A DNA stretch of 60,378 nt, taken from Proteromonas lacertae. Its lineage: Eukaryota. Location of the stretch: NCBI GenBank assembly GCA_002245135.1, contig NGBS01000005.1, positions 186,001 through 246,378 of the forward strand. Reading direction: 5' to 3'. The position numbers were made by a program, and so were the translations under genes. Under the pieces are notes generated by a model. It did no database searches, had not been told where the DNA came from, and saw nothing but the letters and a program-made list of their open reading frames with translations. The first letter of the stretch is position 1. Each line of letters opens with the position of its first letter. Positions 1 through 60,378 of the stretch are shown piece after piece.

Positions 1-474
1 AATAGACTTCCACTTTTACTAGAAAATTCGAATATAAAGTTAATAGTAGTTGATTCAATAGCCGCAATGTTTCGTGGTGAGTTTGATAATACGTTGCAAG
101 ATATGAAAAGTCGAACAGAGTGGTTAATTACAATCTCTTTAATCCTTCATCAATTAAATTATAAATATAAAATACCTATATTAGTAATAAACCAAATTAG
201 TGATGTCTTTGATGGTTCAAATCTCAATTCTAGCTTAATTCGAAATGTTACTCCAGCTTTAGGTAATGTATGGAGTTATTATATAAATCATCGATTTATG
301 ATTAGTCGATATGGTTCAACAATTCCAAATGGCTTGACGAGCAAACCTGAGAAAGAACTGAGTGATGATATAGATAAGAGTAAGATTCGTAGATTTGATG
401 TAGTATTTTCTCCAACTCTGAAGAGTTGTTGTTGTTATTTTACGATAGATTCAAGTGGAGTAGTAAATGTATAA
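1..474 (+). CDS. XRCC3: XRCC3-like RAD51 paralogue, copy 1 (last exon only; 5' part lies before the window)
   Basis: Walker [25 protein letters not shown] and [14 protein letters not shown] motifs; nearly identical to 9266-9739 (offset 9265). Confidence 0.8.
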   Translation, partial: NRLPLLLENSNIKLIVVDSIAAMFRGEFDNTLQDMKSRTEWLITISLILHQLNYKYKIPILVINQISDVFDGSNLNSSLIRNVTPALGNVWSYYINHRFMISRYGSTIPNGLTSKPEKELSDDIDKSKIRRFDVVFSPTLKSCCCYFTIDSSGVVNV

Positions 475-633
475 TTTTTGTGTAATTTTTGTGTTGTATA
501 TAGGATGTTACCATCATTTGGCATTAAATAATAATGAAATAATTCAAAATGCTAAATAAATGGATGTGTAAACAAAAAAACACGTTTATTGTGTGTGAAA
601 TTTACTTCACACTTTTTTAAAAGAAAAACAGTT

Positions 634-2622
634 ATGAAAGCTGAGTTAAGTATTTAATCTTTCTTATATTTTAATAGTTCTACTCATTCTAGTGTTAGTT
701 ACTTACTGTCAAGCTCAACAGGAGACAACTGTAAAGAGATCAGTGTATGCCACTGATACAGAAGAGTTACAGGATTTGACAAGAACTCCTGGCTCTATTA
801 CTCTATATAAAGATTATACAGTTGATATGTATGAATGGATTGTAACTTCGCCATATTTTACTAAACTGAATGGAAATGGTTATACAATTACGCTAGACTA
901 CAGAAATGTAAGAAGTGGAAAGCAATTGAGTTTATTCTCAGGCATGTCAGATAAGGAGGTGTATGATTTGAAATTTAAAACTACTGAGACTAGTTTTATA
1001 TCAGGTAGTTTATTTGGATCAATTACTAATTGTTATTTATATCATGTAGAACTAACACTTAGTTATGCAACTTTAAGAGATTGGTCAGTAAGTGATGGGT
1101 TAATATCTTCGGTAGTGACAAATTCAGCAATGCTAAATGTTGGTGTTACACTAACTTCTCTATTTACTGGTATTACAATGGATTATATATATTCACATGA
1201 CAGCATCAGCATAGGTATTATTGCAGGAAGTGTAAAAGGAACATGTACCTTTGCTGGATTATATGTATCAGGAAAAATAGAAGTTACATCAGGAGGGAAT
1301 TATAATAGTTTTGGTATATTATTTGGAAGTATTGAAAGTAAGGCAAATGTATTAATATCAACATCAACAGTTAATATTAATTATTTTAAGGCAGTATCAG
1401 CTCATTCTAATTATAGAGTAGGTTCAATAATTGGTAAGAACGAAGGAGGTAATGTTGAATTAAAAAAATTATTAGTTAATATATATGGTAATACACATCA
1501 AGAAGCATCTACAAGAAGTTCATTGTATTTTGGAACAGTGATCGGTTCTAGTAGTGGTAAAGTCATAATTAGTAATTCATTTATATATAATACATTTAAT
1601 GTAATTGAAATATATACAGGAGCTACCTTCAAAAGTGGTGGAGTTATAGGTACAGCAGAGTATTCAACATTATCAATTACTAATTCTTCAGTAATTATAA
1701 AGTTTTCATTAAATGCTATACCTACGAGTTGTTATGGTGGATTTTTAGTCGGTTATACTGATAGAGCTAATGTTAAATTAAACTACAATATGTTTGCTAT
1801 AATGTTTGTAACATTTAACTATCCATTTAAATATTATGATATAGGTAATGATGATTATTCAACATCACTTTCTGCAACAAATACATATTATTATTATAGT
1901 AGATATGGTACTCATACTATTTATATTAGACACTATTCCATTCAGCAATTAAATGGCCCTTTATCAAATCCTTCATTACTTTTACCTGATTTTAATTATG
2001 ATACAGAAAATAATTTAAATTATTATTCTAAAATGGCTCATTTATCCAGCAATGGATATTCTAATATAATAGATGACTCTAATAAAGATTTCTCTAAAGT
2101 TGATATTACATTCAGTGGAACAACTCCAAGTTATAAGAGTGATTATAGTTATATATATAATATCGATAATATTCCTTCGACAATTTCATCTAAATCATCA
2201 GATGATTTTTATATTATCTTTATGCCTAAATCATATGAAAGTTTTACTGTAGATTATGATGGTAGTCATGAATGTGTTAGTTCAAGTTATTTACCATTAT
2301 CTATTAGTCCAGCAATAAGATATAAAGCAATATTTACATTTTCATGTGAAAGAAAAATGAGTTTTGAATTAGTCATAAAATCCTCTAGCCATAACAAATA
2401 TTACAGTAAAACTGTATATTGGAAGTCTGGCGGAGATGATAGTGGTGGAGGTGGTGGCGGAGCGGTAGTGGAGATGATGGAGATTATGAAGATGAGTACG
2501 ATGACCCAAGAGAATCACTTGAAAGATTAATCACGCAAATCCTTATATATGGAAATGCTGGTGTTGCTGTTCTCATTGTTCTTATTTCTATTTGTTGCTA
2601 TTTCACAAATAGAAACAAATAA
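634..2622 (+). CDS. Type I surface protein, long form: signal peptide, GLUG/ZmpB-like beta-helical region, ~110 aa membrane-proximal domain, Gly/acidic linker, TM helix. Apparent -1 frameshift near 2462
   Basis: ATG 634 plus 28-nt intron 650-677 gives signal peptide MKAELILLILVLVTYCQA. Repeated G-x-I/L-x-G motifs. The TM tail (ITQILIYGNAGVAVLIVLISICCYF) is in another frame, as shown by comparison with copy 2. Confidence 0.7.
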
Positions 2623-2756
2623 CTACTAAAATGAATATCCAATTTAATATATATTGTTTTTTGTATTTTAAAGAATAAAAGAAAATAAAAAATGAAATTG
2701 TAGGACTTTTTAAGTCAAAATTTAGTTCACACTTTTTTAAATACTGTTTCTTTTCT

Positions 2757-4443
2757 ATGTCAGAGAATAACGCCACAAACAACTCAGCTCAAGTAACCAA
2801 CACATGCTGTTGTTTTTCTGTTTGTTGTTATTCATGTAATCTCTTCACTGCTTGTGTATTAGAAATTTGTTATATTCTTTTAGTTATTTACAACTATCAT
2901 GGGAATAATGGCATTTTTCTTTAACTCTGATTTATTCATGACATGTTGTGCTGTACTTGCTCTTGATATCATACAATATTCTGGATCTTGTTGTTTTGGA
3001 AGAAATAAGTGTTTCTATTATTTCGTATATCACTCATTATTTTATTTTTCTACTATATAGTCGATGTTTATGTCTGGAGTTACTTTCATCATTAACATAT
3101 CTTTTTCATAATAACAACTATAACAGTTTATCTTAATTATATATAAATAGCAATATCCATTTATACTTATTCTGAACTTATTAAAGAGTATATATATTCT
3201 ATTATATAATATAATTAGTAATAATAACAAAGTATTTGAATTTAGGACTATATTCAATGGTTTATTCACCTTTATTGGAATATTTAATACAATGTTCTCA
3301 GGTCTTCTTTTCACACAATCATCGATATATCGAGATAAATCTGCAATATGATCCCAGAGATTAGAACAATTGAAATGCAAAGAAGTGCAATTCCAATTGG
3401 AACAACAGTTGTTAACTGTTAATTCTCCTCCAATTGAAACTCAAAAACAACCAGAAACTACTAACGTAATTGGAACAACACAGCCATCAACTGTAATTGC
3501 AGTTGCTGGTAATAGTGTAGTAAATGCATCAACTGTTCCATGTGTAAATAATATAGATGAAAGTGATTTATATGATATTAAAAAATATGTGATAAGTGAT
3601 ATAATATTCTGCTCAATCTTCGTTATTTATACATTTGCTTATCCTGGATTTCATGATGATGCAATATCAGCTTTTGCTGTTATATTTCTTATATTTAGAA
3701 TTGCATATATGACATTAATTTGTATGAGAAAGTGGAGAACTTTAATCTATCAAATTGTTTATGTTGTAAATGCAATTGTATCTATTGGATATATATCATT
3801 TTTTTACTCATATAATATTATTAATTATAAATCCTTGACCAAAGATTTGTAAGTTGTTGTATTAATATATCTAATTACTCAAATGGTTAATTTTATCAAA
3901 GTTGCTGCTAAGAATGATGTTGACTTTTATAAGTGGCTTCTTGAGCATAAGGAGTACTTTCCTGATAATCCAACTGATGATAATATAAGAAGTATTGTTA
4001 AAGCCAACATGTAAAATGAATATTAATATATTATTTATAGATATGCGTATGGTATTACTGCCTTCTTCTTTTTCTCATTTTCTTGTGAAAGTGTATAATT
4101 ATATATATATTATATTATTCTATAGTTTTTTGTTACATTAGCTGGATATACACTTGCATTTCCTCCAAAGGATAACAATTCACAACCAAAACAAGAAGAA
4201 GATGTTGTTGTTTCTCTTGAAGATAATAATATTCCACAACCACAACCAGAGAAAGAAATAAATACTCCTGAAAACAATAATCCACCTATTCAACAAACAA
4301 CTATTGCTGTGAGAGAGTTACCAGATGCAGAAGAAATAAAAAAAGATGAAATTATTCCTTTTGCAGAAATAATTGTTGATGAAAATAATGAAAATGAAAA
4401 GACAAATACTCCAGATAATGATATACCACCTCCAATATTATAA
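2757..4443 (+). CDS. Multi-pass membrane protein of unknown function, copy 1 (Cys-rich N-terminus, two hydrophobic modules, acidic/Pro tail); reading frame disrupted at ~3345-3415
   Basis: Spliced model MSENNATNNSAQVTNTCCCF...PPIL*; paralogue of 10715-12395. Three extra bases and a TGA relative to copy 2. Confidence 0.6.
3097..3146 (+). other. U12-type (minor) intron, AT-AA termini
   Basis: 5' ATATCTTTT, branch-like TTTATCTTAAT, ends ...ATAA. Joins SGVTFIIN to IAISIYTYSELIK; I found no GT-AG solution for these frames. Confidence 0.65.
3793..3852 (+). other. U12-type (minor) intron, AT-AA termini
   Basis: 5' ATATCATTT, branch point TCCTTGAC at 3832-3839, ends ...GTAA. Joins SIGY to VVVLIYL. 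Confidence 0.65.
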
Positions 4444-4943
4444 ACACTGATCAAATTCTAATCTCATTTGAATTTGACTATACACAAATTTAATCACACT
4501 ATTCTGCATTTTGTTTATTGAGAAAATATACAAGACCATATTAGATAATTACTATTCTATAAAATATTCATTTATTTAAAGAAACACTTCTGGCCATCAA
4601 GTGGAAAGTCACATTACATGAATTTAGTGAAATATATAATTCATGTATAACTTGTATTTGCAACTATTAAAAGTATTTAATAATTCCAAATATTAATTCA
4701 AATGCTCTTTAAAAATTCAAATTAAAAACAAAAAGTATATAATCTGAGTGCATGAATTATTTTATGGGATACATACAATAATAAAACATAAATTACAATA
4801 ACTACACAAATTGAAAAGCAGATAACTGATTATTTTGATAACTGATTAAATTGCTAAATTTAAATAAATGGAGATAAAACATATCAATCATAAGATAAAA
4901 ACAATTAATTGTTTATGATATTATTATTATATTTGTTGTGAAT

Positions 4944-7900
4944 TTACTCAACTAATCCTTTCAATTCATCTAACACTTTCATTTTTTCATCTTTTGATTC
5001 ATTTAATGGTAATTCTATACATTAATAATATTAACAATATATATATATATACTTCCTACTGTCAAGTTATAAAACTCATTCAATCTTTCTTTGATCTTTT
5101 CCATTACTGTATTTGGAGTTGATAATGTAAATACATTCACAAACATCACAATTTCTCTATCAAACTCAATAGATAATTCATTCCAACAATAATCTTGAAT
5201 AAATATGCTTAATGCCACAGATTTTGCATATTCTATTACATTAATAAATACTAAAAATACGAGAATATAAATTGACTGTTTCTTGAGATATATCAGATAT
5301 ATTCTTAACAATTTCATTACTATTGTTCATATCTGAATTCTTAATTAAAGACTTGATAAAATCCTTATAAAATAACTATAAATAATAATAGCAAATATAT
5401 ACATTTTGCTGTTTATTCTTACCAACTTGAACTAATAATTTAGTCAAAATGGAAGATAAACATAGCCACATATTACTATTCATTCTTTCAAATATATTAC
5501 TCTTTATAACATTATAATAATCAATTAACATATTGTTCTTCATTGAATAATGGTATATTCCGTTAATAATATCATAAAAATAAGGTTCAATTGTTTCACA
5601 ATATTTATTTAATATCTCTGAATTATTCTGCAAATTGTTCATTAACATTTCATAATGATCAAATACATATTCCAATAACTATTATTATTATATAATTAAT
5701 AATTAGATATACATTAATATTACATATATTTAATCTTATTATATCTGTTATAAACCCATAGAATAATGAAATATATCTTGATATAGTTGATGATAATGAT
5801 GATGTTTCTTTATTACTATTTTGTTTTTTACTTTTCTTTGACGTATGTTCAATCTCTATTCCAGATAATGATAATTGCAAATATAATGGATATAGATTTG
5901 ATTTAATAGCTTCATAACACTTTGATATGAAATCTGGTACAATCTTGTTGTTATTGAGTGATAGATATAATGAATATTTCAATAATATTTGCATTAACAA
6001 GTATATAGTTTCACTTGTTTCTATATATATAATTATGTATGTAAAATATACCACTATTATTAATATCAAATTGAATCATACAATGAACAAAATCATCCAC
6101 TAATTCATTATAGTGTTCTGAAATGAATTGAATCAATACTGGACGACTATTGGCTGGATCATTAGTTAATATATATAGATAAATATTCAAATTCTTATTA
6201 ATATGTATATAATCTTTAGTATTTATCTTTCTTTTCTTTGTATTAGATGTATTAGCATCTCCTTTGTTCATGTTATTTATATTTTCATAAAGTAAATTCA
6301 ATATCTCATTACAACTATTATATTGACAATAACAGTTAATATAACAGTATAATAACTCTTCAGGTATTGGTTGGGGTGTAAGTATTGCGTCATTTACTAA
6401 TTCAGATATCTATTTCAATATATAATATATAATTTATACAATAGCATAATGTGATGGTATAAATATCATTATTTTAATAATATATACCAATCCATAGGTA
6501 GTATCAGTGATTGATTTGAAATAGGTAATTAATATATTGATCCTTTCTTCCTATTCATATAATATAATAATAATAATATAATTTTTAATAGAATATACAG
6601 TAAATTCATCATATAAATAATGTAATAATTCGATATTTTCCTTTGATTCTAACTGTATATGTATTGAATCCCATAATGTATAAATATTCCATAATATATT
6701 CTCTAATAACTCCACTGATACTTCTTCTTCCTCCTCCTCCTCTTTTACTTTATCATTCTTAGATTTCTTTTTAGTTTTACTGTTGTTCTTATTATTATTA
6801 TTATTATTAGAAGAAGAAGAAGATAAGGAGTTAATATGAGAAATTAAAAAGCAATTAAATAATTTAATCAACTTACAAATTCTTGATATATTCACTATAT
6901 TGTGTAACTGACTAAAGAATAAATTTGCAGCTTCATAATTCTTTTCAATCAATGTAAACGATCTACTCACTAATTCAGAACCATTTACATTATCAGGAAA
7001 GAAAGAATTACATATTAATTGACTTAATAATAACAATATCTTTGGTTTATCATAATCTAATACCGTTCTATGTAGGATATTCTCTATGTTAACTACTTCA
7101 TAATATTTTATGAATTTCATATTTTTGATTTTGTTTAACATCTTACACAGTGATAATCTCACATTTTCACTATTATCGTGAATAAATGGACTTAAAGATG
7201 GTAATATTGGTTGTAAAACAGATTGAGTTAATGGATTCTCCATTATAAATGAAATACCCTAAATATAATAATAATTATTATTATATTTATATATACTTCA
7301 ATTACAGAAGCTCTAACATTACTATTACTTCCATCGTATAATAACTTATTCAACAAAATATTGAAAATATTCTGAATAAAGTTAACAGGTATTAACTCCC
7401 AGTATATATTCAATATTCTGCAAATACCTTGAATAGCAATCACTCTAATTCGAGAATCACAATCTTGTAGACTATTTGTTAAAGTATTAAACTGTTTCTG
7501 TATAAATTCATCTTTTTCTACTTGGGTGGAATTAGGTAATTGAAATGGAAATATATTAATAAATAATGTTAATGCATTTCCTCTAATTATGTGATTATAA
7601 ACATTCAAAGATCTCCAGATGATAGGATCATACAGCTTATATAGCATTTCATCAGTCTGCTGTTTATGAGAATGAAATATATCCAATATATAAAACAATG
7701 ATTTGAATAATATAGGATTTGATATATGGATTGCTAAATGAATAAAATCTTGCAAACAGATATTTTCGATCAATAATCTTGTTTGTCCATTACTCTTTAT
7801 CCATGCATGATAATATATATCTGCATAGGATAATATAATTGTCTTTGGAACGTATAATAATTGATTCTTTATTGTTTCATGAATGGATGTAATTAGTGAT

Positions 7901-8728
7901 GAATGAACTTGAAAAAAAAATGATAGAAATTTCTTTCCCTATAATATATATATATATATATATACATCACTTGTCTTAATGAATAATGGATGTATAACAC
8001 AATGAAGACATAATTCTTTTAAAGATTCAATACTATCATCATCAAAGTCTAATAAATAAAATCCATCTTTTACTGCATATCTATTAGATATATATTAATC
8101 AATATAGAATATAATATATATTTATACAATCTTTTGATTAAAGACACATTTCCATTTTCATCTAAACATCTTAACAATAGATATGGTAATAATTGAGGAA
8201 TTACCATCTCTTTATCAGGCTTGTCTTTAATATAATAACTTTCACATAGTAAGGATATAGCATTCTGTAAGATAGGCTCAGAGGATAATTGAAATAAAAT
8301 ATCATGTAAAATACACAATATCTGCTTCATTATGTCAGTAATTGTTTTATTTTTCTATTAAATTATAACAGAAATGTAAATAAATACAATGAGGAAGGAA
8401 TTAAACAAAGATGTAATTCCTGTAATGAATTTAATAGCATTATCATATTCATCTTTTGCTGGTTGTGATTGCCCTTCTACAAGTATGTGTGACTCTGACT
8501 TTATCAAATCATTTAGTCTGACAAGTAATGCATTCCATAATCTATTGATCATCTAGATATTATTAGGATTTATAAATATACTTTGTCGGGAATCATATCA
8601 AAAGTGTCACTAAAACTAAATGGGTCAGTTTTCTGAAAATCTTTTGCCACATAACTAATAAATGTAAGCCCATCAACATCATTCTCAATATCACTTAAAA
8701 ACTTCTCAATATTCGACTTTTTAACCAT
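4944..8728 (-). CDS. NCAPG2: Condensin II subunit CAP-G2 (HEAT-repeat), multi-exon
   Basis: Motifs LYDPIIWRSL..N..IRGNA..LF...FP, IHDNSENVR...CKML.KIK and ILNIYWELIP. All ORF gaps are bridged by GT-AG introns. Confidence 0.85.
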
Positions 8729-8792
8729 TTCAAATTTAAAATTCGAAAGTATCAAGCCAAACTATTCATTTTAAAAATACCGCCAAAGTGAG
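8729..8792. promoter_or_regulatory. 64-bp bidirectional promoter (CAP-G2/XRCC3) with E2F-like site
   Basis: Head-to-head ATGs at 8728 and 8793. CCGCCAAA (TTTGGCGG on the minus strand) at 8780-8787. Confidence 0.5.
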
Positions 8793-9739
8793 ATGTTCAA
8801 AACAGCTGATGAATTATTACATGATTATTACTATAGCAGAATACTATCAACAGGATGTGGTGATATAGATGCTTGTTTATGTGGTGGTGTTCCTTTACAA
8901 GGAGTAATAGAGTTATCTGGTGAATCATCATCAGGTAAAACTCAACTGGGACTCCAGTTATTACTTCAGGTATATAAATATATAATGATAATGTTATTCT
9001 ATAAAAGTAGTGTAATCTTCCTTTAGATGAAGGTGGTTTGAATGGCAATTCAGTGTTTTTATCAACTGAAGGTGATTTTTCAATAGACAGATTATCTGAG
9101 ATGGGTGAATACTTTTGTGTATGAGTGTTTTGTTAATTGTGAATAGAAGAAACATCGAGGATACGATATAAACAGTTTATTCGAGTCAATATTTATAGAG
9201 AAAGTGTCAACAAATCAAGAGATGGTAGATCTGTTAGTATGTTTGTTGATTATTCTGTTTAGTTGAATAGACTTCCACTTTTACTAGAAAATTCGAATAT
9301 AAAGTTAATAGTAGTTGATTCAATAGCCGCAATGTTTCGTGGTGAGTTTGATAATACGTTGCAAGATATGAAAAGTCGAACAGAGTGGTTAATTACAATC
9401 TCTTTAATCTTTCATCAATTAAATTATAAATATAAAATACCTATATTAGTAATAAACCAAATTAGTGATGTCTTTGATGGTTCAAATCTCAATTCTAGCT
9501 TAATTCGAAATGTTACTCCAGCTTTAGGTAATGTATGGAGTTATTATATAAATCATCGATATATGATTAGTCGATATGGTTCAACAATTCCAAATGGCTT
9601 GACGAGCAAACCTGAGAAAGAACTGAGTGATGATATAGATAAGAGTAAGATTCGTAGATTTGATGTAGTATTTTCTCCAACTCTGAAGAGTTGTTGTTGT
9701 TATTTTACGATAGATTCAAGTGGAGTAGTAAATGTATAA
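8793..9739 (+). CDS. XRCC3: XRCC3-like RAD51 paralogue, copy 2 (complete, 4 exons)
   Basis: [28 protein letters not shown] (Walker A), LSTEGDF, Walker B IVVDS; three GT-AG introns. Confidence 0.85.
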
Positions 9740-9898
9740 TTTTTGTGTAATTTTTGTGTTGTATATAGGATGTTACCATCATTTGGCATTAAATAATAAT
9801 GAAATAATTCAAAATGCTAAATAAATGGATGTGTAAACAAAATAACACGTTTATTGTGTGTGAAATTTACTTCACACTTTTTTAAAAGAAAAACAGTT

Positions 9899-10580
9899 AT
9901 GAAAGCTGAGTTAAGTATTTAATCTTTCTTATATTTTAATAGTTCTACTCATTCTAGTGTTAGTTACTTACTGTCAAGCTCAACAGGAGAAACACAACAA
10001 GATTACAAATTTTTTGAGTAGAAATCAAAAATTATTAAATGATAATTCATCTAAAGTTGATATTGAATTATCTACTAAATTCCCAAGTCTTAAAAGCACT
10101 CTAGTGAAGATAAACGATTATATACCAAGTACTATTTCTTCTTTATCAGATACATATAGTATTATGTTTGCCCCTGCAATTAGTTATACTACTATAACAG
10201 TGAGTTTTTTTGGCAGCCATCCGTGTGTTTCTTCAAGTGATTTACCTTTGACTCTACCACCATCAGTATTATATGACTTTGTTTATTTTGAATTTTTATG
10301 TAGAAGTACAACAACCTTTAAATTAAAGATAAGTTCATATTACGATACTGAGTATTACACCAAAACTGTATATTGGAAGTCTGGTGGAGGTGATGGTGGA
10401 GATGATAGTGGTGGAGGAGGCGGTAGTGGAGATGATGGAGAGTATGAAGATGAGTACGATGACCCAAGAGAATCACTTGAAAGATTAATCACGCAAATCC
10501 TTATATATGGAAATGCTGGTGTTGCTGTTCTCATTGTTCTTATTTCTATCTGTTGTTATTTCTCAAATAGAAACAAATAA
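9899..10580 (+). CDS. Type I surface protein, short form (signal peptide, ~110 aa domain, Gly/acidic linker, TM)
   Basis: Same first exon and intron as 634-677; intact C-terminal TM; lacks the ~435-codon beta-helical region of copy 1. Confidence 0.75.
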
Positions 10581-10714
10581 CTACTAAAATGAATATCCAA
10601 TTTAATATATATTGTTTTTTGTATTTTAAAGAATAAAAGAAAATAAAAAATGAAATTGTAGGACTTTTTAAGTCAAAATTTAGTTCACACTTTTTTAAAT
10701 ACTGTTTCTTTTCT

Positions 10715-12395
10715 ATGTCAGAGAATAACGCCACAAACAACTCAGCTCAAGTAACCAACACATGCTGTTGTTTTTCTGTTTGTTGTTATTCATGTAATCT
10801 CTTCACTGCTTGTGTATTAGAAATTTGTTATATTCTTTTAGTTATTTACAACTATCATGGGAATAATGGCATTTTTCTTTAACTCTGATTTATTCATGAC
10901 ATGTTGTGCTGTACTTGCTCTTGATATCATACAATATTCTGGATCTTGTTGTTTTGGAAGAAATAAGTGTTTCTATTATTTCGTATATCACTCATTATTT
11001 TATTTTTCTACTATATAGTCGATGTTTATGTCTGGAGTTACTTTCATCATTAACATATCTTTTTCATAATAACAACTATAACAGTTTATCTTAATTATAT
11101 ATAAATAGCAATATCCATTTACACTTATTCTGAACTTATTAAAGAGTATATATATTCTATTATATAATATAATTAGTAACAATAACAAAGTATTTGAATT
11201 TAGGACTATATTCAATGGTTTATTCACCTTTATTGGAATATTTAATACAATGTTCTCAGGTCTTCTTTTCACACAATCATCGATATATCGAGATAAATCT
11301 GCAATTGTCCCAGAGATTAGAACAATTGAAGTACAAGGAAGTTCAAATCCAATTGGAACAACAGTTGTAACTGTTAATTCTCCTCCAATTGAAACTCAAA
11401 AACAACCAGAAACTACTAACGTAATTGGAACAACACAACCATCAACTGTAATTGCAGTTTCTGATAATAATAATGTAGCAAGTGAATCAACTGAAGAAGA
11501 ATATGATTTAGGTATTACTGTTGATGAACTTAAAAAAATTAAGGAATATGTTGCAGGTGATATTATATTCTGTATTGTATTTACTATTTATACATTTGCT
11601 TATCCTGGATTTCAAGAAGATGCAATATCTGCTTTTGCTATTATATTTCTTATTCTTAGAATTGCATATATGACATTAATGTGTTTAGAAGTATGGAGAA
11701 CAAGAATTTATCAAGTTGTTTATGTATTAAATTCAATTGTATCATTAGGATATATATCTTTTAATTCAGATTTATATATCATTGTTAATCCTTAATTGTA
11801 GTTTCTAAGTTGTTATATTAATATGTTTAATAGTCTTAATGGTTGATTTTATCAAAGCAGCTTCAATGTCTGATGCAGAGTTATTGGACTGGCTTGCTAA
11901 ACATCCTGAATTTATCAATAAAAGAAATATTATATCAGGTAACATGTATTATAATAATCATTAACTATCAATAATACTTCTTATAGATATGCATATGCTA
12001 TTAGCGCATTGTTCTTTTTATCATTCACTTGCGAAAGTGTATATATATATATATATATATATTATATTATTCTATAGCTATATGTAACATATTTAGGACA
12101 TTCACTTGCATTTCCTCCAAATTGTTTCACTAAACAAAAGAAACAAGAAGAAAATGTTGTTATTCCTCCAACAGATAATAATAATCCACTATCTCAACCG
12201 GAGAAAGCAAATGAAGATAATAATAACACTCTATCAAATCCACCTATTCAACAAACAACTATTGCTGTTAGAGAATTACCAGATGAAGAAGAAATAAAGA
12301 AAGATGAATTGATTCCTGATGCAGAAATAAAAGTTGATGAAAATGACAAAATAAATACTCCAAATGGTAATAATTTACCACCTCCAATATTATAG
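10715..12395 (+). CDS. Multi-pass membrane protein of unknown function, copy 2 (intact)
   Basis: Open spliced frame using five GT-AG and two AT-AA introns. Confidence 0.65.
11055..11104 (+). other. U12-type intron, AT-AA termini
   Basis: Same sequence as 3097-3146. Confidence 0.65.
11754..11808 (+). other. U12-type intron, AT-AA termini
   Basis: 5' ATATCTTTT, branch TCCTTAAT at 11789-11796, ends ...CTAA. Interior has diverged from 3793-3852 but these signals are kept. Confidence 0.7.
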
Positions 12396-12803
12396 AAATC
12401 TACCAATTTCTAATTTCACTTGAATTTGAATATAATCAAATTTAATCATACTATTCATATATTCTTTGTTGTTTCATTATATAAAATCAAACACATATTT
12501 TTTACATAATTTAAAGAAAGGATTAAATAATTATGTCATTTCACTATTACTAACTTTGGATACATTTAATTTAACTAATATAGAAAATATTGATATTATA
12601 TAAATAAGCTGAAAACTATAACATCTCTCAAAATAATGAATTATATTATTTTCAAGCCTAAAAGCTTGAGTATTTTATTTTGTGAATGAATATTGAGATG
12701 CATATACTTTGATTCGAAATAAAAATACAATTAATGAGTTTTTATTATTTCAAACCCCAAAATAAACACATGATAAGGAAAGAAAATACCATTTCAAAGC
12801 TAT

Positions 12804-13896
12804 TTAAGCGCATCTTGTAGTCTGTCTATTTGATGATTGTTGAATATCTCTTTGAGTTGTAGATCGATTATTTGAAGAGGTTTCTGGTAGATTCATTCCA
12901 CTCTTTAAAAATGAACTTAAAGGAATAGATGTATAACTACTACTTGTGGTGTAACTTGTACGATAAGGAACAGTCTGCAAACCTAATGTATCAGTTGGAT
13001 GGCTTTGAACATATAATTGTTGTAAACCTTCATAATACTTCACTGTTTTAACACGTAACTCTAATGTAGCATCTTCATCACATACAATCACAGCTCTAGG
13101 ATGATTCTGTAAAGCAGAGATAGTCCACATATGAGAAACACCTTCTTCAATTCCTTTTTGTAAGGCAACTGCTTTATTTGAACCATTTACAACCAATAAT
13201 ACTTCACGAGCATCACATATAGTGCCAACACCAACAGTTAATGCAGTTCTTGGAACTTGAGTGAGATCATTGTTAAAAAAACGAGAGTTTGCACGAATTG
13301 TATCAATATTCTATATATAATAAAATAACACATAATATATATTATATATACTAATGTTTTTGGTCTAGTTCTTGATGTTAAGGATGAACCAGGTTCATTA
13401 AATGCAATATGTCCATCAGGACCAACACCCCCTAAAAATAACTCAATTCCACCATATGAAGCGATTTTTTCTTCATACTAAAATAATGTATAAAAATAAA
13501 TATACTCTTCTACATTCTTCTTCTAAATCTTCAGCATTACCATCCAATAAATTAGTATTTTCAGGTTTAATATCAACATGACTGAAGAAATTAGACCACA
13601 TAAAAGTATAATAACTTTGTTCATGGTTCTGAGGTATTCCACAATACTCATCCATATTAAATGAAACTACATTTTTAAATGATACTTTACCATCTTTGTA
13701 AAGTTCAATTAATCTCTATACAGCAATAATTTATATATTTATATACTCTATAAACACCTAATGGTGAACTTCCAGTAGGTAATCCAATAACAAATGGATG
13801 ATTCGGTGTTGGATTATACTCATTAATTCTCTTAGCTATGTAAGATGCAGCCCAATTGCTTAAATCTTCGTAATTATGTTGAATAATAACACGCAT
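12804..13896 (-). CDS. GNPDA: Glucosamine-6-phosphate deaminase (NagB/GNPDA), 4 exons
   Basis: [32 protein letters not shown] and [10 protein letters not shown] motifs. Confidence 0.95.
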
Positions 13897-14459
13897 TGTT
13901 TAATAGATGAGTATATGTGAAAGTAAATTGAAAATAAATCTTTCTTAAAAGATTTAAGAATAATATCGGTGAAGCGATATATTTATGTTGAGAACAAAGC
14001 ATATCCAATGGCTTTTTGCTATTGATATGACGCATAATGCATCTCTATTATTCTTAAAATCCATAAAAATCGATAGTAGGAAGTATTATTTGGATTAGCT
14101 CCGATTATGTTTCTTTCTTTTAATTACTTACATTTTTATAACTGAATAATTATACTTATACACAATTTTGGAATAATCATTACTCTTAAACAATTTCTTC
14201 AGTAGATTGCTTATAATATGTATATAATTGATAAGCAATCATATAAGATAGATATTTAAAACACTTGTTGTATATTCTTTAACACTAAGAACAAATAAAC
14301 TAACAATGCTAATTAAAACTTTTCTACGCTTTTTTTTCTTCGTGCATATACGCTATTAAATTCCTATCTGTTACATGTGAATAACATTCATTTATCAATC
14401 ATCTTTCATATCATGTCATTGAGATTGTAAATTACATTTTTTTGACTTTTTTCGTTTTT

Positions 14460-17400
14460 ATGTCAAAAGAACATACTGTGAGAGCTTTGGTGATTGTTAA
14501 TGTCCAAGTATTATTGCTCTAATGTTTTTATAATTAACTAGAACGATTATTTCCCAGGAGGTGCTTTAAGTATTGATGATGCTCCAGAAATTATCCCAGT
14601 AATAAATAAATTAAGGCGTAAAGATTTTGACTATACAATAATACTACAGTTGTGGCATCCACTTAATCATTGGTATAATATTTATTTTATATTCTTTTAT
14701 ATAGTTCATTTTGTTCAAATAACCCAGTATTTCTATAGAAATTTACTTATATTTTCCTTAGGGATATCCATTAGATAAAATTAGTCATTTGCCAGTTATA
14801 GGTTCTCAAATGTTGTGGCCAGACTTTTGCATTGCTGGTACAGCAGGTGCTGAGTTACATCCAGACTTACTTGTGAGAGGATCTGATATAATTGTAAGAT
14901 GTGGAACAGATCCAACAATAGATAATTGTATGAATCATTTCATATATAATTAACAATAGATTCTGGTTTCAGAGAATATAAAAAGAGTGAGCAAGGTCTT
15001 CTATCAGAATTATTCACTCAAAAATCAATAAAAGAGGTATATTTCTGTGGATTAGCTGTTGAATATGGTATTCAGTTTAATATATTAGATTGTGGCATAT
15101 ACGCCCCAACAGCGAAGATATTCTGTATAACAGATGCATGTAGAGGATTTAATCAAGAGGATGTGAAAGAAGTTTATAAAAAATTAGAATATGAAAAAGT
15201 AAGGACAGTATTATCAACAGGTTTAGAATTAATGCAACTAACAGAAAAAGATTTAAACTCATATACACAGAATACTTCACTCTGTGATATAATATGTAGA
15301 GGAAATGGTAAATATGAATTAGGTAAAGAAACACTACAACCAGGTGAAAAACCATATGTTGATAAAAAACAGAAATTTACACGAATAAGTGATGAAATAA
15401 AAGGATGTAATTTGCTTAGAGGGCAGAATATTGATAGATGTAGTATGTCCTCTGAATTTATGTTGTTAACATTTAGAATTAGATGTAGTTTATATATACT
15501 ATGGCCTGTTAACAATGTAGAAGCAAAATGGTTGAAATCTTATCATTTTTTAAAAACCAATTTTACTGCTTATACTGATTCAGGCAATTTGTCATTTAAT
15601 GTCTATCAAAAGAATGATATTATTAAACCTGGTGATCAAATTGTGCTAGGCGGAAGTGAAGGTATTTTGACAGATGAAAATACTACAAGTTATGTTGTTT
15701 GTTTTAGAGAATTACGTATATATATATATATATATTTATGTGTAAATAGAAACCGAAGTAAGTGATTTATGTAATGCAATATATTATGAATCAGATGATT
15801 TCATAACCAAATTACTAAAACAGTGTCCAAATCTGAATGGTTCAATTCCTCCACTAAATGAAACACCATTTCATTGTGCAATTAAATCAAGAAAACAATT
15901 TGTAATAAAATATTTAATGGATAATAATGCTGATATAAATGCAATAGATCGTAATGGAGAAACGCCATTACATTTAGCTTGTAGAATGAATGATATTGAC
16001 ATAATTAGTAAATTATTGATAATAGGTAATATTGATGTAAATATTGCATCTTTAATAGATGGTTATACTCCTTTAATGATTAGTTGTGAATTGGGTAATA
16101 TTGGAGCTGTTGAATTACTATTAGATAAAGGTGCAGATGCTTTAATTGAATCGTTTTATCAAACTACACCATTGTTTTTATCAATGAAACCTAATTATGG
16201 TGAAATGGAAAATGTTTCTTTAGAATTAATGAGAATGATATTTAGTAAAGTTGGTAATATGAATGCTAAAATTGAATTAATGAATTCCGAAGATAAACTA
16301 GGATGGAGTCCAATGTTCTTATTAGGTAAAACTGGATTATTAGCTGAAATAAATAGTTCTACAAACTTTGAAGTTTTACAATCGATGCCAATAAATAAGG
16401 TTCTTAAACAAGGATATTCATTTTTAGATATTATTACATGGAATGACCAATGTGATACAATATTCTGTTTACAAGATTCTACATATGATATTTGGCAAGA
16501 ATCATTGGTTGTTAATCGAATTAATGAAGAAACTGGATATAGTGAATTAGATTATGCTGTATGAATATAATCTGTTTATTATCATTATAATTTATAGATA
16601 TTAAAAGATCATTTTGATTGTATTTCTGCTTTAATATTAGGTGGTTCACATGTTACAAGATGTTCAGGAATATCAGTTAATAAAATATTGAATTATATGA
16701 TATTAGGTGGTGATATTGAAGCTGTAGAAGGTTTGTTGAGGTTTGATGAAAATAATATTGAAATTGATGATTTATTATTAAAATTAACAAAAAGAATGAA
16801 ATGTATGTATTCTAATGATTAATATATAATAATATTATATATAGACACTCACAGTTGTACATTCTCATTTGCAACATTTACCAATCCAATATCTCAACAT
16901 ATATATCACTGTAATGATTGTGATTCAAACATATGTTTGGTATGTAATAGTATTTGTCACAAAGAACACGATACAGTTTATATTGGACTAGTACAAGACA
17001 CTTATTGTGGATGTCAAAAGAATACATGTCAAGCAATACTTGGAGTAGATAAAAGAGAATCAGAAGGTTATAAATACGTTCCAATTCCAATTGATTCTTC
17101 CTCCATTCCAGATAATCACGATTTAGATATTTTAGTGGAATGTTTATCAGAGAATAGTCATGAAGTGTGGTGTTCTGAAAAAGTAGATGATGGGTGGAGA
17201 TATGGACCAAAAAGAGATAATGCGAATAAAATACATCCAATGATTAAAGCTTGGTGTGATTTGTCTGCTGAAGATAAGAAATGGGATATTGATGCTGCTA
17301 AACATAGTTTGAAATTGATTGAATATTTAGGATATGATCTTGAGTGTGTTTCTGAAGATATTTGTAAAGAATATATTGAAGAACATAATATTAAGCAAAG

Positions 17401-20400
17401 GTATATATATAAATATTATCTAGTTATTATTATTATTTAAATAGCAAAAGAAAATATATTCCAGATCCATTAGATACTTCAACAATAGAAGTTTCAATGG
17501 AACAACTTCCGTTGGTTCATTTATTAGCAAGAAACACACATGAAGAATGGTCACAAGAGAAAATGAAAGCAGGATGGAAGTATTCACCTGATCCAGCTAC
17601 AGCAAATAATCCAAAGGTAAGTTCAGAATTAGTTCCATACGAATATTTAACACAATCTGAAAAAGAAATGTGTCAAGTAAATGCATTGGAAATGATTAGA
17701 GGTATTTTGAAATTAGGATATACAATAAAGAAAAAAGAAGGAATGGAAAATATGACTGATAACTTTATGGATTTAAATGACATGGAAACTTTGAAAGATA
17801 ATATTGATCAAACTGAAAGAAATAAGATTGAATTATTCAATTTGTACTTGTTAAGAGCTTGTAGAAATGATCAAATTGATATTATTCCTAAATTGATATT
17901 ATCTGAAGACAGTATTATAGCTAATATTGATACGCAAGATAGTTTTGGACAATTTTCATTATTCATTGCAATTAAAAGAGGTTATATTGCCATCTGCGAA
18001 TTGTTGATAAAGAACAAAGCACAAATTGAATTAACAGATAATAATGGAACAACTCCATTGATGTTAGCTTCATTCTTAGGAAATTTCAAAATCTGTGAAT
18101 TATTACTAAGAAATGGAGCAAAAATTGAAGTGGAAGATAAAAGAGGTTTTACAGCAATACATCATGCCTGCGCAAATGGCCATGCACAAATCTTATCACT
18201 TTTATTAAGTGAAAAACATATTGATATTGATAATTTATATCATTCTGAAAATGATACTTTAACAAATCAAACTCAACAGAATAATAATAATAATAATAAT
18301 AATTTGAGTAGAGTATCTCAAAAAGAATCAGTAAAATCAACAAATCCTGATGATTTATTGTCACCAGATACTCCTGTCAATAATAAAAAATCTATGTTAA
18401 ATTCAAGAATGGTGATCAGAAATCTACAAGAACAAATGAAAAGTACAAAGACACCATTATCAGCAACAACAACCACTTCTGGTGGTAATACAAGTAATTT
18501 GACATCTGCAAGGCATGTTAATTTACATACATCACAAAAAGGAATGTTAAATACATCTGTTTTACATAGAAATAATAATAATGATGGATCTAGACCATCT
18601 ACAGCTGATAGTTCAAATGGAAATACTGTCAGAATATCAGTTAGAATGGGAAATGATATAGATGAAGAAAATGAAGAAGATGATGATGAAAATCATGAAA
18701 AAGCAAAAAAGGTATTAAATGGATTTAGTCCATTAAGTTTAGCTGTAAAAGCTGGTCATGTTGATGTAATTAAAGTCTTATTAGATCATGGAGTAAACCC
18801 AATGAAAGAAGATGGAACTCAAATTACACCATATGGAAGAGCATTATTGAAAGAAATTGCAGCAGCAATAAATGAAAACGAAAAGAAGAAGGCTGAAAAT
18901 AATGGAGAAAATGGTGATAATGAAGAAAATAAGAATGATGAAGATAAAGATAAAGAAAGAAAAAGATCATCAATATATCAAGGTAAAATAAGTCTTAATG
19001 ATCATCAATCTATAAGACAGAATAAGACTTCAATTAATCCAACATCAATACTGAAACCATCAACTCATGCTTCAACACTTCCAAAATATTCTTTGAATGT
19101 GAAGAATTCAATTCAACCACAACAAGATTCTACTAATGGAGTTAGATTATCATTGATTAAGAAGAGTCTACCTTCTGGTTTTCAAGCACCTGATATAAAT
19201 CAAATATTAAAAGAACAAGCAAAAAGAGATAAAGAGAAAAAAGCAAAAGAAATAAAATGGTGGCAATTTTGGAGAAAGAGACCTACAAAGAAACAAAAGA
19301 AAAAAGTAATACAATATGAATCACAAAAGAAAGTTGAGTGTTATTATGAAAATTTGCATATTAATGATAAATGGACAAATGTAATAATCAAAGACTTAAA
19401 GGAAAGACAACAATCAGAACCTGTTTCATCAAAATTACACAATGCTCAAGTGGTAGAATTATTATCAACATCACCAGAAGTATCAAAACACAAGATGGGT
19501 TATGGTATAAAACAATTCGTTTGGGAAGCTGTGATGTTTTTAATTGTTTATTTGGTGTTTTTAGTATTTACACCTGTATTCTTGGATTACCATTCTGAAG
19601 AAGAAACTATGTATCAATATCAAGTAGAAAATGATTTAGAAAATTATGGTTTTACATCAATTCAGTCATTTGATGATTTGGAAAAATGGACTTTGAGATA
19701 TTTTCTGGATTCTGGAATAACTGGAATGTTTGATGCAAGTATATAATAATATATATAATAATAATATCTTTTATTTAATAGCAAAACCACCAACATATCA
19801 TAGTAGTAGTTATGTATTTGGAGCATTATATATAAAAGAAGAATCCTATAGTACATTAGAATGTGAAAGTTTTGATAGAGTAATATTGAATGGAAGAGAT
19901 GAAATATGTGTAACTGGTGATGTTTATACTAGTTTTACAAAGAAATTGGGATTGTTTGATTTAGAAGAAGCTAAAAAAGAATACCAAGATGAATTATTGC
20001 CAATATTATCAAACAATCTAACTCAATCAGTGGATTATTATTTTCATGTTTTCAATCCTACAACCAGTAGAATATGTCAAATTGAATTAATAGTAGAAAG
20101 ATTAGAAACAGGAGAAATTAATCCAAAGCATAAAGTTACAACAATTATATTTTCATCCAATAGATTTCCACCATCTGTATAATATAATTATAATATATTC
20201 TTCATATTATATTTGTATTTAGATTCCTTTTGAAATAGTAGTTATTTTAGAGTTTATATTTGAAATGTTTTTTAAAGTAAGATACATCATTCAAAGTAAA
20301 GGTTTGGGAGATCAATTAAGAGATTTCTGGATGATTTATGATTGGATTATAATATTATGTCTATTTGTCTTAGGAATTGTAGATATTGTTTTAAATGTTA

Positions 20401-21398
20401 TTGTATATATATAAATATATTAATATATAAAATAAATAGTATCAAAAACATACAATTGATGTTTTATCATCAGATTTCATAGATTATTCATCATTAATAT
20501 CATTAGTAAAATATGAGTTAGATTTTATATCTTTTATATGCTTTTTATATGGTATGAGATTCATTAAATTTGTGCGTTTGATTCCAGGATGGGGACCAAT
20601 GATTTTAGCTGTTTTAAGAACTGTAGTTGATATTGATGTTTTGCTATACATTTGTGTATTCTTCTTTTTAATGTTTATATTAACATTTTGTTATATTATT
20701 GGATATGGTCCAGAAATAGTAGCTTTTGATGAAATATTTAAAACATTTTTCCATTTATTTTGCTCAGCTTTCAATCATGGATTTTCTGTCTTATTTAATT
20801 TAGATAGAAGATTTATGTTCACAGTTTATTTCTTAATATATGTTTTATTAGCAGCAATTTTGGTGAACTTGTTTATTGCTATTGTTTCCAGTGTATATCC
20901 TATTATTCGTGATCAATCTTATTTGAATTGGCATATATTAATGGCAGAATATATGGCTGATGATTATATAACAAAACAAACAGATAAAAAGAATAATTAT
21001 AGATTAAGAAGGAAGAGTATAATATATGATTTATATGATGAATTATATTGGGGTGATTTGATGGAAGGAAGAGATGGTTTGGTATATTGGACACCTACAG
21101 GCTTGTTTAGAAGAACAAATGAAACAAAGAGAAAGAATAAAGTATTTATATAATATTTTATTATCTTTAGAAAACAGCTGAAACTGAGATTAATCCACAA
21201 GATGAAAATCCAATCAATGAAGGGTTATTGGATGATATTAGTAAAATAAAAGTTAATATTGCTGAAAATACAACGACATTTTCTGAATTAACTGATCAAT
21301 TGACTGCGTTATCTGAAAAGATTAGAGTAATTGATTCAACATTAACAAGATTGAGTATAGTTCAAAATAAGATGTCTAAAAGCATAAAAAAGAAGTGA
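14460..21398 (+). CDS. PKD/TRP-type cation channel: pseudo-nicotinamidase, beta-sandwich, ankyrin repeats, UBR-box zinc finger, 2 RyR repeats, ankyrin repeats, 6-TM channel, coiled coil
   Basis: Continuous spliced frame through GT-AG introns from ATG 14460 to TGA 21396-21398. Ankyrin GETPLH/GYTPLM motifs; RyR LSENSHEVW...GWRYG and LARNTHEEW...GWKY; S4-S6 RFIKFVRLIPGWGPM...LVNLFIAIV. Confidence 0.85.
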
Positions 21399-21518
21399 TT
21401 ATAATTAATGTAATATATTTTTATATTTTAGATGTTTAATGAATGTTTTTAAAATTCAAAAGATATTGAAACGAATATAATTTTGAAATAATCAGTTTTT
21501 TCATAATTTGCATTAATA

Positions 21519-22532
21519 ATGGAGAACTACCACATTTTGGTATAGATAATTTAATTATGTGTAGGAATATATTGGTAAAGGATCTTTTGGTGAAGTATAT
21601 AGAGGAAGAAGAAAGTATACTGGTCAAATAGTTGCAATAAAGTATATTCCTAAAATAAAAAAGGATGAAAATAATTTGAGTGACTTGAGAAGGGAGATTG
21701 AAATACTTCACAACCTTAATCACGAAAATATCATCTTTTTGATGGACAACTATGAGACAGAAGAAGCAATATGCGTTGTAACTGAGTATGCACATGGAGA
21801 CCTATACCAAATAATTTCTGAAGACGGCAAATTACCAGAAGAAACATTAAAAGTGCTAGCCAAACAGTTAATAGAAGCATTGTGCTATTTACATACAAAT
21901 AGAATCATTCATAGAGATATGAAACCTCAGAATATACTGATTACTGGTAATGAAATTATCAAATTGTGTGATTTTGGTTTTGCTCGTCACTTATCAGCTA
22001 AAGTATAATTATATATGTATTAAACTATCAATAGACAACATTTGTAACATCAGTAAAAGGTACACCACTCTATATGTCACCTGAATTAATTGAAGAAAAA
22101 CCATATTCATATTCTACTGATTTAGTATAATATATCTCTATATCTTTCTAGTGGTCATTGGGAATAATATTATTTGAATCAGCTACAGGTAAACCTCCCT
22201 ATTTTACTTCAAATATTTGTACATTAGTGAATCTTGTAAGAAAAGTATGTTTAATTACTGTTATTATTATTAAAATAGAATGCAATTGAATATCCTGATG
22301 ATTTATCGCCTGATTTATTATCATTATTAAAGAGCTTATTAAAGAAAGATCCAAATGAAAGAATTGGTTGGCCTGATTTATCTACTCATCCATTTATCAC
22401 TACTGCAACACCACAATCATTAGAGAAATCATATGAAGTATCAAATAATAGAGATAGAATTGAACTATTTACTAAATTAATACAAAATAACTTATTACAA
22501 GTGAATAATAACAATAATAATAATAATAACGG

Positions 22533-22570
<38 letters not shown>

Positions 22571-23326
22571 TGATGAGTTTTCTACTATTTATATGGAAGA
22601 GAATACATTTACTGAGTTTGAGAGTGTTGCTTCAGAATTATCAGATAATTATAATTGGAAAATAAACTCTGAAGAAACTGAGGATAATAAAGAGAAGTGT
22701 TTACAATTATTAAAAGATGATAATATGTTTTATCAAAACTCACATCATGCATTAGAGACTAATATCAAATCGTATTATATATATATATATATACTTTTAT
22801 ACTTATTATAATAGTGAAAATAATGAAATATGTAATTGTATTATAATCACATTAAAGAATGTAATTGAATTTGATTCTAATGTTGTTTCGTCTGTTAGTA
22901 TTATATGTAAAATAATGGAAATTATCTTGAAATACTATGACTATTGTGTTAATAATGGACTTGTAGAAGTTGAAATGAATTGTATTAAAACTATTAATGA
23001 AATATTATTGAAATCTTCATTCCATTTATATAGTAATGGTATATTATTATAATATATTATTGTTTCTATATAGAATTGAAATCAATATTCCCAAAACAAC
23101 TTCTATTTAGATTAATCTCTAGAAATTTGACTGTATTATTTTATTGATATAATTATTTGACTGAATAGCCAAATTCAAATCAAGTAGAAGGTGTAATAAT
23201 CCAAAGTATAAAGTTGTTAGGCACAGTATTTGATATCTTTACAACATATCCATTCACATTACAATCACAAATTAAAGAGATTATGAATTTAGATATCTTA
23301 TCAAAGTGTATACAATTATTAACATC

Positions 23327-23364
<38 letters not shown>

Positions 23365-25726
23365 TATTAGAAATGAGAATATATCTAGTTTATGTATTCA
23401 CGCTTTGGCATTATTACTTCATCCTATTACTATCATACTGAATGAAAGACGATGTTTTCCATTTTCAAGTTGTTGTAATAGTGCATTATTAACTGATGAG
23501 TTAAAGTCATTGTATATTTATATATATAACAATTTATATAATATATAAGACGATCAAATACAAATATAAGTCAACAGACTATGAAAGAACAACAAAGAAT
23601 AAAACAAATGATTAATCTTAGAGTACAAGAACTATTCACTACATTTCCACAATCTCGTCAAGTTCTTTCTAACTATTTATTGTCAAAACCATCAATTCAT
23701 TCAGCTGTATATAGAATATTGATTCATTTAAATCCTAATTGTGTTATATTGAATGATGAAATTATGAATATAATAATGAATATATCTAAACTTGATAAAG
23801 TTACTCAAGGATTTGATTTATTATATATTTTAACATTAATCAAATCACAATCAATGGAGTTAAAATATTATGTTGAAGTAATGGAATTAGCATTTAAATA
23901 TGTTAGTGAAAGTATTGAAATATCAACTATTGGTTGTCTAATAGTCAACACGGTTATTCAGAGTATATATATATAAATATATTGTTTATATATATAGTAA
24001 GTTCAAATGAAGAAAATAATATAAATGTTAAAAGTCCAAATAGAACATCCATCTTACAACAATTTAAACAACTGATACAATCATCAAATAATATCGTCGA
24101 AGTGTATATATATATATCAATTATATATTTATTTCCATAATAGTATTTTTAAACATTTACAATTTGGATCATTAGCTTCAATAATGGAAAGTAAAAGTCA
24201 TTCATTATTGCCATATCGTTTTATTGGTAATGAATATGGTTTATGTAGTATTGGAATATTGGATAGTTTTGTTAAATTGTTAGATAATATATTGGAAGTT
24301 GAACCAAATTATATTAACATTATATTTCAAAAGAGTGAATATTTTAATGAATTACATAACTTAGTATATATATAATATATATAATTAAATAGTTAATGGG
24401 TAGTCCTTTTTATGATTTATCTACCATAGGATTAATATCTTTGATAAAAATATTCAACAAACTATTACATTTCAATAAAACACTCTACAAAGACAATAAT
24501 TTCAATATTATGTTATGTTTCATTGAAATTGTTAAAGAGAAACATATTAATTGTATAATACAATACCCATATGATGGTTTATCAAATGCTATATTGTTGA
24601 TGAAGACTGTTAATAAAGAAATAATGAATATTATACAAGAGCCAGTATTAATATATATATATATATATTTGTTTTATTATATACTTAATAGAATGAGAAC
24701 CAAATCCAATCTGTACTATTCAACAATAATCTATTAATATCATATGTTGTAAATATTAATACATTTTTAAAATATGGCTTATCGATGGTATTATTAACTG
24801 ATATCATTCATTCTGTATATTTATTGTTACAGAAAGATAAGTGTTTTGTTAATCAATTCATTGAAAGTGGTGGTTTATTACCCATTAAAAACTATAAAAT
24901 ATTCAATGAAGATAATATTGATGATTTAATAATATCATATCTGTTAATTATTTCTTTCATTTGTAAAACAGATGGTAAATATTATAATGTGTTAAGTTCA
25001 ATGAATATTTTGAATGAATTATTACCACTTTTTGATAATAGAAACGCATTAGTAAAATCCAATGTATATTTATGTGATTTATTAATTATAGTTATGTTAT
25101 TGTTTTGGTAATTTATTCAGACATGATAAGACATTTATAATTCCTTCAGCAAAACAATATACAAATAGTAAGACTAATAAAAGTGAAATTTGTCTTAATA
25201 GATTGGTAGAATTATGTAGAGATAATGATGATAATACAAGAAAATATGCTTGCTTTGCTGTATATAGATATATATATTATTGTTATTAATTATGTGATAT
25301 ATATTATAGATTGGTAATGCTGCATTTATAAGTAGTGAAGTATATACTTCCTTGAAGAATGGAATTGATATCATCATATCTTTGTTAGATGATAGAAATG
25401 AAAAAGTAAAAGCAAATGCCATAGGAACACTAGGCAACTTGGTTAGAAACAGTGATGAATTATGTAAAATAATCGATGAGAAAAGGGGAATAAAGAAATT
25501 AATAAGTATTTGTCTAAATAATCATAGTGATGCTATTGTTGATTTGAGTTTATTCAGTCTTGGCAATATATGTAGTTATGATGAAATGAAAGTAATTGTA
25601 AAGAGAGATTATGTATAATTCTTTATATGTATTTTATAGCCTCAATTCATTGACTGGTTGACAAGAATGTATAAATCAAAATATACTAACAATATTAGTA
25701 GAATTAAAAAGAAATTAGATTTATAG
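21519..25726 (+). CDS. STK36: Fused/STK36 (TIO-like) Ser/Thr kinase with C-terminal ARM/HEAT repeats
   Basis: [63 protein letters not shown]-terminal [13 protein letters not shown] and [14 protein letters not shown]. Confidence 0.9.
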
Positions 25727-25816
25727 AGAATATTATTATTGATGATTATTATTTATTTTTATATTTCACAAAACACCACATAACTATTTATAATATGATT
25801 ATATTATATCAAATAA

Positions 25817-28800
25817 TTAACTATTTGAATTGGTAGTTGTATTCTTTTGAGTAAGAACAGTAGGAGTAATTGAAATTGATGTTTGAGGTGCTTTGGTTGA
25901 TGCTATTCCAGAAGTTCTATTTGAATAACTACCAAGATTTTTTTCACTATTTATAGACATTCTTGACTTTGAAGCAGAAGAGAAATTGTTTGTCTGTAGA
26001 TAAAATACATCTCCTGCTGATATTGTGCATAACCCAACATCACCTACTTCAAATACATTTGGTCTTAATTTAAATCTACCTCTCATCACTCCTTTTCTTG
26101 CAATACTTCTACTTTGTTTGGAATTATTGGAATTTGAGCCTGATGACGATGATCCCATTGTTGTTGTGGTGAAATAATAAAAGAACAGTTTAAATTTTGC
26201 AGCAAATTGTAAAACTAAAACAGCTATTACACATAATTCTACACCTATTCCTCTTAACATCATTAAAGTATCTGGTTGTTTAGCCATCATTAGATTCAAT
26301 GGAATTTCTAATATTCCAACAATAACTATTAAATTATATAAATAATAAATATAATATACTCATTATTCCTATTATTGAGGCTAATGTCTTTGATTCATTG
26401 AATTCGGATGAAGCTTTTCTTGTTTTCCATGCTAATCTTGCACCAAATAAGAATATCACTATTACTACACCAATTTCGATAAATGTAAATATATCATTTT
26501 CAGTACACTCTCTAATATAAACATCTTCTAAATAATTTGAATAATCTACACTATAGGTTTCAGTATAAACTGACGGATCTATTACCCACCAGACTGTCAA
26601 ATAGATTATTTGAACTAATTCTATTCCACCAATAATCTCCAATAACATAACATTCGATATTTTTACTTTCTTCATTTCTTTATTATTAAATAACTTGTGT
26701 ATTCTCCACGCTTTACATAACAATATTCCAAATAAGAAATCAACTGATAAAGCTACTAGCCACACTCTTAATGCACAAATCACATCATTTGGAGCTATTG
26801 TGAATATAAATCCAGACACACTTAATGCTATTAATGATACTAATGTGTAAGACAAAAATAAAGGTGAAGATGCTTTGATTATTTTCAAATGTCGGTAACT
26901 TAAGTACACCAACTAAAGCAGCAATACATATTAGAATCAATATTATCATTAAAACCATTACCAAGATTTTCAACGCTTCATTTGTCTCAAATAATACTTT
27001 ATCTTTTCCCAATTCACATTCAGAATTCTTCATATATGTCATTTGAGGTTCTAATATTTCTTCTTTTCCTTGACTTGGATAAACTTTAGATAATCGACCA
27101 CTCATTATTCTGAATAAATAAATTGGTTTTGTTGCATGATTGTTATATTTAATAGCCAAATTTCCACTCGGACTCTTGAAAGATACATACTTTATACTCA
27201 ATAGTTTATATCTTTTACTTGGCCATTGTTTTGTATCTTTCAACCCTTCTTGTTCAGCTGCATATTCAATCCCAGATTTCCATAAATATAACGAGGAATA
27301 ACTCACTTCATACATCTCATTCAAACTAATTGCATTTTGGAAATACGATTTCACTGTTTGGATAAATGCTTCTGCTTCAGTTGTAGTTAATGAATCGGTA
27401 AAGGATGTTGTTATATAATTACCCAGATATTTCATTTAAGTTTTCTTTATCAAAATCAGATTCATCATAATTTAATATTACAAATATAAAAGAGGACTTG
27501 GAGATTCCTGAGTTTTTAAAACGCTTCATACATTCATTATTATCTTTTCCTCGGAATAAATTAATTATAGCGAATGATTTGTATGTCAACGCAAGCGAAG
27601 TTAAACTATCATAAAGTTGAGAATATGAATTATCATTATATGGTGATAAAAAGTATTCTCCTATATATTCCATTGATTTACCATTAATATATTTTTTTAT
27701 ATAATCAGCTACTACTGATGTTGAATTATCAGTATTACCAAGCACGAATAAATAAGTAGTACCAATTGATTCTAAATAGTTTATTGTTCCTTCGATCTTC
27801 TGATTTATTGACATTCCCATCGACACTATTGAAGGTGCACATAAATTACCATCATCTGTACCAAGGAAGAAGAATTGAAAATCACTATCAACTGCACTTA
27901 TATATCGATAAACTTCATCTCGACATTTGGAACTCATACATCCAAATAAACCAACTGCATCTGTTTCTTGATCTATTGTTCTAACTGTTGAATATATCTT
28001 ACTTTGAGTTATGAAATAATGTTTAGCTATAATCTTTCTTCCATTTATACCTCCTTCTGAATTGATTTTTTCAATTGTCATATCTTGAATTAATAGATTT
28101 TGTTGTTCGGATTTACCACCTAAATCTATTTCATGTAAAAATGCAGTATGTATTGGATTTATATCAAATTTCTCGGATTTTTTGGTTTTCCAATCACAAT
28201 TAAAACCAACATCATCTCCTTCGATTTGATTATATACATCTGCTTCGACGGATTTCGAAGGCATCCAGTTTATATATATTTCATTATTCTCAGTTATATA
28301 ACCACTATATATATTTCTTTTGAAGAAATGATTAACTGCTAATTCGATACTTCCACTTGGAACATCTAATTGATAGTCATATTTAAATTCTACTTCTTTT
28401 GGATTTATTGAATTAGAATTTTGACAGATATTCTTCCAATATAATAATAATGCATAAGCACTTTCATATTGAGTTCTTATTTTCATTTCATCACCTATAT
28501 GAACATGTAATCCTTGAGAAAATACGGAAGCTAAAATTGGTATTGATACAGATGAAAGATCTTTAGATCTGGATTGATTCAAAATAACTACCAATCACTA
28601 TATGTCCAGATAAATACTTTGATTCTAAATCATTGAAGATATTTTCATCAAATAAAGTATTATAAACGGTATATTTTGGATATGTTAAACCTAATTCATA
28701 CATCGCTTTATAAAAATGAATGTAATATTCTTTACTTTCAAAAGTTGCTATTATATAACCACCATTTGGTATTGCTTGTTGAATTGTTCTAAGTTGAATA

Positions 28801-31800
28801 TTTGTCTTTTTCAAATCATATTCAATATTACCCATCAATAATACATTCGTATAACTCATTCTTGCTTGAATCATATCATTTACATATATTGTATAATTAG
28901 ATGGAGAATATACTGTTATCGCTGAAGTTGTATCTTCTAAGATTCTTCTTATTGTTATTGCAGCTATTTGACTTGGATGTAATTCACTTACTATTACATT
29001 CTTTGGACATACTTCACTGTATGTATGACCACAAAAGAAGAATAGCTTGTCTTTTTCTTTCATTTCATTCACTATTATTGGATAATCATCTGGATTATAT
29101 CCACCAAATATATAATCTATTCCATCTTTTTCTATTTCTTCGAATATTGATTTATAGTTTTTTGGATCAGATTTTACATCATATAATTTATAATACAATT
29201 GATAAGTAAGTAATTGCTCATAAGTATTTAAATATGTTATACCAGCTAGAATTGAATCAAATATTGGCTTTTCTAAAGGTGCTTGATTGCCAGTAAGTGA
29301 TAAAACTATTCCAATGGTATAAGTCGGCATTGACTTTCCATTTCCTATTGTTAAATCATTGAAATTACACATATAATAATTACCATCACTTGTCATTGAA
29401 AATGCTTTTGGATAATGCATTGTTTTAGCATCATACACCAACTTCCATTCATTATTCTTATTTTTATATGATATTTTCATTATTCTTCCTAAATATTGAT
29501 TTACTCCATATCCTACTAATCCTTCGGGTAATTCCATTGCTTCTTGATTTATTAACTCTTTTCGAACTTCTTTTTTGCTAAAGGTCTTTGTATTATCAAC
29601 TGCTTTTGCCCATAGTTTGATTGCAGAATATAATCCAGATAGAATATCATTTATGTATACTTCATTTCGATTTAATCTTTGATAAACATTATTAACAAAT
29701 TCTTTATTAAGTTCACTTTCATCTTCTCTATAATAACTCTGAATTACTTCATAATCATTATATTTCGACAATAATATAGCAGATGTTGGATCTGCTACAA
29801 TTATATGAATATGATTTTCATTCAATTGCTCAGCTTTTAGTTTATCAATTAAAAAATCATAATCCTCTAGATATCCACTAAAGAGTATACATACAAAAGT
29901 ATCTTCTTTTAATGAATCTTTTATTCTTTTTATCTGTTTTGAAATTTCATCTTTTGATTTAGCTACAACTGATATTTCATTAAAACTTTTCAAATATTCA
30001 TTTATATAATCTCCTGATTCAGAATCAATTTCTTTAGGAAAAGCTATTAAAAACTCATCATAATTTCTATTTCTTAACACATTTAAAGCTGAATCATATA
30101 AACTAATATGATCATTTGAAGTAAATAAAAACTCTTCACAACTCCCGATTGGATATTTAAATACATTGAATATTAGTATATCATTTGCTTTTGCATAATT
30201 ACTTATTCTATCTATACATTTTATACTATCTCCCAAAAATATAACTTTTGGATTATATACACCGATAATTCTAACCATCTCGTCACCACAGTTTTCTAAA
30301 TCAGATAATATATCATAAACAGCTGTTTCTAATTCTATTCCATTTACTCCACCATTATTATTTATTTCTTCTATTGCCATTTTGAATATATCTATTTCAC
30401 CTTTATTTAATTCACCTAATTCGCCAGATAGAGATGAAGCTAATAATACTCTTTCAGCTTCTATTAGAATATTGACTATTATTAACTGATGGAGCAAATG
30501 AACACATCATTCTAAAAGTCTCAGGAATATCCCAACTCCAAGGTCTTGGATCTACATACTTTTGTTTTGAATATGCTAATGAGAATTTTCCATTAGAGTC
30601 AAATTTACCAATATAAAACGGAGATGCTGGATAATGACTTGGATCAAATGAAAATTCACCTAAAGCATCATGTGTATTAACTTCTAACAGCTTCTCTCTT
30701 ACTACATCAGTATCAAATGATTTGGCTGCTTTTACTGCTTCTAACCACATCTTTATACCAAAATTTGCTGTATTTGTCAGTGATGTTGGTTCTGTTATAT
30801 AAGCATAATTATTCACAACTTTCTTAAATTCATCATTTGATTCAGATTCAATTACTCCAAAATATTCAGCTACTAGAAATACATTTTCTATGAATTCAGC
30901 TCTAAAAGGTTCATATTTTCCTATTTGAGATCTTGTATCAATAAACATATATTTATTCTTATCATAAGCAAGTTCATTCACTGCAATTAAAAACTTCTTC
31001 AATACATTTGTATCACTGATTGTGAATAATACTAAACCACCTCCATCCATTTTATCAATTAAAGATTTTATCCTATCATTTTCTACTCCTACTGATGAAT
31101 CAATTACATAAGCTCCTTTATAAAAATACATACCTCCACCTTGAGATTCGGCTATTGTTGATATTATTGTACAATCTTCTTTATCTTCAGTAATTGATAC
31201 AAAATTAGAAACTACTTCATCAGATATAAAATATTCTAATATTTGAGGAATATATTGATTTGGAGTTGGTCCTAAATAGAATGTATCATAATCACATTCT
31301 TGACCATAAAATCTATCAACATAGAAGAACAGAATATGATGTTTCTTACACACTTTTTGAGCTATTTCTTTACATTCTATATCTGTACATCCTATTGTCA
31401 TTTTCAAATCAAATTCTGTAATTTTTGAATTTAGATCCTCTTCATATAAACCCAAATCAGGATTATAATCAACTAAAATAGGTAACACTATTTTATCTAA
31501 TATGACTCCTTCTTCTAATTGTTTATGTAAAGCAGATAAAGCACCATATAACGATTTTTTATGCAAATCTTTTCTAACTCCATTTAAATCAAATATTAAG
31601 CCAACAGTAATATATTCATATTCATCATACACACCATTTTCTATATCACATTTCTGTAAATTTGTTCTTTGAAATAGAGTCAAAAATCCATTATTTACAA
31701 CTGGAAAAGAGTATTCATAATCAGAAGTTAATACCGCATCACCATCAGTAGAAAATGTTCTAGTTAAAATTTTAAAAGAACCATCAACATGATTATTACT

Positions 31801-34800
31801 TCGAAACATTATATCACTCATTACTGTCTCTACACTTGTTTTATAAACTAAGGATCTATATGCATCTCTATCAAATGATCCTTTTATCTTTAATAATTGA
31901 CATACATGATCTAAAGAACCATATCCTCTCAACACTGGCATAGATATATCTTTAAACATTGTTAATCTTGGGCGATATTCATTCTTTAGTTTTTCTATTA
32001 TTTTCTTAGATTCTTCATCATTTGTATTTTCACTATCAACATAAAAATGACCAACGAATTTATCACCTAAACTGTCACATTGTTGTTGATTTAAACCAGT
32101 ACTTAATGATACATATTCAGGAGGTTTCATATCTAATTTATCCATCACTTCTATTAATGATTGAGCAGATCCACCTTCTACCATTGATACAATCAAAGCA
32201 CCATTTCCTGTTTTTCTTTGAATCAATGATAATATACTTTCCAAATCAGTATATCCAAGAGGAATATCTAATTCATAATCAAATTTCTCATCAAACATTT
32301 CTAAATCTTCTTTTATTCTATTAGATAATGTCTCAGAATATAGTGTTCTTGAGTATATTAAAACATTCTTATCTTTCTTATGATCTCTTATCCAGTATGA
32401 TAATATAGAATAGGAATTTGTTGGTAAACCATAATAAAAGCTACTTGGTAAACATTCACTACCTTCATAATCATTTGTAGTTAATAATGTTCCATTAAAC
32501 TGAGTTATTGCTTCATTAATTGCTATTCTTATTTTTTTTTCCCATCCACCAAAGTAATACGTTATACCGTACTTATCATACATATCTTTTATTCTTTCTT
32601 TCACAGTTTCTTCATCATCTCCATCTGTTATTACATGTAATAGAATCTTTTTACCATTTACTCCTCCATTATTATTATAATCATAAATACCCATTTCTAA
32701 TCCAGATAATAATCTCAGAGAAGATTGAAAATATTGATCTTTGTATGGAAGTATTACTCCAAACATAACAGTTTCAACCAAATATTTTTCTCCTAAACCA
32801 TCTCTTCTATTACATTCATATAATTCATCAGTATTGAATTCTAAATAATATGGATCTGGTTCAAATGATTGGGTAATAATATCATAAAAATTAACATAGC
32901 CAGTTTCATTTATTCTACCAACAAATGATGGTAAAGTTAATCGATTATTTACTGCAAATGTAATATTCCCTAAAATATTTGATGTTGTTGTTTCATAAAG
33001 TTGTTTTCTAATATCTTCTGATTCAAATGCATCACTATCTCTCAGTACTCTTGCTAGATGGAATGTTACTGCATAAACATTTGCATCATTAAATGTGGGA
33101 TACACTTCATAACCTCCTGACTTTTGATATACTTCAACATATTTTAGATTTTCATCATCAATATCAGGAATAAATGATGTGATTACATAATTACCTTCTC
33201 CGATTTCTTTTTTAAAATGAGTATTTGACTGATCAAATAAATATACAGTATACTTTTTACTACATTCTTCTCTTGATTCAAACTTCCCACATATTTTCCT
33301 ATCATAAGTTTCAAAGAATATTTCTGATTGTTTTGATGTAAAAAAAGCAACAATTTTACCTCCTGTTTTCATTAAAAAGTATGAACTTACTATACAATCT
33401 GCCATACTCTTTTCAAAATCTGTTGTACCTACTTTACAAGCAACTGAAATTTCTATATTAAAAGCATCCAACATTGATTTTAGTATTTTTACTCTACTAT
33501 CATAAGATCCATCATCACAATAGATTATTGACACCTTACTTCGACTTAATGATGATAAATACAATCCAAATGTATATATTTCTTGATTTGGTGTTACAGT
33601 TGAATAGTAAATTGTATCTTCACAAGAATCACCAACAGAATTTGAAGTATAAAAGAATAAAATACTACTACTTGCGAGTGAAGGAACTATGTAATTCTTA
33701 GTTTGGGAATTACATCCACCAATTATCAAATCAATTCCTCTCTGTTGTAATCTAATTATAAGGTCAGATGCAGTTTCTTGAGATGATGGACAATCATGTA
33801 ATTCGGTTCTTATATATCTATTCTTAATAGCAGATTCATCATTCAATTGAGATCTTAATTGAATAATGGAATTGTAAGTCCAAAAATAATGTTCATATTC
33901 AATATTGGTTATATCTAAAATATAGGCAATTCCAACTGTTTCGATTTCTTCCATTACTTTGGTTGGTGTAACTGAATAATCACTATCTACATAAATATTA
34001 TCATGAAGTAAATATAAAAATGGTTCTGGCATTATTGGATTTTCAATTGCACTATAAAAAACATCAGTACCATTCTTTATCACGTATGTATAAAATGGAA
34101 AACTCATATAATTATTCTTAAATAATGTTGTTTTACCTATTGGTGAGGAAACTGGATGAGAATAGAAATAGCTCTTTAAACTATAATCATTATTTTTATT
34201 AATTCCATCGCTAATTGCACTTCTCATCATTATTAGAGAGATATATAATGCTAAATGAACATTATTAATTATTGTATTAGCATCTCCTTTATATGTATCC
34301 ACATATTTCTTTAAGTTGTTATTCTCCGTATTGTCTACATCTACATTATAAACTGTAGTATAGTATATTCCTTCTGCATTTGTTCTATTTTTGAACATTG
34401 ACCCTATGTAATCACACACATACATTGGTAATGTATGATCACGATAATTACCATTAAATGTAGAAATCAATATTTCTGTATAATCAATTACAGCTGTATA
34501 CATAAAGAATCTATCATAATCATTGCCTGTTATATTATGTATTCTTTCAGTTACATTTTCCCAATCATCACTAGATGGATCTACTCCAATTCCTTCTACT
34601 CTTCCTTTCATTGATTCTCCTAATGCTTTCATATATCTGAATGTATTTACAGAATCTCTATATATAAATAAAACATATAGTTATACTCATTGTTTAATAA
34701 ATAAACAAATATAATTGTTTGATTTCTAGACAGTTGATCTATCATATTAGATTCTAATCTTTGATTTGATATTGAATTAATCATCAATATATTCTCATAT

Positions 34801-37550
34801 GAAACTTCTCCACCAGACGGAGTTAAAGAAAATAATAATTTCTTTTGATCTACTAATATATCAGCTAATGTATCTCTTTCTTCTTTTGTTTGAGTACCAC
34901 AATAACATAAAATATTATTACTATCTTTACCCAATTCTTTTACTGTATCTTGCAATTCTTTCATTGAAGTATAATGAATATATTCAGGTATTATTTCTCT
35001 TCCATTTATTCCACCATCTTGGTTAACTATATCAAATATATAAGAAAAATAATCCATTAATTCACTATCAGCAGTTGAATGTCTATTATAAACCATTACT
35101 ACCTTATATGTTTTGAAATCAGTTATTGGCATTTCACCATCTTTATATTCACAAGTTTTTGTCTTGTTGTAAAAAGCATAAACTCTATTATTGGTTACTT
35201 GGTCTAAAAGATTAACTGATCTTATACTACTTACATTTTTTATTTGAAAAACTCCTAATTTACCTAAAGCATAGCCATTGTAATAAATTTCATATTGATC
35301 AAAAGCTGGATTTTTGACTGCTTGATGAAAAAAATAATCTTTATAATCTGATGGTAATAACGATGATGATGATTCAATTGACTATACAATATTAACATAA
35401 TTATATAAATATTATACTTGAACAATCAATGAAAATAGATTATGAATCAAAGCAATTTGTTGAAACAATGGAATATTTCTACTTGTATATTTTTTCATAT
35501 AATTTCTAAATGGATCTAAAACTGATGATTCCATCTCATTATTACTATGTGCAAGGAATATAGTATCCGTAAATGCAAATCTTCTATTATCTTTTCTATA
35601 CTCATCCACAGTAAGTTCATCTAATAAATATGCAATTGTTGTAAAATTATTTTCGAAAGTCATTCCTTTTTCATATAAAACTGGTATTAATACATCAAAA
35701 AATGACTTCTTAACAACTAACACCACAGCTGTTCTATTATATTCACCAACTGGCATTTCACTGATTTGTTTAGTTATATTATTTGCTTCTTCTTTTGAAG
35801 CACTTAACATATCATAATATCCAATATTTTCTTTAGGATATCCTCTTGATTTTAATTCTTCTGTTAATATATTTCGACTAGTTTTACCAAAGAATAATGT
35901 CGCACCTACTATAAACACTCTATCATAATTATTCTCCATTATATATTGAGCTGTTAATGAAGAATATGAAGTTGCAATAAAATCACCAAATATCACATTC
36001 TTGAAACAATTTTCACCTGGAGTTTCACCTATATAAAAAATTTGAATATCATAATCATATAATGCATCTTTAAACTCTATCATCTTTTCATAATCAGATA
36101 CAATAAAGATAGTATGAAGTTCAATTGTGTTGTATAAATCTAATATTTGTTCTACTAAAATACTTGTTTCTTTGCTTACATCCAAAATCAATTGAGTAGC
36201 TTTTCTTCCTATTACCATACCCTATCAAACAATAATAATAATAAAGTAAATATACAGCTTCAGACATCATTTTGTCAATATATAAACGAATTAGCTTGTT
36301 TTTGTAAGTAGACATATCTAATATAAAACCAATTGGTAATGCTGTAATTGTTGATATTCCTGTGTTTGGATTAGTCTTGAAATTACATGTTGTTGTTTCA
36401 ATTGAACCATAATATTCATTAACTCCAAAATCAAGATCATATGGGATTGTGAATGTTGGAGTCATTACTGAATTTGCATATCTAGATATTGTAAAAGATA
36501 ATGTAATGTAATGATTAGGCAATATATATAAATCACCACCTGGATAGGGTAATGGTTTATTATAAAGTAATGGTAGAAGTGAACTGATTTTGGTTGTTTC
36601 ATATTTACGGTTTATCTCAAGAAACCCATCTAATATACCAGCTACTAAAGCATATTCATATCCTGATGCATCAGCGAATAAAGTAGGATAAGCAGATTTG
36701 TATTTTGTTGTAGAATTAAAATCTTCTTTACCAGTATAACCACTGACAAAGTAATTACCTGGATTCTTACTTAGCATTGTTGATTCTAAAAGCTTTATTA
36801 AACTCAAAGATCCAGGTATATAGATTAGAGGATACCTGTCTACACTAGTGCTTAAACCTGTTATTTTTGCATCTCTCTTGGTTAATAAAGTATTTAGTTT
36901 TGTTTCATCATTTATTATCACTAATGTGGCAACCTGACCATAACTAGTATTAACAGTAGCATCCAGATATTCATCCATTATAGCATCAGTAAGTGTCTCG
37001 TTTGATGAATATATTATATTTCCTCCAAATAAACTGGCTGTTGATACAATCCTATCCATATAAAAGTTATTCAACTCTTTATCACCTTCTCCATCAAAAA
37101 GAATACTAAAATATCCTCCAAAACTAACTCCAACAGGTGTAAGTACTATTTAAAAAAAAAGCAAGAATAATATATACTTCCTTCAATAAAAGGTATAATT
37201 GACACTCCACTAATGATATTCTTCGAGCATCTTCCAACACTGTACGTGTTAGTGCATACAACTAATACCTTACCTTCAGTTAAAATGCTGGATTTCGAAT
37301 TATACAAATTGTTATCACACGTCATTAAGACTATATCACCTTTTTTTTCTACAGCTTCCTTCAATTCTGTATCATAACCTTCAGAATCACTGGACTGTAC
37401 AATATCTATTTCTATTCCATCGGTATTTCTACCATATGGCTCTAAGAAGTCTTTGTATATACTAGCAGCTCTATCTCCGATATATACTAAAGTCAAACAG
37501 TAAACACTGCTTAAAAACACCAAGTAAAGTAGTAACAACCCTTTTATCAT
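25817..37550 (-). CDS. Giant class C (7tm_3, GABA-B/mGluR-like) GPCR with nine tandem UrtA/AmiC-like periplasmic-binding domains; four apparent +1 frameshifts
   Basis: Signal peptide MIKGLLLLYLVFLSSVYC. Repeats contain AIEEINNNGGVNG, LFGCMSS, YEGSEC and GPTPNQ. 7TM motifs IIKASSPLF, C..RVW, KAWRIHKLF and EFNESK. Five GT-AG introns. Confidence 0.85.
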
Positions 37551-37878
37551 TTATAAAAGAAAACGATATAACGATAAGAAAGCTTGACTTGAGTTTAAAT
37601 AGAACTTCTATACTTCATTTATATTTTTATCATGCCTTATTCTTAATATTAGATTTAACCAAAATTTCTCTAGATAGAAATATTGACTATTCATTAGCCG
37701 AGCAGGTAGTTGATTGATAGCACTTACTATTTTTGAAAATTTAATCAAATCATTGTCTGTTTATAAAAGTACTAGAATTCTGTTAAAATACACTTCTGAA
37801 TGTATGAAACTTTTATTGCTTGGATAAAAATTATTGAATAAACAGAATAAAAAAAATCTATAATAACAAACAAAATGA

Positions 37879-38410
37879 TTATAATAATACTCTTAATATA
37901 TTTAATGCTCTAGTTTTTCTGATTCTCTGAAGTTTTTTCTCATCATCTGAAGCATCTTCTGGCAAAGATTCTTCTTTTTCTATTTCTCGTGATTTTTCTA
38001 TACATTCATTTCTACTTTTCCCTTTTAAACCCTCTATATATTCTAAAAGCAACTTAAATTCTGGTTTTGTTATTCTTCTTGGATCAAACATGTGTTGTAA
38101 CAAATAAACCTACTTAACAATAATCACATTTATAAGTTACTATACTTGTCTGACTTTTTTAAACTTCCATTTTTCTTTTTCATAACACCATTCCCATAAA
38201 TATTGAATTGCTGGTGGTCGATCAACTGGATAACCATCAGGATGTTTTATTACACTATTATTTTATTATTAAATGTAATACACCTCAGTTTGACTATCAG
38301 CCTACAAAATAACCTAATTGAAATATATACTGTATTATTTACTTGTTTAACTTTGTTTCTCTATTCATTTGTAAAACAAAGAATACTTTATTTTTCTTCT
38401 CTTTATTCAT
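37879..38410 (-). CDS. WKF-domain protein (C7orf50/Rbp95-like), 5 exons
   Basis: AIQYLWEW...KWKFKKVRQVYLLQHMFD...LLEYIEGLKGKSR...RALNIL. Confidence 0.8.
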
Positions 38411-38891
38411 TTATTACTTTAAAATGAATAATTATATTGTTTCAAAATTATATTCGTTTTAATATTAAAATCTATAATGAAAATATTCTTTTAAACAAAT
38501 AACAAAAAAGAATCTACATCAAAAACTTAATTTTAAGTATATCTTTCTGCCCAACCATTTCATTTCATTTAGCTTTATTACAGATTGTTTCACACAAAGT
38601 ACTTGATTTTGAAAAATCCTAAATCAACAGTACTAATTATTAATTTTATTTATATTATTACATAAGCTGTAATGTATTAATTGCAACAATAATCTTCATT
38701 CTATGAACACTTCAACATCCCTAACTCTATTATAAACATAACGCACTTTGTATGTGCTTTTATCTTCATTTTTTATTATCCAAATTAAAAATATTTCCGT
38801 TATTACAGGTATAAATAGTCATATTTAAGAAATTTAAAAAGTACAAGTTTGATAATAATCAAGCCTACATTAAAAAAGTGAACTTTTTAAT

Positions 38892-40334
38892 ATGAGGAAG
38901 AAGTATCTTTTTATATTTTTCTTGATTATGCCTACTATTATGATTATTTTTACAGTTAAACTACCTAATATAGTGATAGATTTTACAAGAAAAGATGAAT
39001 TACAGAAACCCTCAAAAGATTCTCATTTAAATACAATAAAAAGTACAAATGGTAATGATTCTTGTATATTTCATTATAATAGCATGAGCGAGACTGAAAT
39101 TAAGCAATTCATTTCTAATTTAGAGAAAATAAATATATTATCTAATTACTGTTATGAAATATATTGTATTTTACCAGCAATAGGTGATGTAAAACAAGAT
39201 GAAGATGCATTCAGCATAAAAATTGTCAGATATATATACCCCAATCCTTTAGAATTTATACTGTTATTACCTATACATTTAGAAAATGATAAAAATGTGT
39301 TGTTTGATATAAATTCAAACTATTCTTATAGTAGTATAGCAGAATCAATTTCAATCTATTTTTCAATAAACCAAACAACTTATAAAACTAAGGAGATGGA
39401 TATATATTTATTATCAACCACTCATTTGAGATATATATGGACATATTATGGTTCAAAGCATTTTAAATCGAATATAGAAGAAATAATGAAAGATCCATTT
39501 ACATTCAGATATTATTATGAAAAGAATCCATTGAATAAATCAATAAATTATTTCACTAGATTCGATACAAATGAAACGTCTATATATCCGAATAATGAAG
39601 TTGGTATTATTGAAAGATTAAGATATAGAAATAATATAATTGTGCAAATGGAACATTATAAATTATATAAAAATCTAACAACCATTATATTTGGCCAGAA
39701 TAATCAATTCATTGATTATAGACCTATAATAAAAGAATATATGGATTTATATAATATATATTTAATATGGTGTAGTAATTTTAACAGTGGATTCTTTCTG
39801 ATGAGATTATTACATTTGTTATTAACTACTGAATATACAGTAATAATGGATGATGATTTTGTTTTAACTCCCAAAACTATCTCTTTATCAAAATATGCAA
39901 TAACAAAATACAATTGTATTATGAGTTTAAAAGGATTTCAACCATATAAAAGTTTTGAAGATAATTATAGTTATAGTGACAGTATACATGTGTGGTTTGT
40001 TCATACTCTATTTGGAGGTCAAATTGGTAAAACTGAAACTTTTAGTTATCCATTTCGAATGAAGTTACCGTATAAATTATGGGGAGATGATGTTGGTAAT
40101 GGACAAATAGGAGAAAGTCTGTATGGATTAAGGCAAATTATTATAAGAGGAAAGAATATAAAAATGATAATGTATAGAAGTGATAGAAAAACAAGAGAAT
40201 CGTATGTTAATCGTGTTAATTATAAACTTGGTCCAACTATATTATGTCCTTTCATATCGCATTGTTCAAAATTCAGAAACAATATAACAATGAATAAGAA
40301 ATGTTTTTTTCCAATTCCTAGTGTTTCGTATTAG
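38892..40334 (+). CDS. Intronless type II membrane protein, putative GT-A fold glycosyltransferase
   Basis: N-terminal signal anchor; NFNSGFFLMR, YTVIMDDD (DxD-like) and WGDD motifs. Confidence 0.55.
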   Translation: MRKKYLFIFFLIMPTIMIIFTVKLPNIVIDFTRKDELQKPSKDSHLNTIKSTNGNDSCIFHYNSMSETEIKQFISNLEKINILSNYCYEIYCILPAIGDVKQDEDAFSIKIVRYIYPNPLEFILLLPIHLENDKNVLFDINSNYSYSSIAESISIYFSINQTTYKTKEMDIYLLSTTHLRYIWTYYGSKHFKSNIEEIMKDPFTFRYYYEKNPLNKSINYFTRFDTNETSIYPNNEVGIIERLRYRNNIIVQMEHYKLYKNLTTIIFGQNNQFIDYRPIIKEYMDLYNIYLIWCSNFNSGFFLMRLLHLLLTTEYTVIMDDDFVLTPKTISLSKYAITKYNCIMSLKGFQPYKSFEDNYSYSDSIHVWFVHTLFGGQIGKTETFSYPFRMKLPYKLWGDDVGNGQIGESLYGLRQIIIRGKNIKMIMYRSDRKTRESYVNRVNYKLGPTILCPFISHCSKFRNNITMNKKCFFPIPSVSY

Positions 40335-40422
40335 TTAATTTAATAATTTTTCTTTAACAATGTGTATTTATAACAGCAATTCCAAAATACTAAAATAATA
40401 GTCGTTTCAAAAATAAAAGATA

Positions 40423-41520
40423 ATGGAATTGTCATCTATAGAGACACCTAATGATCAGAATAATAACTTTTTTCAACCTAATTGGAGGTATGCTTGTGAT
40501 ATAATATATTTAGATGTAATACTTGTGGAAAGTTATATTCATCTTCAAGATCTTTAGTAGTTCATGAAAAAATACACACGGGACAGAAAGATTTTGTATG
40601 TACTTATCCTGGATGTGGTAAAGCATTTTATGTAAAGTCTATGTTAGTAAGACACTCCCATGTTCATAGTGAAGATCGTCCAGAACATTGTCCATATAAA
40701 AACTGTACATCTACTGTGAAATCCTTCAAAACTAAGTCAGATGTAAGACAACATATAAAAAATTGGCATTCAAGTTTAAAAGTAGAAGAAAGAGAAAATA
40801 AATTAATTAAAAAAATAAATAATCTTCAAGAGCAACTGTATGCATATCGCGAAGTTCATTCTAAAGTATATATATATATATTCTTAATATTATTAATTGA
40901 ATTAGAATAAAATATTGATGGAAGAGAATAAATATCTAAAACAGTTCATTAATATATGCTCTAATTCACAATCTCTACCACAACAATTTGTATTATCAAC
41001 ACCATTACCACTACAAACAGTAATTAGTGAAGATCAGAAGAAACAAATACAATACATCTTAAATAATAACTCTATTGGAGTTAAACAACCGAAAGTACAA
41101 AATAAGAACCAGTTAAAAGTGAAGAAAGATCCGAATAAACCTAAAAAACCAATATCTGCATATTTACGATTTATAAAAGAAGTTTATAAGAAGATGGATG
41201 TATATTATTCCTTTTAATGATGTATTTATAGCCAAAAATATCATTTGTGGAAAGATCTAAGAAGATAGCAGATTTGTGGAAGGATTTACCTTCTGAACAG
41301 AAACAATATTACGAGCAAATGACTCAATTAGAAATGAAAGACTATCATATAAAGCTGGAACAGTATAATAATAGAAATAGAATAAGTATAATAAAATTTA
41401 CCTTGTTTTACATTATAATCATTAGATAAAGATGTAATCACTAATAATTGTGATATAGAATCCAATGACCTAGTACCATCTAATTTAAACAACGTTTCGT
41501 GGGAATGTGAGGAAATATAA
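40423..41520 (+). CDS. C2H2 zinc-finger (3x) plus coiled coil plus HMG-box protein
   Basis: CNTCGK...HEKIHTGQKDFVCTYPGCGKAF; KKDPNKPKKPISAYLRF...KIADLWKDL. Confidence 0.85.
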
Positions 41521-41705
41521 CACTTTTTTCTGGGATTTATGATTTTATGGTAAATAAGTTGCAATAGTCTATAAATTTAACAAATCCATTAGTTTATTAT
41601 TGTTGTATGTTGAGAAAAGAGAAAATAAAAAAAGATGTAAATTCTAGAAAGCTCGTCAAGCATAAGATCTATTGGGATTTCTTACAGAATAAAATGAAAT
41701 TCTGA

Positions 41706-42308
<603 letters not shown>

Positions 42309-42392
42309 TAGCGATTCTTAAGTTTTTTTTATTGATTCTTTATTGGGTGTTTTGTTTATACTAATTATAAAAAGAAAACATAATTAAAATTT

Positions 42393-43890
42393 CTATTTCA
42401 ATAATTGTAGTGATGGTAATTCGGTTAGAGGAAAAGGCCAATCATGAAGATTATGCACAAAATCATCCCTTTCTTTTTCAAATTGATTCAACATTGATGA
42501 TTCTATATCATCAAGCTCTGGTAGATATTGTGAAGTATCAATTGACTATAATAATATAAATATAAATATGTAATGTTATACATAATCAAAAGGATTGATT
42601 TTATATCCAATCTCTTTTTCAATCTCATCTACTTTCTTACTTTCATTACTTGAACATAATATCAATGAAATTCCATAAGAACCAAATCTTCCAGTTCTTC
42701 CAATACGATGTAAATAAGTCTCAATAGTTTTAGGTAATTCAAAATTGATCTATTTCAATAATAACAATTATTATTATATATAATTTATATACTACACAAT
42801 TTACTCTCTGTATATCAACTCCTCTTGCTGTAAGATCGGTTGATATTAATATCCTCGCTCTAAACTCTCTAAATGCAGTGAATGTATGCATTCTCTTTGA
42901 TTGTGCAAAATGACCAGCTAAATATACAGTAGGCCATCCTCTGGAGGTTAATAACTGCGTTAATTCTACAGCTTTGTCTTTATTATTAATAAATATTACA
43001 CATTGATGAAACGATACATGTGATAAGAAATACAATAGAGAATTTACTTTTAATGTAAATTTTGTAATTGTTTTGTCATGGTTTATATTAAAATTATTAT
43101 TGGATATTTCAATTCTATATTGTTTTACTCCTTCTAAGCATATATCATTCTCTAATTGATATTTAGAGAGTATTATAGAACTTGTAGTATCAAGTGATTT
43201 ATTGTTATTGCTATTATTTAAAATCGAAACGAATTGAGGATGTTTCATAAATGTCTTTATGAACACTATTAATTCTGATGTAAATGTTGCTGAAAATGCC
43301 ATTACTTGTTTTCTAGTGGGTAGTTGTGAATATATAAATGATATTATATCGGAAAATTGTTCATCAAATAGTTGGTCAGCTTCATCTAATACTAACATCT
43401 TGATTTTTGATGGATTTAAAATTCCTGAAGTTAATAGGGTTTGGATTCTTCCTGGTGTACCCACGATTACTTGACATCCTTCTCTAATATATTCTTTATG
43501 TCTTTCAAATGGGACACCTCCTACTATACATTTACACTTCAATTTATCAAAATACTTTCCTATAGTTTCTATTACATCACATGTTTGAATTGCTATTTCA
43601 CGAGTAGGGCATAATATTAAAGCTTGGGGATTATTGTCCAAATAGTCTATATTTTCTAAAATACAAACAGTGAATACGCATGTCTTTCCTGTTCCTGCCT
43701 TAGCTTGGGCTATTAAATCATTACCAAATCTACCTATTGGAATTGCTTTTAATTGTATTGGAGAGGGATTAATAAATCCAGCTTCTTGTAAACCTTTTGT
43801 AATAAGATCAGGTAAATGTAAATCTTCAAATGATAAATTTTCTGTATTTATTACATCGTTTGTTCTTTCCTTTGCCTTTACAGAATGCAT
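42393..43890 (-). CDS. DDX20: DEAD-box RNA helicase, DDX20/Gemin3-like
   Basis: PSPIQLKAIP.GRFG.DLIAQAKAGTGKT, PTREIA, DEAD, SAT, STDLTARGVD, HRIGRTGRFG. Confidence 0.8.
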
Positions 43891-43955
43891 TTTAATTTAT
43901 ATGGTTTTCGGTGTTATTCTTCAGTAAACCCACAAAAATTAAAATTTGATTTTTA

Positions 43956-44503
43956 ATGGCATTCTTCATCCCACCTCCTAGTTACGGGATGGTAGTCGAC
44001 AATATTTATAGATGTGGTTTGCCAAATGAGCTAAATTATACCTTTTTAGAACGATTAAACCTAAAGAAAATTATATATCTTGGTCCTGGCGAACCAGATA
44101 TAAAATTGTAAATTTTTTCAATATTATATGATAGTATGAACTTTGTGAAAGACCAAAATATAGAATTTGTACATTTAGGTAAAGAAACCCAAGATTCTTG
44201 GACTCCCTTGGATGAAGAAGTATACTACGTGCATTTTATGTATATTAGGTTGTATTAGAAGCACTACAGTATATTTTGAACGTAACAAACTATCCTTTAT
44301 TAATAATGGACTTATTAGGTAGACATATTACAGGTACCGTGGTTGGATGTTTAAGAAAAGTGCAGAAATGGAAATTGACTTCAATATTTCAAGAATATAG
44401 AAGATATGCTGGTTTGAAGGGTGGGCAACCAAATGAACAATTTATTGAATTGTTTGATACAGATTTAGTTCATATCCCTCCTCATCCTCCTAGTTGGCTT
44501 TAG
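43956..44503 (+). CDS. SIW14/OCA-family phosphatase-like protein lacking the catalytic Cys
   Basis: FIPPPSYGMV..IYRCG.P..LNY.FL; YPLLIMDLLGRHITGTVVGCLRK.QKW.L.SIFQEYRRYA. Confidence 0.8.
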
Positions 44504-44609
44504 TTATATAATTATTTATTTAATATTGTTTATATGGTATTATCTCTATCTTCAAAATAAAAAATTACTTTTAAAAATACATAACTAAATTAATGTAAAA
44601 CAACAAAAC

Positions 44610-45593
44610 TCATTTCTTTTTAGTTTTCTTATCAATATAACCACATTCTTCAAGTATTTCTCTAGCTGCATTATTAATATGTTTAAACCTATCAGGACCT
44701 AATAATATACCACCAAACCATCTGCTTACAACGACAAATACATTACGAGCATCAACAGTTTCAAATAATTCTGCTACTTTTCTACCAGCACCATGTTCTC
44801 CATCTTCATCATTATCTTTAATAATTATATTTCTATTTTCATCAAATATTCGGTAACATTGGATATTATGAGTTGCTCTTTTTATTTTACGATCTTGTAG
44901 TAGATAGTTTAACACGATATCTACATCTTCTACACTATGAACTGGTGCTAAATGAGCCTATAAATAACAATTCTTATTTTGTTTATATATTTATACTTGA
45001 AAAGTGCTTTTTCTATCTGTAAATGCAACACCATGAATAATGGATGCTATTAACTTATCATCATGTGTTAAACTCTCTGTTGGTTTATTTGTGTTAGGTT
45101 TTGAATAAGTATAATTACTCCAATCTATTTCTTCATCATCTTCATCGTCTTTATATTCAGATTCTGATTTGTTTGGTAAATGATCTGGATCTATTGGTTC
45201 TGGTAAAACATTCTCTCTTAACCATTCTATCCAATTATATACAACAACTTGACCTTTCTGTTCATTAAACAAATCAATCTATTCATCTTTATCATATATT
45301 ATATTATACCAATTTATCGTAAAGTGATTCAGCATAACTATCCTCCATCCATTGAGCATATAATGATAAAATTGGTGGTTCATTTATAGGATATTCTTTG
45401 GGATAATCAATTGTCATTTTTAATGGTTGGGTAACTGTATCATATGGAATTGAAATAGAGTATGATTTATTATTTCTAAGACACAGAAACAATAATTAAA
45501 TCAATACATAATATCAATATAATCTTCATAAATTGATTGTATTGCTTCTATTTCATCCTTTTGCTCTTGATCACATTGACCTAAGATGTCCAT
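44610..45593 (-). CDS. IMPACT: IMPACT/YIH1 (RWD plus UPF0029)
   Basis: EQKDEIEAIQSIY, YP.EYP..EPP, DRKSTFQAH, ATHNI, DGEHGAG and VVVSRWFGGILLGPDRFKHINN. Confidence 0.92.
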
Positions 45594-45693
45594 ATAGAAA
45601 TAAATGAAAATGAAAACAATACTTGGCTTGAAAAAAATTAGTCATACAATAGTCTTTCATTAACAATGAATAAAAATAAAAGAATTAAGATTA

Positions 45694-47698
45694 TTATATA
45701 ACTTTAACTATAATATGATTATCAGATACATTTAGCATGTACTGCACATCCTTTGAAGCAACATTCAAATCATTTACAAAATATATCAAAGAGGAGATGA
45801 TATATTCAGGTCTAGTATTCTTATGAATTATTGTAGTGCATCCTTTAGATAATATCCATCTCTTAAATTCCTCATCACTCAATGGAATTGAATAAACCTC
45901 CTCATTAGATTTGAATATAAAAGAATAAAAATCTGTAAGTTCGTTTATCTATATATATATATATGATATTGTCAATATAATAATATATTCATACAGTGAC
46001 ATATTTATCAAATAAATCAAATGATAATACTGATGATGATGTATTTGATATAATATTATCATTTTCTTCCTCTTTCTCTATAGTCTCTTCTAAATCATTA
46101 TCTATTCCAACATTCTCTTCATATTCTTTATCATTATATTCATCTTCTTCTTCCATTCTATTATCTTGTATAACATCATCTTCTTCTTCTTTTTCTTTTT
46201 CTTCTTCTCTTATTGCGAACGAATTATTATTAATATCACTGTCATTATTCCAAATATCAATCATATCTATATCATTCAAATTAATCTCATCTTTTAATAG
46301 TTTTAACTCATTCTCAGTCCAAATTGCTATATATGTATATATATAATATCAATATATATACTATTATAAACTGGATTAGATAGTAGAGGAGGAGGCGATT
46401 GTTGTTGAGATAATAATGACTGTTTGGATTTCCTTTGTTTATGTATTGATGGTTTATTGATTATTATATTATCTTCATCATCTTCATTATAACAATGTAT
46501 TTTGTCTAAGTATTCATCAGTTACCATTCCTCTATATTTATCCATTAATCTCTCTTTCTCATCACCATTGTATTGATCAAAATACTTAATAGATGGTATG
46601 AATATCTTCATTTTATATTTAGATGAACTATATAATATTATTATTAACAATAAAAATACTCTTTTCTTGTTAGTTTGGGTTTCTTCATTAATGATGATAA
46701 ATCATATAATTCATCCCACACTACTGGTATTGGTAATGTATATCGATCGTTATAATCAGATCCATTAACTATATTTGATTCACTATCATTATTATCACCT
46801 ATCATTATACTAGTAGATTCATCAATATAACCACTCTATATTTATATATATATATATATTATTATTATATACTATGTTTATTATCGAGTCTAATTGATAG
46901 TCATTATCTATATCATTAAATATATCAAACTCTTCTATATTATCTTCAATAGGTGATAAATCAACAGTTGTATCATTATTATTATTATTAGAGGAGGAAG
47001 AAGAGGTTAGTGTAATATTATGTAATGAATCTGAATCATGTAGTGATGGTATTCTATTATTGTCATTATCTTCTATTTCCATTTCATATGGATCTAATGA
47101 TAACGTACTATCATCAATCACAGTAGTATTAATAGAATCATTATTATTATTATTATTAATATATGACTTATATTTGGATGAGATATTGTTATGTATTGGT
47201 AATAAATCTATTTTTATCAAATTATTCTCTATTGGTTGATCTTGTCGCAGAATTTGAATTAGTGAGGTTTGTGTAGATTTATTAGTTGCATCATCGTCAG
47301 TTTGTATACTATGCACATCTAATACCACTGGATCGTCTGTTAATACAGAAATATAATTCATATCATCTTTTAATATGCTTTTAAAAAACTCAAATGGTGT
47401 TTTTATTCTAACATTATCTTTTCTATCATCCATTTCTTTAGCTAACAATGATATCAACTAATTTATACCAAGTTTTGTTTCTTCTTGTTTTTTCTTAGTT
47501 ACACCAACCTATTATTAATAGTATTGCAAATCTGTTATACTTCATTTACCACTTTCTTAAGATCTTTCAAGGATTTCGTCAGATCTTCTAAATGAATAGC
47601 TTATATATTATTATACTAACAGCATCTTTCACAATTAACGCTCTGTCAATAACCTGGTTATATAGAGATATATTCTTTGGAGTAGAACCTTCAGACAT
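45694..47698 (-). CDS. Hypothetical protein, acidic and low-complexity, multi-exon
   Basis: Spliced frame from MSEGSTPKN through GT-AG introns to ...HIIVKVI*; no recognised family. Confidence 0.55.
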
Positions 47699-48017
47699 TT
47701 GATAAAAAGTGATCTTCGTACTTTCATATCAAATAAACCAAATTTTTTGAATCATTTTACAATCAACCGTAGTATTGCAGTAAAACTAAATTGTAAAGAA
47801 ACGAATTTGTCATTTTAATATCATTAATTTTATTCTTTCAACTTTAGTACCTTTAATCTTTTGTATTTATACTTTTTCTGGTGTTTATAACCATAAATAT
47901 GCTTTGCATCATGATATTTCATAGTTTACACCTATTAAATATGATTTTAACTTTCTTTTAGCCTCGATTTCTTTATTTTGAGTTTTAAAGCTTAACTTGA
48001 TAAATTTAAATTGAAAT

Positions 48018-48618
48018 ATGAATTATGGAAGATTAGTTTATCAGACATCACTAATTGCCTTGCTATGCGCCATTGTATCTGAATGCCATCCTTACATCCC
48101 CAAATACGGTGTTGTTTACTGTTTTTGCTCAATATTTGTAGCATCTAAAGATGATCCAGAATGGATTAATTTGTACTTATATAGTGTAATATTTTAATAG
48201 ATTCTTGGTTGTTGGTTTTTTACTACTTGCTATGAGTGGATATACTGTTGCAAATATGTGTATGATATATTTTAATATATTTCTAGTTATTAGTAACATT
48301 GGAACAGGATATAGTAATTTCGAAGTAAGAGAGTTAGTTGGTAAATTTGCTTTTGTTGCTTACTTTGCCCTTGCTGTATTAAATCTATTTATATCTTGTA
48401 GATTTTAGTTTACATTCTGGAAGTGTTTTTATTGAAGAAAAGACATGGATCTTTTAATTTATCATCTTTATTTACTCGTATATCTTCTACTTTAGATTTA
48501 AATAGCTATTGACAATATTGGTGAAGAAGATATAGAAGAAGAACAAGAAACAAAGAAGACGAAAGAACCAGAATATGTAGAAAATAGACCAAATAAATAT
48601 CAAGCTCCTGATTTTTAG
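48018..48618 (+). CDS. Small multi-pass membrane protein, 5 exons
   Basis: Open spliced frame MNYGRLVYQ...YQAPDF* with several hydrophobic segments. Confidence 0.55.
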
Positions 48619-48691
48619 ATTAATAGTTTATATACTAACTATATATTTTTAATCATGCTAAGTAAAAAACATTATAACATATTATTATTAT

Positions 48692-49709
48692 CTATATTTT
48701 AAAATATAAATCTGATTTTATCTTCAACGAATAATAATTTATGTAGTTCCTTCTGTACATTTCTAATTGAGTCTATATAAGTGATATACAACAAAATATA
48801 AATACAATTAAAGCAGGAACTGTTGATTCTTTAGCATAACTACCTAAATCTTTAATTTGTTCATCACATACAGACTTTCTCATAACTATCTCTTTATCAA
48901 CTTTCTCTTTAATCAATTTACTAGTGACTTTATTTCCTAAATTGGAATTAACACTATTGAGTAAAAGATCTTGTTTTTCTTTCACTGTTTTAGCTAATTC
49001 ATCAGATGTACCGTATGTTTCAATTAATAGCTTATTTGTGATTTGTAATGTATTTTCTATCTCCTGTAAATTGCGCTTTCTTATTTGTTTTAATCTTTCA
49101 TATTTAGATTGAAATGGTTCTACTGAATTGTAGAGTATAAATGGAAAATTTTCTTGTGTTAATACATAGTTCAATGCTTTATCACTATTATAAATAAATA
49201 AATGCCATTATTATTATACGTTAAATTAGTAATGTTATATTCTGAAGGACATGAGGTAGCCAGTGTTGAAAATATCACAGGTACTATATGTTTGTATGTA
49301 TAAAAGAGTTATTTATACGAGTTTGAGATAAATCTGTCTGTGCAGACCAAGTATTTGAGATATAGGGACAATAGGCTAGAACACCTCTTTCATCCACCCA
49401 CGCATGACATCTAACTGGACTTAATGAAATGATTGGAGGGACATTTGGAAAGTTTGGTGGAAGATTTATTGCTATGTGTAAATTACTCACTTTTATATAT
49501 ATACTGACTTGATAAATATCATTTCCTATTTGTATCTTACATACAAATGTGTCAAAACCCGCTGCTGAACTTCCTACTTGTGTGATTCGGTTTGGACTTT
49601 GAAGAAGTAGGTTAATTTGTTGTTGTCTTCTATATAAAATAACAAAACCTAATATTTAATACAATGATAAAGTCTGTGATACTGGTCTTACACCTGTTGA
49701 TCTTAACAT
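48692..49709 (-). CDS. UEV-domain plus coiled-coil protein, VPS37A-like (ESCRT-I)
   Basis: RRQQQI..L, INLPPNFPNVPP.I...P...HAWVD..G; C-terminal helical region. Confidence 0.55.
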
Positions 49710-49773
49710 TTTAACTTTTGGGTGTTCCAAAATTTTGTTGTGATTTTGTTTTTAGCATATTTTGACTGAAACA

Positions 49774-51955
49774 ATGATTATAATAAACGATGAAATAAAA
49801 GAACGAGGGTATGATATATGTGTGTATAATGAGAAATAGATTATGTCGAAAACTGGTTGAAAATGGTAGTGGTGATATAAAAGTGAAGTGTGGAGATAAT
49901 ATAATCATATCAGTGAAATCAATACTGAGAAGTAATAACAAAATTCTAAAGAAATTAATCGACGATGAACAGTTTAGTGGTTTGTTAGAGTTATACGAAG
50001 ATTGTGAAGAAATAGGTTATTTCGAAATAGAGAAATACTACAGTGGTGGTGAAATGAACATATATAAAGAAAATGTTTGTGAAATCTTATTATTTTGTGT
50101 TTGTTATGAAGAAGAATATATCTGTGAGAAATGTTTCGAATTCATAAAGTATAACATCGATGATGATATGTTAATAAAGTTGATCGATATATCCAACCAA
50201 TTTCCTAACAGTTTAAAAGAAGTAGAAGAATTGAAATTGATGGAATTTGAGAAACGAGGTTATAAATACTTATACAACCGTATATATATATATATAAAGT
50301 GATATATATTAATGAATGAATAGGAGATTATTTGAATGTATTGGAGATGAATAATATGAGTAGTTTACTATCATTCCAAAATGTAATAATTCGAAATGAG
50401 AGTTGGTTATTAAATGAATTATTAGAGTGGTATAAATTGAAACTGAGTAATAAACATAAGAATGATGATGATTTTATATGTGAATTTAAATATCTGATAA
50501 AAGATCATTTTGATAATAAATTGATAGATGTTAATGAGTTGAAAAGAGATAATAAAGAAATATTGAAAGAATTGAATATAAAATTTAACAAAAACAAAAG
50601 TTTAAAATATATCGATTTATACAAGATAAAAGATGAAAGAATTCAAAATATAATAATCGATAACTATGAAGAAAATGAGATGATAGAATTTAGTGAAGAA
50701 AATAAAGAAATTTTAGATTCAATAGAAGATGAGAATGAGTTGAATAATGCAATCTGTTCATTACTAGAAACGAATGATATAAAAGTGATAGAGATAGTGT
50801 TAATGATAATAATATACAAAAATATAAAAATTGAAAGTATATATATATATATAATATTTTGTTTATACATAATACTATAATATAATAGAATATATCTCGA
50901 ATATTGATAAACGAAATATTCTAAGTAAACTATGTGTTGAATACAATGATAATGTATGTAATCGAATATTGAAATGTCTGAGTTTATTTGTAGAAGATCA
51001 AAAGAATCTAAACATAATCGAAGGTTTATGTGGCAAACAAATCGTTTCTATTTTAACAGGTGAAGATAAGAAAGATAAAATAATTAATGAAAAGAAAAGT
51101 AAGAAAGTAGAATCAGATACAAAAGTAGAAGAAAATACAAAGAAAAAAGTAAATAAAAGAATAAAGAAAGTAACAAATGTGAAAGAAATTACATCTTTTT
51201 CATATGGATATACACAATTTGGATATGGATTAAATGAAGATATGAAAATAATTCCATCATTTGATGGAGAAAAATGTGAATTTTCAGTAAATCCTTCTTT
51301 ACCAAATGGAATAATGATAGACAAAGAAAGTGGAGTGATTTATGGAAGAGTAGATAAACCAGTTAAAAAGAAATACTATGAAATAAGTTGTAAAAATGCT
51401 TCAAGTGAAAAGAAAATCAAAATGTTGTTAGAATTTGTTGATATTAAATTTACAAAATTATACAAAAATGAATATATTTCAATAACTAATTATGGAAAAT
51501 TAATAACTAATACTGAGAGTGGTTATAATCATTGTTATTTGAACATGAGAATGGATAAAGGGGTTTATCATTTAAAGTATAGATTGTATCAAAATGGATG
51601 TAGTTATGATGATTTGTTTATTGGATTATCAACTACAAATAAATATAATGGTGGTTCTATCTGTTGTGAAAAAATAACATGCAATTATGTAGCTTATACT
51701 GGTAGAAGTCAAGATATATTTTCTTATTGTCATATTGGAACAGTTATTAATGAAAATCCAAATTACAAAAATCATGGAGATGGTTCAATTTATGAAGTGA
51801 TAGTTGATATGAATAAAAGAGAATTTTGGATTAGTCATAATGATTCACCTCCTGTTTTACTTGTGAAAGATTTACCTTCTCCATTATATCCATACGCTAT
51901 ACCGTTCAACCAAAATACTTCAGTTGAATTATTATCAATTTCTTTTCAAAACTAA
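49774..51955 (+). CDS. BTB/BACK, putative Ig and SPRY/B30.2-like protein, copy 1
   Basis: BTB GDIKVKC...KSIL....K...Y.YSG; BACK-like IRNESWLL..LLEW; Ig FSVNPSLPNGIMIDKESGVIYG; SPRY-like VDMNKREFWI...PLYPY. Three introns. Confidence 0.75.
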
Positions 51956-52134
51956 ATCTCATTTTCTCATTCCTTGATTTTTATTGTTTTTTAGATAAAA
52001 TAATAAAACCTAATATTTAATACAATGATAAAGTCTGTGATACTGGTCTTACACCTGTTGATCTTAACATTTTAACTTTTGGGTGTTCCAAAATTTTGTT
52101 GTGATTTTGTTTTTAGCATATTTTGACTGAAACA

Positions 52135-54316
52135 ATGATTATAATAAACGATGAAATAAAAGAACGAGGGTATGATATATGTGTGTATAATGAGAAATAG
52201 ATTATGTCGAAAACTGGTTGAAAATGGTAGTGGTGATATAAAAGTGAAGTGTGGAGATAATATAATCATATCAGTGAAATCAATACTGAGAAGTAATAAC
52301 AAAATTCTAAAGAAATTAATCGACGATGAACAGTTTAGTGGTTTGTTAGAGTTATACGAAGATTGTGAAGAAATAGGTTATTTCGAAATAGAGAAATACT
52401 ACAGTGGTGGTGAAATGAACATATATAAAGAAAATGTTTGTGAAATCTTATTATTTTGTGTTTGTTATGAAGAAGAATATATCTGTGAGAAATGTTTCGA
52501 ATTCATAAAGTATAACATCGATGATGATATGTTAATAAAGTTGATCGATATATCCAACCAATTTCCTAACAGTTTAAAAGAAGTAGAAGAATTGAAATTG
52601 ATGGAATTTGAGAAACGAGGTTATAAATACTTATACAACCGTATATATATATATATAAAGTGATATATATTAATGAATGAATAGGAGATTATTTGAATGT
52701 ATTGGAGATGAATAATATGAGTAGTTTACTATCATTCCAAAATGTAATAATTCGAAATGAGAGTTGGTTATTAAATGAATTATTAGAGTGGTATAAATTG
52801 AAACTGAGTAATAAACATAAGAATGATGATGATTTTATATGTGAATTTAAATATCTGATAAAAGATCATTTTGATAATAAATTGATAGATGTTAATGAGT
52901 TGAAAAGAGATAATAAAGAAATATTGAAAGAATTGAATATAAAATTTAACAAAAACAAAAGTTTAAAATATATCGATTTATACAAGATAAAAGATGAAAG
53001 AATTCAAAATATAATAATCGATAACTATGAAGAAAATGAGATGATAGAATTTAGTGAAGAAAATAAAGAAATTTTAGATTCAATAGAAGATGAGAATGAG
53101 TTGAATAATGCAATCTGTTCATTACTAGAAACGAATGATATAAAAGTGATAGAGATAGTGTTAATGATAATAATATACAAAAATATAAAAATTGAAAGTA
53201 TATATATATATATAATATTTTGTTTATACATAATACTATAATATAATAGAATATATCTCGAATATTGATAAACGAAATATTCTAAGTAAACTATGTGTTG
53301 AATACAATGATAATGTATGTAATCGAATATTGAAATGTCTGAGTTTATTTGTAGAAGATCAAAAGAATCTAAACATAATCGAAGGTTTATGTGGCAAACA
53401 AATCGTTTCTATTTTAACAGGTGAAGATAAGAAAGATAAAATAATTAATGAAAAGAAAAGTAAGAAAGTAGAATCAGATACAAAAGTAGAAGAAAATACA
53501 AAGAAAAAAGTAAATAAAAGAATAAAGAAAGTAACAAATGTGAAAGAAATTACATCTTTTTCATATGGATATACACAATTTGGATATGGATTAAATGAAG
53601 ATATGAAAATAATTCCATCATTTGATGGAGAAAAATGTGAATTTTCAGTAAATCCTTCTTTACCAAATGGAATAATGATAGACAAAGAAAGTGGAGTGAT
53701 TTATGGAAGAGTAGATAAACCAGTTAAAAAGAAATACTATGAAATAAGTTGTAAAAATGCTTCAAGTGAAAAGAAAATCAAAATGTTGTTAGAATTTGTT
53801 GATATTAAATTTACAAAATTATACAAAAATGAATATATTTCAATAACTAATTATGGAAAATTAATAACTAATACTGAGAGTGGTTATAATCATTGTTATT
53901 TGAACATGAGAATGGATAAAGGGGTTTATCATTTAAAGTATAGATTGTATCAAAATGGATGTAGTTATGATGATTTGTTTATTGGATTATCAACTACAAA
54001 TAAATATAATGGTGGTTCTATCTGTTGTGAAAAAATAACATGCAATTATGTAGCTTATACTGGTAGAAGTCAAGATATATTTTCTTATTGTCATATTGGA
54101 ACAGTTATTAATGAAAATCCAAATTACAAAAATCATGGAGATGGTTCAATTTATGAAGTGATAGTTGATATGAATAAAAGAGAATTTTGGATTAGTCATA
54201 ATGATTCACCTCCTGTTTTACTTGTGAAAGATTTACCTTCTCCATTATATCCATACGCTATACCGTTCAACCAAAATACTTCAGTTGAATTATTATCAAT
54301 TTCTTTTCAAAACTAA
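52135..54316 (+). CDS. BTB/BACK, putative Ig and SPRY-like protein, copy 2
   Basis: Identical translation to copy 1. Confidence 0.75.
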
Positions 54317-54495
54317 ATCTCATTTTCTCATTCCTTGATTTTTATTGTTTTTTAGATAAAATAATAAAACCTAATATTTAATACAATGATAAAGTCTGTG
54401 ATACTGGTCTTACACCTGTTGATCTTAACATTTTAACTTTTGGGTGTTCCAAAATTTTGTTGTGATTTTGTTTTTAGCATATTTTGACTGAAACA

Positions 54496-56660
54496 ATGAT
54501 TATAATAAACGATGAAATAAAAGAACGAGGGTATGATATATGTGTGTATAATGAGAAATAGATTATGTCGAAAACTGGTTGAAAATGGTAGTGGTGATAT
54601 AAAAGTGAAGTGTGGAGATAATATAATCATATCAGTGAAATCAATACTGAGAAGTAATAACAAAATTCTAAAGAAATTAATCGACGATGAACAGTTTAGT
54701 GGTTTGTTAGAGTTATACGAAGATTGTGAAGAAATAGGTTATTTCGAAATAGAGAAATACTACAGTGGTGGTGAAATGAACATATATAAAGAAAATGTTT
54801 GTGAAATCTTATTATTTTGTGTTTGTTATGAAGAAGAATATATCTGTGAGAAATGTTTCGAATTCATAAAGTATAACATCGATGATGATATGTTAATAAA
54901 GTTGATCGATATATCCAACCAATTTCCTAACAGTTTAAAAGAAGTAGAAGAATTGAAATTGATGGAATTTGAGAAACGAGGTTATAAATACTTATACAAC
55001 CGTATATATATATATATAAAGTGATATATATTAATGAATGAATAGGAGATTATTTGAATGTATTGGAGATGAATAATATGAGTAGTTTACTATCATTCCA
55101 AAATGTAATAATTCGAAATGAGAGTTGGTTATTAAATGAATTATTAGAGTGGTATAAATTGAAACTGAGTAATAAACATAAGAATGATGATGATTTTATA
55201 TGTGAATTTAAATATCTGATAAAAGATCATTTTGATAATAAATTGATAGATGTTAATGAGTTGAAAAGAGATAATAAAGAAATATTGAAAGAATTGAATA
55301 TAAAATTTAACAAAAACAAAAGTTTAAAATATATCGATTTATACAAGATAAAAGATGAAAGAATTCAAAATATAATAATCGATAACTATGAAGAAAATGA
55401 GATGATAGAATTTAGTGAAGAAAATAAAGAAATTTTAGATTCAATAGAAGATGAGAATGAGTTGAATAATGCAATCTGTTCATTACTAGAAACGAATGAT
55501 ATAAAAGTGATAGAGATAGTGTTAATGATAATAATATACAAAAATATAAAAATTGAAAGTATATATATATATATAATATTTTGTTTATACATAATACTAT
55601 AATATAATAGAATATATCTCGAATATTGATAAACGAAATATTCTAAGTAAACTATGTGTTGAATACAATGATAATGTATGTAATCGAATATTGAAATGTC
55701 TGAGTTTATTTGTAGAAGATCAAAAGAATCTAAACATAATCGAAGGTTTATGTGGCAAAGAACTTCTGTATAGGATACTAAATGAAGTATATTATACTAC
55801 CTCAGAATCTAAAGAAATATTAGTTGAATATGTAAAAGATACAATGCTAAAGGAAGGAGAATTATTAGAAGAACTAATGAAACAGATTATTACAACATTC
55901 TCATATCCGCATTCAAAATATTCTTTTAACAATATATGAAGAAGTGATAATAATACCAACATTTGATGGAGAAAAATGTGAATTTTCAATAAATCCTTCT
56001 TTACCAAATGGAATAATGATAGACAAAGAAAGTGGAGTGATTTATGGAAAAGTAAACACACCAATCAAAGAGAAATACTATGAAATAAGTTGTAAAAATT
56101 CTTCAAGTGAAAAGAAGTTTATTATCTCATTAGAATTCACAGAAATTATATTCACTAAATTGAACAAAAGTGATGGAATATTAGTGTCTGGTAATGGGAA
56201 AGTTATAACATGTAATACAGAGGATTATTACAAACATTGTTATTTGAATATGAAAATGGAAATAGGAATATATCGTATCAGGTATAAATTTCGTCAAAAT
56301 GATAGTAAATATAATGAAATAATGATAGGATTATCAACTAATAACACATTTTATGGAAACAATATATATAAACAACCAACAACATGTAGTTATGTTACAT
56401 GGAATGGCAGTAGTAGAGATATTACTTCAAAATGTCATATTGGACGAATAGTAACTTCCAATCCATGTTTTACTAATCATCGAAACTTTTCAGTGTATGA
56501 AATAGTTGTAAATATGAAAAAAAGAGAATTTTGGATTAGTCATAACAATTCATCTCCTGTTTTGCTAGTTAAAGATTTACCTTCTCCATTATATCCTTAT
56601 GTATCATTGTATTACAAAAATAACTCATTTGAATTGCTATTTACTTCTCATCAAGTGTAA
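54496..56660 (+). CDS. BTB/BACK, Ig and SPRY-like protein, copy 3 (divergent 3' half; +1 frameshift at ~55931)
   Basis: Identical to copies 1 and 2 up to 55759, then a homologous but divergent Ig-SPRY region. Confidence 0.7.
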
Positions 56661-56737
56661 TTTAGTTTAGTATTATCCTTTATTTATTTTTATTTATATT
56701 ATTTTAATAAACAAGAAGAAATATATAAAAACTATTT

Positions 56738-59700
56738 TTAACAATTAATATTCACATTTGTTGGTAATTTATTTTCATTTGGGTGAGTTTTTTTGTATGT
56801 ATTTATTATATACTCTGATTTATGAATCAAATCCATATACTGTTTAATTTCATTCTTTTGTTGATTATTCTGAACTTGTAATTCTTTAGCTTGATCCTGA
56901 AGGTTGTTATATTCCATTTTTATATTATTTATTATATTACTCAATTGTTGTATTTTATCTGCTTGTTTTGCTATTATTCCTTTCTGTGTATTTAAACTGT
57001 TTTCGTATTCTTTCATGTTTTTTTGTGTGTTAGTATTATCTATTTTGTGTTTATGAGAAAGTGTATTATATTTATTCTTCACATTTTCATATTCTTTTTG
57101 TTGTTGTTTCATCTTTTCTTCATATTGTTGAATAGTTTGCTGAAAGTTCAATATTTGATTATTATAATCTACTTCTTTCATCTGATATTCATGTAATTCA
57201 TTCTATATTATCATATATATATATATTAAATACTTCATTATTCTGTATGGCAGATTGCATTTCACATTGATTTCTTTTGATATTATTTATATCATTGTTG
57301 TGTTTAGATTGTAGTTGTTTGTATATTATTTTATCATTATTTATTGCTGATTGTAATTTACTGATTGTGATATTGTAATCATTTATTTGTGATTCATACT
57401 GTCGAATTAACTGTTGTTGTTCATTGATTTTATTCTATCATTATTATAAAAATTATCTATTAATATACTTCATTATTTTGGTTTGCAGATTGATATTCTA
57501 TTAATTGTTTCTATTTTAGATATACAACGATAAACATACATTTAGTTGAGCAATATCGTTGTGATATTTCTTATCAAGTTGTTTATATTGAGATGTTATT
57601 GATTTGCTGTTATTATCAAGTTCATTTATATTTGATTCATATGACATTAGTTGTGATTTCAAATTCTGCACTTGTTTCTGAAGTGTATTAATTGTTAATT
57701 CTGAATCTTTAATTTTATTCTGTAAATCAATTACACATCTCTATATATTATAAAAACATATTTTAAAAAAATATACATTTGATTGGTTCATGTCATTTGT
57801 ATATTGTGTTTCCAATTGTTTATATTGTTTATTAATTGATTTTAAATTACTATTAAGCTGATTTACTGTATTATTAGCACTAGATATTTGCTTATCAGCT
57901 TCAAGTTTATATTTTCTAAGTTCTGAAAGAGTATTTTCATAGTTTGATATGGTTTGTTTCATTTCAATTATATTTTTATTTAATAAAGTACTTTCGGTAT
58001 TATATTGAGTTTCTAATTCATTATATTGATTTTGAGTATTGGTAATTAATGAGTTTAAGTCATTAATTGTGTTTTCATTACTATTTATTTTCATTTCATA
58101 TTGTCTTATTGCTTTTTTTAAATCTGATATTTGTTTCTACATAATAATTATTACTATATTTAAAATATACTTGACTATTATCATTTATATCCTTGATATT
58201 CTTCTATTCATATTTAAGAATGATAAATATATACTTTTGCTGTATTAATATCAGAGTTATATTGATCTTTGATTTGATTATATTTTGAAGTTATTTCCTC
58301 AATTTTTTGTCTCAGTAAAATTGATTGATTTTCATATTCAGATATTTTATGTTCATATTCTTTAATAGTGTTATTGATTTCATTCATTTTATTCTATTAA
58401 TCATAATATAGAAACAATAATATACATTATATTCTGTCTTTATATCTTTTACTATCTTTTTATGTGTTTGTTGTATTGAATTATTCTCATTTTGTAGTGT
58501 TTTATGCTTCAATTCTGTACTTTCTATCTGTGAAGTTAAATTGTTTATAGTTTCATCCATTTCTTCTATCTTCGTGATATAATTGTGTATAGTATTTTCA
58601 TATTGTTGTATTTTGTCCATTAATTCTGATATTTTGATTTCATATTTCTTACCTATATCACTTTCATTCTTCTATTGATTATATATATATATATACCTTT
58701 CTCTGCAGTAATTCATTATTGTATTGTATTGTTAATTGATTTTGTTTTTGGTTTGAATCATTGATCTGCTTATTAAGATCTCTAATTTGCCTTTGATATT
58801 GTTCTATTTCTTTATTATATTGATTTATCTTATTATCATATGCTTTATTGTTGTAGTTAATTCCATTATTTGTTTCTATAATAATAATAATAATTTTAGA
58901 TTATATTGTATACTTTATAACTTTGTAAATCATTATTGTATTGTTGTTGTATATTCATTACTTTCATTTTATTCTCATTTATTATATTCTTCATTTCTTT
59001 CATATCTCTATCATATTTCTCTTTATTCTCATTCATTTCCTCTATTTTATTCTTATATTCCATCATTTGAACTTTCTGTATTTCAATATCATTCCTATAT
59101 TCCTTCTCTAGTGTTGAATATTTCACATTATTCTTATTATTAGCTTCATTTAAGTTAGAAATTATCTTCTCATATTCTTTCTCTTTTAGTTTGTATTGCC
59201 TGTATAATTTTATTCTCATTATTTATTTGTTTCTATTTATAGAAATAGTAAGGTAATATATATACATTACATTCATTCATATCAGCTTTATATTTATCTT
59301 GTAGTTCTGTATATTTATTCTTTGATTCTTCTATTGCTTCATTTAATTCATTCAAGTGATCTTCATATCCATTTACTTCTTTAGAAAAAGTTTCTATTTG
59401 ATTGGTTAAATCTGTGATTTGTTTCTATTAAAAAATATATTTATGTATATATATACTTGATTATCTGCTAGTTGTTGATAATATTGTGATTGCATTTGTT
59501 TCATTTGTTCTTTGTTCTCTTCAAACATTTTATTAATATCATTATTCTGCTTTTTCAACTCTTCTACTTCATTATTCTTCATTTCCATCTCATGTGTGAA
59601 TTGTGTTATTCTATTTTCATATTCACTCATTTCTATTTTACTTTCTTTACATTTTTTCTATATAATTAAATAAATAACAATAATATACATCACTTTCTCT

Positions 59701-60378
59701 TACTTTATTGTGTAATTCTGCAATCATAGACTATTTTATAATATATTACTATTGTTATACGTTATTTCTGGATAATATTTCATTATATTGTGTCTGAAGT
59801 TTATTATATTTATTGTTCTCTTGTTGTAAATCCATTTTTAGTTGATTTATTACATCATTTGATTCTTTTACTTCAAATTCTAACTTGCCATTCTTCACTT
59901 CTAATCTGTTTATTGTATCTTTTTGTTCTGTAGTAGAACTCTATGTATTTTATATAATATAATAATTATTATTATATATATACTAAAGCTTTATCTAGTT
60001 TTTTATGAATATCTTCATTCTCATTCTATATTAATAAACATATGCTTTTATACATCTTTGTCATCAATTATTCTTTTTAGTTTCTCAATTTCTTCTTTAT
60101 AATTCTTTAAATCATTATCATATTTTTCTTTATTATTCTGTGATTCGTGAGATATTCTACTGATTTCATTCTTTAACTTATTCATTTCAACATCATTTTG
60201 GTTTATCTGCTTCTGCAATTCAGTCTATTCAATAAATGGTAATAAGAATACATTCTTTACACAAACATCTTCATATTGGTTGTTTATATTATCCACTATT
60301 TGATGCGCACTCTTTAAGCTATTCTATACCACAATATATAATGAATATAGATATACATTTTCTGTGATTAACATATTA
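56738..60378 (-). CDS. Long coiled-coil protein (5' end outside the window), many exons
   Basis: E/K/Q/N-rich heptad-like ORFs separated by short GT-AG introns. Confidence 0.7.

Follow-up and report, generated by a model that had tools for sequence, protein, structure and literature searches.

Background

The pyridine nitrogen of the substrate is what binds the metal in nicotinamidases, and the catalytic lysine is thought to stabilise the cysteine thiolate (PMC6271260). Changing this lysine to alanine in the O. iheyensis enzyme (K104A) left 1.45% of the activity, a figure that comes from refolded inclusion bodies, as its authors caution (PMC3581539). The same domain serves as a metabolite-binding regulatory module in a protist. 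ERM-BP, an Entamoeba transcription factor, has an intact triad and is catalytically active; its K150A mutant kept NAD+ binding with reduced catalysis, while a cysteine mutant lost NAD+ binding altogether (PMC7379229).

Enzyme folds of NAD+ metabolism are also found attached to TRP channels. The NUDT9-H domain of TRPM2 is active in invertebrates and dead in vertebrates, where it still binds its ligand, and gating of Nematostella TRPM2 does not require the enzyme domain attached to it (PMC8145809). OSM-9/OCR-4 and Nan-Iav are activated by nicotinamide, an endogenous agonist of invertebrate TRPV channels (PMC5064019); nicotinamidase is itself an insecticide target in the same mechanosensory neurons as the nicotinamide-responsive TRPV (PMC5064019, PMC9683716). 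In choanoflagellates, according to a 2026 preprint, TRPV carries an isochorismatase-like domain C-terminally, as do 14 of 18 Craspedida TRPVs (bioRxiv 10.64898/2026.06.15.732245); the main text of the preprint makes no mention of nicotinamidase, nicotinamide, RyR or stramenopiles.

Among the eukaryotic channels examined in PMC7399828, only RyRs and oomycete PKDRRs hold RyR domains. PKDRRs are stramenopile channels with a polycystin-like domain and a tandem RyR pair, described as confined to oomycetes (PMC4820453, PMC7399828). The main text of PMC7399828 and one of its supplements do not mention nicotinamidase, isochorismatase, Hondaea, Blastocystis or Labyrinthul-.

Gene structure and domain order

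The window, a 60,378-nucleotide stretch of Proteromonas lacertae DNA, is AT-rich (20-30% G+C per kb) with short introns. On its plus strand, positions 14460-21398 carry a channel gene that reads as one frame of 2,163 residues after splicing of 12 introns, from the ATG at 14460 to the TGA at 21396-21398, with no internal stop. All 12 introns are GT-AG and 29-46 nt long, and leaving any one of them unspliced truncates the frame. Those between exons 1 and 5 measure 32-35 nt and have 9-21% G+C. Along the chain the order is a nicotinamidase-like domain, a beta-sandwich, ankyrins, a Cys/His finger, two RyR repeats, further ankyrins and a TRP-type channel.

A preliminary description of this DNA had assembled peptides of a nicotinamidase from five small exons, mostly missed by the open reading frame (ORF) track, in a frame that continues into an ankyrin/RyR/PKD channel. 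Joining exons 14460-14507, 14542-14672, 14705-14726, 14762-14927 and 14960-15715 produces every peptide quoted there, so the splicing stands, but the fifth exon is 756 nt long and is present in the ORF list. The frame does run on into the ankyrin, RyR and channel regions, across eight further introns to the TGA; a beta-sandwich of 150 residues between the nicotinamidase-like domain and the ankyrins had been overlooked.

Replacement of catalytic residues in the Proteromonas domain

Exon 1 (14460-14507, residues 1-16) supplies the start codon and the first strand of the nicotinamidase fold, with Asn14 (codon 14499-14501) in place of the catalytic Asp. In exon 2 (14542-14672, residues 17-60) a metal-binding Asp has become Leu53 (14650-14652) and the metal-binding His55 is kept (14656-14658). 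Exon 3 (14705-14726, residues 60-67) is 22 nt long, and its peptide aligns without gaps to all full-length relatives. Exon 4 (14762-14927, residues 68-123) retains the lid Trp86 and has Phe89 (14825-14827) for a metal-binding His and Cys114 (14900-14902) for the catalytic Lys. The first part of exon 5 (14960-15231, residues 123-213), in which the domain ends, keeps the cis-peptide motif and carries Gly159 (15067-15069) where the catalytic Cys is expected.

The reference profile for these assignments was built from 80 bacterial stand-alone PncA enzymes only (loci L001-L080, the best 80 of 489 confirmed matches). Residues 3-206 of the spliced domain match it at E 3.9e-55 over profile positions 15-215 of 220. 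The likeness is also visible before splicing: tblastn with the Hondaea domain on the unspliced window gave matches in exons 2, 4 and 5, in that order, and exons 4 and 5 alone match the solved nicotinamidases 2WT9 (E 4e-8) and 1ILW (E 3e-4), respectively.

Set against this profile, the substitutions named in the preliminary description proved real, both in the triad (D>N14, K>C114, C>G159) and among the metal ligands (D>L53, H>F89), leaving His55 as one of three ligands. The corresponding bacterial columns are nearly invariant, with the catalytic D in 80/80, K in 79/80 and C in 80/80, and the metal-binding D, H and H each in 80/80; the Cys column is not an independent control because the 80 enzymes were chosen by a pattern that fixes that Cys, the other columns being unconstrained. 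The fold motifs were likewise said to remain, and they do: the cis-peptide motif (G153-L154-A155), lid Trp86 and most cavity residues are in place. By sequence, six of the eight cavity residues listed in PMC3581539 equal the bacterial consensus, and F>Y19 and S/T>N163 differ.

With all three triad residues replaced, the Proteromonas domain is, as predicted from its residues, catalytically dead. Canonical nicotinamide binding is also predicted to be lost, since it is by way of the metal that nicotinamide binds (PMC6271260), and the copy has replaced the cysteine as well as two of its three metal ligands. The need for that cysteine in NAD+ binding by ERM-BP (PMC7379229) argues in the same direction.

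Changes from the bacterial invariant columns number 20 of 53 and fall on five of six catalytic or metal positions and 15 of 47 others (Fisher p 0.024). Identity of the domain to the full-length relatives described below is 36-46% for six of seven and 28% for the seventh (P0086). The other regions give 24-29% (first ankyrin), 28-36% (RyR pair), 29-42% (second ankyrin) and 29-39% (S4-S6), all values being a rough measure from local alignments of unequal length. The nicotinamidase-like domain is by this measure among the best-conserved parts of the protein, which points to continued selection on it and not to a decaying relic.

The fusion in other protists

An exhaustive HMMER search with exon 5 gave 68 hits, and two region searches added seven more proteins. 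A word-index search with the same exon on longer proteins had returned nothing among 711 candidates of 441-2000 aa, whereas the exhaustive search did find relatives. Two hits, P0005 and P0059, were dropped as repeat artefacts.

A look for the fusion in other stramenopiles, as the preliminary description had proposed, was productive. Eight full-length relatives (P0044, P0082, P0083, P0084, P0037, P0063, P0035 and P0086) have the same order from nicotinamidase-like domain to channel. The ORF of P0044 is complete and comes from a transcriptome. P0083, from Hondaea fermentalgiana (GBG29206.1), has no annotation beyond that of an ankyrin protein, and P0053, P0100 and P0101 are fragments from Cafeteria roenbergensis; both species are bigyran stramenopiles. 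The fusion hinges on the junction at intron 5 (15716-15749), and two close relatives, P0002 and P0003, read across it in a single frame with no intron, P0003 also without a gap. Because eight full-length relatives share the domain order, one of them as a complete transcriptome ORF, the fusion is not a splicing artefact; the sequences indicate that it is real and old.

One further protein, P0087, has the rest of the architecture and begins at the apparent last residues of the nicotinamidase-like domain, so that it speaks neither for nor against the fusion. In metagenomes, six of 163 pattern matches were loci with the finger-RyR region. Of these, L084 and L086 extend far enough upstream, and in both the nicotinamidase-like domain lies on the same strand; L085 holds only its tail, and the three others start inside the ankyrin region and contain none of it. 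L086 is close to the Cafeteria protein. Four loci (L081, L083, L084 and L085) bear one assembly prefix and have a family member each, and they may be paralogues in one organism or come from several related organisms.

In a tree, one branch (98/90) separates 14 domains that are fused or putatively so from 42 other rows, among them 40 bacterial loci, taken as every second one; the tree is unrooted and contains no eukaryotic stand-alone nicotinamidase, and therefore names no donor. The five most decayed domains also group together (98/88), on long branches, and this result was not relied on. Full-text searching of the literature, which mostly leaves out subscription journals, found no description of a nicotinamidase-ankyrin-RyR-channel protein. 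This conserved channel family is apparently undescribed.

Catalytic residues across the family

The catalytic Lys is present in none of 18 family rows (16 rows of the profile alignment and two loci), against 79 of 80 bacterial stand-alone enzymes. Its column holds Ala in ten rows, Cys in three (the Proteromonas copy, P0100 and L086), Thr in two, and Ile, Leu and Ser in one each. Downstream ankyrin, RyR or channel sequence is seen in 14 of the 18 rows; P0023, P0051, P0085 and P0100 lack it as retrieved. The count leaves out six fragments that stop short of this position and another four hits, short ones that lack channel domains: P0049, P0052 and P0060 with Lys and P0031 with Arg. P0049 and P0052 lie outside the fused group in the tree.

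Thirteen relatives have the whole domain. Nine of these, spanning as far as Hondaea and Cafeteria, keep the Asp, the Cys and all three metal ligands and have 8-12 of the 53 bacterial invariant columns changed. This pattern resembles the signature of a domain that binds but barely cuts. The remaining four have decayed further (24-34 of 53 columns changed), as has locus L084, and their sites were lost in different ways. The Proteromonas copy belongs, from its residues, to the further-decayed type; Gly at the nucleophile column recurs in the three of its close relatives that cover it.

Among solved structures, Acinetobacter PncA gives the best match to the family domain (E 1.5e-41). A comparison of predicted structure with PncA, also proposed in the preliminary description, was carried out on the Hondaea homologue, which is modelled as a nicotinamidase fold (pLDDT 92.8, TM 0.84 to 2WTA, the Acinetobacter enzyme).

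Beta-sandwich, finger, RyR and channel regions

The second part of exon 5 (15247-15715, about residues 219-374) encodes the beta-sandwich, modelled at a mean pLDDT of 91.8. Structure comparison gave a single clear hit, to a domain of the glycoside hydrolase 6HPD (E 9.9e-8, TM 0.80), and weaker ones to a GH138 enzyme. Its sequence relatives in the exhaustive HMMER search are mostly long proteins with repeated copies. The domain occurs in bacterial multidomain proteins. No Pfam family covers this bacterial-type domain, and ESM Atlas returned only unnamed bacterial clusters for it (0.95-0.96, recognition below threshold); with P0044, the same resource gave only generic ankyrin-TRP clusters, below 0.9. 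Since the beta-sandwich is present in the closest relatives only, it is taken as a later insertion.

Exons 6-7 (15750-16802, residues 375-713) form the first ankyrin-repeat region. It is followed by a Cys/His-rich finger (16845-17040) with eight Cys and one His invariant in 7/7 aligned sequences; Pfam does not name it and scores it weakly, as a B-box (E 0.022) or a UBR box (E 0.26 in P0087). The tandem RyR repeats (17075-17733, Pfam E 8.6e-23 and 3.2e-21) are split by the intron 17401-17444. A second ankyrin region (17848-18810) is broken by a low-complexity stretch.

The channel domain (19528-21141, exons 9-12) consists of S1, a loop of about 185 residues, S2-S4, S5, a pore loop and S6; five of its segments were found by hydropathy and S4 by alignment, making a six-helix domain whose pore loop separates S5 from S6. 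Alignment within the family is good over the S4-S5 linker, the pore helix and S6. Exon 13 (21171-21398) encodes the C-terminal tail and the stop.

The earlier label, PKD channel, is loose. The pore exon passes the Pfam cut-offs narrowly (Ion_trans 25.1 bits against 25, PKD_channel 24.3 against 22.4), the solved proteins closest to it in sequence are TRPC3 and TRPC6 (E 9e-8), and no PKD2 entry reached E 10 in the comparison with solved structures. Polycystin_dom scores for the S1-S2 loop vary (E 0.079 in the Proteromonas gene, 1.2e-5 in P0037 and 0.001 in P0087). By sequence the protein is a TRP-type channel subunit, with membership in TRPP not established.

Comparison with described systems

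Likeness to PncA/Pnc1 (PF00857; 2WT9/2WTA, 9U8M, 1ILW, 3PL1) extends to the fold, motif order, lid Trp, cis-peptide motif and most cavity residues. The differences are the missing Lys throughout the family rows, the further loss of Asp, Cys and two metal ligands in the Proteromonas copy, and the attachment to a channel. The choanoflagellate TRPV shares the principle of a TRP channel bearing a PF00857 domain; there, however, the domain is C-terminal, whereas in the stramenopile family it is N-terminal, and the partner is a channel with a long S1-S2 loop, an RyR pair and a Cys/His finger.

Oomycete PKDRRs share the tandem RyR pair and apparently a polycystin-like domain, but their RyR pair follows the channel (PMC4820453). 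In the Proteromonas protein it lies at about residues 790-995, between the ankyrin regions and N-terminal to the channel at residues 1593-2015. The protein is not an oomycete PKDRR, since its RyR pair is on the other side of the channel. The Pythium protein P0088 has a match to the RyR repeats at E 6e-18, a weak one to the channel at E 5e-5, and none to the nicotinamidase-like domain, ankyrins or finger. On the evidence of its domains the present family is an exception to the statement on RyR domains in PMC7399828, and adds a third kind of RyR-repeat channel to the two named there.

Like TRPM2 (PMC8145809), the family joins an enzyme fold of NAD+ metabolism, active in some lineages and dead in others, to a TRP channel. 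The enzyme fold, ligand, position and TRP family all differ, and binding and gating are proven for TRPM2, whereas the stramenopile family is known from sequence. By analogy, TRPM2 may nonetheless be the best model for how the fused channel works. ERM-BP offers the precedent of a nicotinamidase domain used for regulation, in a transcription factor and not in a channel.

Possible roles of the domain

The preliminary description had suggested a pseudo-enzyme reused as a metabolite sensor that would gate a cation channel, an interpretation that is supported in part. The reading that we favour, at slightly less than even confidence, is that the nicotinamidase-fold domain is a built-in regulatory sensor, derived from a nicotinamide- or nicotinate-binding module, that tunes channel opening. 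Loss of the Lys would have come first after the fusion, slowing hydrolysis and leaving the metal and pyridine pocket intact, so that nicotinamide or nicotinate would be held and not turned over. The ankyrin-finger-RyR scaffold would then relay occupancy to the pore and so link the flux of cations, probably Ca2+, with the breakdown or salvage of NAD+. The Proteromonas lineage would later have lost two metal ligands and the Cys, and its copy may bind weakly, without metal, or to another small ligand.

The lysine-only state is the expected look of a sensor that binds but barely cuts, because Lys mutants keep residual activity or NAD+ binding (PMC3581539, PMC7379229), and by analogy this is the likely ancestral role. 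Judged on their residues, the lysine-only relatives fit the sensor reading better than the Proteromonas copy does. Gating by a ligand is close to an evenly balanced question for these relatives, tilted if anything against, and is rather unlikely for the Proteromonas copy. Two cautions apply. Fusion does not imply coupling, since Nematostella TRPM2 gates without its enzyme domain (PMC8145809), and the nicotinamide-gated animal TRPVs belong to a different TRP family from the fused stramenopile channels.

The strongest competing explanation, still somewhat unlikely, is that the domain is kept as a structural or docking module for assembly, trafficking or partner binding, with no small ligand, here and perhaps throughout the family. 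The metal site has been lost repeatedly (in four of 13 relatives, L084 and the Proteromonas copy) under a conserved fold, and losses by different routes are not easily reconciled with a shared essential ligand. Columns that are fixed in the family yet rare in bacterial enzymes (R41 12/12, K43 10/12, N66 11/12, E201 11/12) are what a new interface would give. A pure scaffold, however, would not need the Asp, the Cys and every metal ligand that nine relatives keep without the Lys.

A different ancestor, which we consider improbable, would have been a slow channel-enzyme whose lysine-less domain hydrolysed nicotinamide slowly or held a long-lived nicotinoyl-cysteine, timing or clearing a signal much as invertebrate TRPM2 acts on ADP-ribose, with the Proteromonas copy as a dead end. 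The intact nucleophile Cys, Asp and metal site in nine of 13 relatives are consistent with this, as are the residual activity of lysine mutants (PMC3581539, PMC7379229) and the active-to-dead transition documented in TRPM2 (PMC8145809). Selection for catalysis should nevertheless have left the Lys in some members, and none of the 18 has it; nor can the explanation apply to the Proteromonas copy, which has Gly at the nucleophile position.

It is very doubtful that the Proteromonas copy was instead re-purposed for another ligand, or for a new metal or redox site made from His55 and the nearby Cys60, Cys90 and Cys114. The change of Lys to Cys in both Proteromonas and Cafeteria, the retained lid Trp and cavity Tyr/Ser, and the carbohydrate-enzyme-type beta-sandwich inserted beside the domain in the Proteromonas lineage would accord with such a change. 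Finally, that the nicotinamidase-like part is a separate gene or pseudogene fragment, fused only by gene modelling, is highly implausible. In its favour, retention of intron 15716-15749 would stop the frame at 390 aa, and the motif at 15696-15703 is one that we take to be a Blastocystis polyadenylation signal. Against it, that motif occurs 12 times in the window, also inside long reading frames, and both the intron-free crossings of the junction and the eight full-length relatives contradict a split gene, which we rejected.

Returning to the sensor reading, one relative would extend it. P0085 (JGI, 1120 aa) has a SMODS-associated NUDIX domain and a further NUDIX-like region (PF25969) before its lysine-less nicotinamidase-like domain. 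A search for its contig gave 41 pattern matches, none confirmed. No NUDIX domain was found in the ORFs scanned, and tblastn with the NUDIX-bearing part of P0085 found no match in the window. A wider proposal, which we regard as possible and put forward tentatively, is that a ligand-gated TRP-type family in stramenopiles reads nicotinamide (or nicotinate) through a nicotinamidase domain disarmed by the loss of a single Lys, as a second independent TRP fusion beside the choanoflagellate TRPV. With the ADP-ribose-hydrolase-type module that P0085 adds, a single chain could then sense the two halves of cleaved NAD+. The natural series from lysine-only loss to loss of the whole site offers a soluble domain for binding measurement, and with the family one can ask directly whether a protist cation channel can be gated by the status of NAD+ salvage.

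Neighbouring genes

Upstream, an intron-split gene on the minus strand (12804-13899), by eye glucosamine-6-phosphate deaminase-like, points away from the channel gene, with about 560 bases between the two. Past the end of the channel gene, at a distance of about 170 bases, a Ser/Thr kinase (21565-25900, plus strand; Pkinase E 2e-47) with a long helical C-terminal region begins, presumably resembling the Fused/STK36 kinases. A very large class C GPCR-like gene (26334-37149, minus strand) encodes 7tm_3 (E 3e-37) after many tandem periplasmic-binding domains, with nine Peripla_BP_5 stretches across four ORFs; so many ligand-binding lobes in a row on one receptor are unusual. Positions 49799-56660 hold three near-identical tandem copies of a three-ORF unit with a period of about 2,361 bases, the third diverging. 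The segments 650-4300 and 9915-12400 are duplicates. Each has a gene for a secreted-type membrane protein and one for a small membrane protein, the former gene being much shorter in its second copy.

What the first reader, a model, noticed from the sequence alone, without database searches (positions are those of the whole stretch)
27010..37550. Class C GPCR with nine tandem UrtA/AmiC-like solute-binding domains
Seen: a ~3500-aa ectodomain of nine ~380-aa repeats starting near 37500, 36340, 35100, 33940, 32770, 31610, 30450, 29320 and 28150. Most end in a Cys linker (TCNF, TCEY, ECNR, KCDI, MCSF, MCNF, NCDW, ECEL). A 7tm_3 domain follows. Motifs SLSG/SLTG, AIEEIN..GG.NG, FGC.SS..R, YEG.EC and G.TPNQ match the bacterial urea/amide ABC-binding family (UrtA/AmiC) rather than the ANF-type Venus flytrap. 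Established: canonical class C GPCRs have one flytrap. Inference: an independent fusion of a bacterially derived binding protein to a 7TM, amplified into a divergent multi-ligand antenna. The central ~8 kb has no introns, unlike neighbouring genes.
Basis: partly seen in the sequence, partly recalled or inferred. Interest (0 to 1): 0.85.

Follow-up and report, generated by a model that had tools for sequence, protein, structure and literature searches.

The report
Nine-flytrap receptor from bacterial urea binder
A eukaryotic (likely protist) surface-receptor gene strings nine copies of a domain derived from bacterial urea-binding proteins in front of a class C GPCR membrane domain; all nine have lost the urea pocket, so it likely senses something else, while relatives in other eukaryotes keep the pocket and are predicted urea receptors.

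Summary
The architecture is real. The minus-strand gene 37550-25817 encodes a signal peptide, nine ~385-aa units, a 7tm_3 domain and a Ser/Thr-rich tail. The units are UrtA-type: a profile built only from them and two orthologues scores cyanobacterial UrtA 254-263 bits and ANF flytraps at most 7.

- The frame is broken by four +1 insertions that orthologues read through, probably assembly errors.
- The 'Cys linker' is UrtA's own C-terminal cysteine.
- No unit keeps the urea pocket (0-2 of 9 residues), and pocket positions are no better conserved than background, so 'multi-ligand antenna' is unproven.
- It is not a one-off: 23 of 150 top hits have two or more such units plus 7tm_3, including Capsaspora and a chytrid.

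Some relatives keep a complete urea pocket and are predicted urea-sensing GPCRs; their membrane-proximal unit is degenerate in every one examined. Class C receptors with bacterial binding domains are already known. The UrtA origin, the arrays of up to nine units and the intact urea pockets were not found in print in my searches.

The parts
37494..37550 (-). Start codon and predicted signal peptide
   Evidence: Hydrophobic N-terminus; ATG at 37550
36366..37493 (-). Unit R1, most divergent UrtA-type unit (contains intron 1, 37177-37146)
   Evidence: 35.9 bits vs shuffle max 6.0; no Pfam hit; single-sequence fold failed
35132..36363 (-). Unit R2 (introns 36255-36222 and 35417-35382)
   Evidence: 78.5 bits to family profile; introns
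33951..35129 (-). Unit R3 (intron 34686-34658); lacks both conserved Cys
   Evidence: 126 bits; Cys census
32793..33948 (-). Unit R4
   Evidence: 146 bits; best BLAST hit is the same position in P0008
31629..32790 (-). Unit R5
   Evidence: Best PDB hit is a urea-binding protein, E 3e-19 for the stretch; orthologous unit P0008_m5
30483..31626 (-). Unit R6
   Evidence: Near full-length Peripla_BP_5 match; orthologous units m4
29348..30480 (-). Unit R7; +1 frame break near 30465 at its start
28177..29345 (-). Unit R8 (second from membrane), candidate main sensing unit; +1 break near 28572
   Evidence: Highest window score to a cyanobacterial UrtA HMM, 94 bits; 5 of 9 pocket positions shared with each orthologue
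27003..28174 (-). Unit R9 (membrane-proximal), candidate transducer; +1 break near 27431
   Evidence: Most conserved unit, 36-38% identity to orthologues; all m1 units of the clade group together
26176..26997 (-). Class C 7TM domain (7tm_3); +1 break near 26899; intron 26359-26326 in TM6
   Evidence: Pfam 129 bits; seven hydrophobic segments; motifs
25817..26175 (-). Ser/Thr-rich cytoplasmic tail and stop codon

Best explanation
The gene encodes a class C GPCR whose ectodomain is a chain of nine UrtA-derived flytrap domains that have all lost the urea pocket; it likely works as an orphan sensor in which the second unit from the membrane (R8) would bind a non-urea ligand and the degenerate proximal unit (R9) would pass the movement to the 7TM. 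SHOWN: the architecture; UrtA-type identity; loss of the urea pocket; a fixed order of units counted from the membrane across relatives; and no cysteine-rich domain between R9 and TM1. INFERRED: each unit is stapled by one internal disulfide. INFERRED from minimal relatives (signal peptide, intact UrtA, degenerate UrtA, 7TM): the ancestral receptor sensed urea or a small amide with a binding unit plus a non-binding lever unit. INFERRED: R1-R7 are older duplicates kept mainly as spacer or scaffold, some perhaps with new ligands. INFERRED from class C biology: dimerisation and G-protein output. INFERRED: the four +1 breaks are assembly errors (about 0.7) and the real gene is intact.
For: UrtA identity: a profile from R2-R9 plus P0007/P0008 only scores cyanobacterial UrtA 254-263 bits, other annotated UrtA 171-190, AmiC-like 46-157 and five ANF flytraps at most 7.4. 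Pfam, NCBIfam and PDB agree. Fixed register: the best hit of each of R5-R9 is the same position in an orthologue, and most of the next hits are too. Proximal unit degenerate: in the four named or unnamed outlying 7tm_3 relatives (P0009, P0021, P0025, P0066) m1 scores 36-97 bits to UrtA while an upstream unit scores 216-558, with pockets of 0-2 of 9 versus up to 9 of 9. The AF2 model of the two-unit chytrid relative P0066 (pLDDT 77, pTM 0.67) folds both units with the same topology, followed by seven helices; top Foldseek hits are UrtA, then AmiC, then GABA-B receptors. Disulfide: 74 of 81 domains keep both Cys, 4 lose both and 3 lose one; about 0.4 double losses are expected if independent (my arithmetic). 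Signalling motifs: TM3 Lys/Arg, TM6 Glu and loop Cys are present (motifs as described in PMC3727952). Errors rather than decay: no internal stop in 3850 codons, GC3 0.15 vs GC1 0.37, all four breaks +1, and three more single-base insertions in a duplicated gene elsewhere in the window.
Against: No ligand, expression or G-protein evidence. R8's pocket excess (5 of 9 vs 0.30 background) is not significant (binomial about 0.1, my arithmetic, one of six positions examined). The AU test did not reject grouping the window's units with ANF flytraps in the more thorough search (p 0.169). It rejected that grouping only with a fast constrained search (p 0.022), whose constrained tree was 22 log units worse. 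The TM7 proline of the PK motif is replaced. Absence of stops is weak evidence: P 0.06-0.13 at an assumed 10 substitutions per indel. Tandem copies 1 and 2 at 49612-54334 show almost no indel differences, so the assembly is not uniformly error-prone. The structure model is of a relative, not of the window's protein.
Confidence: 0.5

Rival explanations
1. Multi-ligand antenna: each unit evolved its own pocket, and the receptor integrates up to nine small-molecule cues.
For: Every unit keeps the full bilobed length and most keep the Cys pair. Positions are retained over long divergence. Pocket residues differ from unit to unit. Bacterial AmiC-like proteins with other partners also keep only 4 of 9 UrtA pocket residues.
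Against: Pocket positions are not conserved above background between orthologues (30 of 88, 34%, vs 29%), whereas intact units show 90% vs 47%. It is hard to see how closure of distal units would reach the membrane across many domains (inference).
Confidence: 0.22
2. The ectodomain is purely structural or adhesive: a long stalk of pseudo-binding domains that contacts proteins, glycans or surfaces, with the 7TM signalling on contact or constitutively.
For: No pocket constraint. Identity to orthologues falls from R9 (36-38%) to R6-R7 (25-28%). 19 N-glycosylation sequons. Unit number varies among relatives.
Against: Unit number in relatives is confounded by ORFs cut at introns. Minimal relatives keep a complete urea pocket. 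No adhesion motif or GAIN domain was detected.
Confidence: 0.15
3. This copy is a recent pseudogene (or needs recoding): the four +1 insertions are real, and only a secreted product of about 2300 aa, or nothing, is made.
For: Four frameshifts in 11.5 kb. No shared slippery motif at the breaks. Near-identical tandem copies elsewhere suggest some regions are accurate.
Against: No nonsense codons; all breaks have the same sign; similar single-base insertions occur in another gene of the window; orthologues are intact.
Confidence: 0.13

Closest known systems
GABA-B-type class C GPCRs (ANF flytrap joined to 7tm_3 without a cysteine-rich domain)
   Same: 7tm_3 domain with TM3 Lys/Arg and TM6 Glu; type I binding-protein fold joined to TM1 with no NCD3G domain. 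GABA-B structures are the best full-receptor Foldseek hits of the chytrid relative's model. The idea of a binding and a non-binding flytrap parallels GABA-B1/B2 (recalled).
   Different: Nine units in one chain instead of one; units are UrtA-type, not ANF-type; TM7 proline replaced.
Protist and fungal class C GPCRs with bacterial solute-binding ectodomains (Bmp, OpuAC, SBP_bac_1, PBP_like_2, and a lumped '/Peripla_BP//7tm_3/' class)
   Same: Bacterial-type binding protein fused to 7tm_3 (PMC3251606 section 20; PMC3971589 passage and supplementary figure list; PMC5168858 and PMC10445921 passages).
   Different: The passages I saw name no UrtA/urea-binding domain and no tandem array. Ectodomains reported in PMC3251606 reach 1667 aa, versus about 3470 here.
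Bacterial UrtA (urea ABC transporter binding protein; PDB 8HIC, 7S6E, 7S6F, 8TG1) and AmiC (1PEA)
   Same: Best PDB, NCBIfam and profile matches; the Cys pair is shared with 6 of 6 cyanobacterial UrtA.
   Different: Window units are 14-23% identical to UrtA, keep 0-2 of 9 pocket residues (PMC10392092 numbering), fall far below the TIGR03407 cut-off, and are fused to a 7TM rather than serving a permease.
UrtA-type 7tm_3 relatives found here: Capsaspora CAOG_05347 (P0025), Phlyctochytrium KAJ3101170 (P0066), unnamed P0009, P0021, P0007, P0008
   Same: Tandem UrtA-type units plus 7tm_3. P0007 and P0008 are collinear orthologues; P0009 also has nine units.
   Different: P0009 (four units 9 of 9), P0021 (9 of 9) and P0066 (7 of 9) keep the urea pocket, and their 7TMs fall outside the window's clade.

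Membership tests
Class C GPCR | 7tm_3 domain above the Pfam cut-off, seven TM helices | tested here: met
   129 bits vs 33.5; seven segments in the read-through model
Class C GPCR | TM3 Lys/Arg, TM6 acidic residue, extracellular Cys pair | tested here: met
   sequence; motif description from PMC3727952 passages
Class C GPCR | TM7 PK motif | tested here: not met
   Lys kept, Pro replaced by Ala; orthologue P0008 also lacks Pro, P0009 has it
Class C GPCR | Signal peptide and large extracellular type I binding-protein fold | tested here: met
   model of relative P0066
Class C GPCR | Uninterrupted reading frame to the 7TM | tested here: inconclusive
   Four +1 breaks in this assembly; orthologues intact; no reads available
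Class C GPCR | Obligate dimer | not tested
Class C GPCR | G-protein coupling | not testable with these tools
   No genome held; needs an assay
mGluR/CaSR/T1R/GABA-B (ANF-flytrap) subfamilies | Single ANF_receptor flytrap | tested here: not met
   Nine units; profile score of ANF controls at most 7.4 vs UrtA 171-263; ANF_receptor 27.8 bits on one ORF vs Peripla_BP_5 125; tree test mixed
mGluR/CaSR/T1R subfamilies | NCD3G cysteine-rich domain | tested here: not met
   No hit; R9 joins TM1 directly
UrtA (TIGR03407) | Score above curated cut-off 492.75 | tested here: not met
   Best ORF 200.8 bits summed over three stretches
UrtA (TIGR03407) | Urea pocket W120 S122 Y141 Q144 E146 Y190 F192 N246 S274 | tested here: not met
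   0-2 of 9 in all nine units by two alignment methods; residues from PMC10392092
UrtA/AmiC superfamily (descent) | Closest profile and structure family is UrtA/AmiC | tested here: met
   ML tree places the units with UrtA/AmiC-type proteins at SH-aLRT 99, on long branches

The most novel reading that the evidence does not exclude
A cyanobacterial-type urea-binding protein entered eukaryotes once, duplicated into a 'binding unit plus lever unit' pair, and was bolted onto class C 7TMs (and onto TRP-like/TIR receptors in dinoflagellates). This gave an undescribed family of urea-sensing GPCRs spread over chytrids, filastereans and other protists. One AT-rich lineage then expanded the array to nine position-fixed units, the longest flytrap chain on a GPCR seen in this search, and re-tuned the pockets to new cues.
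Probability: 0.35. Interest if true: 0.8.

Novelty: new variant of a known kind. Interest (0 to 1): 0.62.

Why it matters
Class C receptors are understood as dimers with one flytrap per chain. A natural family with two to nine flytraps per chain and a degenerate proximal unit poses a testable question: how does closure of a distal domain reach the 7TM? The relatives with a complete urea pocket (P0009, P0021, and nearly P0066) are directly testable candidates for a urea-activated GPCR, which my searches did not find described. The two-unit chytrid protein is small enough to express, and could serve as a biosensor scaffold. The window's gene itself is the degenerate end of that family and, as assembled, is frameshifted, which limits what it alone can show.

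Tried and rejected
Searches that returned nothing useful:
- Whole-genome paralogue count: no genome is held.
- Read support for the frameshifts: no run was listed; this is no evidence either way.
- Word-based protein search with residues 630-1400 of the long ORF: none of 7990 candidates. With the 7TM: 1 of 1700.
- Metagenome loci: none, then one distant class C gene from another organism (L013).
- Earlier findings of the scan: nothing in three look-ups.

Tests on R1: single-sequence AF2 gave pLDDT 33 and was unusable; Atlas gave no hit at or above 0.9; hhalign gave probability 14%. R1 rests on the profile-versus-shuffle test alone.

Other attempts: self-BLAST showed no off-diagonal hits, so repeats were compared after cutting. 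Homodimer prediction of the proximal unit was not available. One IQ-TREE run timed out.

Rejected:
- Short introns at the four breaks. Candidates of 16-49 nt exist at three breaks and none under 97 nt at the other, but orthologues align through without gaps.
- A split into several genes.
- Programmed frameshifting at a shared motif.
- Urea binding by the window's units.
- The Blastocystis-type downstream motif as a lineage marker: 12 hits, several inside coding sequence, not diagnostic.

Not resolved: single versus repeated fusion to the 7TM. The UrtA-type receptors do not form one clade in the 7TM tree, but deep support is weak and no test was run.
Full report
GENE STRUCTURE. Ten minus-strand ORFs tile 37550-25817. 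Five junctions are joined by AT-rich GTAT...AG introns of 32, 34, 36, 29 and 34 nt. The other four junctions, near 30465, 28572, 27431 and 26899, are each a +1 frame change. Spliced as it stands, the frame stops at aa 2322. With X at the four breaks it runs 3854 aa with a signal peptide, seven TM segments and no internal stop. Two relatives, P0007 and P0008, cross all four points in one ORF, with one residue opposite each 4-nt step and no gap. The breaks are therefore single-base insertions in one gene, not introns or gene ends. I put assembly error at about 0.7. For: no stop in 3850 codons, all breaks of one sign, and three more single-base insertions at 3348, 3351 and 3412 relative to a duplicate near 11306-11368. 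Against: the no-stop argument is weak (P 0.06-0.13 at an assumed 10 substitutions per indel), and two tandem 2.36-kb copies elsewhere are nearly indel-free. No reads were listed.

THE NINE UNITS. Cut at the recurring Cys, the ectodomain gives nine units of 366-391 aa with 10-20% pairwise identity. Pfam ranks Peripla_BP_5 first wherever a binding domain is hit (6 of 10 ORF pieces), and ANF_receptor appears once, at 27.8 bits. NCBIfam ranks TIGR03407 UrtA first, but far below its cut-off. The best PDB matches are four urea-binding proteins, then AmiC (8 sequences matched). A profile from 72 domains of divergent relatives, containing no window, bacterial or intact UrtA sequence, scores R2-R9 at 78-249 bits and R1 at 35.9. 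R1's 500 shuffles reach at most 6.0. A profile from R2-R9 plus P0007/P0008 scores six cyanobacterial UrtA at 254-263 bits, other annotated UrtA at 171-190, AmiC-like proteins at 46-157 and five ANF flytraps at 7.4 or less. Two caveats apply: the relatives' domain boundaries came from a UrtA-seeded HMM, and the cyanobacterial set was chosen as best hits to P0009.

TREES. An ML tree of 44 of the 104 domains (R1 and most relatives' units left out) places the units with UrtA/AmiC-type proteins away from ANF, at SH-aLRT 99 and on long branches. Forcing them with ANF costs 21 log units and is not rejected (p-AU 0.169). A tree holding all eukaryotic UrtA-type domains together was 12.7 units better than the free search. 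A faster four-tree test rejected the ANF grouping (p 0.022), but from a poorer constrained tree. The profile result, not the tree, carries the UrtA assignment.

THE CYSTEINES. Of 81 family domains, 74 keep both, 4 (including R3) lose both and 3 lose one. This fits an intradomain disulfide (inferred; not seen in a structure).

THE POCKET. Nine residues line the urea site of Prochlorococcus UrtA (PMC10392092, passages). The window's units keep 0-2 of 9 by both hmmalign and MAFFT. Against same-position orthologue units, pocket identity is 30 of 88 (34%) versus 29% background; among eight intact eukaryotic units it is 90% versus 47%. Urea binding is rejected for this protein, and conserved unit-specific ligands are not shown. 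R8 is the only hint (5 of 9 with both orthologues), and it is not significant.

THE FAMILY. A search with P0001, the one relative first found, gave 1654 hits at E<=0.001, of which 150 were listed. Of these 150, 45 carry a UrtA-type stretch plus a 7TM hit and 23 carry two or more units; Pfam 7tm_3 was seen in all 23, one below cut-off. Many are cut at introns, so unit counts are minima. P0009 has nine units, four with 9 of 9 pocket residues, and one unit is 55-57% identical to cyanobacterial UrtA. P0021 has a 9 of 9 unit and P0066 a 7 of 9 unit. In these, the membrane-proximal unit is degenerate. The intact eukaryotic units, including one from a dinoflagellate, form a clade (98) sister to cyanobacterial UrtA (99). 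In the window's AT-rich clade (7TM support 0.99) each unit from R5 to R9 best matches the same position in an orthologue, so this part of the array was fixed early. At the 7TM level the UrtA-type receptors are interleaved with other class C receptors, with weak deep support; one or several fusions remain open. An AF2 model of P0066 (24-row alignment, pLDDT 77, pTM 0.67) shows two domains of like topology and seven helices; Foldseek ranks UrtA, AmiC, then GABA-B receptors.

MECHANISM. Most likely an orphan class C receptor. The ancestral module is a urea/amide-binding unit plus a non-binding proximal unit that levers TM1 (inferred from P0066 and P0021). In this lineage the pockets were lost or re-tuned; R8 is the best candidate sensor, R9 the transducer, and R1-R7 spacer or accessory units. 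Dimerisation and G-protein output are inferred from class C biology (recalled) and from the TM3 Lys/Arg and TM6 Glu (PMC3727952 passages); the TM7 proline is missing.

ORGANISM. Not established. The window is 20-30% GC per kb with introns of about 30 nt, which resembles Blastocystis-type stramenopiles (PMC12129017 passages: 30-bp introns in human subtypes, 21-23% GC with longer introns in tortoise isolates). This is a resemblance only.

PRIOR ART. Bacterial-type binding domains on 7tm_3 are known: PMC3251606 (passages and section 20), PMC5168858 and PMC10445921 (passages), and PMC3971589 (one passage; part 1 of 2 of supplementary file 3, which lists '/Peripla_BP//7tm_3/' without readable taxa; file 1 could not be searched). 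PMC12716839 (passages) notes diverse non-metazoan ectodomains; its supplementary file 12 was not among the one file held and may annotate the Capsaspora protein. PMC12965686 (abstract and section 6) describes a GPI-anchored flytrap without a 7TM. Searches for UrtA-type or tandem-flytrap GPCRs showed no such description in their listings: 0 papers; 2 unrelated. The library lacks most subscription papers.

VERDICT. A real feature and a new variant of a known kind; interest 0.62. The most testable result is the set of relatives with intact urea pockets.

Noticed in passing
window 14950-21153 (+): Consecutive ORFs with ankyrin repeats, two RyR domains, more ankyrins and a PKD/ion-transport domain. 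PMC7399828 (passages) found RyR domains only in RyRs and oomycete PKDRR channels; here they lie upstream of the channel. Whether the ORFs form one gene was not tested.
   Followed up: partly
window 3348, 3351, 3412 vs 11306-11368: Three single-base insertions in one copy of a duplicated gene shift its frame over about 65 nt.
   Followed up: yes
window 49612-56654: Three tandem 2.36-kb gene copies; the first two are nearly identical and the third is 88% identical. No Pfam hit for the two ORFs scanned.
   Followed up: partly
window 1-725 vs 9266-9990; 2260-4504 vs 10211-12456: Segmental duplication including a Rad51-family fragment and a predicted surface protein.
   Followed up: no
P0009, P0021, P0066: 7tm_3 receptors with complete or near-complete UrtA urea pockets: candidate urea-sensing GPCRs.
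   Followed up: partly
P0248 (Polarella glacialis), P0219, P0213: An intact plus a degenerate UrtA pair on other outputs: weak TRP-like and TIR hits (P0248), ephrin-like and weak TIR (P0219), glutaminase (P0213).
   Followed up: partly
P0059: Unnamed 1716-aa class C GPCR with three tandem ANF flytraps, showing tandem amplification of the ordinary type too.
   Followed up: no
P0199-P0211: Proteins of 1100-1600 aa with UrtA domains plus HEAT repeats or a Ser/Thr kinase; the two examined (P0199, P0207) have two UrtA domains each and group with bacterial UrtA.
   Followed up: no
window 21565-25618 (+): Protein kinase with downstream armadillo/HEAT repeats, resembling Fused/STK36 (name recalled; domains), ending about 200 nt from the receptor's stop.
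   Followed up: no
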